A stretch of 64,000 nucleotides of DNA from Acidimicrobiales bacterium (lineage in GTDB: Bacteria > Actinomycetota > Acidimicrobiia > Acidimicrobiales > Bog-793), in NCBI GenBank assembly GCA_050008715.1, contig JBEKMC010000010.1:10545-74544 (forward strand). Direction: 5' to 3'. The number at the start of each line of letters is the position of its first letter. Position 1 is the first letter of the stretch. Shown here one piece after another: positions 1 to 64,000 of this stretch. The notes beneath the pieces are model-generated. The model had not been told where the DNA came from. It saw nothing but the letters and a program-made list of their open reading frames with translations, and did not search any database. The position numbers were made by a program, and so were the translations under genes.

Positions 1-255
1 GGTATGTTCGCCTGGGCCGGCTTCCGCATCGCCGCTCGTGAGCCGGATCCGTTCAGCCGCTACGTCGCCGTCGGGATCACGTGCTGGATCGTGTGCCAGG
101 CCGTGATCAACGTCGGCGGAGTCATCGACGCACTGCCCATCACCGGCATACCCTTGCCGTTCATCTCCTACGGAGGATCCGCGCTCGTGGCCGAGATGGC
201 GGGAGCCGGCCTGCTGCTCGGTATCGCCCGCCGCCAGCGGCCCGCGCCAGCATGA
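1..255 (+). CDS. ftsW: FtsW/RodA (SEDS) family protein, C-terminal fragment; the gene begins upstream of the window
   Basis: The frame of ORF 4..255 is open to the window edge. It carries the C-terminal SEDS-type motif PLPFISYGGSALV. Its stop overlaps the murG ATG (ATGA at 252-255). dcw-cluster context. Confidence 0.85.
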   Translation, partial: GMFAWAGFRIAAREPDPFSRYVAVGITCWIVCQAVINVGGVIDALPITGIPLPFISYGGSALVAEMAGAGLLLGIARRQRPAPA

Positions 256-1442
256 CCGGTGCCCGGAGTACAGGCGCCCGGAGCACTGGCGCGCCCGGGG
301 CTCGCTCGACCACGAGCTGCTTCGCCATCATCGCCGGGGGCGGCACGGGCGGCCACGTCCAGCCTGCTCTCGCCGTCGCCGAGGCGCTCGTCGCCAGGGG
401 CCACGAACGGGCGAGCGTGCACTTCGTCGGGAGCGAGCGGGGAATGGAGGCGACGCTCGTGCCCGAGGCCGGTTTCGAGGTGACGTTGCTTCCGGGCCGG
501 GGAATCCAGCGCCGCCTGACCGCAGAGAACTTCGGGGCGGTATACGGCATCGGCTCGGCCTGCTGGCAGGCGCTCGGCATCCTTCGCCGTCGCCGTCCGT
601 CCGTCGTGGTGACGGTGGGCGGCTATGCGGGATTCCCGCCGGCCTTCGCCGCCCTCCTCGAGCGCGTGCCGGTTGTCGTGGTCAGCTACGACGCAGTCCC
701 AGGTGCTGCCAACCGTCTCGTCGGCCGTTTCGCGGCGGCGAACGCCGTGGCGTTTCCCGGTAGTGGTCTACCCAACGCGCGCGTCACCGGACCACCGGTC
801 CGCGCGAGCGTGCTCGCCGTCGACCGCAGCCCGGTCGGCCGGAAGATCGCGTGCACCGAGCTCGGGATCGACCCTGACCGCCTCGTCGTGCTCGCCACCG
901 GAGGCTCGCTCGGCGCGAGGACGGTGAACCGCGCCGTCGTCTCCTTCAGTCAGGCCTGGCGCGACCACGCCGATCTGTGCGTGTACCACGTGGCCGGCGA
1001 CCGCAATCTGGACGAGGTGCGGACCGCCGCGCAAGCCGCCGGCCTCTTCGGGCACGACGCCCGCCTCGACTACCGGTTGGCGGGGTTCGAACGGCGAATG
1101 CCCTTGTTGCTGGCGGCCTGCGACCTCGTGGTGGGGCGTGCCGGCGCCTCCACCGTCGCCGAGCTGGCGGCCCTCGGGGTCCCGAGCGTCCTCGTGCCGT
1201 TGCCAGGCTCTCCGTCCGACCACCAGACGAAGAACGCCCGCGCACTTGCCGACGCGGGCGCCTCCGTCATGGTCGCCGACAGCGAGTGCAGCGGGGCGCG
1301 TCTCGGCGAGGTGATCGAGCCGTTGCTGGCTGAGCCAGCCATGCGGGCCTCCATGTCGGAGGCGGCGTCCCGTCTCGGGCATCGGGATGCAGCCGACCAG
1401 ATCGCATTGCTGGCCGAATCGGTCGTGCGGCGGGCGGCATGA
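252..1442 (+). CDS. murG: UDP-N-acetylglucosamine:lipid I N-acetylglucosaminyltransferase MurG
   Basis: Frame of ORF 81..1442. I place the start at ATG 252, overlapping the ftsW stop. Glycine loop IIAGGGTGGHVQPALAVAEAL and C-terminal GASTVAELAALGVPSVLVP are present. Confidence 0.9.
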   Translation: MTGARSTGARSTGAPGARSTTSCFAIIAGGGTGGHVQPALAVAEALVARGHERASVHFVGSERGMEATLVPEAGFEVTLLPGRGIQRRLTAENFGAVYGIGSACWQALGILRRRRPSVVVTVGGYAGFPPAFAALLERVPVVVVSYDAVPGAANRLVGRFAAANAVAFPGSGLPNARVTGPPVRASVLAVDRSPVGRKIACTELGIDPDRLVVLATGGSLGARTVNRAVVSFSQAWRDHADLCVYHVAGDRNLDEVRTAAQAAGLFGHDARLDYRLAGFERRMPLLLAACDLVVGRAGASTVAELAALGVPSVLVPLPGSPSDHQTKNARALADAGASVMVADSECSGARLGEVIEPLLAEPAMRASMSEAASRLGHRDAADQIALLAESVVRRAA

Positions 1443-2863
1443 CCGGAGACGGTGGGACGCCGCTCGACCTGAGGATTCCTCAGCACATTCACGTCGTGGG
1501 CGTGGGTGGTGCCGGCATGAGCGCCGTGGCGGCCGTGCTGGCTGCCATGGGCCACGACATCACCGGCAGTGACCTGAAAGCGTCCTCGATGTTCCAGCGG
1601 CTGCACGGCTTGGGCCTGTCGGTCACGGTCGGACATGACCCGGCGAACGTCGACGGTGCGAGCGCCCTCTGCGTGTCGAGTGCCATCGGCGCCTCCAACG
1701 TCGAAGTGACGGAAGCTCGTCGCCGGGGTATCCCCGTCTTCTCGCGGGCCGATGTGCTCGCCGGCATCGCCGAGCTCCGCCGCACGATCGCGGTGGCAGG
1801 AACGCACGGCAAGACGACGACGTCGTCGATGCTGTCGCTCATCCTCATCGAGGCCGGCATGAGGCCGAGTTTCATCATCGGCGGCGACCTGAACGACATC
1901 GGGACGAACGCAGTGTGGGACAACGGCGAATGGCTGGTCGTCGAAGCCGACGAGAGCGATCGCACGTTCCTCCGCCTGTCGCCTGAGATCGCAGTCGTCA
2001 CGAGCATCGAGCCCGACCACCTCGAGACCTACGGGTCGTTCGGCGCACTTCGCGAGGCATTCGGGTCGTTCATGGCGAACACGTCCCTGAACGTGATCTC
2101 CGCCGATGACGAGACAGCACTGGAGCTGGCGCCGCCCGGAGCCGTCACCTACGGGAGGAGCGCGGCGGCGCGCTATCGCATGAGCTCGCTGCAGAGCGCC
2201 CGGAGCAGCATCTCGTTCTCGTTGACCGATACCGTCTCCCGGCCGGATCCAGCCGGCGGCGGCGCCGGCAATGGAGCGACGGACCTCGGCAGCTTCGAAG
2301 TCGCCGTTCCCGGCGAGTACAACGCACGAAACGCCACCGCCGCCATCGCCGTGGCGGTCTCCGTCGGAGTCGATCCCGACGACGCCCGCAGGGCGCTGGC
2401 GAGGTTTGGCGGGGTGGCGCGGAGGTTCGAGTTTCGGGGCGAGCGCGACGGCGTGACCTTCGTCGACGACTACGCCCATCTGCCCTCCGAGGTGAGGGCG
2501 GGCCTCGGCGCGGCGCGCAGCGGCGGTTACGGACGGGTCGTGTGCGTGTTCCAGCCGCATCGCTACTCGCGCATCGCGTCTCTGGCACCGGACTTTTCCT
2601 CGGCCTTCGTCGACTGCGACGTGCTGTTCGTCACCGACATCTACCCGGCGGGCGAGGAGGCCCGCCCGGGCGTCACCGGCCAGCTCATCGTGGACGCCGT
2701 CCTGGCGGCTCACCCAGGCGCAAACGTCACTTACGCGCCGACCCACGAGGAGCTCCTCGCTCGTCTTCGCGAGACCCTGCGCGTGGGCGACTGCTGCATC
2801 ACCCTCGAGGCCGGCGATCTCACAGCCCTGCCGGACGAGATGCTGGCGGGCGACCGGTGGTGA
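1439..2863 (+). CDS. murC: UDP-N-acetylmuramate--L-alanine ligase MurC
   Basis: N-terminal VGVGGAGMSAVA and Mur-ligase P-loop GTHGKTTTSSM. ATGA overlap with the murG stop. Confidence 0.92.
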   Translation: MTGDGGTPLDLRIPQHIHVVGVGGAGMSAVAAVLAAMGHDITGSDLKASSMFQRLHGLGLSVTVGHDPANVDGASALCVSSAIGASNVEVTEARRRGIPVFSRADVLAGIAELRRTIAVAGTHGKTTTSSMLSLILIEAGMRPSFIIGGDLNDIGTNAVWDNGEWLVVEADESDRTFLRLSPEIAVVTSIEPDHLETYGSFGALREAFGSFMANTSLNVISADDETALELAPPGAVTYGRSAAARYRMSSLQSARSSISFSLTDTVSRPDPAGGGAGNGATDLGSFEVAVPGEYNARNATAAIAVAVSVGVDPDDARRALARFGGVARRFEFRGERDGVTFVDDYAHLPSEVRAGLGAARSGGYGRVVCVFQPHRYSRIASLAPDFSSAFVDCDVLFVTDIYPAGEEARPGVTGQLIVDAVLAAHPGANVTYAPTHEELLARLRETLRVGDCCITLEAGDLTALPDEMLAGDRW

Positions 2864-3813
2864 GCGCCCTGCTGTCGGCCGAGATCGACCGGTTGGCGGC
2901 CGCGCTCGCCGGGCTCGCCCGCCGCGAGGTGCCGATCGGCCCGCTCACGACCTACCGCGTCGGAGGCGCCGCCCGGCTGTTCTGCGAGATCGCCTCCGAA
3001 GCCGATCTGGAGCGCCTGTCCGCTGCGCTTGGCGACTCGCCGGTGCCGCTGCTCGTCATCGGCAAGGGCTCCAACCTTCTCGTCGCCGATCGCGGGTGGG
3101 ACGGGCTCTGTGTCCACCTCGGCGACGCCTTTGCGTCCATCACCATCGACGGGATCGATGTCGTCGCAGGCGGGGCAACCCCCTATCCAGTCCTGGCTCG
3201 TCGCACCGGTATCGCCGGGCTGACGGGCATGGAATGGGCCGTGGGCATCCCCGGCTCGGTCGGTGGTGCCGTCAGGATGAACGCCGGCGGGCACGGAGCT
3301 GAGACGCAAGACCGCCTCGTCGGCTGCCGGCTCGTCGACCTGTCGGGCGGCACGGACCGCTGGTGCCCGGCTTCCTCCTTGCACCTCGGTTACCGCCATT
3401 CGTCCATCCGCCCGTGCGAGCTGGTCCTGGCGGCTCGTTTCCGGCTCGAGCCCGGCGACTCGGAGCACTCGGCCGTGCGAATCGCCGAGATCGTCCGTTG
3501 GCGCAGGGAGAACCAACCCGGTGGCCAGAATGCCGGCTCCGTCTTCACGAACCCACCGGGCGACAGTGCCGGGCGGCTCGTCGACGTCGCCGGGATGAAG
3601 GACTACCGCATCGGGTCGGCCTCCGTGTCGACCAAGCATGCGAACTTCATCCAAGCCGATCCCTCCGGGTCGGCCGACGACGTGCGTGAGCTCGTCGAGA
3701 CCGTTCGGCGAGCTGTCGCCGATCGGCTCGGCGTCGAGCTCGAGGTCGAGTTGCAGATGGTCGGCTGGGATCCCTCACCTGGGGAACCCGATACGTCATG
3801 CTCTTCACCGTGA
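2857..3813 (+). CDS. murB: UDP-N-acetylenolpyruvoylglucosamine reductase MurB
   Basis: Frame of ORF 2542..3813. Start placed at GTG 2857 (or 2860), overlapping the murC stop. Motifs YRVGGAARLF, GKGSNLLV, MNAGGHG, GSVFTNP and STKHANFI are present. Confidence 0.88.
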   Translation: MVSALLSAEIDRLAAALAGLARREVPIGPLTTYRVGGAARLFCEIASEADLERLSAALGDSPVPLLVIGKGSNLLVADRGWDGLCVHLGDAFASITIDGIDVVAGGATPYPVLARRTGIAGLTGMEWAVGIPGSVGGAVRMNAGGHGAETQDRLVGCRLVDLSGGTDRWCPASSLHLGYRHSSIRPCELVLAARFRLEPGDSEHSAVRIAEIVRWRRENQPGGQNAGSVFTNPPGDSAGRLVDVAGMKDYRIGSASVSTKHANFIQADPSGSADDVRELVETVRRAVADRLGVELEVELQMVGWDPSPGEPDTSCSSP

Positions 3814-3865
3814 GCTGCTGCGCGGGTCGTTTGCCAACGCCGGCGTCGCCCACCTCGCCACGGCG

Positions 3866-4726
3866 GTGGGCGGCGTGACCGATCCGCGGATTCATGCCCG
3901 TCGCGTCGTCGTCGCCCGCCAGCGCGGCCGCCGCCGCCGACATCGCATCGTGGCGGCGCTCGTCGTCGCCGCCGTGGTGGCAGGCTCGATCGCCCTCGTG
4001 CACTCGTCGGTCTTCGGCGCCCGCCACGTGCGCGTACTCGGGGCGCCGAACATCCCGACCCCCACGGTGATTTCCGCCGCGGGCCTAAAGGACGACCCAC
4101 CGCTCGTGGACCTCAACCCGGGCTCGATCGCTTCGCGGGTGGAGCACCTCCCCTGGGTGCTGACGGCAGCGGTCCGCATCGGTTGGCCTTCGACGGTGGC
4201 GATCCAGGTCATCGAACGCATCCCAGTCGCTGCCATCGCCGTCGATCCGGCATCCGGCAGCCCATCATCCGGCAACCCATCATCCGGCGCCCCAGCACCC
4301 GGCGGCTCGTATGCGATCTGCGATGTGACGGGACGAGTGCTCGAGGTCCTCCCGTCACGGCCTCCGTCCCTGCCGATCGTCGCCCTCGATGCCCCGGGCG
4401 CGGGTGTTCCCGGCGCTCCCGGTAGCTCCCTCCCGAGCCGGGACCGCCTCGAGCTCGAGGTGGCGGCCGCCATGCCCGAGTCCATGGTGCCCGAGATCGG
4501 GGTGATCGCCGTGAGCTCCGCCGGTGCCGTCGTCAGCCTCCCTGGCGACCGCCAGGCGATTCTGGGCAGAGGTTCGTTGCTCTCGGAGAAGTTCGTGTCG
4601 CTCGCGACCGTGCTCGCACACGCGGATCTCGACGGGATCGGCGCCATCGACGTACGCGTGCCGGCGGCGCCCATCTTGCTCGCGAAGGGGTCAAGTCCCA
4701 TCTTTCCTGGTATCGTCGGCGGCTGA
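3866..4726 (+). CDS. ftsQ: Cell division protein FtsQ (POTRA domain)
   Basis: Frame of ORF 3638..4726. The first GTG after the murB stop is 3866 (3875 is also possible). Arg-rich N-terminus, one TM segment (IVAALVVAAVVAGSIALV), then POTRA-like VRVLGAPNIPTPTVISAAGL. Sits between murB and ftsZ. Confidence 0.75.
   Translation: MGGVTDPRIHARRVVVARQRGRRRRHRIVAALVVAAVVAGSIALVHSSVFGARHVRVLGAPNIPTPTVISAAGLKDDPPLVDLNPGSIASRVEHLPWVLTAAVRIGWPSTVAIQVIERIPVAAIAVDPASGSPSSGNPSSGAPAPGGSYAICDVTGRVLEVLPSRPPSLPIVALDAPGAGVPGAPGSSLPSRDRLELEVAAAMPESMVPEIGVIAVSSAGAVVSLPGDRQAILGRGSLLSEKFVSLATVLAHADLDGIGAIDVRVPAAPILLAKGSSPIFPGIVGG
4261..4305 (+). repeat. In-frame 15-bp tandem repeat x3 inside ftsQ (PSSGN/PSSGA/PAPGG)
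   Basis: cccatcatccggcaa / cccatcatccggcgc / cccagcacccggcgg, read directly from the sequence. Confidence 0.8.
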
Positions 4727-4914
4727 GCCGTAGCTGTGTGGCCAAGCGCCGGAGGGGGGACCGGAGTTGCGTCGTGCAAGTCGTAACACCGCTGGAGTAC
4801 CGCACAGCAGGCCGTACAGACGGTTCCGGGTGACGGTCGGGTGAGGCAGCCCGCCCGCACGAGCCCGAGCAGTCTGCGATATCCCGCCGGACCACAGGAA
4901 AGAACGGAGCGCTC

Positions 4915-6147
4915 ATGAGCAGCCCCGGGCAGAGCTTCATCGCCGTCATCAAGGTCGTCGGGATCGGCGGCGGTGGTGTCAACGCCGTGAACAGGATGAT
5001 CGACGCAGGCTTGCAGGGAGCCGAGTTCATCGCCGTCAACACTGACGCGCAAGCGCTGTTGATGAGCGAGGCGGACATCAAGCTCGACATCGGTCGGACG
5101 CTCACGCGCGGTCTCGGCGCCGGGAGTGATCCTGAGGTCGGCCGACGGGCGGCCGAGGAGCACCTCGAGGAGATCGAGGAGGTGTTGAAGGGTGCCGACA
5201 TGGTGTTCATCACCGCCGGGAAAGGCGGTGGCACGGGGACCGGGGCGGCACCGATCATCGCCGAAGTGGCAAGGAGCGTCGGGGCGCTCACGATCGGCGT
5301 GGTGACGAGGCCGTTCGCCTTCGAAGGACGCCGTCGCTCAAATCAGGCCGAGCAGGGAATCCAGCGCCTGAAGGAGAAGGTCGACACGCTCATCGTGATC
5401 CCGAACGAACGCCTGCTCGCCATCTCCGACGAGCGGACCTCCATCGTCGATGCCTTCAAGATGGCCGACGAGGTGCTGCTGCAGGGCGTACAGGGCATCA
5501 CGGATCTCATCAACGTGCCCGGTCTCATCAACACCGACTTCGCCGACGTGAAGATGGTCATGGCCAACGCCGGTTCGGCGATCATGGGGATCGGGACGGG
5601 CTCGGGCGAAGGTCGCGCGGTCAACGCCGCTCGTCATGCCATCACGAGCCCGCTGCTGGAAGCGTCCATCGAAGGAGCCCGCGGCATCCTGCTCAACATC
5701 GCCGGCGGCAGCGATCTCACGTTGTTCGAGGTGAACGAAGCCGCAGCCATCATTCACGACGTCGCACATCCGGACGCCAACATCATCTTCGGGAACGTCG
5801 TCGACGAGACGCTTGGCGACCAGGTGCGGGTGACCGTGATCGCGGCAGGCTTCGATCACTACGAGGAGCCGGAGGAGACGCGCCGTGCCGGCCGGGGGTC
5901 CGGGACGAAGAGCTTCCCGGGACCGCAGGCGTCGACGCGAGGCGGCCAGCCCGCCCACGGTCTCATTCCGCCGTCGCGCTCGGAGGGAGTGCGCTCCGAC
6001 CCGCCGTTGCGCGGCGAGAGTCGCGGTGACCTCCCCGAGGTGTTCCCTTCGCGGGACGACCTCTCCGAGGAGCGGGACGTCTTCGCGGATGCCGACGACG
6101 ACATCGACCTCGACGACGATTTCGACGTACCGTCGTTCCTGAAATAG
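4915..6147 (+). CDS. ftsZ: Cell division GTPase FtsZ
   Basis: Motifs [13 protein letters not shown] and tubulin signature [10 protein letters not shown]. Disordered acidic C-terminal tail ending [11 protein letters not shown] 188-bp untranslated region lies upstream. Confidence 0.97.
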
Positions 6148-6176
6148 CCCCCGGGGCGATCCTGTCGTCGGAAGCG

Positions 6177-6863
6177 GTGCTGCCCAGCCTGGAACTTTCG
6201 ACGGTCCGTGCCCGGCTCGACGTCATCCGTGAGCGGATCGTCTCGGCCGGCGGTGACCCGGACCGTGTCACGGTCGTGGCGGTCACCAAGGGCCACGGAG
6301 TCGAAGCGGCTCGGGCGGCGCTTGGCATCGGTCTCACCGAAATCGGGGAGAACTACGCCTCCGAGCTGGCCGACAAGGCAGCAACCGTCGGCTCGCTCGC
6401 TGCCGGGGTGGTGCCGCGCTGGCACTTCCTCGGGGTGGTGCAGCGCAACAAGATCGCCCGGCTCGCCCCGATCGTGTCCTGCTGGCAGGCAGTGTCCCGG
6501 CCGGAGGAGGCGTCGGCGATCGCTCGGCACCGTGACAAGGCTGAGGTCTTCATCGAGATCGACGTGTCCGACGAGCCCGGCCGGGCAGGCTGCGCACCCG
6601 CAGAGGCCGCCTCCGTGCTCGACGCCGCCCTCGCCGCCGGGTGCAAGGTCCGCGGGCTGATGACCGTTGCCCCGTTGGCGGCCGGCGGGGACAGCCAGAC
6701 GACCGCTGCGCGTGCCTTTGCTACAGTCGCCGGGCTCGCCCAAACACTCGGGCTCGACGAGCTCTCCATGGGAATGTCGCACGACCTCGAACCCGCAGTC
6801 GCCGCCGGATCGACGATGGTCCGGATCGGGACGGCGCTGTTCGGAGAGCGGTCCGCCCGGTGA
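6177..6863 (+). CDS. YggS/YlmE-family pyridoxal-phosphate homeostasis protein
   Basis: Contains VAVTKGHG (PLP lysine context), IGENY and WHFLGVVQRNK. GTG start. Conserved position just after ftsZ. Confidence 0.85.
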   Translation: MLPSLELSTVRARLDVIRERIVSAGGDPDRVTVVAVTKGHGVEAARAALGIGLTEIGENYASELADKAATVGSLAAGVVPRWHFLGVVQRNKIARLAPIVSCWQAVSRPEEASAIARHRDKAEVFIEIDVSDEPGRAGCAPAEAASVLDAALAAGCKVRGLMTVAPLAAGGDSQTTAARAFATVAGLAQTLGLDELSMGMSHDLEPAVAAGSTMVRIGTALFGERSAR

Positions 6864-6918
6864 TCCCCGCAAGCTCCGCCGTGGGCTGCAACAATAGACA
6901 GCCCAGAGGAGGGCTTAT

Positions 6919-7440
6919 ATGGCATCGTTCATGCAAAAGGCGCTGCAGTACCTCGGGCTCAAGGACATCGACAACGATGGGTACTACGACGACGACGATC
7001 TCGGCGAACCCGGACCCGGCAACACACGCACCACCTACCCTGAACAGAACGCCGATCCACCTCCGGCGGGGACCGTGGCGACCGTTCGCCCCCTTGTCCG
7101 GGAGGAGTACCGGGATCCCTCGTCCTTCGGTCGCGGAGTCGTGCGACCGATCGTGACGCAGCGTCAGACGAAGCCCCAGGTGGTGGCTCCGGCCCGTTTC
7201 TCGGACGCGCAGGAGATCGGCGATCTCGTCAAGGCCAACCACCCGGTCATCGTCAACCTGCAGTCGAGCGAGCGCGATCTGGCGCGACGCATGATCGACT
7301 TCTGCTCCGGCCTCACCTACGCGCTCTCCGGCACGATGGAGAAGGTCGCGGACCAGGTGTTCCTCCTCACGCCTTCGAACGTCGACATCCCCCCGGAGGA
7401 ACGCCGCCGACTCGCAGAGCCGGGCGTGTTCCGGTCCTGA
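6919..7440 (+). CDS. sepF: Cell division protein SepF
   Basis: N-terminal MASFMQKALQYLGL amphipathic helix. C-terminal core VIVNLQSSERDLARRMIDFCSGLTYALSGTMEKV. GAGGAGGG RBS upstream. Confidence 0.9.
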   Translation: MASFMQKALQYLGLKDIDNDGYYDDDDLGEPGPGNTRTTYPEQNADPPPAGTVATVRPLVREEYRDPSSFGRGVVRPIVTQRQTKPQVVAPARFSDAQEIGDLVKANHPVIVNLQSSERDLARRMIDFCSGLTYALSGTMEKVADQVFLLTPSNVDIPPEERRRLAEPGVFRS

Positions 7441-7484
7441 CCCACCGCGCTACGCCCGGTTCGCAGGGCTGCTAGGACAGGCAC

Positions 7485-7748
7485 ATGGGTTTGGCCGCGG
7501 AAGTCGTGCGATGGATCCTGTCAGCGTTCCTCATCTGCCTGTTCGTGCGCGTGATCCTTTCGTACTTCCCGGTCTCCTTCGGAACTCCCATGGCGGGTGT
7601 GCAGCGCGCCGTCGGTGCGGTGACCGACCCGATCCTCGCGCCGGTGAGACGGATCGTGCCGCCCGTGAACCTCGGCGGGGGCGGGGTCCTCGACATGTCA
7701 CCGGTCATCGTGTTCGTCGTCATCTTCATCCTGCTGAGCTTCATCTGA
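7485..7748 (+). CDS. YggT-family small membrane protein
   Basis: 87 aa with two hydrophobic segments and the RVILSYFP motif. Canonical position between sepF and divIVA. Confidence 0.8.
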   Translation: MGLAAEVVRWILSAFLICLFVRVILSYFPVSFGTPMAGVQRAVGAVTDPILAPVRRIVPPVNLGGGGVLDMSPVIVFVVIFILLSFI

Positions 7749-7857
7749 CGCGTGACGTCCGGCTTGCGGGCGCCGGTCGTGCGGCCGGTGGGTTCGCCTC
7801 GTCGCCTTCGGGCACCATCCACGCCCGCCGGCGAAGCGACAGATACGATCAGCGGCC

Positions 7858-8892
7858 ATGGAGATCTCCGCCCGTGTGCTCAGGGAAGTCGAGTTCAACA
7901 GCAGCCTTCGTGGCTACAACACCGATGAGGTCGACGAGTTCCTGGAGCAGGTGGCCGATGCAGTCGAGCGGCTCCACGCCGAGGCCAAGAGCGCTGCGGA
8001 GCGGGCCGAGGCCGCCGACCGGAGCCCCCGCGACCGAGGCGCCATCGAGGACGACGACAGCATCCGGCGCACGCTGGTCCTGGCACAACGCACGGCCGAC
8101 CTGGCCATCCGAGAGGCGCAGGAAGAAGCTGGGCAGATGCTGGACCGTGCCCGCGCGGAGGCAGAGACCCTCGTCGGTGACGCCCGCGACTCCGCCATGC
8201 GGATCTCCTCCGACGCCGAGCGACGGCTGCAGGAGGAGGTCGCCCGGCTCGGGGCGTCCCGCGACGAGCTGAGAAAAGAGGTCGACACGCTCGTCACCCT
8301 GCTCGGGACCGAGCGCGAGCGCCTCACCGAGACGCTCGGCGCGGCTCTTCGCTACGTCGAGCGCAGCCTGTCGCCGTCGGCTGAGGTGATGTCGGTTGCG
8401 GCGAGCGCCACTCGTACGACCCCTGAAGCGCCGGCCCGCGAAGACGGCGACCAGCCCGCGCCCGAGGCCGATACCGAGGCGGACGAGTCTGAAGGCCGAG
8501 CAGGTGGAGGCGACGGCGACGGGGCGGCCACTGGCGCCGCCTCTGACGGCGCTGCGGTCCTCGAGGCTCCCTCCGCCACGAGTGAGGCACCGGTCACGGC
8601 GCCCGAGACGACCGAGGACGACGGTGACAGGGCCAAGCCTGCGGTCCTCGACGACCTCGAAGCCGCCATCGCCGAGGATGCAGCCGCGGCGGCGCCGACC
8701 TATGCGCGCCAATCGGAGCCCGAGCACTACGACTGGGACTCGGTTATCCGCGGCCGGCCCGAGCCGCTGTTCGGGGACCGGGGGCAGCTCGATCGCCCGA
8801 ACCTGACCGCCGTGCCCTCGATGGACGAGCCGGCGAAGGACACCGCCTCCACGCGGAGCCGGCGGCGCCGCGGTTCGAACTGGCCGGCTTGA
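7858..8892 (+). CDS. divIVA: DivIVA/Wag31-family polar scaffold protein
   Basis: N-terminal FNSSLRGYNTDEVDEFLEQV DivIVA motif, followed by coiled-coil and an acidic low-complexity C-terminus. Confidence 0.9.
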   Translation: MEISARVLREVEFNSSLRGYNTDEVDEFLEQVADAVERLHAEAKSAAERAEAADRSPRDRGAIEDDDSIRRTLVLAQRTADLAIREAQEEAGQMLDRARAEAETLVGDARDSAMRISSDAERRLQEEVARLGASRDELRKEVDTLVTLLGTERERLTETLGAALRYVERSLSPSAEVMSVAASATRTTPEAPAREDGDQPAPEADTEADESEGRAGGGDGDGAATGAASDGAAVLEAPSATSEAPVTAPETTEDDGDRAKPAVLDDLEAAIAEDAAAAAPTYARQSEPEHYDWDSVIRGRPEPLFGDRGQLDRPNLTAVPSMDEPAKDTASTRSRRRRGSNWPA

Positions 8893-8940
8893 GCGGTCGC
8901 ACCCGCGTGCCATGCCGGGCGAGCTCAGATTGGCACGGGC

Positions 8941-11900
8941 TCAGGCCGGTGCGGTCACCTCTAACCCGATCTTGACGGGTGCCTCGGCGCCGCTGGCGCT
9001 CGTATCGAGATGGATGGCGTCGGCGAGCACCTGCCCACTCACGTAGTCGAGCCAAGTCGTCACCGCCTCGGCGGTCGCAGGTGACACGCCGAGCCGCAGT
9101 GTGATGCGGTCCGAGACGTTGAGCCCCGCATCGCGCCGTGCCTTTTGGATCAGGCGTACGAGGTCGCGCGCCACGCCCTCGGCCTCGAGCTCGTGATCGG
9201 TGTCGAGGTCGAGGACGATGAGCCCGTCGCCTCCGGCGAGAACCCGCGAAGCTGCCTCGTCGCGAGGGCGCAACTGAAGGGCGTACTCTGCAGGGCGCAG
9301 CCGGACGCCCGCGACTTCGACGTATCCCTCCGGCGTCCTCGACCATTCGCCCCGGCGCGCAGCCCCGATCACGGCTTGAGTGGCTCCTCCGAGTCGGGGG
9401 CCGAGCACCGACGGCACGATGGCGAGAACCACGTCGGCGAGATCGTGCACTTCGCTCGAGAAGCGCACGTCCTTCACATTCAGCTCGCTGGCGATGAGAT
9501 CTGCCAGGCCCGCCAAACTCTCGTCGGACCGGCCGGCAAGCGTGAGTGATCGCAGCGGGAGCCGGGCGCGTAGTCCGGCTGCCTTGCGGATGGAGTGCCC
9601 CGCAGACGCGACCTCCCGCACGTAATCCATCGACGAGACGAGGGCAGGGTCTTCGGGGAGGTCGCTTGCCCGCGGCCAGGCGGCCAGGTGGACGCTCCGT
9701 TCGCCCGTGAGGCCCCGGTAGACCTCCTCGCTGAGGAAGGGCAGGAACGGCGCTGCGACGCGGCAGGCGACGTCAAGGACGGTGTGAAGGGTGTCGTAGG
9801 CGTCCTGCTTGTCCGCGCGGGCTTCGTGACTTCCATCAGGGCTTGCCGCTGAGCGCCAGAACCGGTCCCGGCTGCGACGCACGTACCAGTTCGTGACGGC
9901 GTCGAGGAACGACGAGATGGCGCCTGTGGCGCCGGCGAGATCGTTGGCATCCATCGTGGCGGTCACCTGCTCGACGAGCTGCCGCGCTTTCGCCAGCACG
10001 TAGCGGTCGAGGACCCCCCGCTGGTCGGTTCGCCACGTTCCCCGTATCCCGTCGGCGTTCGAGTACAGGCTGAGGAAGTACCACGTGTTCCAAATCGGGT
10101 TGAGGACGAGGCGCACCGGCTCGGCGAGCGCCTTCGCCTCGATGATCCCGTCCTGCCCGCGGAGTACGGGCGAGGACAGCAGGTACCAGCGCATTGCGTC
10201 GGCTCCGACGGTGGCGAAGACCTCCTCCGGGTCTGGGAAGTTGCGGAGTCGCTTGGACAGCTTGCGGCCGTCGTCGCCGAGGAGCACGCCGTGGGCGATG
10301 CAGGAACGGAACGGCGGCCTGCCGAACAACGCCGTTGCCAGCACGTGCAGCGTGTAGAACCAGCCTCTCGTCTGGCCGACGTACTCGACGATGAAGTCCG
10401 CCGGGAAGTGATCCTCGAAGCGCTGCCGGTTCTCGAAGGGATAGTGCAGCTGGGCAAACGGCATCGAGCCGGACTCGAACCAGCAGTCGAGCACGTCGGG
10501 GATGCGGCGCATGGTGGAGCGTCCGGTCGGGTCGTCCGGGTTGGGGCGGGTGAGCTCGTCGATGGCCGGCCGATGGAGGTCGTCCGGCCTCACCCCGAAG
10601 TCGCCCTCGAGCTCGTCCAGGCTGCCATAGACGTCGACGCGCGGCCACAGTGGGTCGTCGCTCTTCCACACGGGGATGGGAGCCCCCCAGAAACGGTTCC
10701 GGCTGATGCTCCAGTCCCGCGCACCCTCCAGCCACTTGCCGAACGCGCCTTGGCCGATGTGAGCAGGCGTCCAGGCGATCTGACGATTCAGCGCCACCAT
10801 GTCGTCCTTGAGCGCCGTCACTCGTACGAACCACGAGCTCACAGCCTTGTAGATGAGGGGCGTGTCCGTACGCCAGCAGTGCGGGTAGCTATGGGTGTAC
10901 TCCTCGGCCCTGAGCAGTGCCCCTTGGCCGGCGAGGCGCTCGATGATGGCGGCATTCGCCTCGAAGACCTGTACACCGCTGTAGTCGGGCACATCCTCGG
11001 TGAAGCGGCCGTGCTCGTCCACGGGGCAGATGACGGCGATCCCGGCGGCCTCGCAGGCATGTTGGTCGTCCTCGCCGAAGCCGGGTGCCATCTGCACGAT
11101 GCCAGTGCCCTCGTCGGTGACGACGAAATCGGCGCCGAGGACGGTGAAGGCGCCGGGGGCGTCTTCGAAGTACGGGAACAGGGGCCGGTACTTCCTGCCG
11201 ACGAGGGCGGCGCCGTTCACGTGGGCGACTGCGGTGGCACCCTCGAGCTCGTGTGCGTAACCGGCTAGGCAAGCCGTGCCGACGACGAGACGCTCCGTGC
11301 CGCCCACTCCGGCACGCTCGAGCACCGTGTAGTCGAGGTCCGGGCCCACTGCCACGGCCAGGTTGGAGGGCAGCGTCCATGGTGTGGTGGTCCATGCCAC
11401 GAGCCGCAAGGGCCCGGACACGACGTCGTCCGGCGCTCCCGCCCCTGTCGCCGAACCCGGCTCGAGGTCGAACAGCACGGTCACGGCCGGATCGGTGCGG
11501 TCGCGGTAGGAGTCGTCCTGGCGGGTCTCGAAGTTGGACAGCGGCGTCTCGCACTCCCAGCAGTACGGCAGGACCCGGTAGCCCTCGTAGGCCAAGCCTT
11601 TCTCGTAGAGCTGACGGAAGGCCCAGAGGACGCTCTCCATGTAGCTGAGGTCCATCGTCCGGTAGTCGTTCTCGAAATCGACCCAGCGGGCCTGACGGGT
11701 GACGTATCGCTCCCAGGAGTCCGTCGTGCGTTGCACGATGTCGCGACAGGCGGCGTTGAACCGGTCGACCCCGTACGCAGTCACGGCTTTGTGGCCCGAG
11801 ACGCCCAGCTCACGCTCGGCTTCCATCTCCGCCGGCAGGCCATGGCAGTCCCACCCGAAACGCCGTTCGACCCTCCGACCGCGCATCGTCTGGTAACGGG

Positions 11901-12150
11901 GCACGGCATCTTTCACGAATCCGGTCAGCAAGTGCCCGTAGTGGGGAAGGCCGTTCGCGAACGGAGGTCCGTCATAGAACACGAACTCGGTGTCAGGCGG
12001 ATGGAGCTCGACTGATGCCTCGAAGGTGTGGTCGTCACGCCAGAACTCCAGCGTCTCGGCTTCGAGGGCGGCATACCCGGGTTGGGCAGGGACTTCTGGA
12101 TACGTCGCCGCGAGTGAGCGGCCGGGTCGGCGGGCGGCCGGGTCTGGCAT
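8941..12150 (-). CDS. ileS: Isoleucine--tRNA ligase
   Basis: 1069 aa. HIGH-type motif PFANGLPHYGHLL, KMSKS-type KLSKRL, and the N-terminal YPEV...LEFWRDDHTFEAS pattern typical of actinobacterial IleS. Confidence 0.97.
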   Translation of the reverse strand: MPDPAARRPGRSLAATYPEVPAQPGYAALEAETLEFWRDDHTFEASVELHPPDTEFVFYDGPPFANGLPHYGHLLTGFVKDAVPRYQTMRGRRVERRFGWDCHGLPAEMEAERELGVSGHKAVTAYGVDRFNAACRDIVQRTTDSWERYVTRQARWVDFENDYRTMDLSYMESVLWAFRQLYEKGLAYEGYRVLPYCWECETPLSNFETRQDDSYRDRTDPAVTVLFDLEPGSATGAGAPDDVVSGPLRLVAWTTTPWTLPSNLAVAVGPDLDYTVLERAGVGGTERLVVGTACLAGYAHELEGATAVAHVNGAALVGRKYRPLFPYFEDAPGAFTVLGADFVVTDEGTGIVQMAPGFGEDDQHACEAAGIAVICPVDEHGRFTEDVPDYSGVQVFEANAAIIERLAGQGALLRAEEYTHSYPHCWRTDTPLIYKAVSSWFVRVTALKDDMVALNRQIAWTPAHIGQGAFGKWLEGARDWSISRNRFWGAPIPVWKSDDPLWPRVDVYGSLDELEGDFGVRPDDLHRPAIDELTRPNPDDPTGRSTMRRIPDVLDCWFESGSMPFAQLHYPFENRQRFEDHFPADFIVEYVGQTRGWFYTLHVLATALFGRPPFRSCIAHGVLLGDDGRKLSKRLRNFPDPEEVFATVGADAMRWYLLSSPVLRGQDGIIEAKALAEPVRLVLNPIWNTWYFLSLYSNADGIRGTWRTDQRGVLDRYVLAKARQLVEQVTATMDANDLAGATGAISSFLDAVTNWYVRRSRDRFWRSAASPDGSHEARADKQDAYDTLHTVLDVACRVAAPFLPFLSEEVYRGLTGERSVHLAAWPRASDLPEDPALVSSMDYVREVASAGHSIRKAAGLRARLPLRSLTLAGRSDESLAGLADLIASELNVKDVRFSSEVHDLADVVLAIVPSVLGPRLGGATQAVIGAARRGEWSRTPEGYVEVAGVRLRPAEYALQLRPRDEAASRVLAGGDGLIVLDLDTDHELEAEGVARDLVRLIQKARRDAGLNVSDRITLRLGVSPATAEAVTTWLDYVSGQVLADAIHLDTSASGAEAPVKIGLEVTAPA

Positions 12151-12338
12151 GGCACCAGCGTATTCGCGCCCGTCCCGGCGTCGTCCCGGCCGCAGGTCGC
12201 CGCCACCAGGGAATGACGTGGGTCACGTCTTGGTTATCCTCGCGCACCGCTCTGCGATAGTTACGGAGGTCGTTGGCTCGCCCTGACCGCCGGAGTATCG
12301 TCAGGCACCCTTCCTCGGGAGAGGAGACCCGAACACCT

Positions 12339-13448
12339 ATGGCGACTACCACGAGCTCGACGACACCGGCGAACCCGTCGGCCAAGAAGGCAGCCGGCCC
12401 GGCTCGCAAGACGGCTGCCAAGCAGGCCGAGGCACCAAACGGTCCGGCAACAGTCCCCACCGGCAAAGCCAGTGCCGGCGGGAGCAAAGGCACGCCGGAG
12501 AAGCTGCCGACGGCGACGCGGGTGACGACTGGGTCGAAAGCCACCGCCAAAGCCGGCGCGGACGCCGGAAAGCAGCCGGCCAAGGCGAGCGCCAAAGCAA
12601 GCGCCAAGGTTCCCGCCCCCAGCACTGCCAAGGCGGCGGCCTCCAAGACCGCAGGCACGAAGACTGTCGGAGGGACCAAGCCGGCTGCCACGAAGCCGGC
12701 TGCCACGAAGCCGACCGCCACGAAGCCGGCTGCCACAAAGCCAGCTGCCACGAAGCCGGCGGTCACGAAGCCGGTTGCTACGAAGCCACCCGCCACAAAG
12801 CCAGCTGCCACGAAGCCGGCGGTCACGAAGCCGGCGGTCACGAGGGCGGCCAAGGCAACGGGCGCCGCCACAAAGGACCCTCACGCGTCGTCGACCGGCA
12901 CGGAAGCGCCCGCGAAGGACGCGCCCCCGAAGGAGACATCCGCCGCTCCCACCACCGAGAGCCAAGAGGCGAAGACGTCCACGGCGGCCGGTTCGGCTCA
13001 CGCCCCGGCGAGATCCGGCTCCGGTCTGCTCTCGTCCCGAAGGCGCGACCTGCCACAACGACGCACGGAGGGTTACACCGAGGAACGATTCATCAATCAT
13101 CAGCGCCAGGCGCTGCAAACCGAGCGTGCGACGTATCTCGAGCAGGCCAAGAGCCTTCGGGCGGAGGCAGAGTCCCTCGTCGAGGAGATGGAGCCCGGCG
13201 ACATCCAGTTCGACGACGAATCAGGCGAGGGTGGCACGGTCACGGTCGATCGTGAGCGCGATCTCGCTCTGTCGGCGCAGGCGCTCGTCGCCGTCGACGA
13301 GATCGATCACGCGCTCGCGAAGATGGCGACGAACACGTACGGCATCTGCGAGAGCTGTGGACGCCTGATCCCGAAAGCCAGGCTCGAAGCGCTCCCGTAC
13401 GCCCGCCTTGACATCGACTGCAAGAGCGGAGGGCTGTCGCGACGTTGA
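12339..13448 (+). CDS. Fusion protein: Lys/Ala/Pro/Thr-rich histone-H1-like N-terminal region + DksA/TraR-type C-terminal domain (DdbA-like architecture)
   Basis: Frame of ORF 12273..13448. ATG 12339 follows GGAGAGGAG. The N-terminal ~170 aa are basic low-complexity sequence with TKPAA repeats. The C-terminus has the coiled-coil plus ICESCGRLIPKARLEALPYARLDIDC zinc-finger-like motif; only three Cys are visible. Confidence 0.8.
   Translation: MATTTSSTTPANPSAKKAAGPARKTAAKQAEAPNGPATVPTGKASAGGSKGTPEKLPTATRVTTGSKATAKAGADAGKQPAKASAKASAKVPAPSTAKAAASKTAGTKTVGGTKPAATKPAATKPTATKPAATKPAATKPAVTKPVATKPPATKPAATKPAVTKPAVTRAAKATGAATKDPHASSTGTEAPAKDAPPKETSAAPTTESQEAKTSTAAGSAHAPARSGSGLLSSRRRDLPQRRTEGYTEERFINHQRQALQTERATYLEQAKSLRAEAESLVEEMEPGDIQFDDESGEGGTVTVDRERDLALSAQALVAVDEIDHALAKMATNTYGICESCGRLIPKARLEALPYARLDIDCKSGGLSRR
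12675..12842 (+). repeat. 15-bp tandem repeat x11 (acgaagccggctgcc consensus; TKPAA pentapeptide)
   Basis: Eleven consecutive in-frame units read directly. A 2-3-unit block (acaaagccagctgcc acgaagccggcggtc...) recurs within the array. Confidence 0.9.
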
Positions 13449-13996
13449 CGGGCGAGCCGTCGCCTCGCGGCAGGCGCGTTCGCAGGGTCGCGGCAGTCGT
13501 CGCGATCGCAGCCCTCGTCGTCGCATTCGACCAGGTCACGAAGTCCCTCGCGGTCAGCCGCCTCCGGACCCACGACGTGCACGTGATCGGGCCGTTCTCG
13601 TTCCGGCTCGCCTACAACACCGGCGTCGCCTTCTCGCTCGGCACCGGGCTCACCGGTCCCATCGTGATCATGGCGGTCGTACTCGTCGTCGCCATTGCCT
13701 GGTTGGCCCGCGGGGTTCCCACCATGATGGCAGCCGTCGCCTTCGGGCTCGTCCTCGGCGGCGCCGTCGGGAACTTGTCGGACCGAGTGTTCAGGGGTGG
13801 CGGCGGCGGTGTCGTGGACTTCATCTACACGCGGTTCTGGCCGACGTTCAACGTTGCGGACTCGTGCATCGTCGTCGGGTGTTTCCTGCTCGCGATCGCT
13901 TTCGCCCGCGCCGGGCACCCCGCCCGACCCCCCGAAGGCGCCTCGGCGTCGTCGCTCGACATGGCGCCACCGCCGAGCCCCGGAGAGCCCGGGTGA
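13445..13996 (+). CDS. lspA: Lipoprotein signal peptidase (signal peptidase II)
   Basis: Four hydrophobic segments. Motifs NTGVAFS and FNVADSCIVVG. The TTG start overlaps the upstream stop. Confidence 0.88.
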   Translation: MTGEPSPRGRRVRRVAAVVAIAALVVAFDQVTKSLAVSRLRTHDVHVIGPFSFRLAYNTGVAFSLGTGLTGPIVIMAVVLVVAIAWLARGVPTMMAAVAFGLVLGGAVGNLSDRVFRGGGGGVVDFIYTRFWPTFNVADSCIVVGCFLLAIAFARAGHPARPPEGASASSLDMAPPPSPGEPG

Positions 13997-14937
13997 CGAC
14001 GGAGTCGTTCGTCGTGCCGGCTGCCCTTGCAGGTGAGCGCCTCGACCGGGCCTTGGCCCTGCTCACCGGTCGGCCCAGGGCCGACATCGGCCGGGCCATC
14101 GCAGCTGGTGGTGTGACGATCGCCGGCGAGCCGGCGCAACAACGCAGCCGTCATCTGAAGGCCGGCGAGCACATCTCGGTAGTGATCGAACAGCTTGCCG
14201 ACGTGATCGTCGAGGCCGTGGCGGCGGGGCACGGAGAGGTTGCCTTCGAGGTCGTCTACGACGATGCAGATGTGATCGTGGTCGACAAGCCGGTCGGTCT
14301 CGTCACCCACCCGGGCGCCGGCGTACACGCCAGCACGCTCGTCGGCGGTCTGCTCGACCGCTATCCGGAGCTCGCACAACTCCCGTTGCAAGGTTGCGGC
14401 TCTCCGGAACGGCCCGGCATCGTGCACCGTCTCGACAAGGAGACCTCCGGCCTGCTCGTCGTCGCTCGCTCGCCACGCGCCTTCCGTTCTCTCACCGAAC
14501 AGCTCGCCGCACGCACGGCAAAGCGCACCTACCTGGCGCTTGCGCTCGGGACTCTGGGAGCTGCGCACGGCGTCATCGACGCCCCCATCGGGCGTTCTGG
14601 ACGGGATCCCACCAGGATGGCCGTCGCCAACGCCGGCAGAGCGGCGCGGACGTCGTACACCGTGCTTCGGCGCTTAACCGAGCCACTCGAGGCGACGGAG
14701 CTGGAGCTACACCTCGAGACGGGCCGCACGCACCAGATCCGGGTGCATCTTGCCGCCATTGGACATCCGGTGCTCGGCGATGGCCGCTACGGCGGAGCGC
14801 GGCGATCGTCGGGCGTGACCCGGTTGATGCTGCACGCGCTGAGGCTGGGTTTCTTGGCACCGGGCAACGGGGAGCCGCTGGAGTTCGAGGTGCCGCCGCC
14901 CGACGAGTACGTCGTCTCGATAGGGCGCTTCACCTGA
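13993..14937 (+). CDS. RluA/RluD-family 23S rRNA pseudouridine synthase with S4 domain
   Basis: Frame of ORF 13408..14937. GTG 13993 overlaps the lspA stop. S4-like N-terminus (ERLDRALA), catalytic HRLDKETSGLLVVAR, and RTHQIRVH. Confidence 0.88.
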   Translation: MTTESFVVPAALAGERLDRALALLTGRPRADIGRAIAAGGVTIAGEPAQQRSRHLKAGEHISVVIEQLADVIVEAVAAGHGEVAFEVVYDDADVIVVDKPVGLVTHPGAGVHASTLVGGLLDRYPELAQLPLQGCGSPERPGIVHRLDKETSGLLVVARSPRAFRSLTEQLAARTAKRTYLALALGTLGAAHGVIDAPIGRSGRDPTRMAVANAGRAARTSYTVLRRLTEPLEATELELHLETGRTHQIRVHLAAIGHPVLGDGRYGGARRSSGVTRLMLHALRLGFLAPGNGEPLEFEVPPPDEYVVSIGRFT

Positions 14938-14945
14938 GAGGGTTC

Positions 14946-15782
14946 TCAGGCGGCGTCGTTGACGCCTTCGACCTCCGGCTGCTCAGCGAGGAAGGCGAGT
15001 GCGGACGCCTCGATCCGCCGAACGCGGCGCACGCCGATCCCGAGGGAACGGGCGGTCGACTCGAGAGAGGCGGGAGGGGTGCCGTCTAGGCCGAAACGCA
15101 ATCGCACGACCGACTGCTCGAGCTCCGGCAGGCGATCGATGGCGGCGTCGAGGCGACTCAGGCTGATGGAGTGGACGAGGTCCTCTTCGAAGGGCACGTC
15201 ATCCGCCGCAACCACGTCGCCGAGCGTGGCAGTCGCCTCACTCGTGAGCGGCTGGTCGAGGCTGGCTACGACGCGAGGGAGTCTCGCCTGGTCAGGGTCG
15301 CCTTCCAGCTCTGCTGCGAGCGCGTCCTCCGGAAGGCGGATCGCCCGTCCCTTGGACTGCACAGCCCGCTGGAGCGCCTGACGGATCCACCACGTGGCAT
15401 ACGTCGAGAAACGGAAACCCTTGCGCCAGTCGAACTTCTCGACCGCGCGCATCAAGCCGAACGTCCCTTCCTGCACGAGGTCGACCAGGTCGACACCGCG
15501 GCCCTGGTACCGGCGCGCCCAGTGCACGACGAGGCGGAGGTTCGACCCGATCATCTGCTGACGGGCCTCCTCGTCGCCGAGCTCGATCCTCTTTGCGAGC
15601 TCAACCTGGGCGTCAGCGCTGAGCAGGGGGTATTTACCCAGGTCGTCGAGGAACAGGCGCATCAGATCGGGCGCGTTGGAGCCGCTTCCGCCCACACCTC
15701 TCTCAGGCGACGTCGTCTCTCCTGCGGAGTACTCGGTAGTGGAATTCGCGGGAATTTTCGGCTCTCCTCTCATCGTTTCCAC
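14946..15782 (-). CDS. RNA polymerase sigma-70 family factor (group-2-like; no region 1.1)
   Basis: Region 2 reads NLRLVVHWARRY...DLVQEGTFGLMRAVEKFDWRKGFRFSTYATWWIRQA. Region 4 reads VVRLRFGL...ESTARSLGIGVRRVRRIE. The start is GTG 15782 or ATG 15773. Confidence 0.88.
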   Translation of the reverse strand: METMRGEPKIPANSTTEYSAGETTSPERGVGGSGSNAPDLMRLFLDDLGKYPLLSADAQVELAKRIELGDEEARQQMIGSNLRLVVHWARRYQGRGVDLVDLVQEGTFGLMRAVEKFDWRKGFRFSTYATWWIRQALQRAVQSKGRAIRLPEDALAAELEGDPDQARLPRVVASLDQPLTSEATATLGDVVAADDVPFEEDLVHSISLSRLDAAIDRLPELEQSVVRLRFGLDGTPPASLESTARSLGIGVRRVRRIEASALAFLAEQPEVEGVNDAA

Positions 15783-15855
15783 TCGTTACTCAGTACACAA
15801 CACCCCAAGGCGCCGGCTCATTCCGACCTCGCCCGCGGGTAACCTACGCGCCCTG

Positions 15856-16509
15856 ATGTCCGCTGAGTCCGTCCAGCTCGACCCATTCTCGCAGACGGGT
15901 GTGTCACGGCACTCGCAGTCCGGTGCGAAACACGTCCCGGGCAGGGTTTTCCTCGTCCGGCACGCCGCCACGGAGTGGAGCGCGGTCGGTCGTCACACGG
16001 GTCTTACGGATCTGCCGCTGCTCCCGGACGCCGAGGAAGCAGCTCGGGCACTGGGCCGCCGACTCGAGCACCTGCGGCCGCTGCTGGTGCTCTCGAGTCC
16101 CCTGCTCCGCGCCGTCGAGACGTGCCGGCTGGCGGGTTTCGGCGACGAGGTCGAGACGTCCCACCTGCTGCTCGAGATGGACTACGGCGACTACGAGGGC
16201 CTGACGACCGCCCAGGTCCGCGAGGCGCGCCCCGGTTGGGACCTGTTCAGGGACGGCTGTCCCGGCGGCGAGACGATCGAGGATGTCGGCAAGCGAGTCG
16301 ACTTGCTCCTGGAGCGACTCGTCAGCGATCGGGGGCTCGCCGACGGCGACGTCGCCCTCTTTGCCCACGGGCACGTTCTCCGGGTCCTCACGGCCCGTTG
16401 GCTCGGCCTCGAGGCAGCCGAGGCGCGACGGTTCGCGCTCGCGGCCGCCAGGATTGGAGTCCTCGACTGGGAGCACGAGTGGACCGTGGTCGGGGGCTGG
16501 AACCACTAG
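15856..16509 (+). CDS. Histidine phosphatase (phosphoglycerate-mutase-like) family protein
   Basis: Frame of ORF 15676..16509 with the start at ATG 15856. Contains FLVRHAATEWS...GRHTG (RHG-type motif) and a downstream HGHVLR. Confidence 0.75.
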   Translation: MSAESVQLDPFSQTGVSRHSQSGAKHVPGRVFLVRHAATEWSAVGRHTGLTDLPLLPDAEEAARALGRRLEHLRPLLVLSSPLLRAVETCRLAGFGDEVETSHLLLEMDYGDYEGLTTAQVREARPGWDLFRDGCPGGETIEDVGKRVDLLLERLVSDRGLADGDVALFAHGHVLRVLTARWLGLEAAEARRFALAAARIGVLDWEHEWTVVGGWNH

Positions 16510-16531
16510 CGGCCACTCGGTCGGTCGATTC

Positions 16532-16562
16532 GGGCCGCTCGATTGGGTCAGTCGAGCGGCCC
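16532..16562. terminator. Perfect 11-bp-stem hairpin between convergent genes (possible bidirectional terminator)
   Basis: GGGCCGCTCGA (16532-16542), a 9-nt loop, then TCGAGCGGCCC (16552-16562). The right arm overlaps the last codons of the Rrf2 gene. No clear U-tract. Confidence 0.45.
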
Positions 16563-16994
16563 GACGGTCGCGAACCCTCCCCGAGCCCTCGTCACCATGT
16601 CCGCCAAGGTGAAGGAATCCAGGTGGTGACGCATGTGCTCGCCCACCTCGGACCAGACGGTCAAGAGCACACACTGCCCCTCGTGGTCGCAGGCGCCGTT
16701 CTCGTGGGGCTGGCCGAAGTCGCCCGCCATGATGGGTCCGTCCACGGCGCTGACGATCTGACCGAGGGTGATCTGCGCCGGTGGGCGGGCAAGCACATAG
16801 CCGCCGCCGACCCCACGCTTCGATCGAACGAGGCCGGCGCCCTTGAGGGCGAGGAGGATCTGCTCGAGGTACGGCTGCGGCAACCCGGTGCGCTCGGCGA
16901 TGTCGCGAACCGAGGTCGGTGGGGCTTCACCCGCCCTCAAGGCGAGCGAGAGCAGCGCACGGCTGGCGTAGTCGCCCCTCGTCGAGACCTTCAC
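16548..16994 (-). CDS. Rrf2-family transcriptional regulator
   Basis: N-terminus MKVSTRGDYASRALLSLA; wHTH IAERTGLPQPYLEQILLALKGAGLVRSKRGVGGGYVLA; two Cys in GACDHEGQC. Confidence 0.88.
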   Translation of the reverse strand: MKVSTRGDYASRALLSLALRAGEAPPTSVRDIAERTGLPQPYLEQILLALKGAGLVRSKRGVGGGYVLARPPAQITLGQIVSAVDGPIMAGDFGQPHENGACDHEGQCVLLTVWSEVGEHMRHHLDSFTLADMVTRARGGFATVGPLD

Positions 16995-17057
16995 GTCCCC
17001 ATGCTACGGCGCGCCCCGGCGTCGCCCCCGGCCGACCCGCTGCGGGCGGCTCCTCAC

Positions 17058-17135
17058 CACGAGATCGGGATGGTCACGGCGAAATGCGGATGAATCACGA
17101 CGAAACGGGAATCGTCACAACGAAGTGGGAATGGG
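17058..17135. repeat. Four imperfect ~20-bp direct repeats (CACnnCGAAAnGGGAAT-like)
   Basis: Units start at 17058, 17075, 17096 and 17116. Units 3 and 4 match at about 16 of 20 positions. The array lies upstream of the Rrf2 gene and runs into the 3' end of the next gene. Confidence 0.55.
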
Positions 17136-18230
17136 CCGAGGCTCCGGTATCTCGTCCACACTGAACAAGTCAGAATTGGGCAAGTCAGAATTGGGTAAGT
17201 CAGCACCGGGCAAGCCAGCACTGGGCAAGGAGGCGTTCGGGTGTAGAGGAGTCTGCGCGGGCAGGCGGAGCGGCTCGCTCGATGCCGGAGCGCCGGCAAG
17301 CACCGCTGTCTGCGGGACCACCGCGCCCGAGAGATTGAGTGCGACTGACTCGTCCGGGTCGCCGACGATGAGCTTGGAGGACGACAAGGCCATGATCCCG
17401 ACCACCACCAAGGACAGTCCGAAGGCGGCGCCAAGGATCGGGAGCACTCCGGAGCGGATGTGCTCATGGAGCAGGGTCGCCCCGAGGATGACGCTCGCGA
17501 TCGGGTTGGCGGCTGCGAGGGCGGGCAGCGACCAGCGGATCGGGCCACTCTGGAACGCGCTCTGGACGAGGAACACGCCGCACAACAGGCTCCCGCAGAA
17601 CGCGTACAGCTCCCAGTTGCTCAACGTGTGTGTGATGACGGCACCGAGGCCGTGATGCAAGCTGCCGTCGATCCCTCGAGCCATCCCTTTTGCGAACGCC
17701 GCAGAAAGGCCGTTGATGAGTCCGCCTGCGCAGGCCAGCAAGCCGGCCTTCCATGTCGGTTTGCGGGAGGCGAGCGAGCAGCTCACGAGCACCAGCACGG
17801 CGAACCCGAGCGAGCCGAGGGCGATCGCCCAGCCTTCTCCCGAGCCGGTCCCGCTGCCTTTGCGGGGATCTGTCGCCACGAGCAGCACCACGAGGCCGAA
17901 ACACACCGTCACGGCGGCGAGCAGCTCCCGGGCGCCGGGTCGCCGGCTGTGCACCCAGATGGCATTGATGGGCAAGGCGAACAGCAGCCCGCACACGAGG
18001 ATCGGCTGCACCGACACGAGCGAGCCGTGCACGAGCGCGACGAGCTGCAGGGAGGTCCCGACGACGCTGGCACCGATTCCTGCCAGCCACAACGGGCGCC
18101 TGACGAGGCGCAACAGCAGGCTGAACCGCAGGTGATGCTCCGCAGGTTGGGCGATGGCGGCGTGCTGCTGCAACACGACGGCAACGGCAAAAGCCATGGC
18201 CGCGGCGAGACTGACCAGGATCACCAGCAC
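17115..18230 (-). CDS. Polytopic integral membrane protein (about 10 TM; DMT/EamA-like suspected), with a repeat-containing C-terminal tail
   Basis: 371-aa ORF that is hydrophobic throughout. The antisense ORFs are Arg/Pro-rich. Family assignment is by general resemblance only. Confidence 0.6.
   Translation of the reverse strand: MLVILVSLAAAMAFAVAVVLQQHAAIAQPAEHHLRFSLLLRLVRRPLWLAGIGASVVGTSLQLVALVHGSLVSVQPILVCGLLFALPINAIWVHSRRPGARELLAAVTVCFGLVVLLVATDPRKGSGTGSGEGWAIALGSLGFAVLVLVSCSLASRKPTWKAGLLACAGGLINGLSAAFAKGMARGIDGSLHHGLGAVITHTLSNWELYAFCGSLLCGVFLVQSAFQSGPIRWSLPALAAANPIASVILGATLLHEHIRSGVLPILGAAFGLSLVVVGIMALSSSKLIVGDPDESVALNLSGAVVPQTAVLAGAPASSEPLRLPAQTPLHPNASLPSAGLPGADLPNSDLPNSDLFSVDEIPEPRPIPTSL
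17166..17225 (-). repeat. In-frame 15-bp tandem repeat x4 in the C-terminal tail of the membrane protein (LPNSD-like pentapeptides)
   Basis: On the + strand: caagtcagaattggg x2 (identical), then taagtcagcaccggg, then caagccagcactggg. Confidence 0.8.
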
Positions 18231-18286
18231 CTGTTCAGGTTATGCGACGCCGGGCATGCGCCGCTTTCGCCTGCGCTGCCGCCAGA

Positions 18287-19585
18287 ATGAGGTACATGCG
18301 ATTCCGACTCGTGGTTCCAGCGGCCGTCGTGCTCGCGGCGTCGTTGGCGGCCTGCGGGAACGCCAAGACGACCGTGAACAACGGCGGCAACTCGAACGGC
18401 GTCACGGCTCATTCGATCGTCGTGGGCGGCATCGCCTCGGTGACCGGCCCGCTCCCGCAGGCGTTCGCGCCAGTGTTCGACGGAGTCAGCGCGTACTTCG
18501 ACATGGTGAACGCCTCGGGGGGCATCAACGGCCGGACGATCAAGTTCGCCTACCAGCTCGACGACGAGTCGGACCCCGCCATCGACGTGCAGCAGGCACG
18601 GGCCCTCGTGCAGTCGGACCACGTGTTCGCCGTCGTCGGTGTGGCCACGCCGAGCTTCAACGGGGCGTCGTATCTGGCGGCCAACAGCGTGCCGACCTTC
18701 GGCTACAACGTCAACCCGCAATGGTCGGACGGCCAGAGCCTCTTCGGTTACGACGGCTCGTACATCGATTTCGAGCACCCCGGCCCCGAGTCCGCCTATC
18801 TGGCCGAGCAGCTGGGATCGAAGCGGGTCGGCATCATCGCCTACAACCTCTCCCAGTCGGCGGACGGCTGCATCGGCGTCGCCAACACGATGATGAAGTT
18901 CCACATCCCGGTCGCCTTCGAGGATCTCTCGATCTCGCCGCCCGCGATCGACCTGAGCGCCGACGTCAACCGGATGCGCGCCCACGGTGTCGACTTCGTC
19001 GCCAGCTGCCTCGACCTCAACGGGAACCTCGTGCTCTCACGCGCCCTGCAGGCGGCCGGAATGGGATCGGTCGCCCAGTACTGGCTCGACGGCTACGACG
19101 AGGCTGCCATCCGGACGAGCGCGGCCCTGATGGACGGCGTCTATCTCCTGATCGGTCATGTGCCGTTCGAATCGGGCGAGTCCCAGCCGCAGCGCTACCC
19201 GGCCATGGCGCTCTACCTGAAGGAGATCCGGAAGTACTTCCCTGGTGACGAGCCGAGCGAGCCGTCGCTCGCGGGCTGGGTGAGCGCCGAGATGTTCTCC
19301 GACGCCCTCAGAGCGATCGGGAGCGATGTCACGAGGGCGCGGCTCGTGGCAGCGGTGAACTCGCTCACCGCGTATACCGGAGGGCTGATGGCCCCGATCG
19401 ACTGGAAAGCCGAGCATCGCGAGGTCGGGCCGGTGGACTGCAACGTGTACGTGCGGGCCAACAGCACAGAGTTCGTGCCGGTCTTCGGCTCGTCGCGCAC
19501 CGTGTTCACGTGTTTTCAGTACCCGCAGCCCTCTTCGAACAAGGTGGTCGTCGTGCCACCTCCCGCCTTCACGCCCGGAGGCTGA
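18287..19585 (+). CDS. ABC transporter substrate-binding lipoprotein, Leu/Ile/Val-binding (PBP1) family
   Basis: Signal peptide with lipobox (AASLAACG). The start is ATG 18287 or 18296. Followed by LivHM/G/F-type genes. Confidence 0.8.
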   Translation: MRYMRFRLVVPAAVVLAASLAACGNAKTTVNNGGNSNGVTAHSIVVGGIASVTGPLPQAFAPVFDGVSAYFDMVNASGGINGRTIKFAYQLDDESDPAIDVQQARALVQSDHVFAVVGVATPSFNGASYLAANSVPTFGYNVNPQWSDGQSLFGYDGSYIDFEHPGPESAYLAEQLGSKRVGIIAYNLSQSADGCIGVANTMMKFHIPVAFEDLSISPPAIDLSADVNRMRAHGVDFVASCLDLNGNLVLSRALQAAGMGSVAQYWLDGYDEAAIRTSAALMDGVYLLIGHVPFESGESQPQRYPAMALYLKEIRKYFPGDEPSEPSLAGWVSAEMFSDALRAIGSDVTRARLVAAVNSLTAYTGGLMAPIDWKAEHREVGPVDCNVYVRANSTEFVPVFGSSRTVFTCFQYPQPSSNKVVVVPPPAFTPGG

Positions 19586-19594
19586 CCCGCCGAA

Positions 19595-21535
19595 GTGAGC
19601 CAACTACTCTCGTATGCCATTCCCGGCCTGCCGTACGGGTGCGTCTTCGCCTTGCTCGGAATGGGCCTCGTGCTCACCTACCAGACCTCCGGTGTGTTCA
19701 ACCTCGCATTCGGTGCGCAGGCGTACGCCTCTGCCGTCGTCTTCTTCGTGTCCGTCCAGAACGGATGGCCCGTGTGGGCGGCTTTCCTCCTCGCCGTCGT
19801 CTTCGGTGCGCCCGTGCTCGGGGCCGTCCTGCAGTTCGGCCTCTACCGGCACGTCCGCACGAAACCCCCCCTCGTCAAACTCGTCGCCGCCCTCGGCATG
19901 CTCATCGCCATCCCTGCCGTCCTTCAGGTGGCGTTCGGTGCCGACCAGCTCATCAACCCGCCGGCACTGTGGCTGGCGCCGTCGGCCATCTATTTCCATG
20001 TGGCAGGAGACGCCATCGACGGCACGGAGCTGTCGACGGTCATCGTCACTGCAGCCGTCGCCCTGCTGCTCTCGCTCATGTTCCACTTCACACAGATCGG
20101 CCTGCGCATGCGGGCGATGGCCGAAAGCCCGCGCATGGTCTCCCTCGCCGGCGTCAACGCCGAGGTCACCGGTTTTGCGAGCTGGATGCTCTCGAGCTTC
20201 CTCGCCGGCCTCGCCGGCGTGTTGCTCGCTCCGGCTTTCGGGGGGCTGCAGTCGACGAACTTCACCGCATTGCTCGTCGCCGCCGTTGCGGCCGCTGCTG
20301 CCGGCAGCCTGCGAAGCCTGCCGTGGACGTTCTTCGGTGGAATCCTCCTCGGTGTGGCCGAGGAGCTGCTGAGCGGGTACCTCCCGTCGGGTCAGATCCT
20401 CTCGTCCGGCCTACGACCTGCATTCCCCTTCGTCGTGTTGTTGGGCCTTCTCGTGTTCCTGCCGGGTCTGCGCCGTCGCTGGGCGAGGACCGATGACCCC
20501 CTCGCCGCCTGCGACCCGCCGCCCGCCCCGCTCACCTCCACGGTCGGAGGTGCTCTGTTCCGGCGGGCATCCCGCGGGACTATCGCCCTACTCCTGGCGG
20601 CGTTCGTCGTGTCCGCGCTGACCTGGGTGTCGGGCAGTTGGGTGTTCACGATCACCCAGATCCTCGTCTTCGCGATCGTGTTCCTCTCGATCGTGCTCCT
20701 CACCGGCATGAGCGGGCAGATCTCGCTGTGCCAGGCGAGCTTCGCCGGTGTCGGCGCCTTCACCGCCGGCCAGATGGCAGATCACTTCGGCATCTCGATC
20801 CTGCTCGGGATCGTCATCGCAGCAGTCGTGAGCGCCGCCGTCGGAGTGATCGTGGCGCTACCGGCCCTGCGGCTCGGCGGGCTGGCGCTCGCCCTCGCCA
20901 CGCTGGCCTTCGGCCTTCTGGCGGACAACATCGGCTTCCAATACTCGTGGTCGGGGAACGGCCAGAGCGGGATCTCGGTGCCCCGTCCTCAGCTCGGCTC
21001 GATCAACTTCACGAACGACCGGGCGTTCTTCGTCCTCGTACTCGTGGTGCTCGCCATCTGCGTCGTCGTCGTGGCGGCGATCGCCCGTGGCACCACCGGG
21101 CGGCAGCTCGCCGCCCTGCGCGGGAGTGAGCTCGCAGCGGCTTCCATCGGCGTCAATCCGGCACGGCTCAAGATCATCGTGTTCGCGCTCTCGGCGGGCA
21201 TCGCCGGCGTCGGCGGTGCCTTGTACGCCTCCCTCGACCAGAGCGTGTCGTCGAGCGACTTCAACACGCTCGTCTCGCTCGTTCTCGTCGTCGTCATCGC
21301 CACCGTCGGCGTCTCGAGCATCGAGGGGGCCATCGAGGCCGGCGTCGCCTACGTGCTCGTGAACACCGTGCTCACGAGCGACCTCCCCGCTCAGTACTCG
21401 AGCTTGCTCGAGCTCGTGTTCGGGGCTGGCGTGATCGTCTATGTGCTCCATCCCGAGGGGGTCGTCGAGGTCTCCAAGCGCTTCGTGCTCGACCACGTCC
21501 TGCGGCGGCCGACCGAGCCCGAGGCCGCCGTATGA
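19595..21535 (+). CDS. Branched-chain amino acid ABC transporter permease, fused LivH-LivM type
   Basis: 646 aa and highly hydrophobic, with two permease halves. GTG start. Sits between the binding-protein and ATPase genes. Confidence 0.82.
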   Translation: MSQLLSYAIPGLPYGCVFALLGMGLVLTYQTSGVFNLAFGAQAYASAVVFFVSVQNGWPVWAAFLLAVVFGAPVLGAVLQFGLYRHVRTKPPLVKLVAALGMLIAIPAVLQVAFGADQLINPPALWLAPSAIYFHVAGDAIDGTELSTVIVTAAVALLLSLMFHFTQIGLRMRAMAESPRMVSLAGVNAEVTGFASWMLSSFLAGLAGVLLAPAFGGLQSTNFTALLVAAVAAAAAGSLRSLPWTFFGGILLGVAEELLSGYLPSGQILSSGLRPAFPFVVLLGLLVFLPGLRRRWARTDDPLAACDPPPAPLTSTVGGALFRRASRGTIALLLAAFVVSALTWVSGSWVFTITQILVFAIVFLSIVLLTGMSGQISLCQASFAGVGAFTAGQMADHFGISILLGIVIAAVVSAAVGVIVALPALRLGGLALALATLAFGLLADNIGFQYSWSGNGQSGISVPRPQLGSINFTNDRAFFVLVLVVLAICVVVVAAIARGTTGRQLAALRGSELAAASIGVNPARLKIIVFALSAGIAGVGGALYASLDQSVSSSDFNTLVSLVLVVVIATVGVSSIEGAIEAGVAYVLVNTVLTSDLPAQYSSLLELVFGAGVIVYVLHPEGVVEVSKRFVLDHVLRRPTEPEAAV

Positions 21536-22293
21536 GTGCCCTGCTGGATGTCGTCGGCCTGGGCAAGCGCTTCGGGGGCATCAAGGCACTCGACGACGTC
21601 TCGCTCGAGGTGAGCGCTGGCGAGGCGGTCGGCCTGATCGGGCCGAACGGCGCCGGCAAGACGACGCTGTTCGACTGCGTCACGGGTGTGCGCCGCGCCG
21701 ACACCGGGGAGATCCGCTTCGCCGGCGCGCAGATCGACAACTTGCCGATCTGGCGACGGGCCCGCCTCGGGATCGGCCGCACCTTCCAACGCATCGAGTT
21801 GTTCGGAGGGATGACGGCACGTGACCACCTGCTCGTGGCCGAACGCGAGCGCGCCGGGGACGGGAGGGTCTGGAAGGACCTGTTATGGCGTGGAGGCCCT
21901 CGCCACGACGAGCTCGACCGCGTGGAGAAGATGATCGCCGAGCTCGGCCTCGAGCCGTTCGCCGACGCTGCCATCGAGTCCCTCAGCCTCGGTCAGGGCC
22001 GGCTCGTCGAACTGGGTCGGGCGCTCATGATCGAGCCACGGCTCCTCCTGCTCGACGAGCCGTCGTCCGGGTTGGACTCTCGCGAGAGCGGCGACCTCGC
22101 CGCGGTGATCAACGAGCTGCGTCATCGGCGGGAGATGGCGGTGCTCCTCGTGGAGCACGATCTCGACCTCGTCCACGCCGTCGCCGAGCGCGCCTATGTG
22201 ATCGACTTCGGGCGCCTGATCGCCTCCGGCCCGCTCGACGACGTCCTTGCCGATTCCGGCGTGCGTCGCGCCTACCTGGGGCAGGAAAAGTGA
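21532..22293 (+). CDS. ABC transporter ATP-binding protein (LivG-type)
   Basis: Walker A GPNGAGKTTLF, signature LSLGQGRLVELGRAL, Walker B LLLLDEP. ATGA overlap with the permease gene. Confidence 0.9.
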   Translation: MSALLDVVGLGKRFGGIKALDDVSLEVSAGEAVGLIGPNGAGKTTLFDCVTGVRRADTGEIRFAGAQIDNLPIWRRARLGIGRTFQRIELFGGMTARDHLLVAERERAGDGRVWKDLLWRGGPRHDELDRVEKMIAELGLEPFADAAIESLSLGQGRLVELGRALMIEPRLLLLDEPSSGLDSRESGDLAAVINELRHRREMAVLLVEHDLDLVHAVAERAYVIDFGRLIASGPLDDVLADSGVRRAYLGQEK

Positions 22294-23021
22294 ACGTGAC
22301 CGGAGCGGCGCCGCCTGCGCTCGAGCTGCGGCACGTGCATGCCGCCTACGGTCGTTTCCGGGCCCTGTTCGACGTCTCGTTCTGCGTCGCCAAGGGCTCA
22401 GTCGCCGCCATGCTCGGCCCGAACGGGGCCGGCAAGTCGACCATCGCCCGTGTGGTCGCCGGCCTCGTCCCCACGACGGCCGGTGCGGTGCTGCTCGGCG
22501 GTGAGGACGTCACCGGCATGCCCGTCGATCGCATTGTGCGCCACGGCCTCGCCTTCGCACCGGAAGGTAGGCCGGTGTTCGCAACCCTGGACGTGGAGGA
22601 CAACCTCCGGCTGACGTTCTGCCGCCAGCTGCCGCGTCGGGAGGTGGCGGGCGCCCTCGAGCGGTCCTACGCGCGCTTCCCTCACCTGAAGACCCGCAGG
22701 CGCCAGCTGGCCGGCACGCTGTCAGGCGGGGAGCAGCGGCTCCTTGCCCTCGCTCGGGTCCTTGCCGTGCCGCCCAGCCTGCTCGTCGTCGACGAGCTGT
22801 CTCTCGGCTTGGCGCCGAGAGCCGTGGACGACGTATTCGCCGCTCTTCGCGAGATCAACGAGGCGGGAACGAGCCTCCTCGTCGTCGAGCAGCAGGTCAC
22901 CCGGGCGCTCGAGCTTGCCAGCCAGGTGATCGTGCTTCGCAAAGGTCGCGTGACCCACGATGTCGCCGCCAACGAGATGCCCGAGGATGTCGCGAACGAG
23001 CTGCTGCCGGTGTCCCCTTGA
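22290..23021 (+). CDS. ABC transporter ATP-binding protein (LivF-type)
   Basis: Frame of ORF 21885..23021. GTG 22290 overlaps the livG-type stop. Walker A GPNGAGKSTIA, signature LSGGEQRLLAL, Walker B LLVVDELS. Confidence 0.9.
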   Translation: MNVTGAAPPALELRHVHAAYGRFRALFDVSFCVAKGSVAAMLGPNGAGKSTIARVVAGLVPTTAGAVLLGGEDVTGMPVDRIVRHGLAFAPEGRPVFATLDVEDNLRLTFCRQLPRREVAGALERSYARFPHLKTRRRQLAGTLSGGEQRLLALARVLAVPPSLLVVDELSLGLAPRAVDDVFAALREINEAGTSLLVVEQQVTRALELASQVIVLRKGRVTHDVAANEMPEDVANELLPVSP

Positions 23022-23040
23022 GGTTCGCTCCGGACCGCCG

Positions 23041-24012
23041 TCAGCCGCAGGTCTTTGCGACGCGCAACGAGATGACGTGGCCGTCTCGCACGCCGTACAG
23101 CGGGCCTTCCCCGTAGCAATCCTGGTGGGAGATCTGCACGACGCGGGTGGCGCCCGTGGAGATCGCGCCGATGGCGATCCCGGTTGTCGAGATGGCGACC
23201 GTGGCGATGACCTTGCTGCCCCCGATCGCCTGCATCTCGCTGTTGCCGTTGCCCACCCAGCAGCCGCCGCTCACGACCGACACATGGCCCTGTGTGTCGA
23301 CGATCCCCGCCAAACCGGTCGGCCCGATGCCCGGCTTGGGACAGGTGAGGACGTGGATCGTGGCCACCACGTGTGTCCCGGCGGCCAGATCAGCAGTGTT
23401 CAGCTCCTCAACCTTGACCGTTGCGCCTCCGCGAAGCAGTACGAGCGTGTGCCCGTCAGGAAGAAACCCCGCCAGTGCCTTGCCGTCGAATCCTGTGACC
23501 ACCCACTTCTTCGTCGACGTGCTCCACAGCTCCAGGTGTGAGTTCAGCACGGCGGCGCGCCCGCCGGAGCTCGAGACGGCCACTGTGTCGGTCTCGTAGC
23601 CGTACGTGCTGGACGGCAGCTGTACGACGGCGTGGGGCTTGCCGCCGGCGCCGGGTGCGGACACGATCGACGGACCGCCCTTGAGCGAATCGGCGAGCAA
23701 ATACACCACCGAACCCGTCACGGGAGCACTCACCCACTCGTAGCTCGTCGTGCTGGCGGGGACGAAGAGCGTACGGATCAGGTGCCCGTTCACACCGGAG
23801 TAGAGGCCGATTCCGGGGATCGGGCCGACGCCGCCGTGCACCGGCGGCTCGTCTGCTGCGTAGTCGCCCGACACGGATAGCGACACCGACGCCGAGGTGG
23901 CTCTTGGGCGCCCGAGCGCTCTGGAAGCGGCGGCTGTGTTGGGAGCCACCGCCAGAGTGAACACGGCTGCGACGGCGGCGAGCGAGGCGGCGATGCGAGG
24001 GATTGGTGTCAC
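23041..24012 (-). CDS. Secreted protein of unknown function (beta-rich)
   Basis: 323 aa with an N-terminal signal peptide (IAASLAAVAAVFTLAVAPNTAAA). Gly/Ser/Thr/Val-rich, with four Cys near the C-terminus. No motif recognised. Confidence 0.6.
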   Translation of the reverse strand: MTPIPRIAASLAAVAAVFTLAVAPNTAAASRALGRPRATSASVSLSVSGDYAADEPPVHGGVGPIPGIGLYSGVNGHLIRTLFVPASTTSYEWVSAPVTGSVVYLLADSLKGGPSIVSAPGAGGKPHAVVQLPSSTYGYETDTVAVSSSGGRAAVLNSHLELWSTSTKKWVVTGFDGKALAGFLPDGHTLVLLRGGATVKVEELNTADLAAGTHVVATIHVLTCPKPGIGPTGLAGIVDTQGHVSVVSGGCWVGNGNSEMQAIGGSKVIATVAISTTGIAIGAISTGATRVVQISHQDCYGEGPLYGVRDGHVISLRVAKTCG

Positions 24013-24145
24013 GCCAGTAGGTTACGCCAGCGCGGTGCCATAACACAGCCCTAATAATTCGATCATGGTGAGCTCACTTCCGACCGGTCAAATGGGCAGT
24101 GACCTACCAACTGCACCCGGAGCGGTTCCGGGGAAGGAGCAAGCC

Positions 24146-24643
24146 ATGAGCATCAAAGAAGCACTCAAGAGGAAGCTCTTGCCGATGACGGCGGGCGCTG
24201 CCGTTGTCGCACTTGCCGCCGGGGGCGTCGCCTATGCCTCGACGCCGTCGGCCGCCCCGGTGCCGGCAGCGGCTGCCACGGCGGCGAGCACGGCGTCGGC
24301 CCATCTCGGCCGGCTCGGCCTTCGGGCGGACGTTGTGCGCCTCATCCGACACACCATCCATGCCCAGCTGATCGTCGACACGAAGAAAGGTTTCGAGACG
24401 ATCGACATCGACAAGGGCAAGCTCACGACTGACTCGTCGACGACCATCACGATCAAGCGAGCGGACAAGGCCAGCGTGAGCGCCACGATCACGTCGTCCA
24501 CCAAGTTCATCGGTTTGAAGGAGTCCCAGCTCGGCACCGGCGACGGCGTCGTGCTCGTGCAGCACGGCGGCTACGCCCTCTATGTGGCGGCGAGGGCGCC
24601 GAACACGTCCTCGAACAGCACGAGCTCCACCAAGCTCAGCTGA
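24146..24643 (+). CDS. Small secreted or membrane-anchored protein of unknown function
   Basis: Frame of ORF 24065..24643. ATG 24146 follows GGAAGGAG. Signal/anchor segment LLPMTAGAAVVALAAGGVAYA. Lies directly upstream of the two-component genes. Confidence 0.6.
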   Translation: MSIKEALKRKLLPMTAGAAVVALAAGGVAYASTPSAAPVPAAAATAASTASAHLGRLGLRADVVRLIRHTIHAQLIVDTKKGFETIDIDKGKLTTDSSTTITIKRADKASVSATITSSTKFIGLKESQLGTGDGVVLVQHGGYALYVAARAPNTSSNSTSSTKLS

Positions 24644-24784
24644 AGACGGGATGCGGCGGCGCTTGCTGTGCGCTTGGGTGGGAAGCGGTAACACCCAGCC
24701 CCGCAACCAGCCCCGGCGATACCAGCCTTGCCGGCGGAGGACGAGTTCCTCCACCGGCAGGGCTGCCGGCGCGAGGCTGGTGAG

Positions 24785-25462
24785 GTGAGCCCCGATCTCG
24801 GCACGGTCGTCGTCATCGAGGACGATGCCAACATCGCGGAGTTGGTGGATCTCTACCTGCGACGGGACGGCTTTCGTGTGCTGATCGCCGGCGACGGCGC
24901 TGCAGGGCTCGCTCTCGTGCGCCGCGAGCGACCGCGTATGGTGATCCTCGACGTGGGCCTTCCGGGAGAGCGCGACGGCTTCGAAGTCTGCCGCACTCTT
25001 CGCGCAGAAGGAGATTGGCCCGTCATGTTCCTCACGGCTCGGGACGACGAGATCGACCGTGTCCTCGGGCTCGAGCTCGGGGCGGACGACTACCTCACGA
25101 AGCCCTTCTCGCCCCGCGAGCTCGTCGCCCGCGTCCGGGCGGTCCTTCGGCGCACCGAGCGGCCTCCGCTGAGCGACGCAGTCGTCGCCGTCGGCGACAT
25201 CTCGATCGACCCGTCCCGGCGGGAGGTGCGCGTCGGCGGCACCCTGGTGGCCCTGACCACCCGCGAGTTCGATCTCTTGCACTGGATGAGCGAGCACCAG
25301 GGGTTCGTGTTGAGCCGCCAGCAGCTGCTGGACGGCGCCTGGGGCTCGGGTTGGTACGGGGACGCGCGCACGGTCGACGTGCACATCGCCCAGCTACGGC
25401 GCAAGCTCGGAGACTCCCTGCCGCTCTCGACGGTGAGAGGTGTCGGTTACCGCCTTGCATGA
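24785..25462 (+). CDS. OmpR/PhoB-family response regulator
   Basis: Frame of ORF 24728..25462 with the start at GTG 24785. Receiver motifs IEDD, VILDVGLPG and DDYLTKPF. Winged-helix C-terminus ending VRGVGYRL. Confidence 0.9.
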   Translation: MSPDLGTVVVIEDDANIAELVDLYLRRDGFRVLIAGDGAAGLALVRRERPRMVILDVGLPGERDGFEVCRTLRAEGDWPVMFLTARDDEIDRVLGLELGADDYLTKPFSPRELVARVRAVLRRTERPPLSDAVVAVGDISIDPSRREVRVGGTLVALTTREFDLLHWMSEHQGFVLSRQQLLDGAWGSGWYGDARTVDVHIAQLRRKLGDSLPLSTVRGVGYRLA

Positions 25463-25513
25463 GGCCGACGGAGCCAATCCGGCCGGCCTTAAAGCCGCCG
25501 ATGGAGCAGTGCG

Positions 25514-26899
25514 ATGAGGAGCCGGCTGACGCTCGTGCTCGTCCTGCTCATGGCGGCAACCTTGCTCGTCGCCGGCGTGGGCACGCTGCTCGTGACTCGC
25601 CGCGCGGCCCGCAACGATGCCACCCGCCAGCTGTTGGTCGAGGCGACGACGTTCGCGGGGGCGTCGAACCGGCTGCAGACACCCCGCCTCTTGAGAGTGG
25701 TGGACGAAGTGTTGCGACCGGAGAAGGGCCGCATCATCACCATCACGGCATCCGGCGACATCCCGACCCAGCTGCCCGCCGGCCTGACCGCCGCCGAGCT
25801 CGATCCGGCCAAGCTGCTTGCCGGCAGGGATGTCACCGGCATGGCGGACGGATCGGTCTTCGCCGCCGTGCCGGCGCAGCTCAGCGTCCGCATGGCCGCC
25901 CTCCTGCCCGCCGGCGCGCGCGTCGCCGTGTTGCTGACCCGGCAGGTGGGTGGTCTCGGCCCGAGTTGGCTGTACATCCTCCTCGTCTCCGGCATCACCC
26001 TCGTGATCGCCGCCGGCGTGGCGGCATGGTTGGCGCGCCGGATCACGCGCCCGCTCGTCGATGCGAGTGCCGTGACACGCCGCATCGCCGGTGGGGAGCT
26101 GACGGCCCGGGTGCCCGTCAGAGAAAGCCAATACCCCGAGTTGGCCTCGCTCGGCGAGTCCATCAACTCCATGGCCGAACGCCTGCAGGGAGGCCGCGAT
26201 CGAGAGCGGCAGCTGCTCTTGTCCGTGTCCCATGACCTGCGCACGCCGCTCACCTCGATCCGCGGCTACGCCGAGGCGATCGAAGACGGAGTCGCGCCGG
26301 ACGTCGCCGGGGCCGCCGCCGTCATCGTGAGCGAGTCCATTCGGCTCGAACGCCTCGTGGCCGACCTGCTCGACCTTGCCCGCCTCGGAGCCGACCGCCT
26401 CTCGCTGCACGTCGGGCCGACTGACGTCGGCGAGATCGTGGGGAGGACGGTGGACGGGTTTCGGCCGCGAGCGATCGCCGCTGCCATCGCCCTCGACGCA
26501 GTGCTGCCGCCGCCGGGGCTGCTCGTGGCGGCCGACCCGGACCGGCTCGGTCAGGTGCTGGCCAACTTGGTCGAGAACGGCCTGTCGTTCGCCACCGGCG
26601 TGGTACGGGTGAGCGTGGTCGATCCCAAGGAGAGGCAGGCGGCGGGAGGCTCGGTCTACGTGCTCGTCGAGGACGACGGCCCCGGGATCGCACCTGCGGA
26701 TCTGGAGCGGGTCTTCGACCGCTTCTACCAGGCAGACCGCGGTGTGGCTGCTCGGCGCGGCCTCGGGCTCGGCCTCGCCATCGTCGCCGAGCTGGTCCGG
26801 GCGATGGGCGGCCACGTGCGAGCGGAATCGCCGATCCGTGCGGTCGGTGGCACGCGGATGGTGGTGGAACTGCGCCCATGGGCGGGCGGGGTCCAGTAG
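25514..26899 (+). CDS. Sensor histidine kinase (2 TM, HAMP, HisKA, HATPase)
   Basis: H-box SVSHDLRTPLTSIRGY, N-box LANLVENGLSF, G-boxes EDDGPGI and GLGLGLAIV. GGAG RBS 8 nt upstream of the ATG. Confidence 0.9.
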   Translation: MRSRLTLVLVLLMAATLLVAGVGTLLVTRRAARNDATRQLLVEATTFAGASNRLQTPRLLRVVDEVLRPEKGRIITITASGDIPTQLPAGLTAAELDPAKLLAGRDVTGMADGSVFAAVPAQLSVRMAALLPAGARVAVLLTRQVGGLGPSWLYILLVSGITLVIAAGVAAWLARRITRPLVDASAVTRRIAGGELTARVPVRESQYPELASLGESINSMAERLQGGRDRERQLLLSVSHDLRTPLTSIRGYAEAIEDGVAPDVAGAAAVIVSESIRLERLVADLLDLARLGADRLSLHVGPTDVGEIVGRTVDGFRPRAIAAAIALDAVLPPPGLLVAADPDRLGQVLANLVENGLSFATGVVRVSVVDPKERQAAGGSVYVLVEDDGPGIAPADLERVFDRFYQADRGVAARRGLGLGLAIVAELVRAMGGHVRAESPIRAVGGTRMVVELRPWAGGVQ

Positions 26900-26943
26900 C
26901 GGAGCCGGCCAAGGCGTCGGTTCGGTATCGGGTTCGAGCGACG

Positions 26944-27516
26944 CTAACAGGAGATGCTGACGAAGTTCAGCAGCGTGCAGATCGTGTTCTTCGAGACGAG
27001 CCACTGATTGCTCAGGTACACCGCACCACCAGAGGAACCCGTGAGCACCGGCTTGTGGTTCGGCCCGAGGACGTCGTAGACCACGGCAGCACACGGGCTC
27101 GGCAGGAACGCTTTGGAGCAGGCGGCGCCTTGCTCGAGCTTGATCGACGAGACGCTGGCGCCGGCGGCCTCTGCTGCGAGGGGCGACTTGATGGCCTTTG
27201 TGAAGGCCCCCCGCAGGCTGCTGCCGTCCTGTACGACGGCCAGCTTCGGCGGGATCGCCGGGTTGGCGAGGTCGAACAGTGTCGTGTAGGCGTGCTTGAT
27301 GTCCGTCTCGGAGACACTCGTCGCCGGGAGCGTTCCCGAGGTGGCCGTGGTCGTAGTGCTGCTCGCTGTCGTCGTGGTGGCGACTGAGCTACTCCCGCAA
27401 GCTGCCAAGCCGAACGCGCCGAACAGGACCATCACGGTGATGCGCCAGAACTGCCGACCGCCGATCCGGAGTGGTCTTCCTCTTGCGGGCACGTTCGGTC
27501 GTCGGTCGGATGTCAT
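26944..27516 (-). CDS. Lipoprotein of unknown function
   Basis: Lipobox FGLAACGSS followed by a Thr/Ser-rich linker. The C-terminal domain has four Cys. Start uncertain (ATG 27516, or internal ATG 27432). Confidence 0.6.
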   Translation of the reverse strand: MTSDRRPNVPARGRPLRIGGRQFWRITVMVLFGAFGLAACGSSSVATTTTASSTTTTATSGTLPATSVSETDIKHAYTTLFDLANPAIPPKLAVVQDGSSLRGAFTKAIKSPLAAEAAGASVSSIKLEQGAACSKAFLPSPCAAVVYDVLGPNHKPVLTGSSGGAVYLSNQWLVSKNTICTLLNFVSISC

Positions 27517-27594
27517 CGACCGTCATACTAGGGAGGACCTGCCACGGGTCGACCCGGCGGCAATCGAGGGTGCTAGCCCGTAGATTGCGGCTTC

Positions 27595-28230
27595 GTGAGC
27601 ATCTCGACAAAACGCGGCGACAGCGGCACGACAGGTCTTCTCTACGGTGGGCGGGTTCGCAAGGACTCGGCGCGCATCGAATGCAACGGAGCAGTCGACG
27701 AGGCACAGGCGGCACTCGGCTACGCCCGCGCGCTCGTCTTGTCGACTGGTGCCAGCGGGCCTGGCAACCTCACCGGGGATGCCCTCGACGGCATGCTCGT
27801 GTCGATCGAGCGCGACCTGTGGGTTCTCATGGCCGAAGTCGCCACGTCCGACCGCAACCGCGTGAAACTTGTCGCCGGCGCCTCACTCGTCACTCCGGAG
27901 ATGGTCGAAATCCTCACGAGTCGTGTGACGGCCCTCGAGGCACTCCAGGTCGTGCCGAAGGAGTTCGTCGTGCCGGGGGAGAACCTCGCCGGGGCGGCCT
28001 TGGACGTCGCTCGGACGGTCGTGCGACGAGCCGAGCGTCTGGCGGTGTCCGCAGAATTGCCGAAGGCCTCGGCCGTCGTCCCCTATTTGAACCGCCTCTC
28101 GGACTTGTGTTGGCTGCTGGCGCGAGCCGTCGAGCGGGAGCACCTCACGGCCAAGAAGGGACCGCCGAAGCGCACCCGGCATTCACCGCGCCTTGTGGCG
28201 AACGACAGCACGCGTACGAGCGGGCCATGA
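27595..28230 (+). CDS. ATP:cob(I)alamin adenosyltransferase, PduO type
   Basis: N-terminal STKRGDSGTTGL motif plus the DEAQAALG helix bundle. GTG start. Confidence 0.85.
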   Translation: MSISTKRGDSGTTGLLYGGRVRKDSARIECNGAVDEAQAALGYARALVLSTGASGPGNLTGDALDGMLVSIERDLWVLMAEVATSDRNRVKLVAGASLVTPEMVEILTSRVTALEALQVVPKEFVVPGENLAGAALDVARTVVRRAERLAVSAELPKASAVVPYLNRLSDLCWLLARAVEREHLTAKKGPPKRTRHSPRLVANDSTRTSGP

Positions 28231-28237
28231 TGGCCAC

Positions 28238-29737
28238 ATGAACGTTCACGTGTCGATCGCGACCGCTGTGCCCGATGCCCCCGCCGGTCATTTCGTCTTC
28301 GAGGGCCTCGAGCCTGTCTCGGGCGGCCTGGAGCTGGATCGGCAGCAGTGCGAGTGGCGGTCGTTCTCTGGAAAGCCGGGCGAGTCGCTCGTCGAGCGTG
28401 AAGGTGACGGAGTGCGGGTGCTCGTGGGGATCGGCGAGCGCCCGGCGCTCTCGTCGAGAGCGCTGCGCCGCGGCGCCGCCACGTTCGCGCGGGCTTCGTC
28501 GTCCTGCCCGTCGGCGAGTCTTGACTTGAGCGCGCTGCCCTCGGCCGGCTTGAGCACGGTGGCGGCGGTGCAGGCGGCTGTGGAGGGGATCGGGGGAGCG
28601 ACGTACCGTTTCTCTCGCTACCGGAGTGCGGAAAGTCCAGCCGCCCTCGAGTCGGTAACGCTCCTCGTGGCCGAGAGCGACGTGGAGATCGCCAACGAGG
28701 CGTTGCGTCGGGGCGTGGCAATTGCCGACGCGGTGGCGCTTTCCCGTGATCTCGTCAACACGCCGGCGGCCGACATGACACCGTCGAGGCTCGCCGAGAT
28801 CGCCGGCGAGGTGGCCGCCTCCGGCGGTCTCGAGATCCGCGTCCTCGACGAGAGCGAGATCCGGGCCGAGCGCCTGGGCGGTCTGTTGGGCGTGGCGCGC
28901 GGCTCGGCCGAGGCGCCTCGGCTCATCAGGCTCACCTACGAGCCAACGGGGCCCAGTGCCGGGACGGCTCCCACGGTGGCCATCGTCGGAAAGGGCATCA
29001 CGTTCGACTCCGGCGGGCTGTCGCTCAAGTCCGGGGACGGGATGATGACGATGAAGGACGACATGAGCGGCGCCGCCGCGGTCATCGCCACACTCGGGGC
29101 CTGCCGAGCCGCCGGCGTGGGCGTGCGCGTGATCGGCATCGCACCGTGCACTGAGAACATGCCGAGTGGCACGGCCACCAAACCCGGCGACGTCCTCACG
29201 ATCCGCAACGGCAAGACGATCGAAGTCCTGAACACCGACGCCGAGGGGCGCCTCGTGCTGGCGGACGGCCTCTCCCTTGCGGCCGAGGCAGAGCCGGATG
29301 CCATCATCGACATCGCGACCCTCACCGGCGCTTGTGTCGTTGCTCTCGGAGGCGAGGTGGCCGGCGTCATGGGCAACGACTCGCGGCTCATGGCGGCGGT
29401 GGAGCAGGCGGCCGACCGCGCGGGGGAACCCGTATGGCACCTGCCGCTCCCGCAGTCCTACAAGAAGCTCCACGAGTCCACGGTCGCCGACATGAAGAAC
29501 ATCGGGCGCCCAGGCGGTCCAGGTGCGCTGCTGGCCGGCCTCATCCTGGAAGAGTTCGTCGGGGACAGGCCGTGGGCCCACATCGACATCGCCGGCCCGT
29601 CGTTCACGGACGAGGATTCCTACGACCAGCGCAAGGGTGGCACCGGTTTTGGCATTCGCACGATGATCGAGCTGTTGTCCAGATACGAGGCGATCGGCTC
29701 GCCGGCTGATCACGCCGCGGATGGGAGTGTCCGATGA
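28238..29737 (+). CDS. pepA: Leucyl aminopeptidase (M17)
   Basis: Frame of ORF 28193..29737 with the start at ATG 28238. M17 signature NTDAEGRLVLAD, plus VGKGITFDSGG and DMSGAA. Confidence 0.92.
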   Translation: MNVHVSIATAVPDAPAGHFVFEGLEPVSGGLELDRQQCEWRSFSGKPGESLVEREGDGVRVLVGIGERPALSSRALRRGAATFARASSSCPSASLDLSALPSAGLSTVAAVQAAVEGIGGATYRFSRYRSAESPAALESVTLLVAESDVEIANEALRRGVAIADAVALSRDLVNTPAADMTPSRLAEIAGEVAASGGLEIRVLDESEIRAERLGGLLGVARGSAEAPRLIRLTYEPTGPSAGTAPTVAIVGKGITFDSGGLSLKSGDGMMTMKDDMSGAAAVIATLGACRAAGVGVRVIGIAPCTENMPSGTATKPGDVLTIRNGKTIEVLNTDAEGRLVLADGLSLAAEAEPDAIIDIATLTGACVVALGGEVAGVMGNDSRLMAAVEQAADRAGEPVWHLPLPQSYKKLHESTVADMKNIGRPGGPGALLAGLILEEFVGDRPWAHIDIAGPSFTDEDSYDQRKGGTGFGIRTMIELLSRYEAIGSPADHAADGSVR

Positions 29738-30666
29738 CCGGTGTCCCGCCATCGGCACCCCGAACACCGCCGCGCCCGGCGGCACGCACCGCCGCTGCCA
29801 CGACGAGAACGCGCCGTGTCGGCGCGAATGCGGCCAAAGCCGCCGAGCCGGCTGCTGTTGTCGCAAAGCCTGCAGCATCTGCAGGCGGAGCGCCGGCCGC
29901 AGCCGCACCCGCACCCGCACCCGTGCATCCGGCGACGCTCGCCATCGACATCGGCGGGACCGGTCTCAAGGCATCGGTCTTGGACGCGCAGGGCCGTCTG
30001 CTTGCCGACCGCGTACGCGTGGTGACGACGTACCCGGTGACGCCGGAGCAGATGGTCGACGAGCTCGTCAAGCTCGTGAAGCCGCTCCCGACGGCTGACC
30101 GCGCGTCGGTGGGTTTCCCTGGCGTCGTCCGGAGGGGGCACATCCTCACCGCCCCGCACTTCGTGACGAAGTCGGGCCCGGGCTCAAAGGTGGTGAAGGA
30201 GCTGCTGGGCAAATGGACGGGTTACGACCTGGCCGAGTCGCTCGGGGCGAGGCTCGGGGTCCCCGTGCGCGTCGCCAACGACGCAGATCTGCAGGGCTGG
30301 GCGGTCGTTGCCGGTCGCGGAATCGAGATGGTCGTGACGCTCGGCACCGGCGTCGGCACTGCCGTCTTCGCCGACGGCAAGCTCGCCCCGCACCTCGAGC
30401 TCGCCCACCATCCCTTCCGCAAGGGCGAGACCTATAACGAGCAGTTGGGCGAGGCGGCCTTCAAGCGCGTCGGCGTGGCGAAGTGGCGCAAGCGCGTGCT
30501 CGAGGCGATCGGGAACTTCCAACGCCTCGTGAACTACGACAGCCTGTATCTGGGCGGCGGCAACGCCCGCCACATGCAGGGGCACCTGGACCCGTCGATC
30601 ACGATCGTGGACAACGTCGCCGGCATCGTCGGGGGAATCAAGCTCTGGGTGCACGGCGGCCACTGA
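29734..30666 (+). CDS. ppgK: Polyphosphate/ATP glucokinase (ROK family) with an Ala/Pro-rich N-terminal extension
   Basis: LAIDIGGTGLKASV phosphate-1 motif about 60 aa from the start. ANDADLQG and LGTGVGTA are present. ATGA overlap with pepA. Confidence 0.8.
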   Translation: MTGVPPSAPRTPPRPAARTAAATTRTRRVGANAAKAAEPAAVVAKPAASAGGAPAAAAPAPAPVHPATLAIDIGGTGLKASVLDAQGRLLADRVRVVTTYPVTPEQMVDELVKLVKPLPTADRASVGFPGVVRRGHILTAPHFVTKSGPGSKVVKELLGKWTGYDLAESLGARLGVPVRVANDADLQGWAVVAGRGIEMVVTLGTGVGTAVFADGKLAPHLELAHHPFRKGETYNEQLGEAAFKRVGVAKWRKRVLEAIGNFQRLVNYDSLYLGGGNARHMQGHLDPSITIVDNVAGIVGGIKLWVHGGH

Positions 30667-30813
30667 GGCGTCGTTGCGTGGAGCGGCGCGCTGCCGCGCA
30701 AGTTGGCTGGCCGGATGGTGCAGATACGCCGGCGGCCACGAGGAGCCCGCCAAGTTGCGCCGGCGGGTGCGGCGATCGCCCTGATCGCCCGTCGGCGGGT
30801 CCGGCGATCGTCC

Positions 30814-31374
30814 TCAGGTGCCGAGCCAGCTCGGCGATGCGTCCAGAAGGAAACGGGTCACCGCGAGCGCCCGGTCGAACGTGTCACACAGCAGTTCCTC
30901 GCCGGCGAGCACGCGCGCCAGCGACACCTGACGGCGGGCGACGATCGTGAGGCGGCGCACGGCGGCTTCGGTGACCGAGCCGAAGGAGTCCGTTGCCGAA
31001 ATCTCGAGCGGCAGCTCGAGACCGCCGACGCCGGACAGGTCGAGGGTGAGCCGGAGCAGATCTGGCGCGTTCGGTAGGGGAGGAACCCCCCAGTTGAACG
31101 TGAGCGGGAAGAACCACTTGTCCGGCGGGTCGGCGTCCTCGGGGAGGGCGACGACCGCATCCTCGAAGTCGAGCAGCACACGCGGCTCCACCTCGAGTGC
31201 GAGATGCAGGTCGATCGGCCCGCCGCAACCTTCCTCGGGGTGGAGATCCACCTCCCAGAACTGCCGGAGCGAGTACGTCTCCACGAAGTGCCGCTCGTCG
31301 TGCACGTGGAAACCGTGATCCACTGCATGATCTTTGAGCTCGGCCACGTAGCCGGCCACGTCAATGACCGCCAT
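30814..31374 (-). CDS. Hypothetical protein (acidic, cytoplasmic)
   Basis: 186-aa ORF with protein-like composition. The alternative overlapping ORFs are Arg/Pro-rich. No motif recognised. Confidence 0.55.
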   Translation of the reverse strand: MAVIDVAGYVAELKDHAVDHGFHVHDERHFVETYSLRQFWEVDLHPEEGCGGPIDLHLALEVEPRVLLDFEDAVVALPEDADPPDKWFFPLTFNWGVPPLPNAPDLLRLTLDLSGVGGLELPLEISATDSFGSVTEAAVRRLTIVARRQVSLARVLAGEELLCDTFDRALAVTRFLLDASPSWLGT

Positions 31375-31434
31375 GTCGTCGCAAGTGTATGCGCCGTTTG
31401 CGAACTACCGTGCCCGGTCGTGGACACAGCCTTG

Positions 31435-32175
31435 ATGATGGGTGTGCTCGGCGAGGCCGCTCGGCAGGTCGCGAGCGCCCTTGACGGCCTCCCCGACTGG
31501 GGTCTGGCGGGCACACGCCCTGGTCAGTACCGGTCTGACCTGGCTGCCGACCGGGTCGCCGTCGGGGTGTTGACCGGTGCGGGCTACTCAGTGATGAGTG
31601 AGGAGTCGGGATTGACCGAAGTCCCTTCCTCGCCCTTTCTTGCCGTTCTCGATCCCGTAGACGGTTCGACGAACGCCTCGAGGGGGCTTCCCTGGTACGC
31701 CACGAGCATTTGCGTTCTCGACGAGGCCGGTCCGCTGGCGGCGCTCGTGCTCAACCAGGCGACCGGGAGACGGTACGAGGCGACTCGTGGTGGCGGGGCG
31801 TATCGGGACGGCGCCCCCATCCGACCGTCGCAGTGCCGGGAGTTGCGTCGGGCCATCATCGGCATGTCGGGTTTCCCGGGGAAGTACCTCGGCTGGAAGC
31901 AGTACCGAGCGCTCGGGGCGGTGGCCCTCGATCTGTGCGCCGTGGCCGACGGCTCGCTCGACGGATATCTCGACTGCGGGTGGAACGCCCACGGTGGATG
32001 GGACTACCTCGGGGGCATGCTCGTGTGTCAGGAGGCAGGTGCCGGCGTGGCCGAGGCGCTCGGTCGCGATCTCGTGGTGCGTGGCCACGAGGATCGACGT
32101 GCGCCCATTGCGGCCGGGACGCCGGAGCTCCTCGATGCGCTCGTGGCCGCGCGCCGCAGCATCGAGCACCACTGA
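31435..32175 (+). CDS. Inositol monophosphatase/FBPase-family phosphatase
   Basis: Frame of ORF 31204..32175 with the start at ATG 31435. Motifs SEESG, LDPVDGSTN and WDYLGG. Confidence 0.85.
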   Translation: MMGVLGEAARQVASALDGLPDWGLAGTRPGQYRSDLAADRVAVGVLTGAGYSVMSEESGLTEVPSSPFLAVLDPVDGSTNASRGLPWYATSICVLDEAGPLAALVLNQATGRRYEATRGGGAYRDGAPIRPSQCRELRRAIIGMSGFPGKYLGWKQYRALGAVALDLCAVADGSLDGYLDCGWNAHGGWDYLGGMLVCQEAGAGVAEALGRDLVVRGHEDRRAPIAAGTPELLDALVAARRSIEHH

Positions 32176-32229
32176 CGGGACCGACAGAGAGGTAGGTCGG
32201 GGGTCCGCGGGACACTACCCTCGGCACAG

Positions 32230-32988
32230 ATGGATGACGACGCTCTGACCGAGGACTCGGCCACATCTCCCAAGCCGGTCCCGCTCCAGTTGCTTCTCGA
32301 TGTCCAGGCGCACGACCTGGCTCTCGACCGCATCGCCTATCGGCTGAGGGAGCTCCACGAGCGCGGCCGGCTGGCAGCAGTCGAGGCCGAGCGGGCGGAG
32401 TTGAGGCACCGGCTCGAGGCCACGGAAGCCGGCCGGGCGCAGTTGGCCCACCAACAAGACGAGCTCGAGCAGCACGTGCAGGCGCTCGTGTCCCGCATCG
32501 GCACCATCGAAGCCCGCTTGCGGTCCGGGGCGGCTGGGTCCTATCGCGACCAGGACGCGATGGCGAACGAGACACGCTCGCTCGACCACCAACGTCGCGA
32601 CTACGAGGATCGGGAGATCGAGATCATGGAACAGCTCGAGCCGATCGAGGCCGAGCTGGCGTCTATCGCGGCCCAGCTCGACCGCCTCGACACGGACACG
32701 TCAGCGGCATCGGAAGCCCTCGCAAGGGCTGAGGCGGAACTCGCCGCCGAGCGTGAGGCGGTGTTGGCGGAGCGGGCGCCGCTCGCGGCGGCGCTGCCAT
32801 CGGACCTGGCGGCATCGTATGAGCGCTTGCGCTCGAAGCTCGGCGGGATCGGAGCCGCCAAGCTCGTCGACGGTGCCTGTAGCGGATGCCACCTGCGGCT
32901 GCCGGCGCTGGAGCGCGACCAGGTCCGGCACGCGCCGCCCGGCACCGTGTTCTCCTGTGACCAGTGCGGCCGGATCCTGGTTCCGTGA
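32230..32988 (+). CDS. Coiled-coil protein with C-terminal C4 zinc ribbon (COG1579/DUF164-like)
   Basis: Long heptad-rich region followed by CSGCHLRL...(21 aa)...CDQCGRILV. Confidence 0.8.
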   Translation: MDDDALTEDSATSPKPVPLQLLLDVQAHDLALDRIAYRLRELHERGRLAAVEAERAELRHRLEATEAGRAQLAHQQDELEQHVQALVSRIGTIEARLRSGAAGSYRDQDAMANETRSLDHQRRDYEDREIEIMEQLEPIEAELASIAAQLDRLDTDTSAASEALARAEAELAAEREAVLAERAPLAAALPSDLAASYERLRSKLGGIGAAKLVDGACSGCHLRLPALERDQVRHAPPGTVFSCDQCGRILVP

Positions 32989-33004
32989 GGACGTCCGTCG
33001 TCTC

Positions 33005-33652
33005 GTGCTGATTCTCGTCCGGCACGGGCAGAGCGAGGCGAACGCCGCCGGCGTGCTGCTCGGCCGGACGGATTCGGAGTTGACCGACCTCGGCCGCCTG
33101 CAGGCCAGCCGGATCGGACATGCATTGGCCCGGTCCGTGCGGCACGTCTCGGGCGGTGGCGACGATGGCCCCGGCGTCCGGGTACCGATCCGCATTCTCA
33201 CGAGCCCGCTGGTGAGGGCGCGACTGACCGCAAAGATCATCAGCGAGGTGCTCGGTCCAGGCGTTCCCCAGCCGGAGGTGGAGGAGCGTTTGATCGAGCT
33301 CGACTACGGCGAGCTCGACGGGAAGCGACCGGCGGACCTTGCGCCGGGGGTCTGGTCTGGCTGGCGTTCCGATCCGACGTGGCGTCCTTCCGGGGGCGAA
33401 TCGTTCGTCGATCTCCATGCGCGTGTCGATCCGCTCTGGGCGTCGCTAGCGGAGGAGGCGGCGGCGGGCGACGTGATCGCCGTCAGCCATGTGTCGCCGA
33501 TCAAGGCGGCAGTCGCCTGGACACTCGGCGCTGGCCCTGAGCTCGCCTGGAAGTTGTCGCTCGGCGTCGCCGCCATCACCCGCATCTCCTTCGGTGGTAG
33601 GGCGCCGGCACTCGTGAGCTTCGGCGAGACGGACCACCTGAGCGGGATCTGA
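33005..33652 (+). CDS. Histidine phosphatase family protein (CobC/acid-phosphatase-like)
   Basis: Frame of ORF 32753..33652. GTG 33005 gives an N-terminus of (M)LILVRHGQSEANA. A downstream SHVSPIK is present. Confidence 0.78.
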   Translation: MLILVRHGQSEANAAGVLLGRTDSELTDLGRLQASRIGHALARSVRHVSGGGDDGPGVRVPIRILTSPLVRARLTAKIISEVLGPGVPQPEVEERLIELDYGELDGKRPADLAPGVWSGWRSDPTWRPSGGESFVDLHARVDPLWASLAEEAAAGDVIAVSHVSPIKAAVAWTLGAGPELAWKLSLGVAAITRISFGGRAPALVSFGETDHLSGI

Positions 33653-33713
33653 GTCGGTGGCGCGTCGCCGTCCGCTTGCGCCGGCTCGGGCTGTCCCGTG
33701 AGACAATGACCTG

Positions 33714-34088
<375 letters not shown>

Positions 34089-34214
34089 ACACACCGGCCT
34101 GTAGGTGCGCTAAAATATGCTCTGGCCTGCGACTTTGTCCTCTCCGCTGGTAGCCGTTGGTGACCGAAAAACACCGCAGAACCTGGCGCAGTTCGCGTCC
34201 AACGCCCGCGACGC

Positions 34215-34469
34215 GTGAGCCGTCCGCCTCTCCGGGCGGAGCACGTGCTGGCTGCGCTCAACTGTCATGGCGTCGAGTACCTGATCATCGGCGCCTTCGC
34301 CGCCATCGCCCAGGGAGCGCCGATCGACGCGACCTATGACGTGGACGTCACACCGAGGCGAAGCCCTGAGAATCTTCGGCGGCTCTCCGATGCCCTCCGG
34401 GACTTGGGCGCACGGATCCGTGTCTGTTGCGATATCGCCATATCCAGTGCGATGAGCAATATGTGGTGA
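34215..34469 (+). pseudogene. Possible truncated nucleotidyltransferase-fold gene fragment
   Basis: 84-aa ORF whose segment LIIGAFAAIAQGAPIDATYDVDV resembles a minimal NTase G-x(n)-DxD N-terminal half. The ORF ends inside the hipB operator region, well short of a typical full domain. Confidence 0.3.
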
Positions 34470-34516
34470 TATCGCCACATTGCCTACTACACTCCATAAT
34501 GTTGCGATAGCACAAC
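34429..34516 (+). promoter_or_regulatory. hipBA promoter/operator region: three GCGATA-core palindromic boxes plus -35/-10 candidates
   Basis: GCGATATCGC (34429-38, perfect palindrome), TGGTGATATCGCCA (34464-77) and GTTGCGATAGCACAAC (34501-16). Candidate -35 is TCGCCA (34472-77) and candidate -10 is CATAAT (34495-500). RBS AGGAGG precedes ATG 34533. Confidence 0.5.
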
Positions 34517-34532
34517 AGGAGGACTTGGGCAG

Positions 34533-34772
34533 ATGTGGTTCCGAATCAGCAACGACAAGAGCCTCTCGGACACTCTTGCGGCAATTCGGCGGGAAAGCGG
34601 CGTCTCGCAGGCAGAGCTTGCGGAGCGGATCCAATCGGACCGAACCACCGTGGTCCGTCTCGAGAGCGGACGCCTCGAGGCGTTCACTCGTCTCACCTCC
34701 GCCTTCGCCATGCTCGGGTATGACCTGATCGCGGTTCCCCGTGGTGCGACCGTGACCGTGGAGGAGCGCTGA
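34533..34772 (+). CDS. hipB: XRE-family HTH antitoxin (HipB-like)
   Basis: 79 aa with the HTH SQAELAERIQSDRTTVVRLESG. Its stop overlaps the hipA ATG (TGATG). Confidence 0.8.
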   Translation: MWFRISNDKSLSDTLAAIRRESGVSQAELAERIQSDRTTVVRLESGRLEAFTRLTSAFAMLGYDLIAVPRGATVTVEER

Positions 34773-36013
34773 TGGCGGATCGCACTCTCAACGTCTGGCT
34801 CGGCGGTCAACAGGTCGCGGTGCTTCATCAGGGCCGTGCCGATCTCACCCTCGAATACCTCGGCAACGAGGTCGCCCGATCGGGTACTGGCTCTGTCGTA
34901 CTCTCAGCTTCGCTCCTCGTCCGACGGCGCCCGTATGTTGGCAATTCAGTCGTGTACTGGCTTGAGGGTCTGCTTCCGGAGGGTGAGGCGCGGACCACGC
35001 TCGAAGCCATGCACAATGTCCGGCGAGGCGACACGTTCGGTCTCCTCGCGGCAATCGGGCGCGAATGCGCCGGCGCGATCTCCTTCCATCCAGAAGGAGC
35101 AGCGCCGAGCGGGCCCGGCACACCTCGGCCGATTACCCAAGACGAGCTCGCTCAGGCGATCGTCGATCTCCCGGCTCACCCTCTCGGTGCAAGTGAGGAG
35201 ACGGGGATTTCACTCGGTGGCCTCCAGAGCAAGCTCCTCGTCTGTCGCGTAGACGACGGTTGGGGACTACCAACGGACGGCGCTCCGAGCACGCACATCA
35301 TGAAGCCAGAGCCTGCGGAGCATCCCGGGCTCGCCGCAGGCGAGGAGTACTCCATGCGACTCGGCCGAGCTGCAGGAATCGACACGGCAGGCGCTGACCT
35401 CTTGATGATTGCTGGGCGCCGCGTGCTCGTCGTCGAACGCTTCGACCGTGAATACGTGGACGGGGCCATCCAGCGTCTCCACCAAGAGGACGCATGCCAG
35501 GCGCTCGGGCTCGACTCACGCGATCGTAAGAAGTACCAAGAGGCCACTGGCGGCCCTTCTTACGGACAAATGGCTGCGCTGCTCAGGGCGCACGCCATCG
35601 ACGTTTCGAGCGAGCTCAAGAAGTTGGCCAAGGCGATGATCCTCACGGTTGCCGTCGGCAACACCGATGCCCACGGAAAGAACCACGGCTTCCTCATCAA
35701 GAACGGAAGCCTCTCCTTCTCACCGGTCTACGACATGGCTCCCACCGTGCAGTTCGTCACGAGGCGCACGCTCGCCCTGTTTGTCGGAGGCGAAAACCGC
35801 TTGTGGCGAGTCACGAAGATGCACCTCGAGCTCGAGGCTCGATCGTGGGGCTTGAGCGGTCGCGAGGCCGTAGACGCCGTCGAAGAAACGACGTCGAAGA
35901 TCGTTTATGCGCTCGACGACATGAGTGAGGGCGAGGCGGCCCGAGAGGTAATTGGTTCGATCCGAGAGTGCGCGTTGCGCCTCGCGGCGAGTAACTCCCT
36001 CTCGACGAGCTGA
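34772..36013 (+). CDS. hipA: HipA-family serine/threonine kinase toxin
   Basis: N-terminal coupling domain (WLEGLLPEG, RECAGAISF), GGLQSKLL, HIMKPE, ERFDR, catalytic GNTDAHGKNHGF, and SPVYDMAPT. Confidence 0.9.
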   Translation: MADRTLNVWLGGQQVAVLHQGRADLTLEYLGNEVARSGTGSVVLSASLLVRRRPYVGNSVVYWLEGLLPEGEARTTLEAMHNVRRGDTFGLLAAIGRECAGAISFHPEGAAPSGPGTPRPITQDELAQAIVDLPAHPLGASEETGISLGGLQSKLLVCRVDDGWGLPTDGAPSTHIMKPEPAEHPGLAAGEEYSMRLGRAAGIDTAGADLLMIAGRRVLVVERFDREYVDGAIQRLHQEDACQALGLDSRDRKKYQEATGGPSYGQMAALLRAHAIDVSSELKKLAKAMILTVAVGNTDAHGKNHGFLIKNGSLSFSPVYDMAPTVQFVTRRTLALFVGGENRLWRVTKMHLELEARSWGLSGREAVDAVEETTSKIVYALDDMSEGEAAREVIGSIRECALRLAASNSLSTS

Positions 36014-36241
36014 GGAGCAACTCCCCGCGCTCCGCCGGTTCCTCCGCGACCACGGCAGCGGATGATCCTGGAGGCCCGCGTGCTCGCTCCTGGCCCATCC
36101 GGGAACGTGTCGCGGAGCGGCTCGGAGCGGCTGGCTGACCCTCTTCGCACCTGGCGAATCACCGGCGAGCTGAGGACCAGCTGAGGACTGGGCCGATTTT
36201 TTGACCGCGAAAGTGCTGGTCACAGCCATGTTTGGCCTGTT

Positions 36242-36273
36242 CCCCGCCCATAGGCCGACTCGCCACATTCACC
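36242..36273 (+). repeat. Direct repeat, right copy (orphan duplicate of the rnpB 3' end)
   Basis: ccccgccCataggccgactcgccacaTTcacc. No upstream RNase P sequence accompanies it. Confidence 0.85.
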
Positions 36274-36459
36274 CGCTTGAGCAGGATACTTGCAGCTACG
36301 AAGGCGGGCTTGTCCGCGGAATGTCCGCACGGGTGCTGTGCGAGTCGGACGCCCGATGAACGGCAGCACATGGCGCCGCAGGTGAGTTCGACTTGGGCGG
36401 CCGTGCTCGCACGGTGGGCCTTTACGGCTCGCCATCCTAGCGGTGCGTCGCCGAACCCT

Positions 36460-37518
36460 TCAGCCGCTGATGACCGTCAGCTCACCTTCGTTGCCGTTGT
36501 CCTCGTCTGCCCAGTAGACGTAGATCCTGTCCGTCGACGGATCAACTCTGGCCGTGGCCGGCCCCTCGCCTACCACGATCCTCGCGATGATCTTGTGCGT
36601 GGCGGCGTTGACAGCCGTCACCGTGTCGCTTCCGAAGTCCGGCACGTACACCGTGTCGGTCGAAGCATCGACATCGAGCTGGGCTGGTTGGCCTCCCACT
36701 GACTCGGTGCGAATGACCGTGTTGTGCTTGCCGTTGATCACCGACATCGTGTCGGCGCCATTGTTGCTGACGTAGACGTCATCGCTCGATTGATCGACGG
36801 CGATGCCGTCGACGAAGCCACCGTTGTCGACCCCGACCTTGATTTTGGCGACCTGCCTGTTTCGCTTCCCGCTCACGACCGACACGAATCCAGCCGCCGT
36901 GAGGTGGTCTACATAGACGGTGTCAGTCGCCGAGTCCACGGCGAGGTCGTCAGGCTCGGCTCCCACCTTGACGGTCGCGGTCACCTTGTTCCTCTTGCCG
37001 CTGATGACCGAGACAGTCCCCGAATATTCGTTCGCAACGTAGATGGTGTCAGTGGTCGTGTCTACCCCGATGCCGTGAGGGCCACTGCCGACCCTGACGG
37101 TGGCAACGACCTTGTTTGTCTTGCCGTTGATGACGGTCACCGACCCTCGAATGGAGTTGTTGCTGGCGTAGACGAGGTCTGTCTTTGGATCCACTGCGAG
37201 TCCCCAAATGGTCGAAGGAGTCTCGATCGTGCGGGTGAACTTGTTCGTCTTGGCGTCGAAGACGCACACGTCGAGAGTCCCTGAGACATAGACCGTGTCG
37301 GACGTGCTGTCCACCGCAACGCCGCCTCCGCTGCTGCACTCAGAGGTGGCGACGGTCGCGATCACCGTCGGTCGCCCTGCAGGAGAGGCCGATGCATTCC
37401 CGCCACCGATCAACGCCACCAGCACGATCAGGCCGGTGGCCCCTGCCACCGTCCTCCTCGACCATCGAGGCCGTCTCGCCTGCACCGATCGTCTGGCCTG
37501 AGTCGAGTTCTCTGTCAT
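36460..37518 (-). CDS. Secreted YVTN/YncE-type beta-propeller repeat protein
   Basis: Frame of ORF 36460..37662 with the start at ATG 37518. TM/signal segment GATGLIVLVALIGGGNASA. About seven ~40-aa repeats of the type D..TDTVYV.N..S.TVSVI.GK.NKV. Confidence 0.8.
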   Translation of the reverse strand: MTENSTQARRSVQARRPRWSRRTVAGATGLIVLVALIGGGNASASPAGRPTVIATVATSECSSGGGVAVDSTSDTVYVSGTLDVCVFDAKTNKFTRTIETPSTIWGLAVDPKTDLVYASNNSIRGSVTVINGKTNKVVATVRVGSGPHGIGVDTTTDTIYVANEYSGTVSVISGKRNKVTATVKVGAEPDDLAVDSATDTVYVDHLTAAGFVSVVSGKRNRQVAKIKVGVDNGGFVDGIAVDQSSDDVYVSNNGADTMSVINGKHNTVIRTESVGGQPAQLDVDASTDTVYVPDFGSDTVTAVNAATHKIIARIVVGEGPATARVDPSTDRIYVYWADEDNGNEGELTVISG

Positions 37519-37820
37519 GATCCCATCCCTCTTCCGTAGCTCGAGCCAAAGCGGCCACCTGTGACGCGCGCCTCGCAGCGGGGTCGGCAAAGAGTAGATC
37601 CCTCGACGGCCCCCCGTTCTTTGGTCCATGATTGCGCGCGCAACCAACGTAGGACGGTGCATCCCAACTTCGTCAAGGCATTGATGGACGCTGACCTAGC
37701 GATCCCCGACTTCGTGCCAGCTCGGCCGGCGTGGATGGAGCGAGTGCTCGCGAATGTTCGCCCGCCTGGAACGGCTCGATCCGGGCACCTTCGCTCGAAG
37801 TCGTGAATGTCGCTGGGGAC

Positions 37821-38333
37821 TCAGCTGTCGGGCGTGACCGCATCCAATCGGCGCCGAACCTCCGACGTGTCCACGCCGAGAGCGCCCAGCAGCACCGCCG
37901 CAGCATCTGGTGGTTGGAGAGTGAGGATCTGGGCCAGTACCTGCTGGGCCGTGACGTAGAGCCTCCGACGGTTGGACTTCGACGCTTCCTCGAGCACTTT
38001 CTTTGCCGCGGGCGTGATGCGGAGGCGATCTTTTTGCGCGACGTCCCTGAGCCTCGGCTTCCTCGGCACGGCGCGCATCGGCAGTGGGGGAGCGTCGGCG
38101 CCGGGCCCCAGGCCCAGGGCACCCAGGGCTTCGTGATCGAGCGACGCAAGCGCCTGGCGAGCTTGCTGCAGGTTCACGCCCAACACGACTTCGACCGAGG
38201 GATCCTCGAACAAGGCGAGCAGGAGGTGATCGGTGCCATATCGGCGATCACCTCGGCGACGAGCCTCCTCAGCGGCCTGCATACAGATGGCCCAGGCGTG
38301 AAGCGTCTCTGGCGCAACGGATTCGGTGGTCAT
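37821..38333 (-). CDS. Stand-alone Clp_N (Clp R) double-repeat domain protein
   Basis: Frame of ORF 37821..38405 with the start at ATG 38333. Repeat 1 is GTDHLLLALFEDPS...; repeat 2 is ITPAAKKVLEEA...VTAQQVLAQIL. No AAA+ module follows. Confidence 0.75.
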   Translation of the reverse strand: MTTESVAPETLHAWAICMQAAEEARRRGDRRYGTDHLLLALFEDPSVEVVLGVNLQQARQALASLDHEALGALGLGPGADAPPLPMRAVPRKPRLRDVAQKDRLRITPAAKKVLEEASKSNRRRLYVTAQQVLAQILTLQPPDAAAVLLGALGVDTSEVRRRLDAVTPDS

Positions 38334-38542
38334 GATGACTCCTTGCTGTACTTGGCATGTGCGGATTGGCGCGTGACGCCCAAAGCGTCTCCGATCTGCT
38401 GCCACGACCAGCCTTTTTCCCGGGCCGAGGCGACGTGGTGCGCTTCGACCCTCTCAGCCAGGCGATGTAGCGCCAACGAGGCGCGAAGGCCAATTGCCGG
38501 GTCATCCGACGAGAGATTCAGGTTGAGGTCTTCGACATCCAT
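38330..38542 (-). CDS. Small HTH DNA-binding protein (70 aa)
   Basis: The last 71 codons of ORF 38330..39439, starting at ATG 38542. HTH is GWSWQQIGDALGVTRQSAHAKY. ATGA overlap with the Clp_N gene. Confidence 0.7.
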   Translation of the reverse strand: MDVEDLNLNLSSDDPAIGLRASLALHRLAERVEAHHVASAREKGWSWQQIGDALGVTRQSAHAKYSKESS

Positions 38543-38544
38543 GA

Positions 38545-38591
38545 CTGTCAGTATAGACTGACATTGGCGATTTGTCAACCTAAACTGACAG
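38545..38591 (-). promoter_or_regulatory. Near-consensus sigma-70 promoter (TTGACA-17-TATACT) with ACTGACA operator repeats; the transcript is predicted to be leaderless
   Basis: On the - strand: TTGACA (38578-38573), a 17-nt spacer, TATACT (38555-38550), then 7 nt to ATG 38542. The ACTGACA motif occurs at 38557-63 and 38584-90, and inverted at 38545-52. Confidence 0.65.
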
Positions 38592-38661
38592 AACAGATCG
38601 CCGCACCGGAGTGCCCCAGATGGCAACGGGGTGTCTCTGCCGGCACCGTGCGACTGTGCGA

Positions 38662-40098
38662 CTATGCGAGCTGTTCGCTCGCGAGCTTGGCCCCCACCCG
38701 GAAGGCCTCCTCGTTGAGCGGGATCATGGCGCACTTGTCGTGCAGTGCAGCCCGGATGGCGGTGAGGAAGCTCTCGACAGGAAGGACTTTCGTCGCTCCC
38801 TGCAGGGCGCCGAGAGCCACGACGTTCTTGACGACGACGGCGCCGAGGTCTTTGGCAACCGTGGCAAAGGGTACGGCCACCGTCCGCACGCCGGCCGGGA
38901 GGCCGTCGGGCGGCCCGCTGATGACGGAACTGTCGTAGATGACGATCCCGCCCGCCAGCACGGTCGGGCCGAACTTCGCCAGGCTGGGAGCGTTGAACGC
39001 TACGAGCACGTGCGGGTGAGGAGCCGACGGCGAGAGCACCTCGTGCGCTGCCACGTGGACGTCGGCGTACGAAGTGCCGCCGCGAGACTCCGGTCCATAG
39101 CTCGGGATGTGCGTCGCGTCGTAGCCTTCGTTGATCGCCGCCCGAGTGAGGATCATCGCCGCCGTCTGAGCGCCGTCGCCGCCGGACCCGGCAAACTTCA
39201 AGCTGATGTCCTCCGGGTCGATGTGGGTCGGGAACCTCTCGGCAAACCGAGGCGGCCGCTCGAGGGTGGCGTTCACGACGCCCAGTGCTGCTTCGGCCTC
39301 GAAGGTCGCCGTCGGGATGACGGGGTATGTCGGTTCGTCCGTGGTGTCCTTCTTCACGCCGAGCGGGAAGATCGGCACCATGTTGTCCTTCACCCAGTTC
39401 TCCGCCTCCTCGGGGTCGAGACCGAGGTAGAGCGGGCACTCGGAGAGGACCTCGATGAAGGCGAAGCCGGTACCGGCGACCTGCAGCTCGAGAGCCTTCT
39501 TGATGGCGCGCTTGGCGTGAGTCCGCCGCCGATTGTCGTAGAGGGCGACACGTTCGACGTACACGGGCCCGTCCAATCCGCCGATCAACTCCGCCATCTT
39601 CAACGGCTGACCGGCCGAGAGTGTGCGGCCCGCCGGGGTGGTGCTCGTCTGCTGGCCGATGAGCGTCGTCGGAGCCATCTGACCGCCGGTCATTCCGTAG
39701 ATGGCGTTGTTGATGAAGATGACGGTGATCGGGATGCCGAGCTGGGCGGTGCTGACAATCTCGGCGAGACCGATGGAGGCGAGATCGCCGTCACCCTGAT
39801 AGGAGATCACGATCGAGTCTGGGTTCGCCGTCTTCTGGCCGATCGCAACTGCCGGAGCGCGGCCGTGGGCGGCCTGGGTGTTGCCGACGTCGAAGTAGTA
39901 GTACGAGAAGACCGAGCAACCGACGGGCGACACGAGGACCGTGCGGTCCTGCACGCCGAGCTCGTCGATGGCCTCAGCGAGGTATTTCTGAGCAAGGCCA
40001 TGCCCGCAGCCCGGGCAGTAGGTCGTCGAGTGGGCGTTGAGCCCCTCGGCGTGGGCATGGCGCTCGAACTGGCGGTAGAAGACCGAAGTCGGCATCAC
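38662..40098 (-). CDS. 2-oxoacid:ferredoxin oxidoreductase, fused beta (TPP-binding) + gamma subunit
   Basis: Beta part: YCPGCGHG and GDGD...IG. Gamma part: FAGSGGDGAQTAAMIL...GPESRGG. 478 aa. Confidence 0.85.
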   Translation of the reverse strand: MMPTSVFYRQFERHAHAEGLNAHSTTYCPGCGHGLAQKYLAEAIDELGVQDRTVLVSPVGCSVFSYYYFDVGNTQAAHGRAPAVAIGQKTANPDSIVISYQGDGDLASIGLAEIVSTAQLGIPITVIFINNAIYGMTGGQMAPTTLIGQQTSTTPAGRTLSAGQPLKMAELIGGLDGPVYVERVALYDNRRRTHAKRAIKKALELQVAGTGFAFIEVLSECPLYLGLDPEEAENWVKDNMVPIFPLGVKKDTTDEPTYPVIPTATFEAEAALGVVNATLERPPRFAERFPTHIDPEDISLKFAGSGGDGAQTAAMILTRAAINEGYDATHIPSYGPESRGGTSYADVHVAAHEVLSPSAPHPHVLVAFNAPSLAKFGPTVLAGGIVIYDSSVISGPPDGLPAGVRTVAVPFATVAKDLGAVVVKNVVALGALQGATKVLPVESFLTAIRAALHDKCAMIPLNEEAFRVGAKLASEQLA

Positions 40099-41492
40099 CG
40101 CACCTCCTGCAGGCTCAGGACGTGCTCGACGATCTCGTCCTGCGACGGGAGGATTCCACCCATGCGGCGCACGTGGCTCATGGGCGGCGGCGCGTGGACG
40201 CCGGCGTGGCTGAGGGCAAGGCGAAGCTCGTCTTCCAGCTGGCCGCTGCTCGCCTCAACGATGACGAGGTGCCCCACTCGGTCGAGCAGGGTGAGGAGGG
40301 CATCGATCGGGAAGGGCCACAGCGTGATGGGGCGGAAGAGGCCCACCTTCACGCCCTTTTCCCGCAGATCTTTGATGGCGCCTTTCGCCAGCTGCGCCGG
40401 CGTGTTGCACGCCACGAGAACGACGTCTGCGTCCTCGCACCGGTAGATGTCGGCCCGCTGTTCCTGGCGCGTCATCTCCTCGTACTTCTCGTTGAGGTGG
40501 ACGTTGTGCCGCTCGAGGTCGACTTCTGAGAGGTTGATCGAGCAGATCAGGTTGCCGCGGTGCGAGCGGTCGCCGAACACGGCCCACTCGGGGACCCCCG
40601 GCACGACCATCTCGCCTGGGAGCCGCACCTTCCCGGTCATCTGGCCGAGGTATCCGTCGCCCACGATGACGACGGGGTTGCGGTACTTGAAGGCGAGCTC
40701 GAAGGAGAGCATCGCCAGGTCCAGCATCTCCTGTGGCGTCGAGGGGGCCAGCACGATGGCGTGGGTGTTGCCGTGGCCGAGTCCTCGGCAGACGAGTTTG
40801 ATGTCCGCCTGCTCGGGACCGATGTTGCCGAGACCAGGGCCGCCACGCATGATGTTCACGAAGACGGCGGGAACCTCCGAGCCGATCATGTACGAGATGC
40901 CCTCGAGCATCAGGCTGAAGCCCGGCGAGCTCGTGAAGGTCATGCAGCGCTTCCCGGCGCCGCCGGCTCCGTACATCATGTTGACGGTCGCAACTTCGCT
41001 GACGGCCTGCACGAAGACGCCATCGAGCTGGGGCAGAACCTTCGCCATCAGCTCAGCCCCCTCCGTCGACGGGGTGATCGGATACCCGAAGACGTGACGG
41101 CAGCCGGCGAGGAGGGAGCCAACGGCCACGGCGTAGGTTCCTTTCACGACGAGGGGCTCGCGCATCGGCAACGGAAGCGTGCTGTCTGGCCAAGGTTCCG
41201 GCACGGGGGCATCGAACGGCCGCGGCCCGAAGAGTACGGCGGGATCCACCATCTCGAAACCCACCTCGTCACCTTGCGGCCGGAGGCCATAGGGCTCAGG
41301 ACAGGCGTCGTAGCAAAGACCGCACCCGTTGCACTGGGTCAGGTCGAGAACGATCGGCACCAATCCCGTCTCCGGATTGATCTCCGTGCCGAGTGTGAAG
41401 CAGTTCTTGATGCATGAGCTGATGCAGCGCCCGCACCCCTTGCAGTACTCCGGTATGACGAAGGGCCTGGGTCGTTCGGCCACTGTGGTCAT
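40095..41492 (-). CDS. 2-oxoacid:ferredoxin oxidoreductase, fused delta (2x[4Fe-4S]) + alpha subunit
   Basis: The N-terminus has CKGCGRCISSC and CNGCGLCYDACP. An alpha-subunit core follows (GYPITPSTE, MMYGAGGAG). 4-nt overlap with the downstream gene. Confidence 0.85.
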   Translation of the reverse strand: MTTVAERPRPFVIPEYCKGCGRCISSCIKNCFTLGTEINPETGLVPIVLDLTQCNGCGLCYDACPEPYGLRPQGDEVGFEMVDPAVLFGPRPFDAPVPEPWPDSTLPLPMREPLVVKGTYAVAVGSLLAGCRHVFGYPITPSTEGAELMAKVLPQLDGVFVQAVSEVATVNMMYGAGGAGKRCMTFTSSPGFSLMLEGISYMIGSEVPAVFVNIMRGGPGLGNIGPEQADIKLVCRGLGHGNTHAIVLAPSTPQEMLDLAMLSFELAFKYRNPVVIVGDGYLGQMTGKVRLPGEMVVPGVPEWAVFGDRSHRGNLICSINLSEVDLERHNVHLNEKYEEMTRQEQRADIYRCEDADVVLVACNTPAQLAKGAIKDLREKGVKVGLFRPITLWPFPIDALLTLLDRVGHLVIVEASSGQLEDELRLALSHAGVHAPPPMSHVRRMGGILPSQDEIVEHVLSLQEVR

Positions 41493-41731
41493 GGCGTCAT
41501 CTCCTCGGGAAGCTCACGCCGTGAGGCACCGGTGCTGCCGGCGCCCTCGACTCCTGGCAAGAAGCTGCTCCCCCGATGGCCAACACCGGACGAGACACTC
41601 TCACCGAGTCCATCTTCAGCCGGCAGGCGTGACCCGGCTAGGGCCTTTCGGCCGGAAGCAGCCTCCTATCGGGTAGGAATTCGCAGCTAATGGAGCACCA
41701 CGAGAGCTTCGAGTGACCTTCGACCCTACAA

Positions 41732-43903
41732 GTGAGCTCCCGGCTGCGGGAGACTGCAGACGTGGCAGATCCGCGCGGGCAATCGGCAGCCGGCGCGCCA
41801 GACGCCCTGGACGCTTTCCTGCACCCTCACGCCATCGCCGTAGTGGGAGCGAGCAGCGATCCGAACACGATCGCCGGTCTCCTCTTCGCCAACCTCGTCG
41901 ACAGCCGCTTCGGCGGGACCGTGCTGCCGGTGAACCGGAGGCATCCGGAGGTGCAGGGCGTTGCCGCCTACCCGGATCTGGCCTCCTGCCCGGTCGTCCC
42001 CGACCTCGTCATCGTCTGCGTGCCGGCGCCCGCGGTCGCCGGCGTGATCGCCCAAGCCGGCGATCTCGGTGTCACGGCGGTGTGCGTCATCTCAGCCGGG
42101 TTCGCGGAGACGGGACCAGAGGGGGCCAGCCTCGAGGCGGCCGTCAGGTCGGAGTCGGCAGCGAGCGGCGTGCGGCTCGTCGGCCCGAACTGCACCGGGA
42201 TACTCAGTGGCACGGGCGAGGGGCGGTTCAACGCAACATTCAGCCGGGCCGTCCCACCGGCAGGGCGGACGTCCCTCCTCAGCCAGTCAGGAGCCATCGG
42301 GCTGGCCGTGCTGGAGGCGGCGGAGGTGCGCGGCATTGGGATCGGCGGCTTCGTGTCGGTCGGCAACAGCGCCGACGTCGCCTGCAGCGACCTGATCCGG
42401 TACTGGGGGCATGACCCCGATACCGACCTCATCCTCCTGTACCTGGAGTCCATCCCCGACCCGCCCACGTTCATCCAGGTCGCCCGAGAGGTCGGCCGCC
42501 GTATCCCCATCGTGGCCGTGAAGGCGGGCCGCACCGAAGCCGGCTCCCGCGCGGCAACGTCGCACACTGCCGCCCTCTCCGCCGGCGACGTCGCAGTGGA
42601 CGCCTTGTTGCACCAAGCCGGCGTGATGCGGGCGCAGTCCATCGAAGAGATGCTCGACCTTGCCACGCTCTTGAGCTCGCAGCGGCAGTTCGGGGGACGG
42701 CGCGTCGGCGTTGTCACCAACGGGGGCGGGCCGGGCATTCTCGCCGCCGACGCCTGTGAGTCCAACAGGCTCGTCGTGCCGGAGCTGAGCGAGATCACGG
42801 CGGGGCGCTTGCGGTCCTTGCTCCCGGCGGAGGCGAGCGTGTCCAACCCCGTGGACATGATCGCCAGTGCCACCGCTCAGCAATACGGTCAGGTAGTCCG
42901 CATCCTCGCGACGGCATCGGAGATCGACGCCCTCATCGTCATGTTCAACACGCCCCTCGTCACCCGCTCCTCCGAGGTGGCGAGCCAGCTCATCGCCGCC
43001 CGCCGCGAGCTCGGCAGTGAGCTACCGCTCATCACGGTCTTCATGAACAGGGAAGGCCCGCATCCGTCTCTCCTTCGGGCGGGCATCCCGTCCTTCGTGT
43101 TCCCCGAGAACGCCGCCCGCGCCCTCGGGCAGGCGGTCGCATGGGAGAGTCGACGAGGTCAGCCGGTCGGCACGGTCGTCCGTCCCGAGGTGGACGCCCG
43201 CCATGTGCGGGCGCTCGTGGACGCCGCCCGTGGCCGGGCCAATGAGGGCTGGCTGGCAGCGGCGGACTGCCAGGCACTGCTCGACGCCTACGGTATCGAG
43301 GTCGTCCACTCTCGCTACGTGCGAACACCCGACGAGGCGGAGGCCGCTCAGATCGAGCTCGCCGGCGCCGTGGTCGTCAAGATCGCCGCCGCCATCCACA
43401 AGAGTGACGTCGGTGGCATCCGACTCGGAGTGACGACACCGGCGGCGGCTGCCGACGCCGTGCGGGCGATTCGCGCCGACCTCGAGTGGGCCGGGCTGGC
43501 CAGGCTTGCGGGCGAGTTTCTCGTGCAGGAGCAGATCGAGTCGGGCCAGGAGATGATCGTGGGGCTCAACCACGATCCCTCCCTCGGGCCCCTCGTCGTC
43601 GTGGGTTTGGGCGGCACCCTCGCCGAGGTGCTGGGGGACGTCGCCGTCCGGGTCGCACCCCTCACCGACGACGACATCGCCGACATGCTGCAGGCTCTGA
43701 AGTCGTATCGGCTGCTGACCGGGTTTCGGGGATCGCCGGTACTCGATGTCACCGCTCTGCGCTCCGTGATTCGCGGTGTCTCTGCGCTCGGTGACGACGT
43801 GCCGGAGATCGCCGAGATGGACCTCAACCCGGTCTTCATCCTCGAGAAGGGTGCCATCGCCGCCGACGTGCGCATTCGCCTGTCTCAGCCCAGGAACGGC
43901 TGA
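41732..43903 (+). CDS. ADP-forming acyl-CoA synthetase (fused CoA-binding/ligase + ATP-grasp domains)
   Basis: CoA-binding IAVVGASSDPNTIAG. Also VGPNCTG, SQSGAIG and TSHTAALS (phospho-His context). C-terminal ATP-grasp. Start uncertain (GTG 41732 or 41765). Confidence 0.82.
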   Translation: MSSRLRETADVADPRGQSAAGAPDALDAFLHPHAIAVVGASSDPNTIAGLLFANLVDSRFGGTVLPVNRRHPEVQGVAAYPDLASCPVVPDLVIVCVPAPAVAGVIAQAGDLGVTAVCVISAGFAETGPEGASLEAAVRSESAASGVRLVGPNCTGILSGTGEGRFNATFSRAVPPAGRTSLLSQSGAIGLAVLEAAEVRGIGIGGFVSVGNSADVACSDLIRYWGHDPDTDLILLYLESIPDPPTFIQVAREVGRRIPIVAVKAGRTEAGSRAATSHTAALSAGDVAVDALLHQAGVMRAQSIEEMLDLATLLSSQRQFGGRRVGVVTNGGGPGILAADACESNRLVVPELSEITAGRLRSLLPAEASVSNPVDMIASATAQQYGQVVRILATASEIDALIVMFNTPLVTRSSEVASQLIAARRELGSELPLITVFMNREGPHPSLLRAGIPSFVFPENAARALGQAVAWESRRGQPVGTVVRPEVDARHVRALVDAARGRANEGWLAAADCQALLDAYGIEVVHSRYVRTPDEAEAAQIELAGAVVVKIAAAIHKSDVGGIRLGVTTPAAAADAVRAIRADLEWAGLARLAGEFLVQEQIESGQEMIVGLNHDPSLGPLVVVGLGGTLAEVLGDVAVRVAPLTDDDIADMLQALKSYRLLTGFRGSPVLDVTALRSVIRGVSALGDDVPEIAEMDLNPVFILEKGAIAADVRIRLSQPRNG

Positions 43904-45028
43904 GGCATCTCGGCGAGCGCTTCCTCGAGGACGCTGAGCGCCTCCGGCATGTTCGCCCTCCCGAACCCGAAGCGGACGTGAGCGGGTTCGTCGTAGACCG
44001 ATCCCGGAAGGAGCAGGACGCCGGCGGCAGCGAGACGCTCACAGAGCTGGTCGACGTCGCCGAGCCCGCTCACGCGAGGAAAGCCGATGGGGCTGGCCAC
44101 GGGCCGCACCCAATCGAAGACGTCCGGATGACGGCGTAAGAAACCGTCGAGCGCTCCCAGGTTCTGCTTGACGATCCCGCGGTTGCGGGCGAGCAGCTCT
44201 GGGCGGTGACGCAAGGCGAGAGCCGACAGCTGTTCGCTCGGGCCACTGGCACAGATCGTCGTGTAGTGCTTCAAGTCGACCACCGCGCGTCGCAGCCTTT
44301 CGTCGTGCGTGGCGATCCACCCGATGCGAAGCCCAGGCAGGCCGTAGCTCTTCGACACGCTGCCGAGGGAGACCGCTCGCCCGTATCGATCGCACGCAGC
44401 TGGGAGCCGATCGTGCTCGTCATGCTCGAGCTCGCGGTAGACCTCGTCGCAAAAGAGCGTGACGCCGCCCTCCTGTGCGAGCTCGACCACGGCGTCGTAG
44501 GTGTCCCGCTCCATCAAGGTGCCCGTCGGGTTGTGCGGTTGGTTGAGGTACAAGATGCCAGTGCCTGGTCGCAGCAGTCGGCCGAGCCCGTCGAGGTCGT
44601 GCGCCCAGCCGTCCTCGTAGCGCCGCCGCCACTGACTCACCTCGGCGCCCGTGCTGCGGGCGAGCTGCAGGGCGGACTCGTAACACGGCGACTCCACGAC
44701 GGCGTGGTCGCCGGGACCGAGAAGGGCGTGATACACGAGGAAGATCGCCTCCTCGGCGCAGCTCGTCACGACCACCTCGTCGGCTTGAACCGTCTCGTAG
44801 ACGGCCGAGATCGCCTCTCGCAGCTCGAGCGAGCCGGACGACTCGGTGTAGCCGCAGCGCATCTCCAGCAGCTGGTCGCGGGCGCCGGGCTCGAGGCTCA
44901 GCAACTCACCGACGGTCCGCGACTCGCAGTCGCTGCTCGACAGCATGTAGCGGGTCGTGAAGCATGTAGCGGGTCGTGAATTCGTAGCGCTCGTAGTACT
45001 TCTCGATGCGGAACGGAGTGACCTCCAC
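43885..45028 (-). pseudogene. Class I/II PLP aminotransferase gene interrupted by a 19-bp tandem duplication (frameshift)
   Basis: ORF 44906..45091 ends ...VEVTPFRIEKYYERYEFTTRYML, then runs out of frame. ORF 43885..44946 starts MLSSSDCES... and carries SVSKSYGLPGLRIGW. Removing one 19-bp unit joins the two ORFs in frame. GTG 45028 follows AGAAGGGAG. Confidence 0.8.
44942..44979. repeat. Perfect 19-bp tandem duplication (agcatgtagcgggtcgtga x2)
   Basis: 44942-44960 and 44961-44979 are identical, read directly from the sequence. Confidence 0.95.
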
Positions 45029-45172
45029 AGCAGCTCCCTTCTGTGACTCGTGAGCGTAGGTCAGCGACGAAGAAACCCTCCCGCTGCTCACACCGGGGCG
45101 GGAGACTTCTCGAGGAGCGAATCCGGTCGTTGATCGGGCCGCGGAGGCACCGTGGCAAGCATCGAGCGGCGC

Positions 45173-45520
45173 TCAACAGACGTTGAGCTGGGCGCTCCAA
45201 CCCTGACTCGCCGTGTAGTGCGCTGCGAAGAGGAGGCCGTGGGTGCCGCCCACGCTGCCGTCCCACGCGTTGCCCCCCGGATACAGCGGGGAGACGTAGT
45301 GCCAGCTGATCGGCAGTCGGGCTGTGATGCGGGGTGCCGCCGCAGCTCATGCACCCCCAGCTGGCCTCGAGCATATTCTGCAGCCACACGGAAAGATCGG
45401 CGGCGGTCGTCGAGGTGGGCGACGCGATCGTGGTCGAAGTCGCCGTCGTGCTGCTACAGGCGGCAGCCGTCAGGGCCAGAGCAGCCAGCCCGACTCCGAT
45501 CAGCCCGTGAACAAGACCAT
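45173..45520 (-). pseudogene. Small lipoprotein gene that needs two frame corrections (possible pseudogene or homopolymer sequencing errors)
   Basis: ATG 45520 (MVLFTG) stops after 6 codons. The adjacent frame continues LIGVGLAALALTAAACSSTT...WLQNMLEASWGCMSCGG. A third frame then gives ...SWHYVSPLYPGGNAWDGSVGGTHGLLFAAHYTASQGWSAQLNVC up to stop 45173. The likely shift points are at G- and C-runs. Confidence 0.35.
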
Positions 45521-46043
45521 CCCCCTTCGTTGTCGCGTGCCTGACCCGTGGCCACCTTCGGCGGCGGTGCGTGCACGACGACAGAGATCGAGGGTTACGC
45601 TTCCGCGTTCCATCTTGGTGTTGCCCCAGACCCCGGCACTCCGCGCCAGCTTCGCGAGGAGACGTCGAAACTATGGGTCACGAGCCACGAGGCTTACGTT
45701 CGGCTGAGCCGTGAACCGGCCGGTGGCTGTGCGACTCGGCGTCCCCGAGGCAACGGCGACGAACAGCATCCTCTCCGGGCTGATCCGCCTGGGTAGAGCG
45801 TCCGCGTGATGAACACCTTCCGTCGACTCTCGGTTCGACAGGCCGTCAACAGCCGACGCGCCCCGCGTCGCCGGGTGCTCCGCCCACGGAATGGATTGAT
45901 ACCGCGCGTGCTCCGGAGGCTTCATCTCCTGAGTTGAGGCTGAGGCACGGCGCCAGCCTGCGATCCGGGACACGGCTCGGAGTCGACAAGACGGCAACGG
46001 CGCTGGTTGAGCGAAGGACGGCACGGAGACATAGGGTCCGACG

Positions 46044-46442
46044 ATGGACTTCATGCGCCCCGTCTCGCCCCGAATGCTGGCGGCAGTGTTCATCCTCAGC
46101 GGGACGACGCACCTCGTACGGCCACAGGTGTTCGATGCCCTGATGCCTCGAGTTCTCCCGAAGGGCTCGCATCGCGGGCTCATCTATGCGAGCGGTGCTG
46201 CTGAGCTCGCGTGCGCGTTCGGCCTGCTTCTGCAGAGAAGATGGGCCGGATCGCTCAGCGTCCTCGTGCTGGCGGCGGTGTGGCCCGCCAACCTGCAGAT
46301 GGCACTCGACGCCGGCACCGGCCGCCATCCCGGTCTCGCCGACAGCGGCATCGTCGCGTGGGGTCGCCTCCCTCTCCAGATCCCGATGCTGCAAGCCGCA
46401 TGGAGGGCACGCTCGGTGAGTGCCTCGCCGATGCAGGGCTGA
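46044..46442 (+). CDS. DoxX-like small membrane protein
   Basis: 132 aa with four hydrophobic segments. The pattern ...HLVRPQVFDALMP...GLIYASGAAELACAFGLL...VWPANLQMA is typical of this actinobacterial family. Confidence 0.7.
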   Translation: MDFMRPVSPRMLAAVFILSGTTHLVRPQVFDALMPRVLPKGSHRGLIYASGAAELACAFGLLLQRRWAGSLSVLVLAAVWPANLQMALDAGTGRHPGLADSGIVAWGRLPLQIPMLQAAWRARSVSASPMQG

Positions 46443-46496
46443 CTGGTACGGTGCGCCGGGCCATCAGTGACACACCCCCGGGCTACCCTCGCGCCC

Positions 46497-48068
46497 ATGG
46501 CGTCGTCGAGGGCTTCTGAGGCCTTGCAGTTCGACTTTGCGTCGCCGGACGCGGACGCCGTCGAGCGGGGCAGGGAGGTCGAGGACCGGTCGCCCACCTC
46601 GAAGGAGCCCGAGTCCAGCCATAGCCTGGAACCACCCGGCCGCCACCCGGAACCCGGCCTCGACGTGGAGGCCGGCGTGCGTCGGTGGGGTCACGAGACT
46701 GAACCGGAATGGCACGGTGACGAGCTCGACACGCTCGAAGCCGGGTCGAGCGCGGATTCGGCGCTCACGGTGGCAGAATTCTACGACCGCGTGAAGTCGG
46801 CCCTCAGGATGGAGTTCCCGACTGAGGTCTGGGTGACGGGCGAGATCCGCAAGGTCTCCGTGAGCAAGGGCAACCGGTACCTCGAGCTCGCCGACCACGG
46901 TGCTCCCAACGGCCGGGGCAGCACGGCGATGCTGGATGTCGCCTGCTGGTCGCGCGACTGGCCGCTGATCGGTGCCGAGCTGAAATCGGTCGGCCTCGAG
47001 TTGACCGCCGGTCTCGTGGTGCGAATCCGCGGCAGGGTCGGTGTCTGGGACGGCGCCGCCAAGCTGCGTTTCTCCATGACCGACCTCGACGTGGCAGCGT
47101 TGCTCGGTGGCATCGCGGCGGCTCGGCGCAAGCTGCTGCTGGCGCTCGAAGCCGAGGGCCTGCTCGGGGCAAATCGCCGGCTCGCCGTGCCGCTCGTCCC
47201 GATGAGGATCGGTCTCGTCACAAGTGCGGGCTCCGAGGCCTACCGGGACTTCACGGGGCAGCTGAAGCGCTCTGCCTACCGCTTCGACATTCGCCTCGAG
47301 GCGTCGGCCGTGCAGGGACCCGAGGCGCCTCAGCAGATCGCCGCCGCAATCCGCAGGCTCCACGACTTCAGGCCGGACGTGATCGTGCTCGTCCGCGGCG
47401 GCGGTGGCCGCGGAGACCTCGCGGCCTTCGACAGCGAGCACGTCGCCCGGGCGATCGCGAGCTCGCGCCATCCCGTCTGGACGGGTATCGGCCACACGGG
47501 CGACCGGTCGGTGGCCGACGAGGTCTGCCAGCGGGCGCTCATCACCCCGTCGGGCTGCGGCGAGGCCATCGTCACGGCAGTCACGGCCTACTTGGAGGGG
47601 ATCGGGGACTCGGCCCAGGCGATTGCGAGCCGCGGCCGGGCTGCCATCGACAGAGCAGATGCCCGCGTCGCCGACACCAGGATCCGCCTCGCTGGGGCCG
47701 CCCGCCACGAGCTCTCCCAGGCAAACGCCTCGCTCGTGCTCTCGAGCAACCGCGCCGTGCACGCCGCCGTCGTCAGCCTCGAGCGCAATCGCGCCGCCGT
47801 TGGGACCCAGGCGCAGCACCTCGCCCACGTCGCCGGTCATCTGCTGCAGAGCGAGGAGCAGCGCGTCACGAACCTGCGAGGCATGCTGGCGGCCTTCGAC
47901 CCGCGGCGGCAGCTCGCCCGAGGCTGGTCGCTCACGAAGACGACCGACGGCCGAGTGCTCCGCTCCGTCGCCGAGCTGGCCCTTGCCGACAGGATCGTCA
48001 CGACGTTCGCCGACGGCAACGTGACCTCGAACGTGGAGCACATCTCGAGAATCGAGGAGACGCAGTGA
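46497..48068 (+). CDS. xseA: Exodeoxyribonuclease VII large subunit, with a ~90-aa acidic/Pro-rich N-terminal extension
   Basis: OB-fold start LTVAEFYDRVKSALRMEFPTEVWVTGEI. Also RGGGGRGDLAAFD and a C-terminal coiled-coil. Start candidates are GTG 46467, ATG 46497 and GTG 46770. Third-codon positions in 46497-46770 are mostly G/C, which favours translation of the extension. Confidence 0.85.
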   Translation: MASSRASEALQFDFASPDADAVERGREVEDRSPTSKEPESSHSLEPPGRHPEPGLDVEAGVRRWGHETEPEWHGDELDTLEAGSSADSALTVAEFYDRVKSALRMEFPTEVWVTGEIRKVSVSKGNRYLELADHGAPNGRGSTAMLDVACWSRDWPLIGAELKSVGLELTAGLVVRIRGRVGVWDGAAKLRFSMTDLDVAALLGGIAAARRKLLLALEAEGLLGANRRLAVPLVPMRIGLVTSAGSEAYRDFTGQLKRSAYRFDIRLEASAVQGPEAPQQIAAAIRRLHDFRPDVIVLVRGGGGRGDLAAFDSEHVARAIASSRHPVWTGIGHTGDRSVADEVCQRALITPSGCGEAIVTAVTAYLEGIGDSAQAIASRGRAAIDRADARVADTRIRLAGAARHELSQANASLVLSSNRAVHAAVVSLERNRAAVGTQAQHLAHVAGHLLQSEEQRVTNLRGMLAAFDPRRQLARGWSLTKTTDGRVLRSVAELALADRIVTTFADGNVTSNVEHISRIEETQ

Positions 48069-48382
48069 CAGATACGGACAGCCCCGGTTTGACGGCAGCG
48101 AGCCGTCCTGCGGCGGTCGCGGCGCCCGAGCCGGCGGCAATGCCGGTAGAGGGGCTTGGATACTCCGAAGCCGCCGCCGAGCTGGACCGGATCATCGCGG
48201 AGTTGGACCGCGGCGTCATCGACGTCGACGTGCTCGAGGTCCGGCTCCGCCGGGCGGTCGAGATCGTCGAGGAGCTCGACCGGCGCATCCGGGGCGCACG
48301 CGAGCGTGTGAACGCCATCCTGCCTCGGCTGGAGTCCGCCGGCCGTGGCGAGGCTGACATCGACGGCCCAGCTACGGTGTGA
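48065..48382 (+). CDS. xseB: Exodeoxyribonuclease VII small subunit
   Basis: GTGA overlap with xseA. The core is YSEAAAELDRIIAELDRGVIDVDVLEVRLRRAVEIVEELDRRI. Confidence 0.85.
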   Translation: MTDTDSPGLTAASRPAAVAAPEPAAMPVEGLGYSEAAAELDRIIAELDRGVIDVDVLEVRLRRAVEIVEELDRRIRGARERVNAILPRLESAGRGEADIDGPATV

Positions 48383-48386
48383 CGCC

Positions 48387-49274
48387 ATGGCAGACAGGAT
48401 CGAGCACATCGGAGTGGTCGGATCCGGCCTGATGGGCTCGGGCATCACAGAGGTGTGTGCTCGGGCCGGGCTGGACGTGATCGTCGTGGAGACCGACGCC
48501 ACGACAGCCGAGCGGGGTCAGGAGCGGCTGCAGAAGTCGTTGCAGACCGGCGCGCGGCGGGGAAAAATCACCGAGGAACAGGCAGAAGCGGCATTCGCGA
48601 GGGTTCGCTATGCCACGAGCCTTGACGAGCTCGCCGATCGGGAGCTCGTCGTCGAGGCGGTCACCGAGGACGCCGCCGCCAAGGTGAAGGTCTTCCGGAC
48701 GCTTGACAGGGTGGTCGCCTCCGAGCAGGCCATCCTCGCCTCCAACACGTCCTCCATACCGATCATGAAGCTCGCCACGGTCACGAGCCGGCCCGAGCAG
48801 GTGCTCGGCCTGCACTTCTTCAACCCCGTACCGGTGCTACGCCTCGTCGAGCTCGTCACGTCGCTCATGACGAGCGACGTCGTCGTCGACCGGGCGACGG
48901 AGTTCGTCACCGGTCCCCTCGAAAAGCGCGTGATCCGTTCGCAGGACCGAGCCGGGTTCGTCGTGAACTCGCTGTTGATCCCGTACCTGTTGTCGGCGGT
49001 GCGCATGCTCGAGTCGGGTTTCGCCACTCGTGACGACATCGACGCCGGGATGATCGAGGGCTGCGCCCACCCGATGGGGCCGCTGGCGCTCAGTGACCTC
49101 ATCGGGCTCGACACGATGCAGGCGGTGGCGGAGTCGCTCTACGACGAGTTCAAGGAGCCCCTCTACGCGCCGCCGCCACTGTTGCTGCGGATGGTGGAGG
49201 CGGGGTTGATGGGTCGCAAGAGCGGGCGCGGTTTCTACGAGTACGGCCGGCAGACCGCGCAGGCCCCCGCTTGA
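48387..49274 (+). CDS. 3-hydroxyacyl-CoA (3-hydroxybutyryl-CoA) dehydrogenase
   Basis: Frame of ORF 48345..49274 with the start at ATG 48387. Rossmann motif IGVVGSGLMGSGI; also SNTSSI, HFFNPV and GFVVNS. Confidence 0.9.
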   Translation: MADRIEHIGVVGSGLMGSGITEVCARAGLDVIVVETDATTAERGQERLQKSLQTGARRGKITEEQAEAAFARVRYATSLDELADRELVVEAVTEDAAAKVKVFRTLDRVVASEQAILASNTSSIPIMKLATVTSRPEQVLGLHFFNPVPVLRLVELVTSLMTSDVVVDRATEFVTGPLEKRVIRSQDRAGFVVNSLLIPYLLSAVRMLESGFATRDDIDAGMIEGCAHPMGPLALSDLIGLDTMQAVAESLYDEFKEPLYAPPPLLLRMVEAGLMGRKSGRGFYEYGRQTAQAPA

Positions 49275-49636
49275 GCAGCGCTTCAGGTTACGAGCGGGAG
49301 ACCGACGATCGACCCTGGGGCAGCTACGTGGTGCTCGACGAGGGCGCCCACTACAAGGTCAAGCGAATCGTCGTACGTGCCGGCAAGCGACTCAGCCTCC
49401 AGATCCACAAGAAACGGTCGGAGCACTGGTTCGTCGTCGAGGGCTCGGGACGGGTGACCGTCGGTGAGGGCTTCGTCGATGTGACCGTCGGCGACGCCGT
49501 GGATCTCCCGGTTGGCACGGCTCACCGGGTCGAGAACACTGGTGACGTCGATCTGGTCTTCATCGAGGTGCAGCACGGGGAGTCCTTCGCAGAGGACGAC
49601 ATCGTGCGCCTCGAGGACGACTTCGGGCGAACGTAG
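49271..49636 (+). CDS. Cupin-domain protein (type II phosphomannose isomerase C-terminal-like)
   Basis: Contains RPWGSY, KRIVV..G..LSLQ.H..RSEHWFVVEG and GTAHRVEN. The TTG start overlaps the hbd stop. Confidence 0.78.
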   Translation: MSSASGYERETDDRPWGSYVVLDEGAHYKVKRIVVRAGKRLSLQIHKKRSEHWFVVEGSGRVTVGEGFVDVTVGDAVDLPVGTAHRVENTGDVDLVFIEVQHGESFAEDDIVRLEDDFGRT

Positions 49637-49644
49637 TCGCCGGC

Positions 49645-50955
49645 TCAGCTCGAGAGCACGACCGGGAGCTCGGCCAGACCGCGCAACGTGATGCGGTTCT
49701 TGAACGCAGGCGCTTCCGTCGCCAACTCGATCGAGCGGTAACGGGCGAGGAGACGATCGAAGGCGACCTGGCCCTCGGCTCGCGCCAAGGACGCGCCGAG
49801 GCAGAAGTGAATGCCGCTCGCGAAGCTCATCGGCGGCCCCTCGTCGCGGCGAAGGTCGAGCCGCTCGGGATCGCTGAATCGAGCCGGGTCGCGGTTGGCA
49901 GCACCGAGGACGGTGATGATCTCGCTGCCGGCAGGGATTGGCAGGCCGGCGAGCTCGATGTCCTCGAAGGCATGGCGGCCGTCGAACTGCACCGGGCTGT
50001 CATAGCGGAGGAGCTCCTCGACCGCCGCCCGCATGGTGGCGCCCTCGCGGTTGCCGGCAGTGCCCTCGCAGGCGAGGTCCGCCCGGAGCCGGGCGAGCTC
50101 GTCGGGGTGCCGAAGGAGGGCGAGGAGGCCGTTGCCGATGAGATTGGTCGTCGTCTCAAAACCCGCCCCGAACAAGAGGATGGCCGTCGAGATCAGCTCC
50201 ATCTCGGTGAGCTTGTCCGTGCCTTCCTCGACGGCGATGAGGCCGCTGAGCAGGTCATCGAGAGGAGCCCGGCGACGGACGGCGACGAGGTCGGCGAAAT
50301 ACTCCTCGAGCTCGGCCTGCGCCTCGAAGGCCGGCTCGATCTCGTCGTCGGCGATGACGGGTTCGAGAAGCACCGTGGCTCGTCCCATGACCTCTCGAAA
50401 GCGCGGCCAGTCCTTGGATGGGACGCCCAGCATCTTCGAGATGACCGCCACGGGCAACCGGTAGGCGAGCACCTCCATGATGTCGACGACCTCGCCGGTC
50501 GGGATGCGATCGAGCAGGTCGTCGACCAGTTCCACGATGTCGGGGCGCAGCCGCTCGACTGTCCTCGGCGTGAAGGCCTTCGAGACGAGCGCACGGAGGC
50601 GAGTGTGGTCAGGCGGATTCAGGAACAAGAGCGAGCGGCGGTCTGTCGTGAGCTCGAGGATCCTCGGGAAGATCTCGAGGTGGCCGAACCGCTCCCGCAC
50701 CCGCTCCTCCCGGTCCGCCTCCTCCTTGCCGAGGCGGGGGTCGCGCAGGGCGAACTGGCATTCCTCATAGCGCGTGCAGACGACGAAACCCACGCCCGAG
50801 CGGTATACGGGCGCCGCCTCCCGCAGCAGGCGGTAGCGGCCGTAGGGATCTTGGCGGCCTTCTGGCGTGCCGATGGTCTCGAGGAAGAGCGCATCCAGCT
50901 CCGGAACGGCGGAAGGCCAGTCGTTGGCCTTGTCGCTCGTACGTAGGTCCACCAT
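49645..50955 (-). CDS. Cytochrome P450
   Basis: Frame of ORF 49645..51285 with the start at ATG 50955. Contains AGFETT (I-helix), ELLR (ExxR) and the heme loop FASGIHFCLGASLA. Confidence 0.92.
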   Translation of the reverse strand: MVDLRTSDKANDWPSAVPELDALFLETIGTPEGRQDPYGRYRLLREAAPVYRSGVGFVVCTRYEECQFALRDPRLGKEEADREERVRERFGHLEIFPRILELTTDRRSLLFLNPPDHTRLRALVSKAFTPRTVERLRPDIVELVDDLLDRIPTGEVVDIMEVLAYRLPVAVISKMLGVPSKDWPRFREVMGRATVLLEPVIADDEIEPAFEAQAELEEYFADLVAVRRRAPLDDLLSGLIAVEEGTDKLTEMELISTAILLFGAGFETTTNLIGNGLLALLRHPDELARLRADLACEGTAGNREGATMRAAVEELLRYDSPVQFDGRHAFEDIELAGLPIPAGSEIITVLGAANRDPARFSDPERLDLRRDEGPPMSFASGIHFCLGASLARAEGQVAFDRLLARYRSIELATEAPAFKNRITLRGLAELPVVLSS

Positions 50956-51001
50956 GCCTCGGAACTGTAGTTCGCCCTGTTTCGCCGCTGGCCTACAGCC
51001 G

Positions 51002-51052
51002 TCGAGAGATATCTCTTGACAACTAACTCTCGATAGATATAATGCGAGAGAT
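51002..51052 (+). promoter_or_regulatory. Consensus sigma-70 promoter (TTGACA-16-TATAAT) embedded in nested palindromes (candidate operator)
   Basis: -35 TTGACA at 51016-21 and -10 TATAAT at 51038-43. Perfect 12-bp palindrome AGAGATATCTCT at 51005-16. TCGAGAG (51002-08) pairs with CTCTCGA (51027-33). GAGAGAT occurs again at 51046-52. The patch is AT-rich. Confidence 0.6.
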
Positions 51053-51199
51053 GACTCTTCACCAGAACGCAAAGCACCTCGGAAAAGACGCCACCTGCCG
51101 CACCACACGCCGGCGGTGGTGGGTCCTCGAGGGCAAATTCCGGCGCGCGTGGCCGTCGGAGACCCGGGCTCCACTGATCTCCACCGGAATCCCCCGGCG

Positions 51200-51811
51200 G
51201 TGACCGGCGAGCCCAGCGCCGGCGAGCCCAGCGCCGGCGAGCCCAGCGCCGGCGAGCCCAGGGATCCTCGGGAGCTCCGGGCCATGACCCACCCGGTGCG
51301 GCTCGCGCTGCTCGAGGTGCTCCACCTTCACGAGATGCTGACGGCGACGGAGGCGGGCGAGCTGATCGGCGAGTCGCCGACAACGTGCTCGTTCCACCTG
51401 CGCCAGCTCGCCAAGTACGGGTTCGTGGAGGAGGCAGGCGACGCACCGGGACGCCGGCGGCCGTGGCGGCTGGCGACGCGGGGTGTCCGCTTCTCCGCCG
51501 CCAGCGGCGACCCGGAGATGGGGGCTGCCTCGATCGCCCTCGAGGGGCTCCTCGTGGAGCGCTGGATCGAGCGTTTCTCACAGTGGCAGCGAGCCCGGAG
51601 CCACTATCCCGACGAGTGGCAGGAGGCGGCCATGGTCGACGAATTCCTCCTGCACCTCACCCCTGCTGAGCTGCATGCCATCCAGACCGAGGTGCTGGCC
51701 TTGGTCGACCGGTACCACGCCCGCAACATCGACCCGTCACTGCGCCCAGAAGGCTCGCGCCCGGTGGAGATCGTGGCGTTCGGCTACCCGTACATCGGAG
51801 CGGAACGATGA
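51200..51811 (+). CDS. ArsR-like winged-helix transcriptional regulator with an N-terminal GEPSA repeat
   Basis: Frame of ORF 51116..51811. GTG 51200 is chosen because the family motif DPRELRAMTHPVRLALLEVL must be included. HTH is LTATEAGELIGESPTTCSFHLRQLAKYGFV. ATGA overlap with the MFS gene. Confidence 0.75.
   Translation: MTGEPSAGEPSAGEPSAGEPRDPRELRAMTHPVRLALLEVLHLHEMLTATEAGELIGESPTTCSFHLRQLAKYGFVEEAGDAPGRRRPWRLATRGVRFSAASGDPEMGAASIALEGLLVERWIERFSQWQRARSHYPDEWQEAAMVDEFLLHLTPAELHAIQTEVLALVDRYHARNIDPSLRPEGSRPVEIVAFGYPYIGAER
51206..51261 (+). repeat. 15-bp tandem repeat x3.7 (ggcgagcccagcgcc; GEPSA)
   Basis: Three identical units plus a partial fourth, read directly from the sequence. Confidence 0.9.
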
Positions 51812-53154
51812 AGCAGCTGCTGAAGATCCCGAACGCCCGCTGGTATCTCGGCGGCCAGACGTTCTCGCTCTTCGGCGACGTCGCCCTCTGGCTGGCGATG
51901 GGAATCTGGGTGAAGGAGCTGACCGGGAGCTCCGGCCAGGCAGGGCTCACGTTCTTCTTCTTCGGGTTGGCCACGCTCCTCGCGCCGCTCGCCGGCCTCG
52001 TCGTGGACCGGCTCCGCCGGCGTCCCGTTCTCATCTGCGCCAACATCGTCGGCGCGCTCGTCGTGCTCGGTTTGTTGTTCGTCCACGGTCGCGGCCAGGT
52101 GTGGCTCATCTGGCTCATCGCCTTCCTCTACGGCACGGTGAACTCGTTCCTCAGCGCCGCTCAGTCGGGACTCCTCGTCACGATGCTTGACGACGAGCTG
52201 CTCGGGGATGCCAACGGGTTCCTGCAGACCGTTCGGGAGGGCTTGCGTCTCGTCGGGCCGTTGGCGGGCGCGGCGCTGTTTGCCGCTTTCGGGGGCGGGA
52301 CGGTGGCGATGGTCGACTCCGGCACGTTTCTCGTTGCAGCGGGTGCCCTCGCCTTCGTACACGTGGCCGAGGAGCGTCCGAGGCGCGTCGAGCAGCATCG
52401 TTGGGAGGAGATCACCGCCGGCGTGCGCCATCTCTGGCGAATTCTCGTGCTGCGTCAGGTCGTCCTGGCGGCAGCCATTGCCTGTCTCGTGATCGGATTC
52501 TTCGAGTCGATCGTCTTTGCCGTCGTGAGCCAGGGCCTGCACCGGAACCCCCCGTTCCTCGGCGTCATCCTTGCCGTCCAAGGCATCGGGGCCGTCGCCG
52601 GCGGCGTGATGTCGGCACGATCGGTGCGCCGCTTCGGCGAGGGGCCCGTTGTGGGGGTCGGTCTGCTCATGCTGGCGGGCGGTGCCGTGTTCGAGATTCC
52701 CCCCGACGTCCCGTCGGTCTTCGCCGGCATCATCATCCTCGGTGCGAGCCTGCCGCTGATCATCGTCGGCCTCATGACGCTCCTCCAGCGACGGACGCCG
52801 AACGAATTGCAGGGCCGTGTGTCCTCGGCGGCGGACACGTTGATCTCGGTGCCGCAGACGCTGTCGATCGCCGTCGGAGCGATCCTCGTGAGCCACGTCG
52901 ACTACCGGTACCTGCTGGCTGCCATCGCGGTGGTGGTCGCCGCCTCGGCGGTCTATCTCCTCACGAGGCCGGAGCAGTGGGTGCGTTTGGGCGACGGCGG
53001 AGCCCGCTCCACGGGCACAGGCGCCGCCGAGATGGACAAGAGCGCCCTCGGCCTGGCGGCGGAGGCGGAGCGCTTCCTCCCCGACGCCGCCGCCGGTAGG
53101 TTCGAGGAGCCGGACGGTGCCGCGCCGCGACCGGAGTCGACCGAAGCGAGGTAA
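51808..53154 (+). CDS. MFS transporter
   Basis: 448 aa with about 12 hydrophobic segments. The VVDRLRRRP loop motif lies between TM2 and TM3. Confidence 0.82.
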   Translation: MKQLLKIPNARWYLGGQTFSLFGDVALWLAMGIWVKELTGSSGQAGLTFFFFGLATLLAPLAGLVVDRLRRRPVLICANIVGALVVLGLLFVHGRGQVWLIWLIAFLYGTVNSFLSAAQSGLLVTMLDDELLGDANGFLQTVREGLRLVGPLAGAALFAAFGGGTVAMVDSGTFLVAAGALAFVHVAEERPRRVEQHRWEEITAGVRHLWRILVLRQVVLAAAIACLVIGFFESIVFAVVSQGLHRNPPFLGVILAVQGIGAVAGGVMSARSVRRFGEGPVVGVGLLMLAGGAVFEIPPDVPSVFAGIIILGASLPLIIVGLMTLLQRRTPNELQGRVSSAADTLISVPQTLSIAVGAILVSHVDYRYLLAAIAVVVAASAVYLLTRPEQWVRLGDGGARSTGTGAAEMDKSALGLAAEAERFLPDAAAGRFEEPDGAAPRPESTEAR

Positions 53155-53160
53155 CCGCGC

Positions 53161-54390
53161 ATGTCCCAAGCCATCGCCGTCGTCGGGGCGGGTCTGGCCG
53201 GACTGCGAGCATGTGAAGGCTTGCGCGCCCGCGGCTTCGACGGCCCTCTCACGCTCATCGGCGACGAGCCGCACCTGCCGTACGACCGGCCCCCGCTGTC
53301 GAAACAGTTCCTGGCCGGCAAATGGGACCTCGACCGCGTGATGCTGGCGACGCCGGAGAAGCTCGCGGCGCTGGGCGCCGAACTTCGCCTCGGCCCGTCG
53401 CACCAGGCCGTGGCGCTCGATCTCGACAGCCGCCGCTTGCAACTCGCCTCCGGCGAGACCGTGGCCTTCGACGGGCTCGTGCTCGCGACCGGCTCAGCCG
53501 CACGCCGGCTGCCCGGGATCAGCGACCTGCCGGGGGTCCATGTCCTCCGGACGCTCGACGACGCCCTGGCGCTGCGCGCGGTGATGGCGAGTCCCGGGGT
53601 GCGGCTCGGCCTCGCCGGGGCGGGTTTCATCGGCCTCGAAGTGGCCGCGACGGCCCGAGGCCTCGGCGCCGACGTCACGGTTGTGGAACCCCTCGACGTG
53701 CCCCTCGGCAGGGTGCTCGGCCCTGTCTCCGGAGGTGCCTGCGAGCGGATGCACCGCGAGGAGGGCGTCCGCTTCCGTCTCGACATGCTCGTCGAGTCGG
53801 TGGAGGCGGGCGAGCTGGGCCCGCTTCGGTGCCGCCTGTCGAGCGGCGAGGACCTCGAGGTCGACGCGCTTCTCGTCGGCATCGGAGCGGCTCCGTCGCT
53901 TTCCTGGCTGCACGGGAGCGGACTCGAGGCCGGCCCGGACGGCATCGTGTGCGACGACGCTCTCCTCGCCGCGCCGGGCGTGGTGGTTGCCGGCGACGTC
54001 GCTCGCTGGCCGCTCCCGCACGGCGAGAGCGTGCGTGTCGAGCATCGCACGAACGCTGCCGAGCAAGGTGACCATGCGGCGGCAAGCTTGCTCGCCCATC
54101 TCGGGCTGCTCACAGGCGGGTACCCGGAAGCGCCGGCGTCTTATCTCGTGCCGTACGTGTGGTCGGACCAGTACGACGTGAAAATCCAGGTTCTCGGCCT
54201 TCCCCGGCCGGACGACGACGTCGTCGTGGTGGAGGGCGACCCGGCCGATCGGCGGTTCGTCGCCCTGCACGGGAGAGGGGGGCGCCTGGTGGCGGTGGTG
54301 GGTTTTGCACGGCCGAGGCACGTGATGACCCTTCGCCCGCTCCTCGAGCGCCACGCAAGCCTCGAGGAGGCCAAGGCGATGTTCAGCTGA
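53161..54390 (+). CDS. FAD-dependent NAD(P)H:ferredoxin reductase family oxidoreductase
   Basis: FAD motif IAVVGAGLAG, DRPPLSK, and NAD motif LAGAGFIGLEVA. Confidence 0.85.
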   Translation: MSQAIAVVGAGLAGLRACEGLRARGFDGPLTLIGDEPHLPYDRPPLSKQFLAGKWDLDRVMLATPEKLAALGAELRLGPSHQAVALDLDSRRLQLASGETVAFDGLVLATGSAARRLPGISDLPGVHVLRTLDDALALRAVMASPGVRLGLAGAGFIGLEVAATARGLGADVTVVEPLDVPLGRVLGPVSGGACERMHREEGVRFRLDMLVESVEAGELGPLRCRLSSGEDLEVDALLVGIGAAPSLSWLHGSGLEAGPDGIVCDDALLAAPGVVVAGDVARWPLPHGESVRVEHRTNAAEQGDHAAASLLAHLGLLTGGYPEAPASYLVPYVWSDQYDVKIQVLGLPRPDDDVVVVEGDPADRRFVALHGRGGRLVAVVGFARPRHVMTLRPLLERHASLEEAKAMFS

Positions 54391-56443
54391 GCTGAACGAC
54401 CGGCTGGCGGCGGCGCCGCCTTCGGCCGAGCACGTCCCGCACGGACTTGATTGCCTGCTCAGCGCGAGCGCGCTCGTCCGGCGACGGCTGGCGACTCGCA
54501 TAGGCGGCGAGCGACAGGAGCTCGACGAGCTCGGGCAACGCACTCAGACCCGATGAGGGGGTGGAGCGGCGCAGGCGATCGGCGTACTCGGCCAGGGTCT
54601 CGGCCGGGAAGCGGGGCACACCGCCGCGAGCACCCGCACGTTCGAGCCGCAGCGCCAGCCGGCCGGCCCACGTCTTCGGAAGCGCCCGGCGCCGTCGCAG
54701 CTCGAAACGACGGGCGAGGACCGCAGCCACCAACACCCCCGCCATCCCGATCGGCAACCAGGGAAGGCCGGCGATCAGATGCCAGATGTCCGACAGGATC
54801 ACGGTGCCGGGGTTGGCAGGGGCGAGCGGGACGTAGGTGGTCGGGTCGAAGCTCTGCCAGCCGTGGCCGGGGAAGTACACCTGGACCCAGGCATGGGCGT
54901 CCTTCGCCTGTATCTCGTAGAGATCGCTGAGGGGGTCGAACGGCCCGGGCACGTAGCCGGTCGCCTCCCGGGCGGGCACTCCGACGGAGCGCAGCATGAC
55001 CGCCAGGGCCGTGGAGATCTGCTCGCAGTAGCCGATCCGGTTGCCGAAGAGAAACTCGTTGACGGCGTCCGCCCCGGGCAGCAGTGGCGGGATGTCGGTC
55101 GAGTACCGCGTGTGGTCTCCCATCCAGGTCTCGAGCGCTTGCACCTCGCCCACCAGCGTCGTGGCATGGGACTGGGCGATGATCGAGCGGGCGAGCGCCC
55201 GCACTCGTGCATACGGGTCGGGTGCGGGCAGCTCGAGGTCACGACCGAGCCGCACCCGGTCAGCCGCAGACAGCGGCGCCGCCGGCACGTCGCGCAACTG
55301 TGCGGGCGTCGCCTCGGTGTCCTGCGAGATGACCGTGTAGACGGTCCCAGGCGTCATGGCGACCGTCGAGCGGATCGAATTGTCACAGCCGAACACGAGG
55401 TCGTGTTCGGGGAAGTAGATCTGCCAGGGCTCAGACGTTGCGAACAGGATGTTCGGCAGGGACTGTTCGACGTAGAAGGTCTGCACGTTCTCGGAGCCGG
55501 CGACGTTCGACAGCTGGAACTGGCTGGGCGGTCCACCCGCCACCGGTTCGGTCGGCATCGGGAACGGTGACCCCGTGCGCTCCTCGACCGTCGAGCACCT
55601 CCCGGCGTTCGTCCAGCTCTGCCCGTCCCATGACGTGTACGTGAGGCCAAGGAAGTACCCGGGGTCGTTGGCCCGAACGCGCATGACGATCTCGTTGCCG
55701 AGCGTGCCCCGCAGTGCCGTGTCGAGCGGCCCGGCCATGCCCACGTAGCCTCCGACACCACCCGGCCGCCCCGCCCGCGCCGGCTCGGTCGGATTGGCGC
55801 CGCCTTCGGTGAGGCCACCGTTGGAGGGCAGGGCGAGGTAGGACGTGAGGGAGTTTGGCAAGGTGATGTCCTGGGATGCCCGGGGCGGGGGCAGGACGGC
55901 GTCGAGAAGGACGGCGACGACGAGGACGAGCACGGTGGCGCCGAGCAAGCCGGCGACCGGTACGGGTGACACCGCCTGGGCGGCGGCCACGGTGATGAGC
56001 GCTCCGGCGGCCGCCACGGAGAACAGGAGGTCGCGCCGAGCCGGCACGTCGAACGCGTGCACGACCTGTACCCAGGTGAACAAGCCCGCGAGCGGGACTT
56101 CGATCGAGCTCAGCTCACCGGTGTGGGCGGCGCCGAACACCTCGTAGACGAATTGCACGAAGACGGCGATGACGGCGCCCGCGAGGAGGATCTTCACCCA
56201 CCCCCACGGGCGCTTGCGCGTGAGGGCGGAGAATGTCATCCCCGCCGCGATGGCGATGCCTGCGACGAGCGCCGAGCTCGGAGACAGCTCGCCGACCGAC
56301 TCGCAGGCGAAGATCCCGACGAGGACGGCGATGAGCGTCGACGTTCGGAAGAAGGCGGAATTCTCAGGCGAGTGCGGGGCGTTCGCTCGCCGCACCATCT
56401 CGAAGAAACCCGTCCGCTCCTTCCGCCCGTCCTGCCTGCTCAC
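54383..56443 (-). CDS. Transglutaminase-domain membrane protein (TgpA-like)
   Basis: Multi-TM N-terminus. Transglutaminase core GYCEQISTALAVMLR, KDAHAWVQVY and SFDPT. One C-terminal TM segment. Confidence 0.85.
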   Translation of the reverse strand: MSRQDGRKERTGFFEMVRRANAPHSPENSAFFRTSTLIAVLVGIFACESVGELSPSSALVAGIAIAAGMTFSALTRKRPWGWVKILLAGAVIAVFVQFVYEVFGAAHTGELSSIEVPLAGLFTWVQVVHAFDVPARRDLLFSVAAAGALITVAAAQAVSPVPVAGLLGATVLVLVVAVLLDAVLPPPRASQDITLPNSLTSYLALPSNGGLTEGGANPTEPARAGRPGGVGGYVGMAGPLDTALRGTLGNEIVMRVRANDPGYFLGLTYTSWDGQSWTNAGRCSTVEERTGSPFPMPTEPVAGGPPSQFQLSNVAGSENVQTFYVEQSLPNILFATSEPWQIYFPEHDLVFGCDNSIRSTVAMTPGTVYTVISQDTEATPAQLRDVPAAPLSAADRVRLGRDLELPAPDPYARVRALARSIIAQSHATTLVGEVQALETWMGDHTRYSTDIPPLLPGADAVNEFLFGNRIGYCEQISTALAVMLRSVGVPAREATGYVPGPFDPLSDLYEIQAKDAHAWVQVYFPGHGWQSFDPTTYVPLAPANPGTVILSDIWHLIAGLPWLPIGMAGVLVAAVLARRFELRRRRALPKTWAGRLALRLERAGARGGVPRFPAETLAEYADRLRRSTPSSGLSALPELVELLSLAAYASRQPSPDERARAEQAIKSVRDVLGRRRRRRQPVVQLS

Positions 56444-57372
56444 GTGTTCAGCGCCTGCCAGCGTCCGGTCGGCATATCCGCGTACGGGTTGAGACCCGCC
56501 CGGGCGAGACGGCGGCCTGCGGTGCGACTGTCCAGCACGATGGCCGACACGCGTTGGCCGTCCTCGACGGTGTCGAGCAGGACGCGCCCACCGGCGGCGA
56601 GGAGGTCGGAAACGGTACCGAGGATGTCCGACGCCTGCTCGTCCGCACGGGCTGGATCGTCGGAGAGGTCGGCGACGATCCTGACGGGCGTGTCCGGCAC
56701 CTCCTCGGTCTCACGGATCATGAGGGTGCCCGTGTGCGCCGTGGCCCGCCAGTGGGCTCGCCGCCGGCTGTCGCCGTGGCGATAGGGACGCACGCCCCGG
56801 ATCTCACCGGAGAGCGCAAGGACAGGGCGGCCGTCGCCATCTTCGTCACCCGTCGCCTCCGATCCGACCACGGCGCCGTGGCTCGAGCCGGGCGAGACGG
56901 CGACGCTCGCCGGCAACATGACGTGGCGTTCGACCGACCACCACAACAGCCCGAGGGGAGCCGCTGTGGCAAGGCGGACGCGAACCGATGTGAGCGTGCC
57001 GCGGTGCGGAGGCGTGATGGCGACGGCCCGCGGACCGGATGACCCCAGCACTGCGGCGGGTCCTCGCGGCCTCGACGGCGTGCAGCGGAGGGGATGGTTG
57101 GCGACGACCTCGATCTCGAACTCCTCGCCGCGGGTGGCGTCGCGGGGCGCCTGTACGCAGTGAACCGTGAGGCGCGACACCGTCAGAGCCGGGCCGATCA
57201 TGCCGACGAAGGCGAGCCCCGCCGTCACCGCGCCGACCGCCTGCACCCATCCCGAGCCGCTGGCGTGAGCGACCGCTGCGAACGCGAACAGCAAGAAGGT
57301 GGCGGACACGACCGGCCCGAGAAAGCGATCAGGGCGTGGCACCCGGCCCAGAAATTCGAAGTGTCTCGTCAC
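56440..57372 (-). CDS. DUF58-family protein
   Basis: Frame of ORF 56440..57495. Start uncertain; GTG 57372 is chosen. Two N-terminal TM segments and the motif GVRPYRHGDSRRRAHW. Confidence 0.78.
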   Translation of the reverse strand: MTRHFEFLGRVPRPDRFLGPVVSATFLLFAFAAVAHASGSGWVQAVGAVTAGLAFVGMIGPALTVSRLTVHCVQAPRDATRGEEFEIEVVANHPLRCTPSRPRGPAAVLGSSGPRAVAITPPHRGTLTSVRVRLATAAPLGLLWWSVERHVMLPASVAVSPGSSHGAVVGSEATGDEDGDGRPVLALSGEIRGVRPYRHGDSRRRAHWRATAHTGTLMIRETEEVPDTPVRIVADLSDDPARADEQASDILGTVSDLLAAGGRVLLDTVEDGQRVSAIVLDSRTAGRRLARAGLNPYADMPTGRWQALNT

Positions 57373-57391
57373 CGGCGGCGGTCTCGAGGGA

Positions 57392-58450
57392 TCAGGGTCG
57401 CGGGCTGGGAACGGTCTGGAGCAGGTGACGTACCGCAGCTGCGCCGGACTCGAGGGCGCCCGCCCCGCTCGAATCGGTGACGAGTCGATGAGCAAGGACG
57501 GCGATCGCGACCATCTTCACGTCGTCCGGGAGGACGTAGCTACGGCCGCGCACGACGGCGTTGGCCCGTGCGGCTGCCAGCAAGGCGATCGACGCCCGTG
57601 GGCTCCCACCGAGACGGACACCGGCGGTCTCGCGGCTCGCGCGCACGATCGACACGGCGTAGCGGGCCACCTCGTCGGAGACGGGGAGGTTCGAGACCAG
57701 CGCTTGGATGCTCGCCAGGAGCTCCGGCGAGCACACCGGGCGCAGGTCGCTGAGGCGCGGTTGGGCGCCGTGGCTGAGGGCGAGGGCGGCCTCGGTGGCG
57801 GCGTCGGGGTACCCGAGGCGCGTGGCGAGAAGGAAGCGATCCATCTGGCTCTCCACGAGCGGGTAGGTCCCAGCCTGGTCCACGGGATTCTGGGTGGCGA
57901 GCACGAGGTGAGGGTGGGGGAGCGGCCACGACTCGCCGTCCACTGTCACCTGGCCTTCCTCCATGGACTCGAGGAGGGCCGCTTGGCTGCGTGGCGGTGT
58001 CCGGTTCAGCTCGTCGAACAGCACGACATGGGCGAACACGGGTCCTGGCCGGAAATCCCACTCGTCGGTCGCCTGGTTGTACACGCTGACACCGGTGATG
58101 TCCGAAGGCAGGAGGTCCGGATGACCCTGGATACGCGCGAGTCGTGCGCCGATGGAGACCGCAACCGCCTTCGCCAGCATCGTCTTGCCGACGCCGGGTA
58201 CGTCGTCGATGAGCAGGTGGCCGCCTGCCAGTACCGAAGTGGTGGCGATTCCGCATGCATACGGCGTGCCCCGCACGACCCTCGAGACATTCTCGAAGAG
58301 CTCGGCGGCGACGCGGACGGCATCGGCCGCAGTGACACCCGCACCGTCGTCCGACGCAGCGAGGCGCGATCCCACCGCAGCCAGCCGTTGCTCCTCGACG
58401 TACACCGCTTCCTCCGCCGTCACGATGTTGCCCGATTCTCGGTCGCTCAC
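57392..58450 (-). CDS. MoxR-family AAA+ ATPase
   Basis: Walker A PGVGKTMLAKA, DLLPSDITG and Walker B VLFDELNR. Confidence 0.9.
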   Translation of the reverse strand: MSDRESGNIVTAEEAVYVEEQRLAAVGSRLAASDDGAGVTAADAVRVAAELFENVSRVVRGTPYACGIATTSVLAGGHLLIDDVPGVGKTMLAKAVAVSIGARLARIQGHPDLLPSDITGVSVYNQATDEWDFRPGPVFAHVVLFDELNRTPPRSQAALLESMEEGQVTVDGESWPLPHPHLVLATQNPVDQAGTYPLVESQMDRFLLATRLGYPDAATEAALALSHGAQPRLSDLRPVCSPELLASIQALVSNLPVSDEVARYAVSIVRASRETAGVRLGGSPRASIALLAAARANAVVRGRSYVLPDDVKMVAIAVLAHRLVTDSSGAGALESGAAAVRHLLQTVPSPRP

Positions 58451-58600
58451 CCGCCACCCTCTCCCTACGAGGCGTCACACCAGCGTACTGGGCGTTCCGG
58501 CCCGCCTTAGCCGCCCCCCACCGTCGAGATCGACGGTGTCATCCCACGCCCGGCCGTAGGACGAGTGACCACACCATCCGGGACCCCCGAGACCTGTGCT

Positions 58601-60043
58601 TCAGAATTCGAGGCTGGACAGCTCCGGTACGGTTCGTTCCGCTCGGGCGCGCGCTTCCAGCCACCGAGCGCGGTCGACCCGATGAGCTGGTTCGACGACG
58701 ACTCGGGGTCGTACGAGCGCGCCAGCCTCGGCCAGCGACGCCCACACGCCTGTCGCCGTCCCGGCGAGAAACGCCGCCCCGAGCGTCGTCGCCTCCGTCA
58801 CCGGTGCGACCTCGATCCGCCGCCGGGTCGTGTCGGCGAGGGCTTGGATGAACGTGGCGTTTGCGCTCATCCCGCCGTCGACTTTCAGGACCTCGACGTC
58901 GAGCCCCGAATCTGCCACGACGGCTTCGAGCAGGTCGGCTCCTCGATGGGCGATGCCTTCGAGGACGGCCCGCACGATCTCGTAGCGCGTCGTGCCCCGA
59001 GTGATGCCGACGAGCGTCCCCCGGGCGCCGAAGTCCCACACAGGTGTGCCGAGCCCGAGCAGCGCCGGCACGAAGTACACGCCACCCGTGTCGGCGACGC
59101 TGGCGGCCATGGCGTCGGTATCTGCAGCCGTGCTGACGATTCCGAGGTCGTCGCGCAGCCATTCCACGCACGAGCCGGCACTCAACATGATGGCCTCGAG
59201 ACCCCACGTGAGCGTGTCGTGGTGGCTCCAGGCCACGATGGGAAACGTGCCCGCCCCGCCTCGTTGATCGAAGGCCGGCCGATCCGGCCCGACGCAGCAG
59301 TCGAGCATCCCACCGGTGCCGAACGTCGCCTTGGCGCTACCGGGGCCCAGGCAGCCCTGGCCCACGAGCGAAGCCTGCTGATCGCCGGCGATCCCGGCGA
59401 TCGGCGGGGCACCGTCGAGGGCATGGGCCTCACCGATGACGCCGGTTGACGAGACGATCTGCGGGAGAACGCGCTGCGGGACGCGGAGGGCGTCGCACAG
59501 GTCGAGATCCCAGGCGGCGCCGTCGGTCGTCACGAGGCCGGTCACGCCCGCGTTGGTGTGGTCGGTCACGTGCAGTCGTCCGCCTGACAGAACCCAGGCG
59601 ACCCAGGTGTCGACCGTGCCGAAGCAGAGGTCTCGCTCCCGCTGCGGGTCGGCGAGGTCGAGGAGCATGGCGAGCTTCGTGGCGGACTGGTTCGGGGCGA
59701 GCCGGATGCCTTGTGACTGCAGCATCAGGCACATGCCGACGGTCCGCAAGTCCTGCCAACCAATCCCGGGCGCGACCGGTTCGCCGGTGATCCGGTCCCA
59801 GACGATGGTCGAGGCGCGCTGGTTGGCGATGCCGACGGCGTCGACCGGACCGCCGGCGGAAAGGGCCGCCCGGGCGACTTCGAGGACCGCCGCCGCCATC
59901 ACGCCGGCGTCGAACTCGACGAAACCCTGCGCCGGCGACACCGGCAGCACCTCCCGGTGGTGGACTTCGGCGACGGCGGCATCGACGCCCACGACTGAGG
60001 CGCGCACGCCAGAGGTGCCGACGTCGACGACGAGCACGCTCAT
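58601..60043 (-). CDS. FGGY-family carbohydrate kinase (glycerol-kinase-like)
   Basis: Frame of ORF 58601..60262 with the start at ATG 60043. Contains LVVDVGTSGVRASV, GWQDLRT, FGTGGM and VDGGMSAN. ATGA overlap with the upstream gene. Confidence 0.82.
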   Translation of the reverse strand: MSVLVVDVGTSGVRASVVGVDAAVAEVHHREVLPVSPAQGFVEFDAGVMAAAVLEVARAALSAGGPVDAVGIANQRASTIVWDRITGEPVAPGIGWQDLRTVGMCLMLQSQGIRLAPNQSATKLAMLLDLADPQRERDLCFGTVDTWVAWVLSGGRLHVTDHTNAGVTGLVTTDGAAWDLDLCDALRVPQRVLPQIVSSTGVIGEAHALDGAPPIAGIAGDQQASLVGQGCLGPGSAKATFGTGGMLDCCVGPDRPAFDQRGGAGTFPIVAWSHHDTLTWGLEAIMLSAGSCVEWLRDDLGIVSTAADTDAMAASVADTGGVYFVPALLGLGTPVWDFGARGTLVGITRGTTRYEIVRAVLEGIAHRGADLLEAVVADSGLDVEVLKVDGGMSANATFIQALADTTRRRIEVAPVTEATTLGAAFLAGTATGVWASLAEAGALVRPRVVVEPAHRVDRARWLEARARAERTVPELSSLEF

Positions 60044-61623
60044 GGCTTGACCGTCCAAGCCGGCGGGCCGAACCGCGAGGCGAATCCGAGCTTGCCCGGG
60101 TTGAGGACGCCGGCGGGGTCGAGCGCCTTCTTCAACGACTCGAGTACCCCGTAACCGCCGCCGAGTGCCTCGGCCAGATATGGCCCACGGACGAGCCCGA
60201 TGCCGTGATGGTGTGAGATGGAACCCCCATGCGCCCGCGTGGCGGCCAACACGGCTCCCCAAGCCGCCCGGTAGAAGTCCTCAGCCCAGCCGTCGTCCGC
60301 CGTAGCTTGCGTCCCGATGAGGTCGGACACCTTCACGGGCGGCGGAGCGTCGTCACTGGAGGGCTTGCGGCCGGCGAAGGTGAAGTAGAGGCAGGCACCG
60401 TCGAGATACGCGTGCGACTCGTGAGCCGTCGCCGCCAGGCACCCGTCGATCTTTTCGAGCGCGGCCACTGCGGCGGCGTAGATCCCCGGCAGGGCTGACC
60501 ATGGCGCCGAAATCTCGATCGTGTCGACGACGATGCCGGCTTCGGTGACGGCGGCGAGAGCCGACACGTCGTTGCGGTGACCCAGCCAGCGCTCGACGAG
60601 GGCGTCGTCGAGGCGATCGGCGCCGGCCGAATCGCATTCGTCGCCGAGCACGGCCATGGCGGCGGCGACGATGGCGGGATCGCCCTCGTCGAGGGCGATG
60701 AGCACAGTTGTCGCCGTGTCGAAGCTCCGGCGCGACTCTCGATCGTCATAGAGGCGGACGACTGCCGGGGTGGCTCCTCGCCGGAGGGTGCGGCGGAGGG
60801 CGTCAAGGCCTGCCTCGAAGCTGGCAAAGCCGTACGCAAGCCGCTGCTCGGCCGGCGCCACGGGATGGGCCCGCAGGCGGGCCGCCGTGATGATGCCGAG
60901 GGTGCCCTCGCTCCCGACGAACAGCTGCGTCAGGTCCGGGCCCATCGCCGATCGCGGGCCGGCGCCGGCCATGGCTCCGGTCCGGATGACGTCGCCGCTC
61001 GGCAGGACCACCTCGAGCCCGGCGACGATGTCCTCGATCTTGCCGTATCGCGTCGAGTACTGGCCGGCGCCGCGGCATGCGATCCACCCACCGACCGTGG
61101 CAAGGTCGATCGACTGGGGCCAGTGGCCGATCGTCAGCCCGTGATCCGCCTGCAGCTCACGCTCGAGGTCAGGCCCGAACGTGCCGGCGGCGACGTCGAC
61201 GAGAAGCGAGTCGCCGTCGACGGCAAGGATGCCGACGAGCCCGCAGGTGTCAAGGGCGACGCCGCCGTAGACAGGAATGGATCCACCGCAGACACCGCTT
61301 CGGCCGCCGGCAGCGGTCACAGGGATGCCGGATTCGGCACAGAGCGCCACCACGGCCGCCACCTCGGCGACGTCCACCGGCCGGGCGACGGCAGCGGCCC
61401 GAGCCGGTGTCGCCCCATCGAGTGCCCAGCGAAGCGTGAGCGGCCACCAGTCCCGTCCCGCTTCGGCGGTTGCGGCTGGCGACGTCTCCACCTCACCGCA
61501 GACCGCCCGCAACCCGGCCAGCCATTCCTCGCCGACGTGGACACGAGGTCCGTCGAAGTGCTCGTGTGCATCGGCCGCGCCACCGGCCAAACCGATCGGC
61601 GCTGTAGCCCGGCCAGCTTTCAC
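60040..61623 (-). CDS. FAD-linked oxidase (GlcD / alkyl-DHAP-synthase-like family)
   Basis: FAD-binding PCMH-type domain (VTAAGGRSGVCGGS) and a C-terminal oxidase domain (HHHGIG). GTGA overlap with glpD. Confidence 0.82.
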   Translation of the reverse strand: MKAGRATAPIGLAGGAADAHEHFDGPRVHVGEEWLAGLRAVCGEVETSPAATAEAGRDWWPLTLRWALDGATPARAAAVARPVDVAEVAAVVALCAESGIPVTAAGGRSGVCGGSIPVYGGVALDTCGLVGILAVDGDSLLVDVAAGTFGPDLERELQADHGLTIGHWPQSIDLATVGGWIACRGAGQYSTRYGKIEDIVAGLEVVLPSGDVIRTGAMAGAGPRSAMGPDLTQLFVGSEGTLGIITAARLRAHPVAPAEQRLAYGFASFEAGLDALRRTLRRGATPAVVRLYDDRESRRSFDTATTVLIALDEGDPAIVAAAMAVLGDECDSAGADRLDDALVERWLGHRNDVSALAAVTEAGIVVDTIEISAPWSALPGIYAAAVAALEKIDGCLAATAHESHAYLDGACLYFTFAGRKPSSDDAPPPVKVSDLIGTQATADDGWAEDFYRAAWGAVLAATRAHGGSISHHHGIGLVRGPYLAEALGGGYGVLESLKKALDPAGVLNPGKLGFASRFGPPAWTVKP

Positions 61624-63344
61624 GTCGCCACCTCCACTGCCGGGTCCTCGCCCGGTTGCTGCTCGCGCGGCGACACGGCCGCCAGCTCCCGACTCACGAT
61701 CGCGTCGAGCGAGGCAACCTCAGCGGCCGTGCGGGCATCGTCCCAACCGAGCTCTGGCGCCATGAGGTCGGCTACGGACTTCCCGGCGGTCCGGCAGGCC
61801 GCCGCGTCGAGCAGAAGAGCACGAGTGCGCCGTGACAGAACGTCGTCGAGTCGCTGGGCCATCTCGTAACGCACGGCGTAGACCGCCTCTGCGGCGAGAT
61901 ACGGCAGACCAGGCACGAGGGGCTTGCCGAGCTCGGGGCGATGCTCGATCAGGCCCGCCACGGCCGGCGCTTCTCCGCCGTAGCGCGTGACGAGGTTCGC
62001 GAGCGCCGCATCCTCCATGCCGAGCGCCCGCCCGGCCCCGGGGCGCGAGGCGGCGGCAGCGCCATCGGCGCCCCTGAGCTTGAGGTGGCGCGTGGCGGAT
62101 CCGGGAAGCCCTCTCCCGAGCACCTTCGCCACGGCCGTGACCGTGTCCTCGGCCATCTTCCGATAGGTGGTCAACTTGCCGCCCGTGATCGTCACGAGCC
62201 CGTCGTCCGAGACGATGACGCGGTGGCGCCGCGAGAGGTCGGCCGTCCGTTCGCTTGGCGCCCGATGGTGAGGCTTGGCAGCGAGGAGAGGCCGCAAGCC
62301 GGCCCACGTGGCCGTCACGTCCGAGCGGCTGAGCGGCTCGCTCACGACTGCATTGACAGCGTCGAGGACGTAGTCCACGTCGGCCTCGGACACCTCCGGG
62401 TCGTCGAGTGGCCCCGTGTAGTCGGTGTCCGTGGTCCCAAGGTACGTGAACTCTCCCCAGGGGACCACGAAGATCGCCCGGCGATCCCTCGGCACAGGGA
62501 TGATGGCGGCGACGTCGCAGGGCAACTTCGATCTTCGCACGGTGACGTGAATGCCCTTTGCCGGCCGGAGGTCGTGGCATATCGGCTCGCCGTCGAGGGA
62601 GCGTACGACGTCGGCCCAGACGCCCGACGCGTTGACGACGGCGGCGGCTCTCACGTCGATTGGCTCGGCACTTCCGTCGGAGCTCGTGGGTTCGACGCGG
62701 GCGCCTCGGATCCGGCCCGTCGAGTCGGTGAGCAGGCTCGTCACGGGGGCGTAGTTGGCAGCTGCAACCCCATGCTCGAGCACGGCGGTACGCACGATCG
62801 AGAGGGTGAGGCGCGCGTCGTCGGTGCGGGCGTCGTAGTAGAGAAACCCCGCCACCACCCTGCCCTGCCTGAGAGTGGGCAGATGGGCGTAGATCTCCTC
62901 GGCGCTCACCTTGCCGTGACGCTTGCCGATCCGCCAACCCCCGCCAATGTCGTACATCCACAGTGCGACGGAGTAGCCCTTCACGATGCTCTTGTCGACC
63001 ACCCCGCCTTTGCCGAACAGCGGGATGAGGAACGTCAGTGGCTCGACGAGGTGAGGGGCGTTGCGGAGGAGCCGGTGACGCTCCACGAGGTTCTCGTGGA
63101 CGAGGCCGAATTCCTTCTGTTGGAGATAGCGCAACCCGCCGTGCACGAGCTTGGACGACTTCGACGACGTGCCGGAGGCGAAGTCACTTCGTTCGACGAG
63201 GGCGGTTCGCAAGCCACGGGCTGCGGCGTCGAGCGCCACCCCGGCGCCCGTGATGCCTCCGCCGATGACGAGGAGGTCGAACTCCTCCGTGCGCAGGCGT
63301 TCGAGGGCGACGCTGCGGTCGAAACTCGTGAAATGTCGGCTCAT
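61620..63344 (-). CDS. glpD: FAD-dependent glycerol-3-phosphate dehydrogenase
   Basis: Contains FDLLVIGGGITGAGVALDAAARG and SSKSSKLVHGGLRYL. 574 aa. Confidence 0.92.
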   Translation of the reverse strand: MSRHFTSFDRSVALERLRTEEFDLLVIGGGITGAGVALDAAARGLRTALVERSDFASGTSSKSSKLVHGGLRYLQQKEFGLVHENLVERHRLLRNAPHLVEPLTFLIPLFGKGGVVDKSIVKGYSVALWMYDIGGGWRIGKRHGKVSAEEIYAHLPTLRQGRVVAGFLYYDARTDDARLTLSIVRTAVLEHGVAAANYAPVTSLLTDSTGRIRGARVEPTSSDGSAEPIDVRAAAVVNASGVWADVVRSLDGEPICHDLRPAKGIHVTVRRSKLPCDVAAIIPVPRDRRAIFVVPWGEFTYLGTTDTDYTGPLDDPEVSEADVDYVLDAVNAVVSEPLSRSDVTATWAGLRPLLAAKPHHRAPSERTADLSRRHRVIVSDDGLVTITGGKLTTYRKMAEDTVTAVAKVLGRGLPGSATRHLKLRGADGAAAASRPGAGRALGMEDAALANLVTRYGGEAPAVAGLIEHRPELGKPLVPGLPYLAAEAVYAVRYEMAQRLDDVLSRRTRALLLDAAACRTAGKSVADLMAPELGWDDARTAAEVASLDAIVSRELAAVSPREQQPGEDPAVEVAT

Positions 63345-63481
63345 GATCGCTCATAAGCCTGCCATACCCCGGCTTCTTGCCCCTCTCCAGGCCGGCTTCG
63401 GGACCGGCTGGCGCTCCCCGTACCTGATTAGAATCAAACCAACGTTGGATTCGCTATTAGTCGACCTACCAGGAGGGCATC

Positions 63482-63904
<423 letters not shown>

Positions 63905-63954
63905 GGCCACCGAGACGCCGGCTGAATGGTGGCCGCCATGGTGAGGTGGCAACG

Positions 63955-64000
63955 ATGAGCAAGCTGACGCTGGATGAGATCGCCGACCTGAGGGCCTACG
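63955..64000 (+). CDS. Start of an unidentified ORF ([15 protein letters not shown]...), truncated by the window end
   Basis: ATG 63955 follows GGTGAGGTGG and the frame is open to the last base. Only 15 codons are visible, so the product cannot be assigned. Confidence 0.3.

Follow-up and report, generated by a model that had tools for sequence, protein, structure and literature searches.

The 64,000-nucleotide stretch of Acidimicrobiales DNA analyzed here (the window) contains a full-length bacterial class A RNase P RNA gene, rnpB, on the plus strand at positions 33717–34088 (Rfam RF00010, 235.3 bits, E 2.9e-75, model positions 1–367). The 32-mer at 34064–34095 has a same-strand repeat at 36242–36273 that agrees at 29 of 32 positions (three mismatches). 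Of this 32-mer, 25 nt are the exact end of rnpB, and 24 of these 25 are shared by both copies. Repeat search placed the first core copy, CCCCGCCTATAGGCCGACTCGCCAC, at 34064–34088 (plus strand), where it makes up the end of rnpB, with the 3′ strand of helix P1; the second, CCCCGCCCATAGGCCGACTCGCCAC, is an orphan rnpB 3′ end at 36242–36266 (plus strand). We refer to these copies as the cores of attL and attR. Beyond the core a weaker likeness between the copies continues to 34095/34101 on the attL side and to 36273/36279 on the attR side, and their ungapped alignment reaches 38 nt at 87%.

An earlier note on this DNA had described the repeat as a duplicated rnpB 3′ end with an orphan second copy, and both parts of this description were confirmed. 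None of 100 dinucleotide-preserving shuffles contained a second match to the 32-mer. Since the window holds a single Rfam match and the sequence to the left of copy 2 is not rnpB, this copy is indeed an orphan. A third copy of the 25-nt core was not found in the 64 kb at up to 7 mismatches in 25; the only other match to the core is the 5′ strand of P1. With two copies in 64 kb, and with copies on other contigs located only at rnpB and at element ends, a dispersed repeat of the REP or MITE-like kind is ruled out. The integration target in the window is rnpB, and the gene is still intact there.

The two repeats enclose three open reading frames, all on the plus strand. The first encodes a small protein of 84 residues (34215–34469), of which residues 1–70 match a family of hypothetical proteins of 75–117 residues. 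Homology to this family stops at the sequence ARIRV (34424), and the first predicted hipB operator begins right there (34425); the small ORF is truncated. Truncation had been noted before and stands; the accompanying proposal that the protein is NTase-like found no support. Searches of the small ORF returned no Pfam match (E ≤0.01), no NCBIfam match apart from a spurious one, and no PDB match below E 0.8. The protein shows no similarity to the AbiEii protein of the related contig L004, and 0 of 22 homologs carry a Pfam domain. A G-x9-DxD-like motif can be made out by eye only.

The control region of the hipBA pair (34425–34517, plus strand) contains three 18-bp palindromes with the consensus TGTKGYGATATCRCMACA. 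These predicted hipB operators lie at 34425–34442, 34462–34479, and 34500–34517, spaced by 37–38 nt; three matches occur upstream of hipB, a number that 0 of 100 shuffles reached. A match to a sigma-70-like promoter (34472–34500, plus strand) falls between operators 2 and 3. The hipB gene (34533–34772) encodes a putative helix-turn-helix antitoxin of 79 residues (Pfam HTH_31 2.1e-07, HTH_3 2.2e-06; NCBIfam couple_hipB 2.1e-05), and its stop codon overlaps the start of hipA (TGATG). The hipA gene (34772–36013) encodes a predicted Ser/Thr kinase toxin of the HipA family with 413 residues (Pfam HipA_C 1.8e-47, Couple_hipA 4.3e-18). This protein is full length and retains the catalytic motif GNxDAHGKN. 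It matches PDB entry 4pu5 with an E-value of 1.5e-28 and E. coli HipA with 1e-25 to 1e-26, and its GNTDAHGKN and YDM sequences align with the corresponding motifs of Shewanella HipA. With the domains, the catalytic motif, the gene overlap, and the three palindromes all present, the hipB-hipA pair appears as intact as had been supposed.

The islet has a GC content of 63.4%, compared to 68.4% for the window and 69.4% for the left flank. The 2-kb intervals with the lowest GC in the entire 64 kb all lie at 34.4–36.7 kb, and the GC3 of hipA is 0.73 versus 0.83–0.87 in neighboring native genes. The expectation that the islet is more AT-rich than its flanks is thus borne out at the left boundary but fails at the right, where low GC persists to about 38.6 kb.

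Intact elements at rnpB in related contigs

Related Acidimicrobiales contigs, all of them metagenomic assemblies, carry intact elements of 7–11 kb at the same rnpB position, each closed by a second copy of the rnpB 3′ end. From the left, these elements consist of the core, an arm of about 177 nt (with GCTAAAAT, GTCCTC, and four GAGGAC repeats), a gene for a 361-residue integrase, and variable genes. These are followed by a TrwC/AAA_30 relaxase, an HTH_17 protein, toxin-antitoxin or Fic cargo, a DUF433 gene, an arm with two GAGGAC repeats, and the second core. The left edge of the core (…ACAGAA|CCCCGCC) is identical in all intact elements examined, and RF00010 is matched over its full length (model 1–367) in the window and in seven of seven tested insert-bearing loci.

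The close relative L002 contains the same post-rnpB arm followed by the gene for the 361-residue integrase with one frameshift. More than 4000 homologs of the repaired protein were retrieved; the best 120 have 66–92% identity, lengths of 359–361 residues, and the domains PF22022 and PF00589. Three integrases located by exact-sequence look-up (P0005, P0004, and P0014) start 176–177 nt after a full-length rnpB, have a second rnpB 3′ copy 7.2–11.1 kb away, and differ in the host gene upstream of rnpB. In a metagenome scan, the rnpB 3′ end was found 100–330 nt upstream of the integrase in 45 of 45 loci of this clade, counting those in which integrase identity was at least 65% and the upstream sequence was long enough; at 95% nucleotide identity they represent 38 lineages. 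The closest relative, L097, has an attL 32-mer identical to that of the window, a 10.85-kb element with integrase, TrwC, HTH_17, Fic, and DUF433 genes, and an attR flank like that of the window.

A tyrosine integrase (PF00589) occurs together with TrwC and AAA_30 in L081/L083, L084, L088, and L097. The gene tables of these elements, as annotated with Pfam, list no T4SS, coupling-protein, or FtsK-like families. As judged from gene content, the intact relatives fit the description of an integrative mobilizable element (IME), with integrase and relaxase genes and without a conjugation apparatus of their own. Toxin-antitoxin modules are typical cargo beside the right arm of the intact elements. 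Islets that contain only such a module and no integrase also occur elsewhere between core copies at rnpB (AbiE in L004 and Fic in L088). At this gene, intact elements and remnants commonly form tandem arrays (L088, L094, L004, L096, and L128), and in L094, L096, and L004 these arrays combine type I and type II elements. In L098 and L129 an orphan core precedes the integrase gene, in arrangements that look like tandem junctions and not like circles.

The gene order upstream of rnpB is kept in relatives, and nothing downstream is common to them. Synteny stops exactly at the rnpB 3′ end, the inserts at rnpB differ in every relative, and the region from 36.3 to 44 kb of the window is without synteny to relatives. 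In L001 and L005, which belong to other genera and serve as analogues of an empty site, rnpB is followed by neither an element arm nor a repeat, and likeness to the flank of the window is limited to about 20 nt. A search for the Acidimicrobiales-specific core in IMG/VR returned nothing. These comparisons bear out the proposal that the repeat pair is the footprint of site-specific integration: integrase elements occupy the same position with the same left edge, both ends of the islet are homologous to their att arms, and the repeat that the earlier note had suggested looking for beside integrase genes bounds integrase-bearing elements in dozens of independent contigs.

Remnant arms and the origin of the islet

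When the islet was compared to the intact elements by blastn, homology was confined to 34089–34177 and 36162–36286. The left (P′, integrase-proximal) arm remnant (34089–34177, plus strand) is 77–89% identical to the post-rnpB arms of L098, L097, L133, L096, L081–L084, L002, and others, and holds the conserved GCTAAAAT at 34109–34116 as well as GGTGACCGAAAAACACCGC. The right (P) arm remnant (36162–36241, plus strand) is about 76% identical to the arms that precede the second core in L097, L096, L081, L083, L090, L128, and L004. Its two GAGGAC repeats (36172–36177 and 36183–36188) lie about 70 nt away from the core, a spacing that is conserved, and the arm ends with …CCTGTT. In alignments, the arm architecture is conserved base for base between the window and the intact elements. 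The sequence CTGAGGAC is not enriched across the window (5 sites versus 3.4 expected), and its meaning lies only in the paired placement in the arm.

What is gone from the window is the left arm from +90 onward, with all five of its repeats (GTCCTC and four GAGGAC), and the integrase, relaxase, and HTH_17 genes. The deletion joint lies at 34176–34179, inside a CACCG microhomology. The metagenome contig L169, which is 99.84% identical to the window from 34172 through 40420, has a left arm that is longer by about 175 nt at this joint and includes GTCCTC and two GAGGAC, three of the five repeats. Its rnpB is only 92.7% identical to that of the window, and its upstream context is different. L169 carries a less-deleted version of the same islet, but could be a chimeric assembly at the shared core.

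No integrase, TrwC, or HTH_17 sequence was detected between the repeats of the window by tblastn, profile search, or inspection of the gene table, and type I, type II, and TripleJ integrases gave no tblastn match to the window at E ≤1e-3. Since the integrase is absent between the repeats, the insert is a remnant and not a complete member of the family. We put the probability that the 2.2-kb islet is a deletion remnant of an IME at about 85%. Of the two options in the earlier note, a decayed remnant or an element mobilized in trans, the first is directly borne out by the loss of the integrase, the relaxase, and the left-arm repeats, and by L169 as a less-deleted intermediate.

The element brings along its own copy of the 25 nt, such that integration rebuilds rnpB as attL and leaves an orphan attR at the far end. 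Roles were assigned from homology and position: the 361-residue protein as the integrase, the GAGGAC repeats as possible arm-type binding sites for it, and the HTH_17 protein as a putative excisionase. At least two deletion steps would have removed the backbone and left the cargo beside the right arm, with L169 as a presumably preserved intermediate. The hipBA addiction module may be the reason for the survival of the islet, which probably no longer moves by itself. Since the left arm-type sites are lost and the attR core carries a mismatch, even an integrase provided in trans would probably recombine the islet inefficiently.

The most substantial rival reading is that the repeat pair bounds only part of what was inserted, and we give it somewhat less than an even chance. 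The region would then hold at least two decayed tandem elements, or a composite island extending to at least 38.6 and possibly at least 40.4 kb, with the hipBA islet as the rnpB-proximal module. The right flank (36267–38600) has an island-like composition, with 63.0% GC across 36274–38600, and carries a beta-propeller gene (36460–37662, minus strand) and a gene with a Clp_N domain. It also contains a probable relic of a tyrosine integrase, about 25 codons long (FGDAPLGWRAVKAHRASTAAQVELT, 36381–36455, minus strand), which matches residues 61–85 of the clade. Among the 592 ORFs of the window this relic is the top match to the integrase profiles (hmmsearch E 5e-4 for type II and 8.5e-3 for type I). 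An hhalign comparison covers 25 columns with 52% identity (E 2.2e-5, probability 76%), and BLASTP gives 2e-4. This is weak evidence, yet the location of the relic is suggestive. Its orientation, toward copy 2, is that seen in the convergent type II rnpB elements and suggests a second decayed element to the right and a tandem array. The claim that the locus has no integrase consequently holds between the repeats but has to be qualified for the DNA to the right of copy 2.

The tandems of type I and type II elements in L094, L096, and L004 are just such arrangements, and the larger extent also agrees with the missing synteny at 36.3–44 kb and with the identity to L169 through 40420. The flank begins with CTTGAGCAGGA followed by heptamer repeats, similar to the left ends of type II elements; in full, it opens with CGCTTGAGCAGGA and TGTCCGC-N4-TGTCCGC, and these bases resemble both the first bases of type II elements and the flank in L001. 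Because type II elements also start with this motif, the likeness of about 20 nt is ambiguous as a match to an empty site. Conversely, the motif could be native, as L001 has a similar flank without any trace of an element. The statistics of the short relic are modest, a third core is missing from the window at the threshold given above, and the kor-like genes at 38.7–41.5 kb have a native-like GC3 of 0.86–0.87.

A more doubtful alternative is that the element had already decayed when hipBA was inserted, and that this insertion truncated the small ORF. The homology of the small-ORF family ends exactly at the first operator (34424/34425), and hipBA and the small ORF are absent from all of the roughly 60 sampled elements. 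A search for hipA, hipB, and the small ORF in 168 loci identified no progenitor element and a single match to one unrelated HTH protein. The nearest other HipA proteins (57–64% identity) are encoded in ordinary, unrelated chromosomal contexts and not at rnpB. Against late entry, toxin-antitoxin modules are typical cargo by the right arm of intact elements, and no transposase, repeat, or separate att site lies beside hipBA. As hipBA and the small ORF are missing from the sampled elements, their place in the ancestral element is itself a deduction, and later entry has to be reckoned with.

It is improbable that the islet is a working CIME (cis-mobilizable element), next to which an incoming rnpB-specific element integrates, with the integrase and excisionase of the newcomer then excising the islet, alone or as part of a composite, and moving it. 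As in a CIME, the cores and proximal arms on both sides are homologous to the att sites of intact elements, and recombination and transfer modules are absent. The right arm still has its two GAGGAC repeats, intact and at the conserved distance, tandems of elements and remnants are common at rnpB, and the near-identity of the L169 islet beside a divergent rnpB and another upstream context could reflect transfer. This reading is opposed by the deletion of all five left-arm repeats, the mismatch within the 25-nt attR core, and the lack of a related integrase in 64 kb; L169 may also be a chimeric assembly. Finally, explanations of the 32-mer pair without site-specific recombination (coincidence, a dispersed repeat, or a local duplication) have nothing but the shortness of the repeat in their favor and can be dismissed, given the shuffling result, the two copies in 64 kb, the same left edge in integrase elements on dozens of independent contigs, and the att-like arms beside both copies.

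rnpB as a probable attachment site and comparison with known systems

Beyond the deletion remnant in the window, we consider it slightly better than an even bet that rnpB is a widespread and overlooked class of attachment site. At least three layouts of integrase and att site would exist at its 3′ end, and tandem arrays would arise through repeated integration and decay at this single-copy essential gene, with toxin-antitoxin modules surviving preferentially. In the first layout, that of the Acidimicrobiales IME clade, the integrase gene lies downstream of rnpB and is co-oriented with it. In the second, represented by a clade with 46–57% identity, the integrase gene converges on the rnpB 3′ end. 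The third would be that of temperate actinophages and is exemplified by TripleJ, a cultured phage of Arthrobacter, where an rnpB-3′-like 26-mer is located 17 nt after the integrase stop codon; a literature search on the attP of TripleJ returned nothing. Full-text literature searches also returned no report of rnpB as an attachment site, in agreement with the earlier remark that this gene is not a commonly described target.

A clade of rnpB-targeting integrases, consistent in 45 of 45 loci, would add a new target class; current pipelines would call rnpB islands intergenic or overlook them. Integrases with a defined 25-bp target in a universally conserved, single-copy, essential gene could make an attractive safe-harbor tool for Actinomycetota. 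The window and its relatives form a natural series from intact element to partly deleted element to toxin-antitoxin-only stub, in which addiction modules may be seen to persist after the loss of the mobile elements that brought them. Should the TripleJ lead be confirmed, a cultured phage-host pair would be at hand for an immediate test of the idea.

The cargo resembles HipBA type II systems (E. coli HipA, PDB 3dnt/3tpd; Shewanella HipA, 4pu5) in the HTH antitoxin gene that overlaps the kinase gene, in the Couple_hipA and HipA_C domains, in the GNxDxHxKN motif, and in the several upstream palindromic operators. The window HipA resembles the HipA proteins of known structure only modestly (phmmer E about 1e-26 to 1e-28), and the operators TGTKGYGATATCRCMACA differ from the TATCC-N8-GGATA pattern of E. 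coli.

In Streptococcus thermophilus, CIMEs of the ICESt1/ICESt3 family (Pavlovic, Bellanger, Guedon and colleagues) target the 3′ end of fda, a protein gene, and their mobilization by accretion has been demonstrated. The islet is similar to these CIMEs as an att-flanked remnant that lacks integrase, excisionase, and transfer genes through deletion, and that lies, as they often do in tandem, at the integration site of a live family. Unlike them, the window remnant has lost the left arm-type repeats. AICEs such as pSAM2 and SLP1 carry an FtsK/TraB-like translocase and a Rep protein and target tRNA genes. With AICEs and MOB_F/TrwC IMEs, the rnpB elements share the actinobacterial host, an integrase with a MASI-KR-GRYR N-terminus, the 3′ end of an RNA gene as attB, and a size below 15 kb. 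In contrast to AICEs, they have a TrwC relaxase-helicase, no translocase was seen, and the target is rnpB. The best match of the rnpB-element integrase among deposited phage or plasmid integrases is below 40% identity.

Site-specific integration into tRNA and tmRNA genes is well known, and island-finding tools have been built around such targets. The islands and prophages at these genes are similar to the rnpB elements in several respects: the tyrosine integrase gene lies by the att site, a copy of the RNA gene's 3′ end comes in with the element, such that the gene is rebuilt and a direct repeat bounds the insert, and tandem arrays with toxin-antitoxin and defense cargo occur (Williams 2002 NAR 30:866; Islander/TIGER, PMC12424338). 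The site classes of TIGER/Islander are tRNA/tmRNA, CDS, or intergenic only (PMC12424338); rnpB islands would therefore be filed as intergenic. A parallel in target type is phage phiEf11, which integrates into ffs, the gene for 4.5S/SRP RNA, and was reported in 2025 to use a novel attachment site (PMC12540744). The noncoding RNA targets named in that report are tRNA/tmRNA and csRNA, and rnpB is not among them. The phiEf11 system differs from the rnpB elements in the gene, the host phylum (Enterococcus), and the type of element (temperate phage), and is similar to them in that a short identity segment lies in a housekeeping structured RNA gene other than tRNA or tmRNA (PMC12540744).

The duplicated rnpB end and the genes it encloses

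The only RNA gene detected by Rfam in the window is rnpB, a complete class A RNase P RNA gene (33717-34088, plus strand, 235 bits); no tRNA or tmRNA gene was found in the 64 kb. The 32-mer at 34064-34095 occurs once more on the same strand, at 36242-36273, with three mismatches, and a second match was present in none of 100 dinucleotide-preserving shuffles. The first 25 nt of this 32-mer, the core, coincide exactly with the terminus of rnpB, comprise the 3' strand of helix P1, and agree at 24 of 25 positions between the two copies. Even at up to 7 mismatches in 25 no third core copy is seen in the window, the sole extra match being the 5' strand of P1, so within the window the 32-mer does not behave as a dispersed repeat. 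Copy 2 is an orphan, because no rnpB sequence precedes it. Both the duplication and the orphan status of copy 2 had been proposed in the earlier note.

Between the two copies lies an islet of three genes: an 84-aa ORF, hipB (34533-34772, HTH) and hipA (34772-36013; HipA_C 1.8e-47, Couple_hipA 4.3e-18). The encoded HipA keeps the GNxDAHGKN motif and can be aligned to solved HipA kinases. Upstream of hipB are three 18-bp palindromes spaced by 37-38 nt, with a promoter-like match located between them; three such palindromes appeared in no shuffle. These observations agree with the initial description of a hipB-hipA pair with its own operator array. The small ORF had been called a truncated NTase-like gene. 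Truncation is borne out, as homology to its family, which consists of hypothetical proteins of 75-117 aa, stops exactly at the first hipB operator. The NTase-like label was abandoned because comparison with Pfam, NCBIfam, PDB and AbiEii gave no support for it.

Integrase-bearing elements at rnpB

A search with the histidine phosphatase encoded upstream of rnpB collected 80 genome loci of relatives, every one of them from Acidimicrobiales or allied MAGs. The six nearest loci (L001-L006) have the same two genes in front of rnpB, and none of the window proteins of 34.1-44 kb was found downstream of it, so the 3' end of rnpB is the exact point at which synteny is lost. In one of these loci, L004, the rnpB 3' end is repeated perfectly over 31 nt at a distance of 5,071 nt downstream, and the repeat has the left edge seen in the window; between the copies (11915-17016) are genes for an S8 peptidase and for the pair AbiEi/AbiEii, and no integrase. 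In L002, a GTDB representative MAG, the ~90-nt sequence that follows rnpB in the window leads into GAGGAC repeats, after which a tyrosine integrase is encoded. The integrase gene has a single frameshift near VDFLR (~12140-12170) and is either a pseudogene or affected by an assembly error. Several contigs start or end at or inside rnpB (L003, end 11474; L092; L105; L116; others), as expected if variable inserts at this position disrupt metagenome assembly.

More than 4000 homologs match the L002 integrase once its frameshift is repaired; among the top 120, identity is 66-92% and length 359-361 aa. Three of these integrases, traced by exact sequence, start 176-177 nt past rnpB, which is full length and lies on the same strand as they do, and a second rnpB 3' copy closes each of the three elements (9,071 nt in L081/L083, 11,091 nt in L084 and 7,236 nt in L088). 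The gene upstream of rnpB varies (histidine phosphatase in L081, an exonuclease VII gene in L084), so the common factor of these loci is rnpB itself. The elements code for the integrase, a TrwC/AAA_30 relaxase (~1,000 aa), an HTH_17 protein, DUF433 and toxin-antitoxin type pairs (PhdYeFM/YoeB, TacA/GNAT, Fic).

Scanning metagenomes with a family alignment of the integrases added 80 loci. When the repeat sequence was sought beside integrase genes, the rnpB 3' end was found 100-330 nt upstream in 45 of 45 integrases of at least 65% identity with enough upstream sequence; 15 further loci at this identity do not contain the sequence needed to score adjacency. The rnpB-positive loci (46, including shorter upstream sequence) represent 38 lineages at 95% nucleotide identity. 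The closest relative is L097, with a 10.85-kb element (integrase, TrwC, HTH_17, Fic, DUF5615/DUF433) whose 32-mer at the integrase side (attL) is identical to that of the window. Together, these data show that a family of tyrosine-integrase elements occupies the last 25 nt of rnpB; the gene is rebuilt, and an orphan copy stays behind.

In a second integrase clade (type II, 46-57% identical; L138, L141, L142, L146-L148, L153-L156 and L158), the rnpB 3' end converges on the integrase stop codon, and the arm repeats are GTGACAC or GTCCGC, unlike those of the co-oriented type I elements. This clade is an independent or diverged rnpB-targeting layout. In L094, L096 and L004, type I elements have type II remnants as tandem neighbours.

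Remains and decay of the window element

The sequences beside each core, the arms, are conserved nearly base for base among intact elements. The left arm consists of core, ~20 variable nt, GCTAAAAT, CTGGCCTGCGGTTTCGTCC, GGTGACCGAAAAACACCGCTGTA, GTCCTC, four GAGGAC, a ribosome-binding site and the integrase start. The right arm has GA(G/A)CTGAGGACCAGCTGAGGAC ~70 nt before the core, then …TTGAGCTGTT, then the core. Arm-type integrase sites are typically recognised by a motif that is repeated on both arms; we infer that the GAGGAC-type repeats are such sites and that the HTH_17 protein is the excisionase. The conserved, -10-like GCTAAAAT sits in a small variable inverted repeat ~45 nt past the core start (window 34094-34125; every type I left arm has it at this position) and may act as integrase promoter or as a regulatory hairpin.

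Matches between the islet and intact elements are limited to 34089-34177 and 36162-36286. The left arm in the window ends at …AACACCGC, with all five repeats and the integrase missing; the right arm still has its two repeats, spaced from the core as in intact elements. In the window and in L097 alike, the 25-nt block is followed by the element's ACACACC at attL and by (A/T)TTCACC at attR, the orphan copy, which places the crossover inside this block. The window thus contains both ends of an rnpB-site element and none of its machinery, and the proposed integration footprint at the 3' end of a structured RNA gene is supported by islet ends that match the arms of integrase-bearing elements closed by an rnpB 3' copy at the same site. 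Three core copies in a row occur in L088, and a degenerate left arm follows attR in L081 and L128.

The islet itself is a fossil, one of the two options given in the earlier note: it has remnants of both arms and lacks integrase, relaxase and HTH_17, and a less deleted form exists in a different sample (L169; JGI 3300018046, Ga0187851_10009682). L169 is 99.84% identical to window 34172-40420, which covers the islet and 4 kb of right flank. Its joint holds ~175 nt more left arm, including GTCCTC and two GAGGAC, and decay was therefore stepwise; the deletion joint of the window lies within a CACCG microhomology. In the comparison with window 33714-40420, the L169 rnpB is only 92.7% identical to that of the window and has a different upstream context (HSP20-like gene): either the whole segment was transferred between lineages, or the assembly is chimeric at the shared core.

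The ancestor would have been an integrative mobilizable element of ~8-11 kb, in which deletions would have removed all genes from integrase to HTH_17 inclusive, so that the cargo came to lie beside the right arm. As an addiction module, hipBA may have favoured keeping this piece. Such retention is supported by the recurrence of integrase-less islets with toxin-antitoxin type cargo, in L004 (5.07 kb between core copies, including AbiE) and in L088 (17035 to ~18487-18520, 1.45 kb; small ORF/antitoxin and Fic). hipBA may have been part of the original element or may have joined it later; the window hipBA is absent from every sampled element, and the small-ORF homology ends where the operators begin.

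Two statements of the earlier note stood only in part. The islet was said to be AT-richer than its flanks: its GC is 63.4% vs 68.4% for the window, and the 2-kb windows of lowest GC in the entire 64 kb fall in it, but low GC (63.0%) persists beyond copy 2 to ~38.6 kb, a stretch (36267-38600) that takes in a gene for a beta-propeller protein and one for a protein with a Clp_N domain. The former (YNCE/NHL-like, minus strand) contains three diverged 110-nt copies at 36644-37146, which are ordinary blade repeats. The element was also said to have no integrase. None is found between the repeats, but the top match of an integrase profile search over all window ORFs is a relic of ~25 codons just right of copy 2 (36381-36455, minus strand), whose 25 residues fit the conserved WRxxQVHRxSTAAQVE segment (E 5e-4; hhalign 2.2e-5). 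Because of the extended low GC, this relic and the type I/type II tandems elsewhere, the window may hold a tandem array of two decayed elements at rnpB. Against this reading, a third core is absent and a 20-nt motif right of copy 2 also follows rnpB in L001, where no element is seen; a distal att copy for the putative second element was not found in the window.

rnpB as an integration target

In the full-text literature covered, rnpB was nowhere described as an attachment site, in line with the initial remark that it is not a commonly described target; an earlier mention is possible. In 2025 ffs was presented as a novel non-coding RNA target, with only tRNA/tmRNA and csRNA named as precedents (PMC12540744), and the TIGER/Islander site classes are tRNA/tmRNA, CDS or intergenic (PMC12424338).

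No deposited phage or plasmid integrase is more than 40% identical to the clade. The best phage match is gene 37 of the cultured Arthrobacter phage TripleJ (L173, NC_049470; 40% identical). A 26-mer similar to the universal rnpB 3' end, ACAGAACCCGGCGTATCGGTCAACCC, starts 17 nt past the stop codon of this integrase (2585-2610) and is probably attP; if so, a cultured phage would be an rnpB integrator. A general rnpB 3' motif is present in 25 viral contigs of IMG/VR (L174-L198). Four of them contain full rnpB (L174, L175, L179, L180), and tblastn located a convergent tyrosine integrase beside it in L175, L179 and L180 (a fragment in L180) and none in L174. In L177, L187, L189 and L185, which include TripleJ itself, only an orphan rnpB 3' piece stands beside an integrase.

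What the islet reveals is a larger result than the islet itself: a large integrase clade has the rnpB 3' end as its specific target, a class of target that seems not to have been described before. The mechanism is the same classical one as that of tRNA/tmRNA islands, whereas the target differs. The integrase-less stub in the window is comparable to a CIME of streptococcal ICEs.
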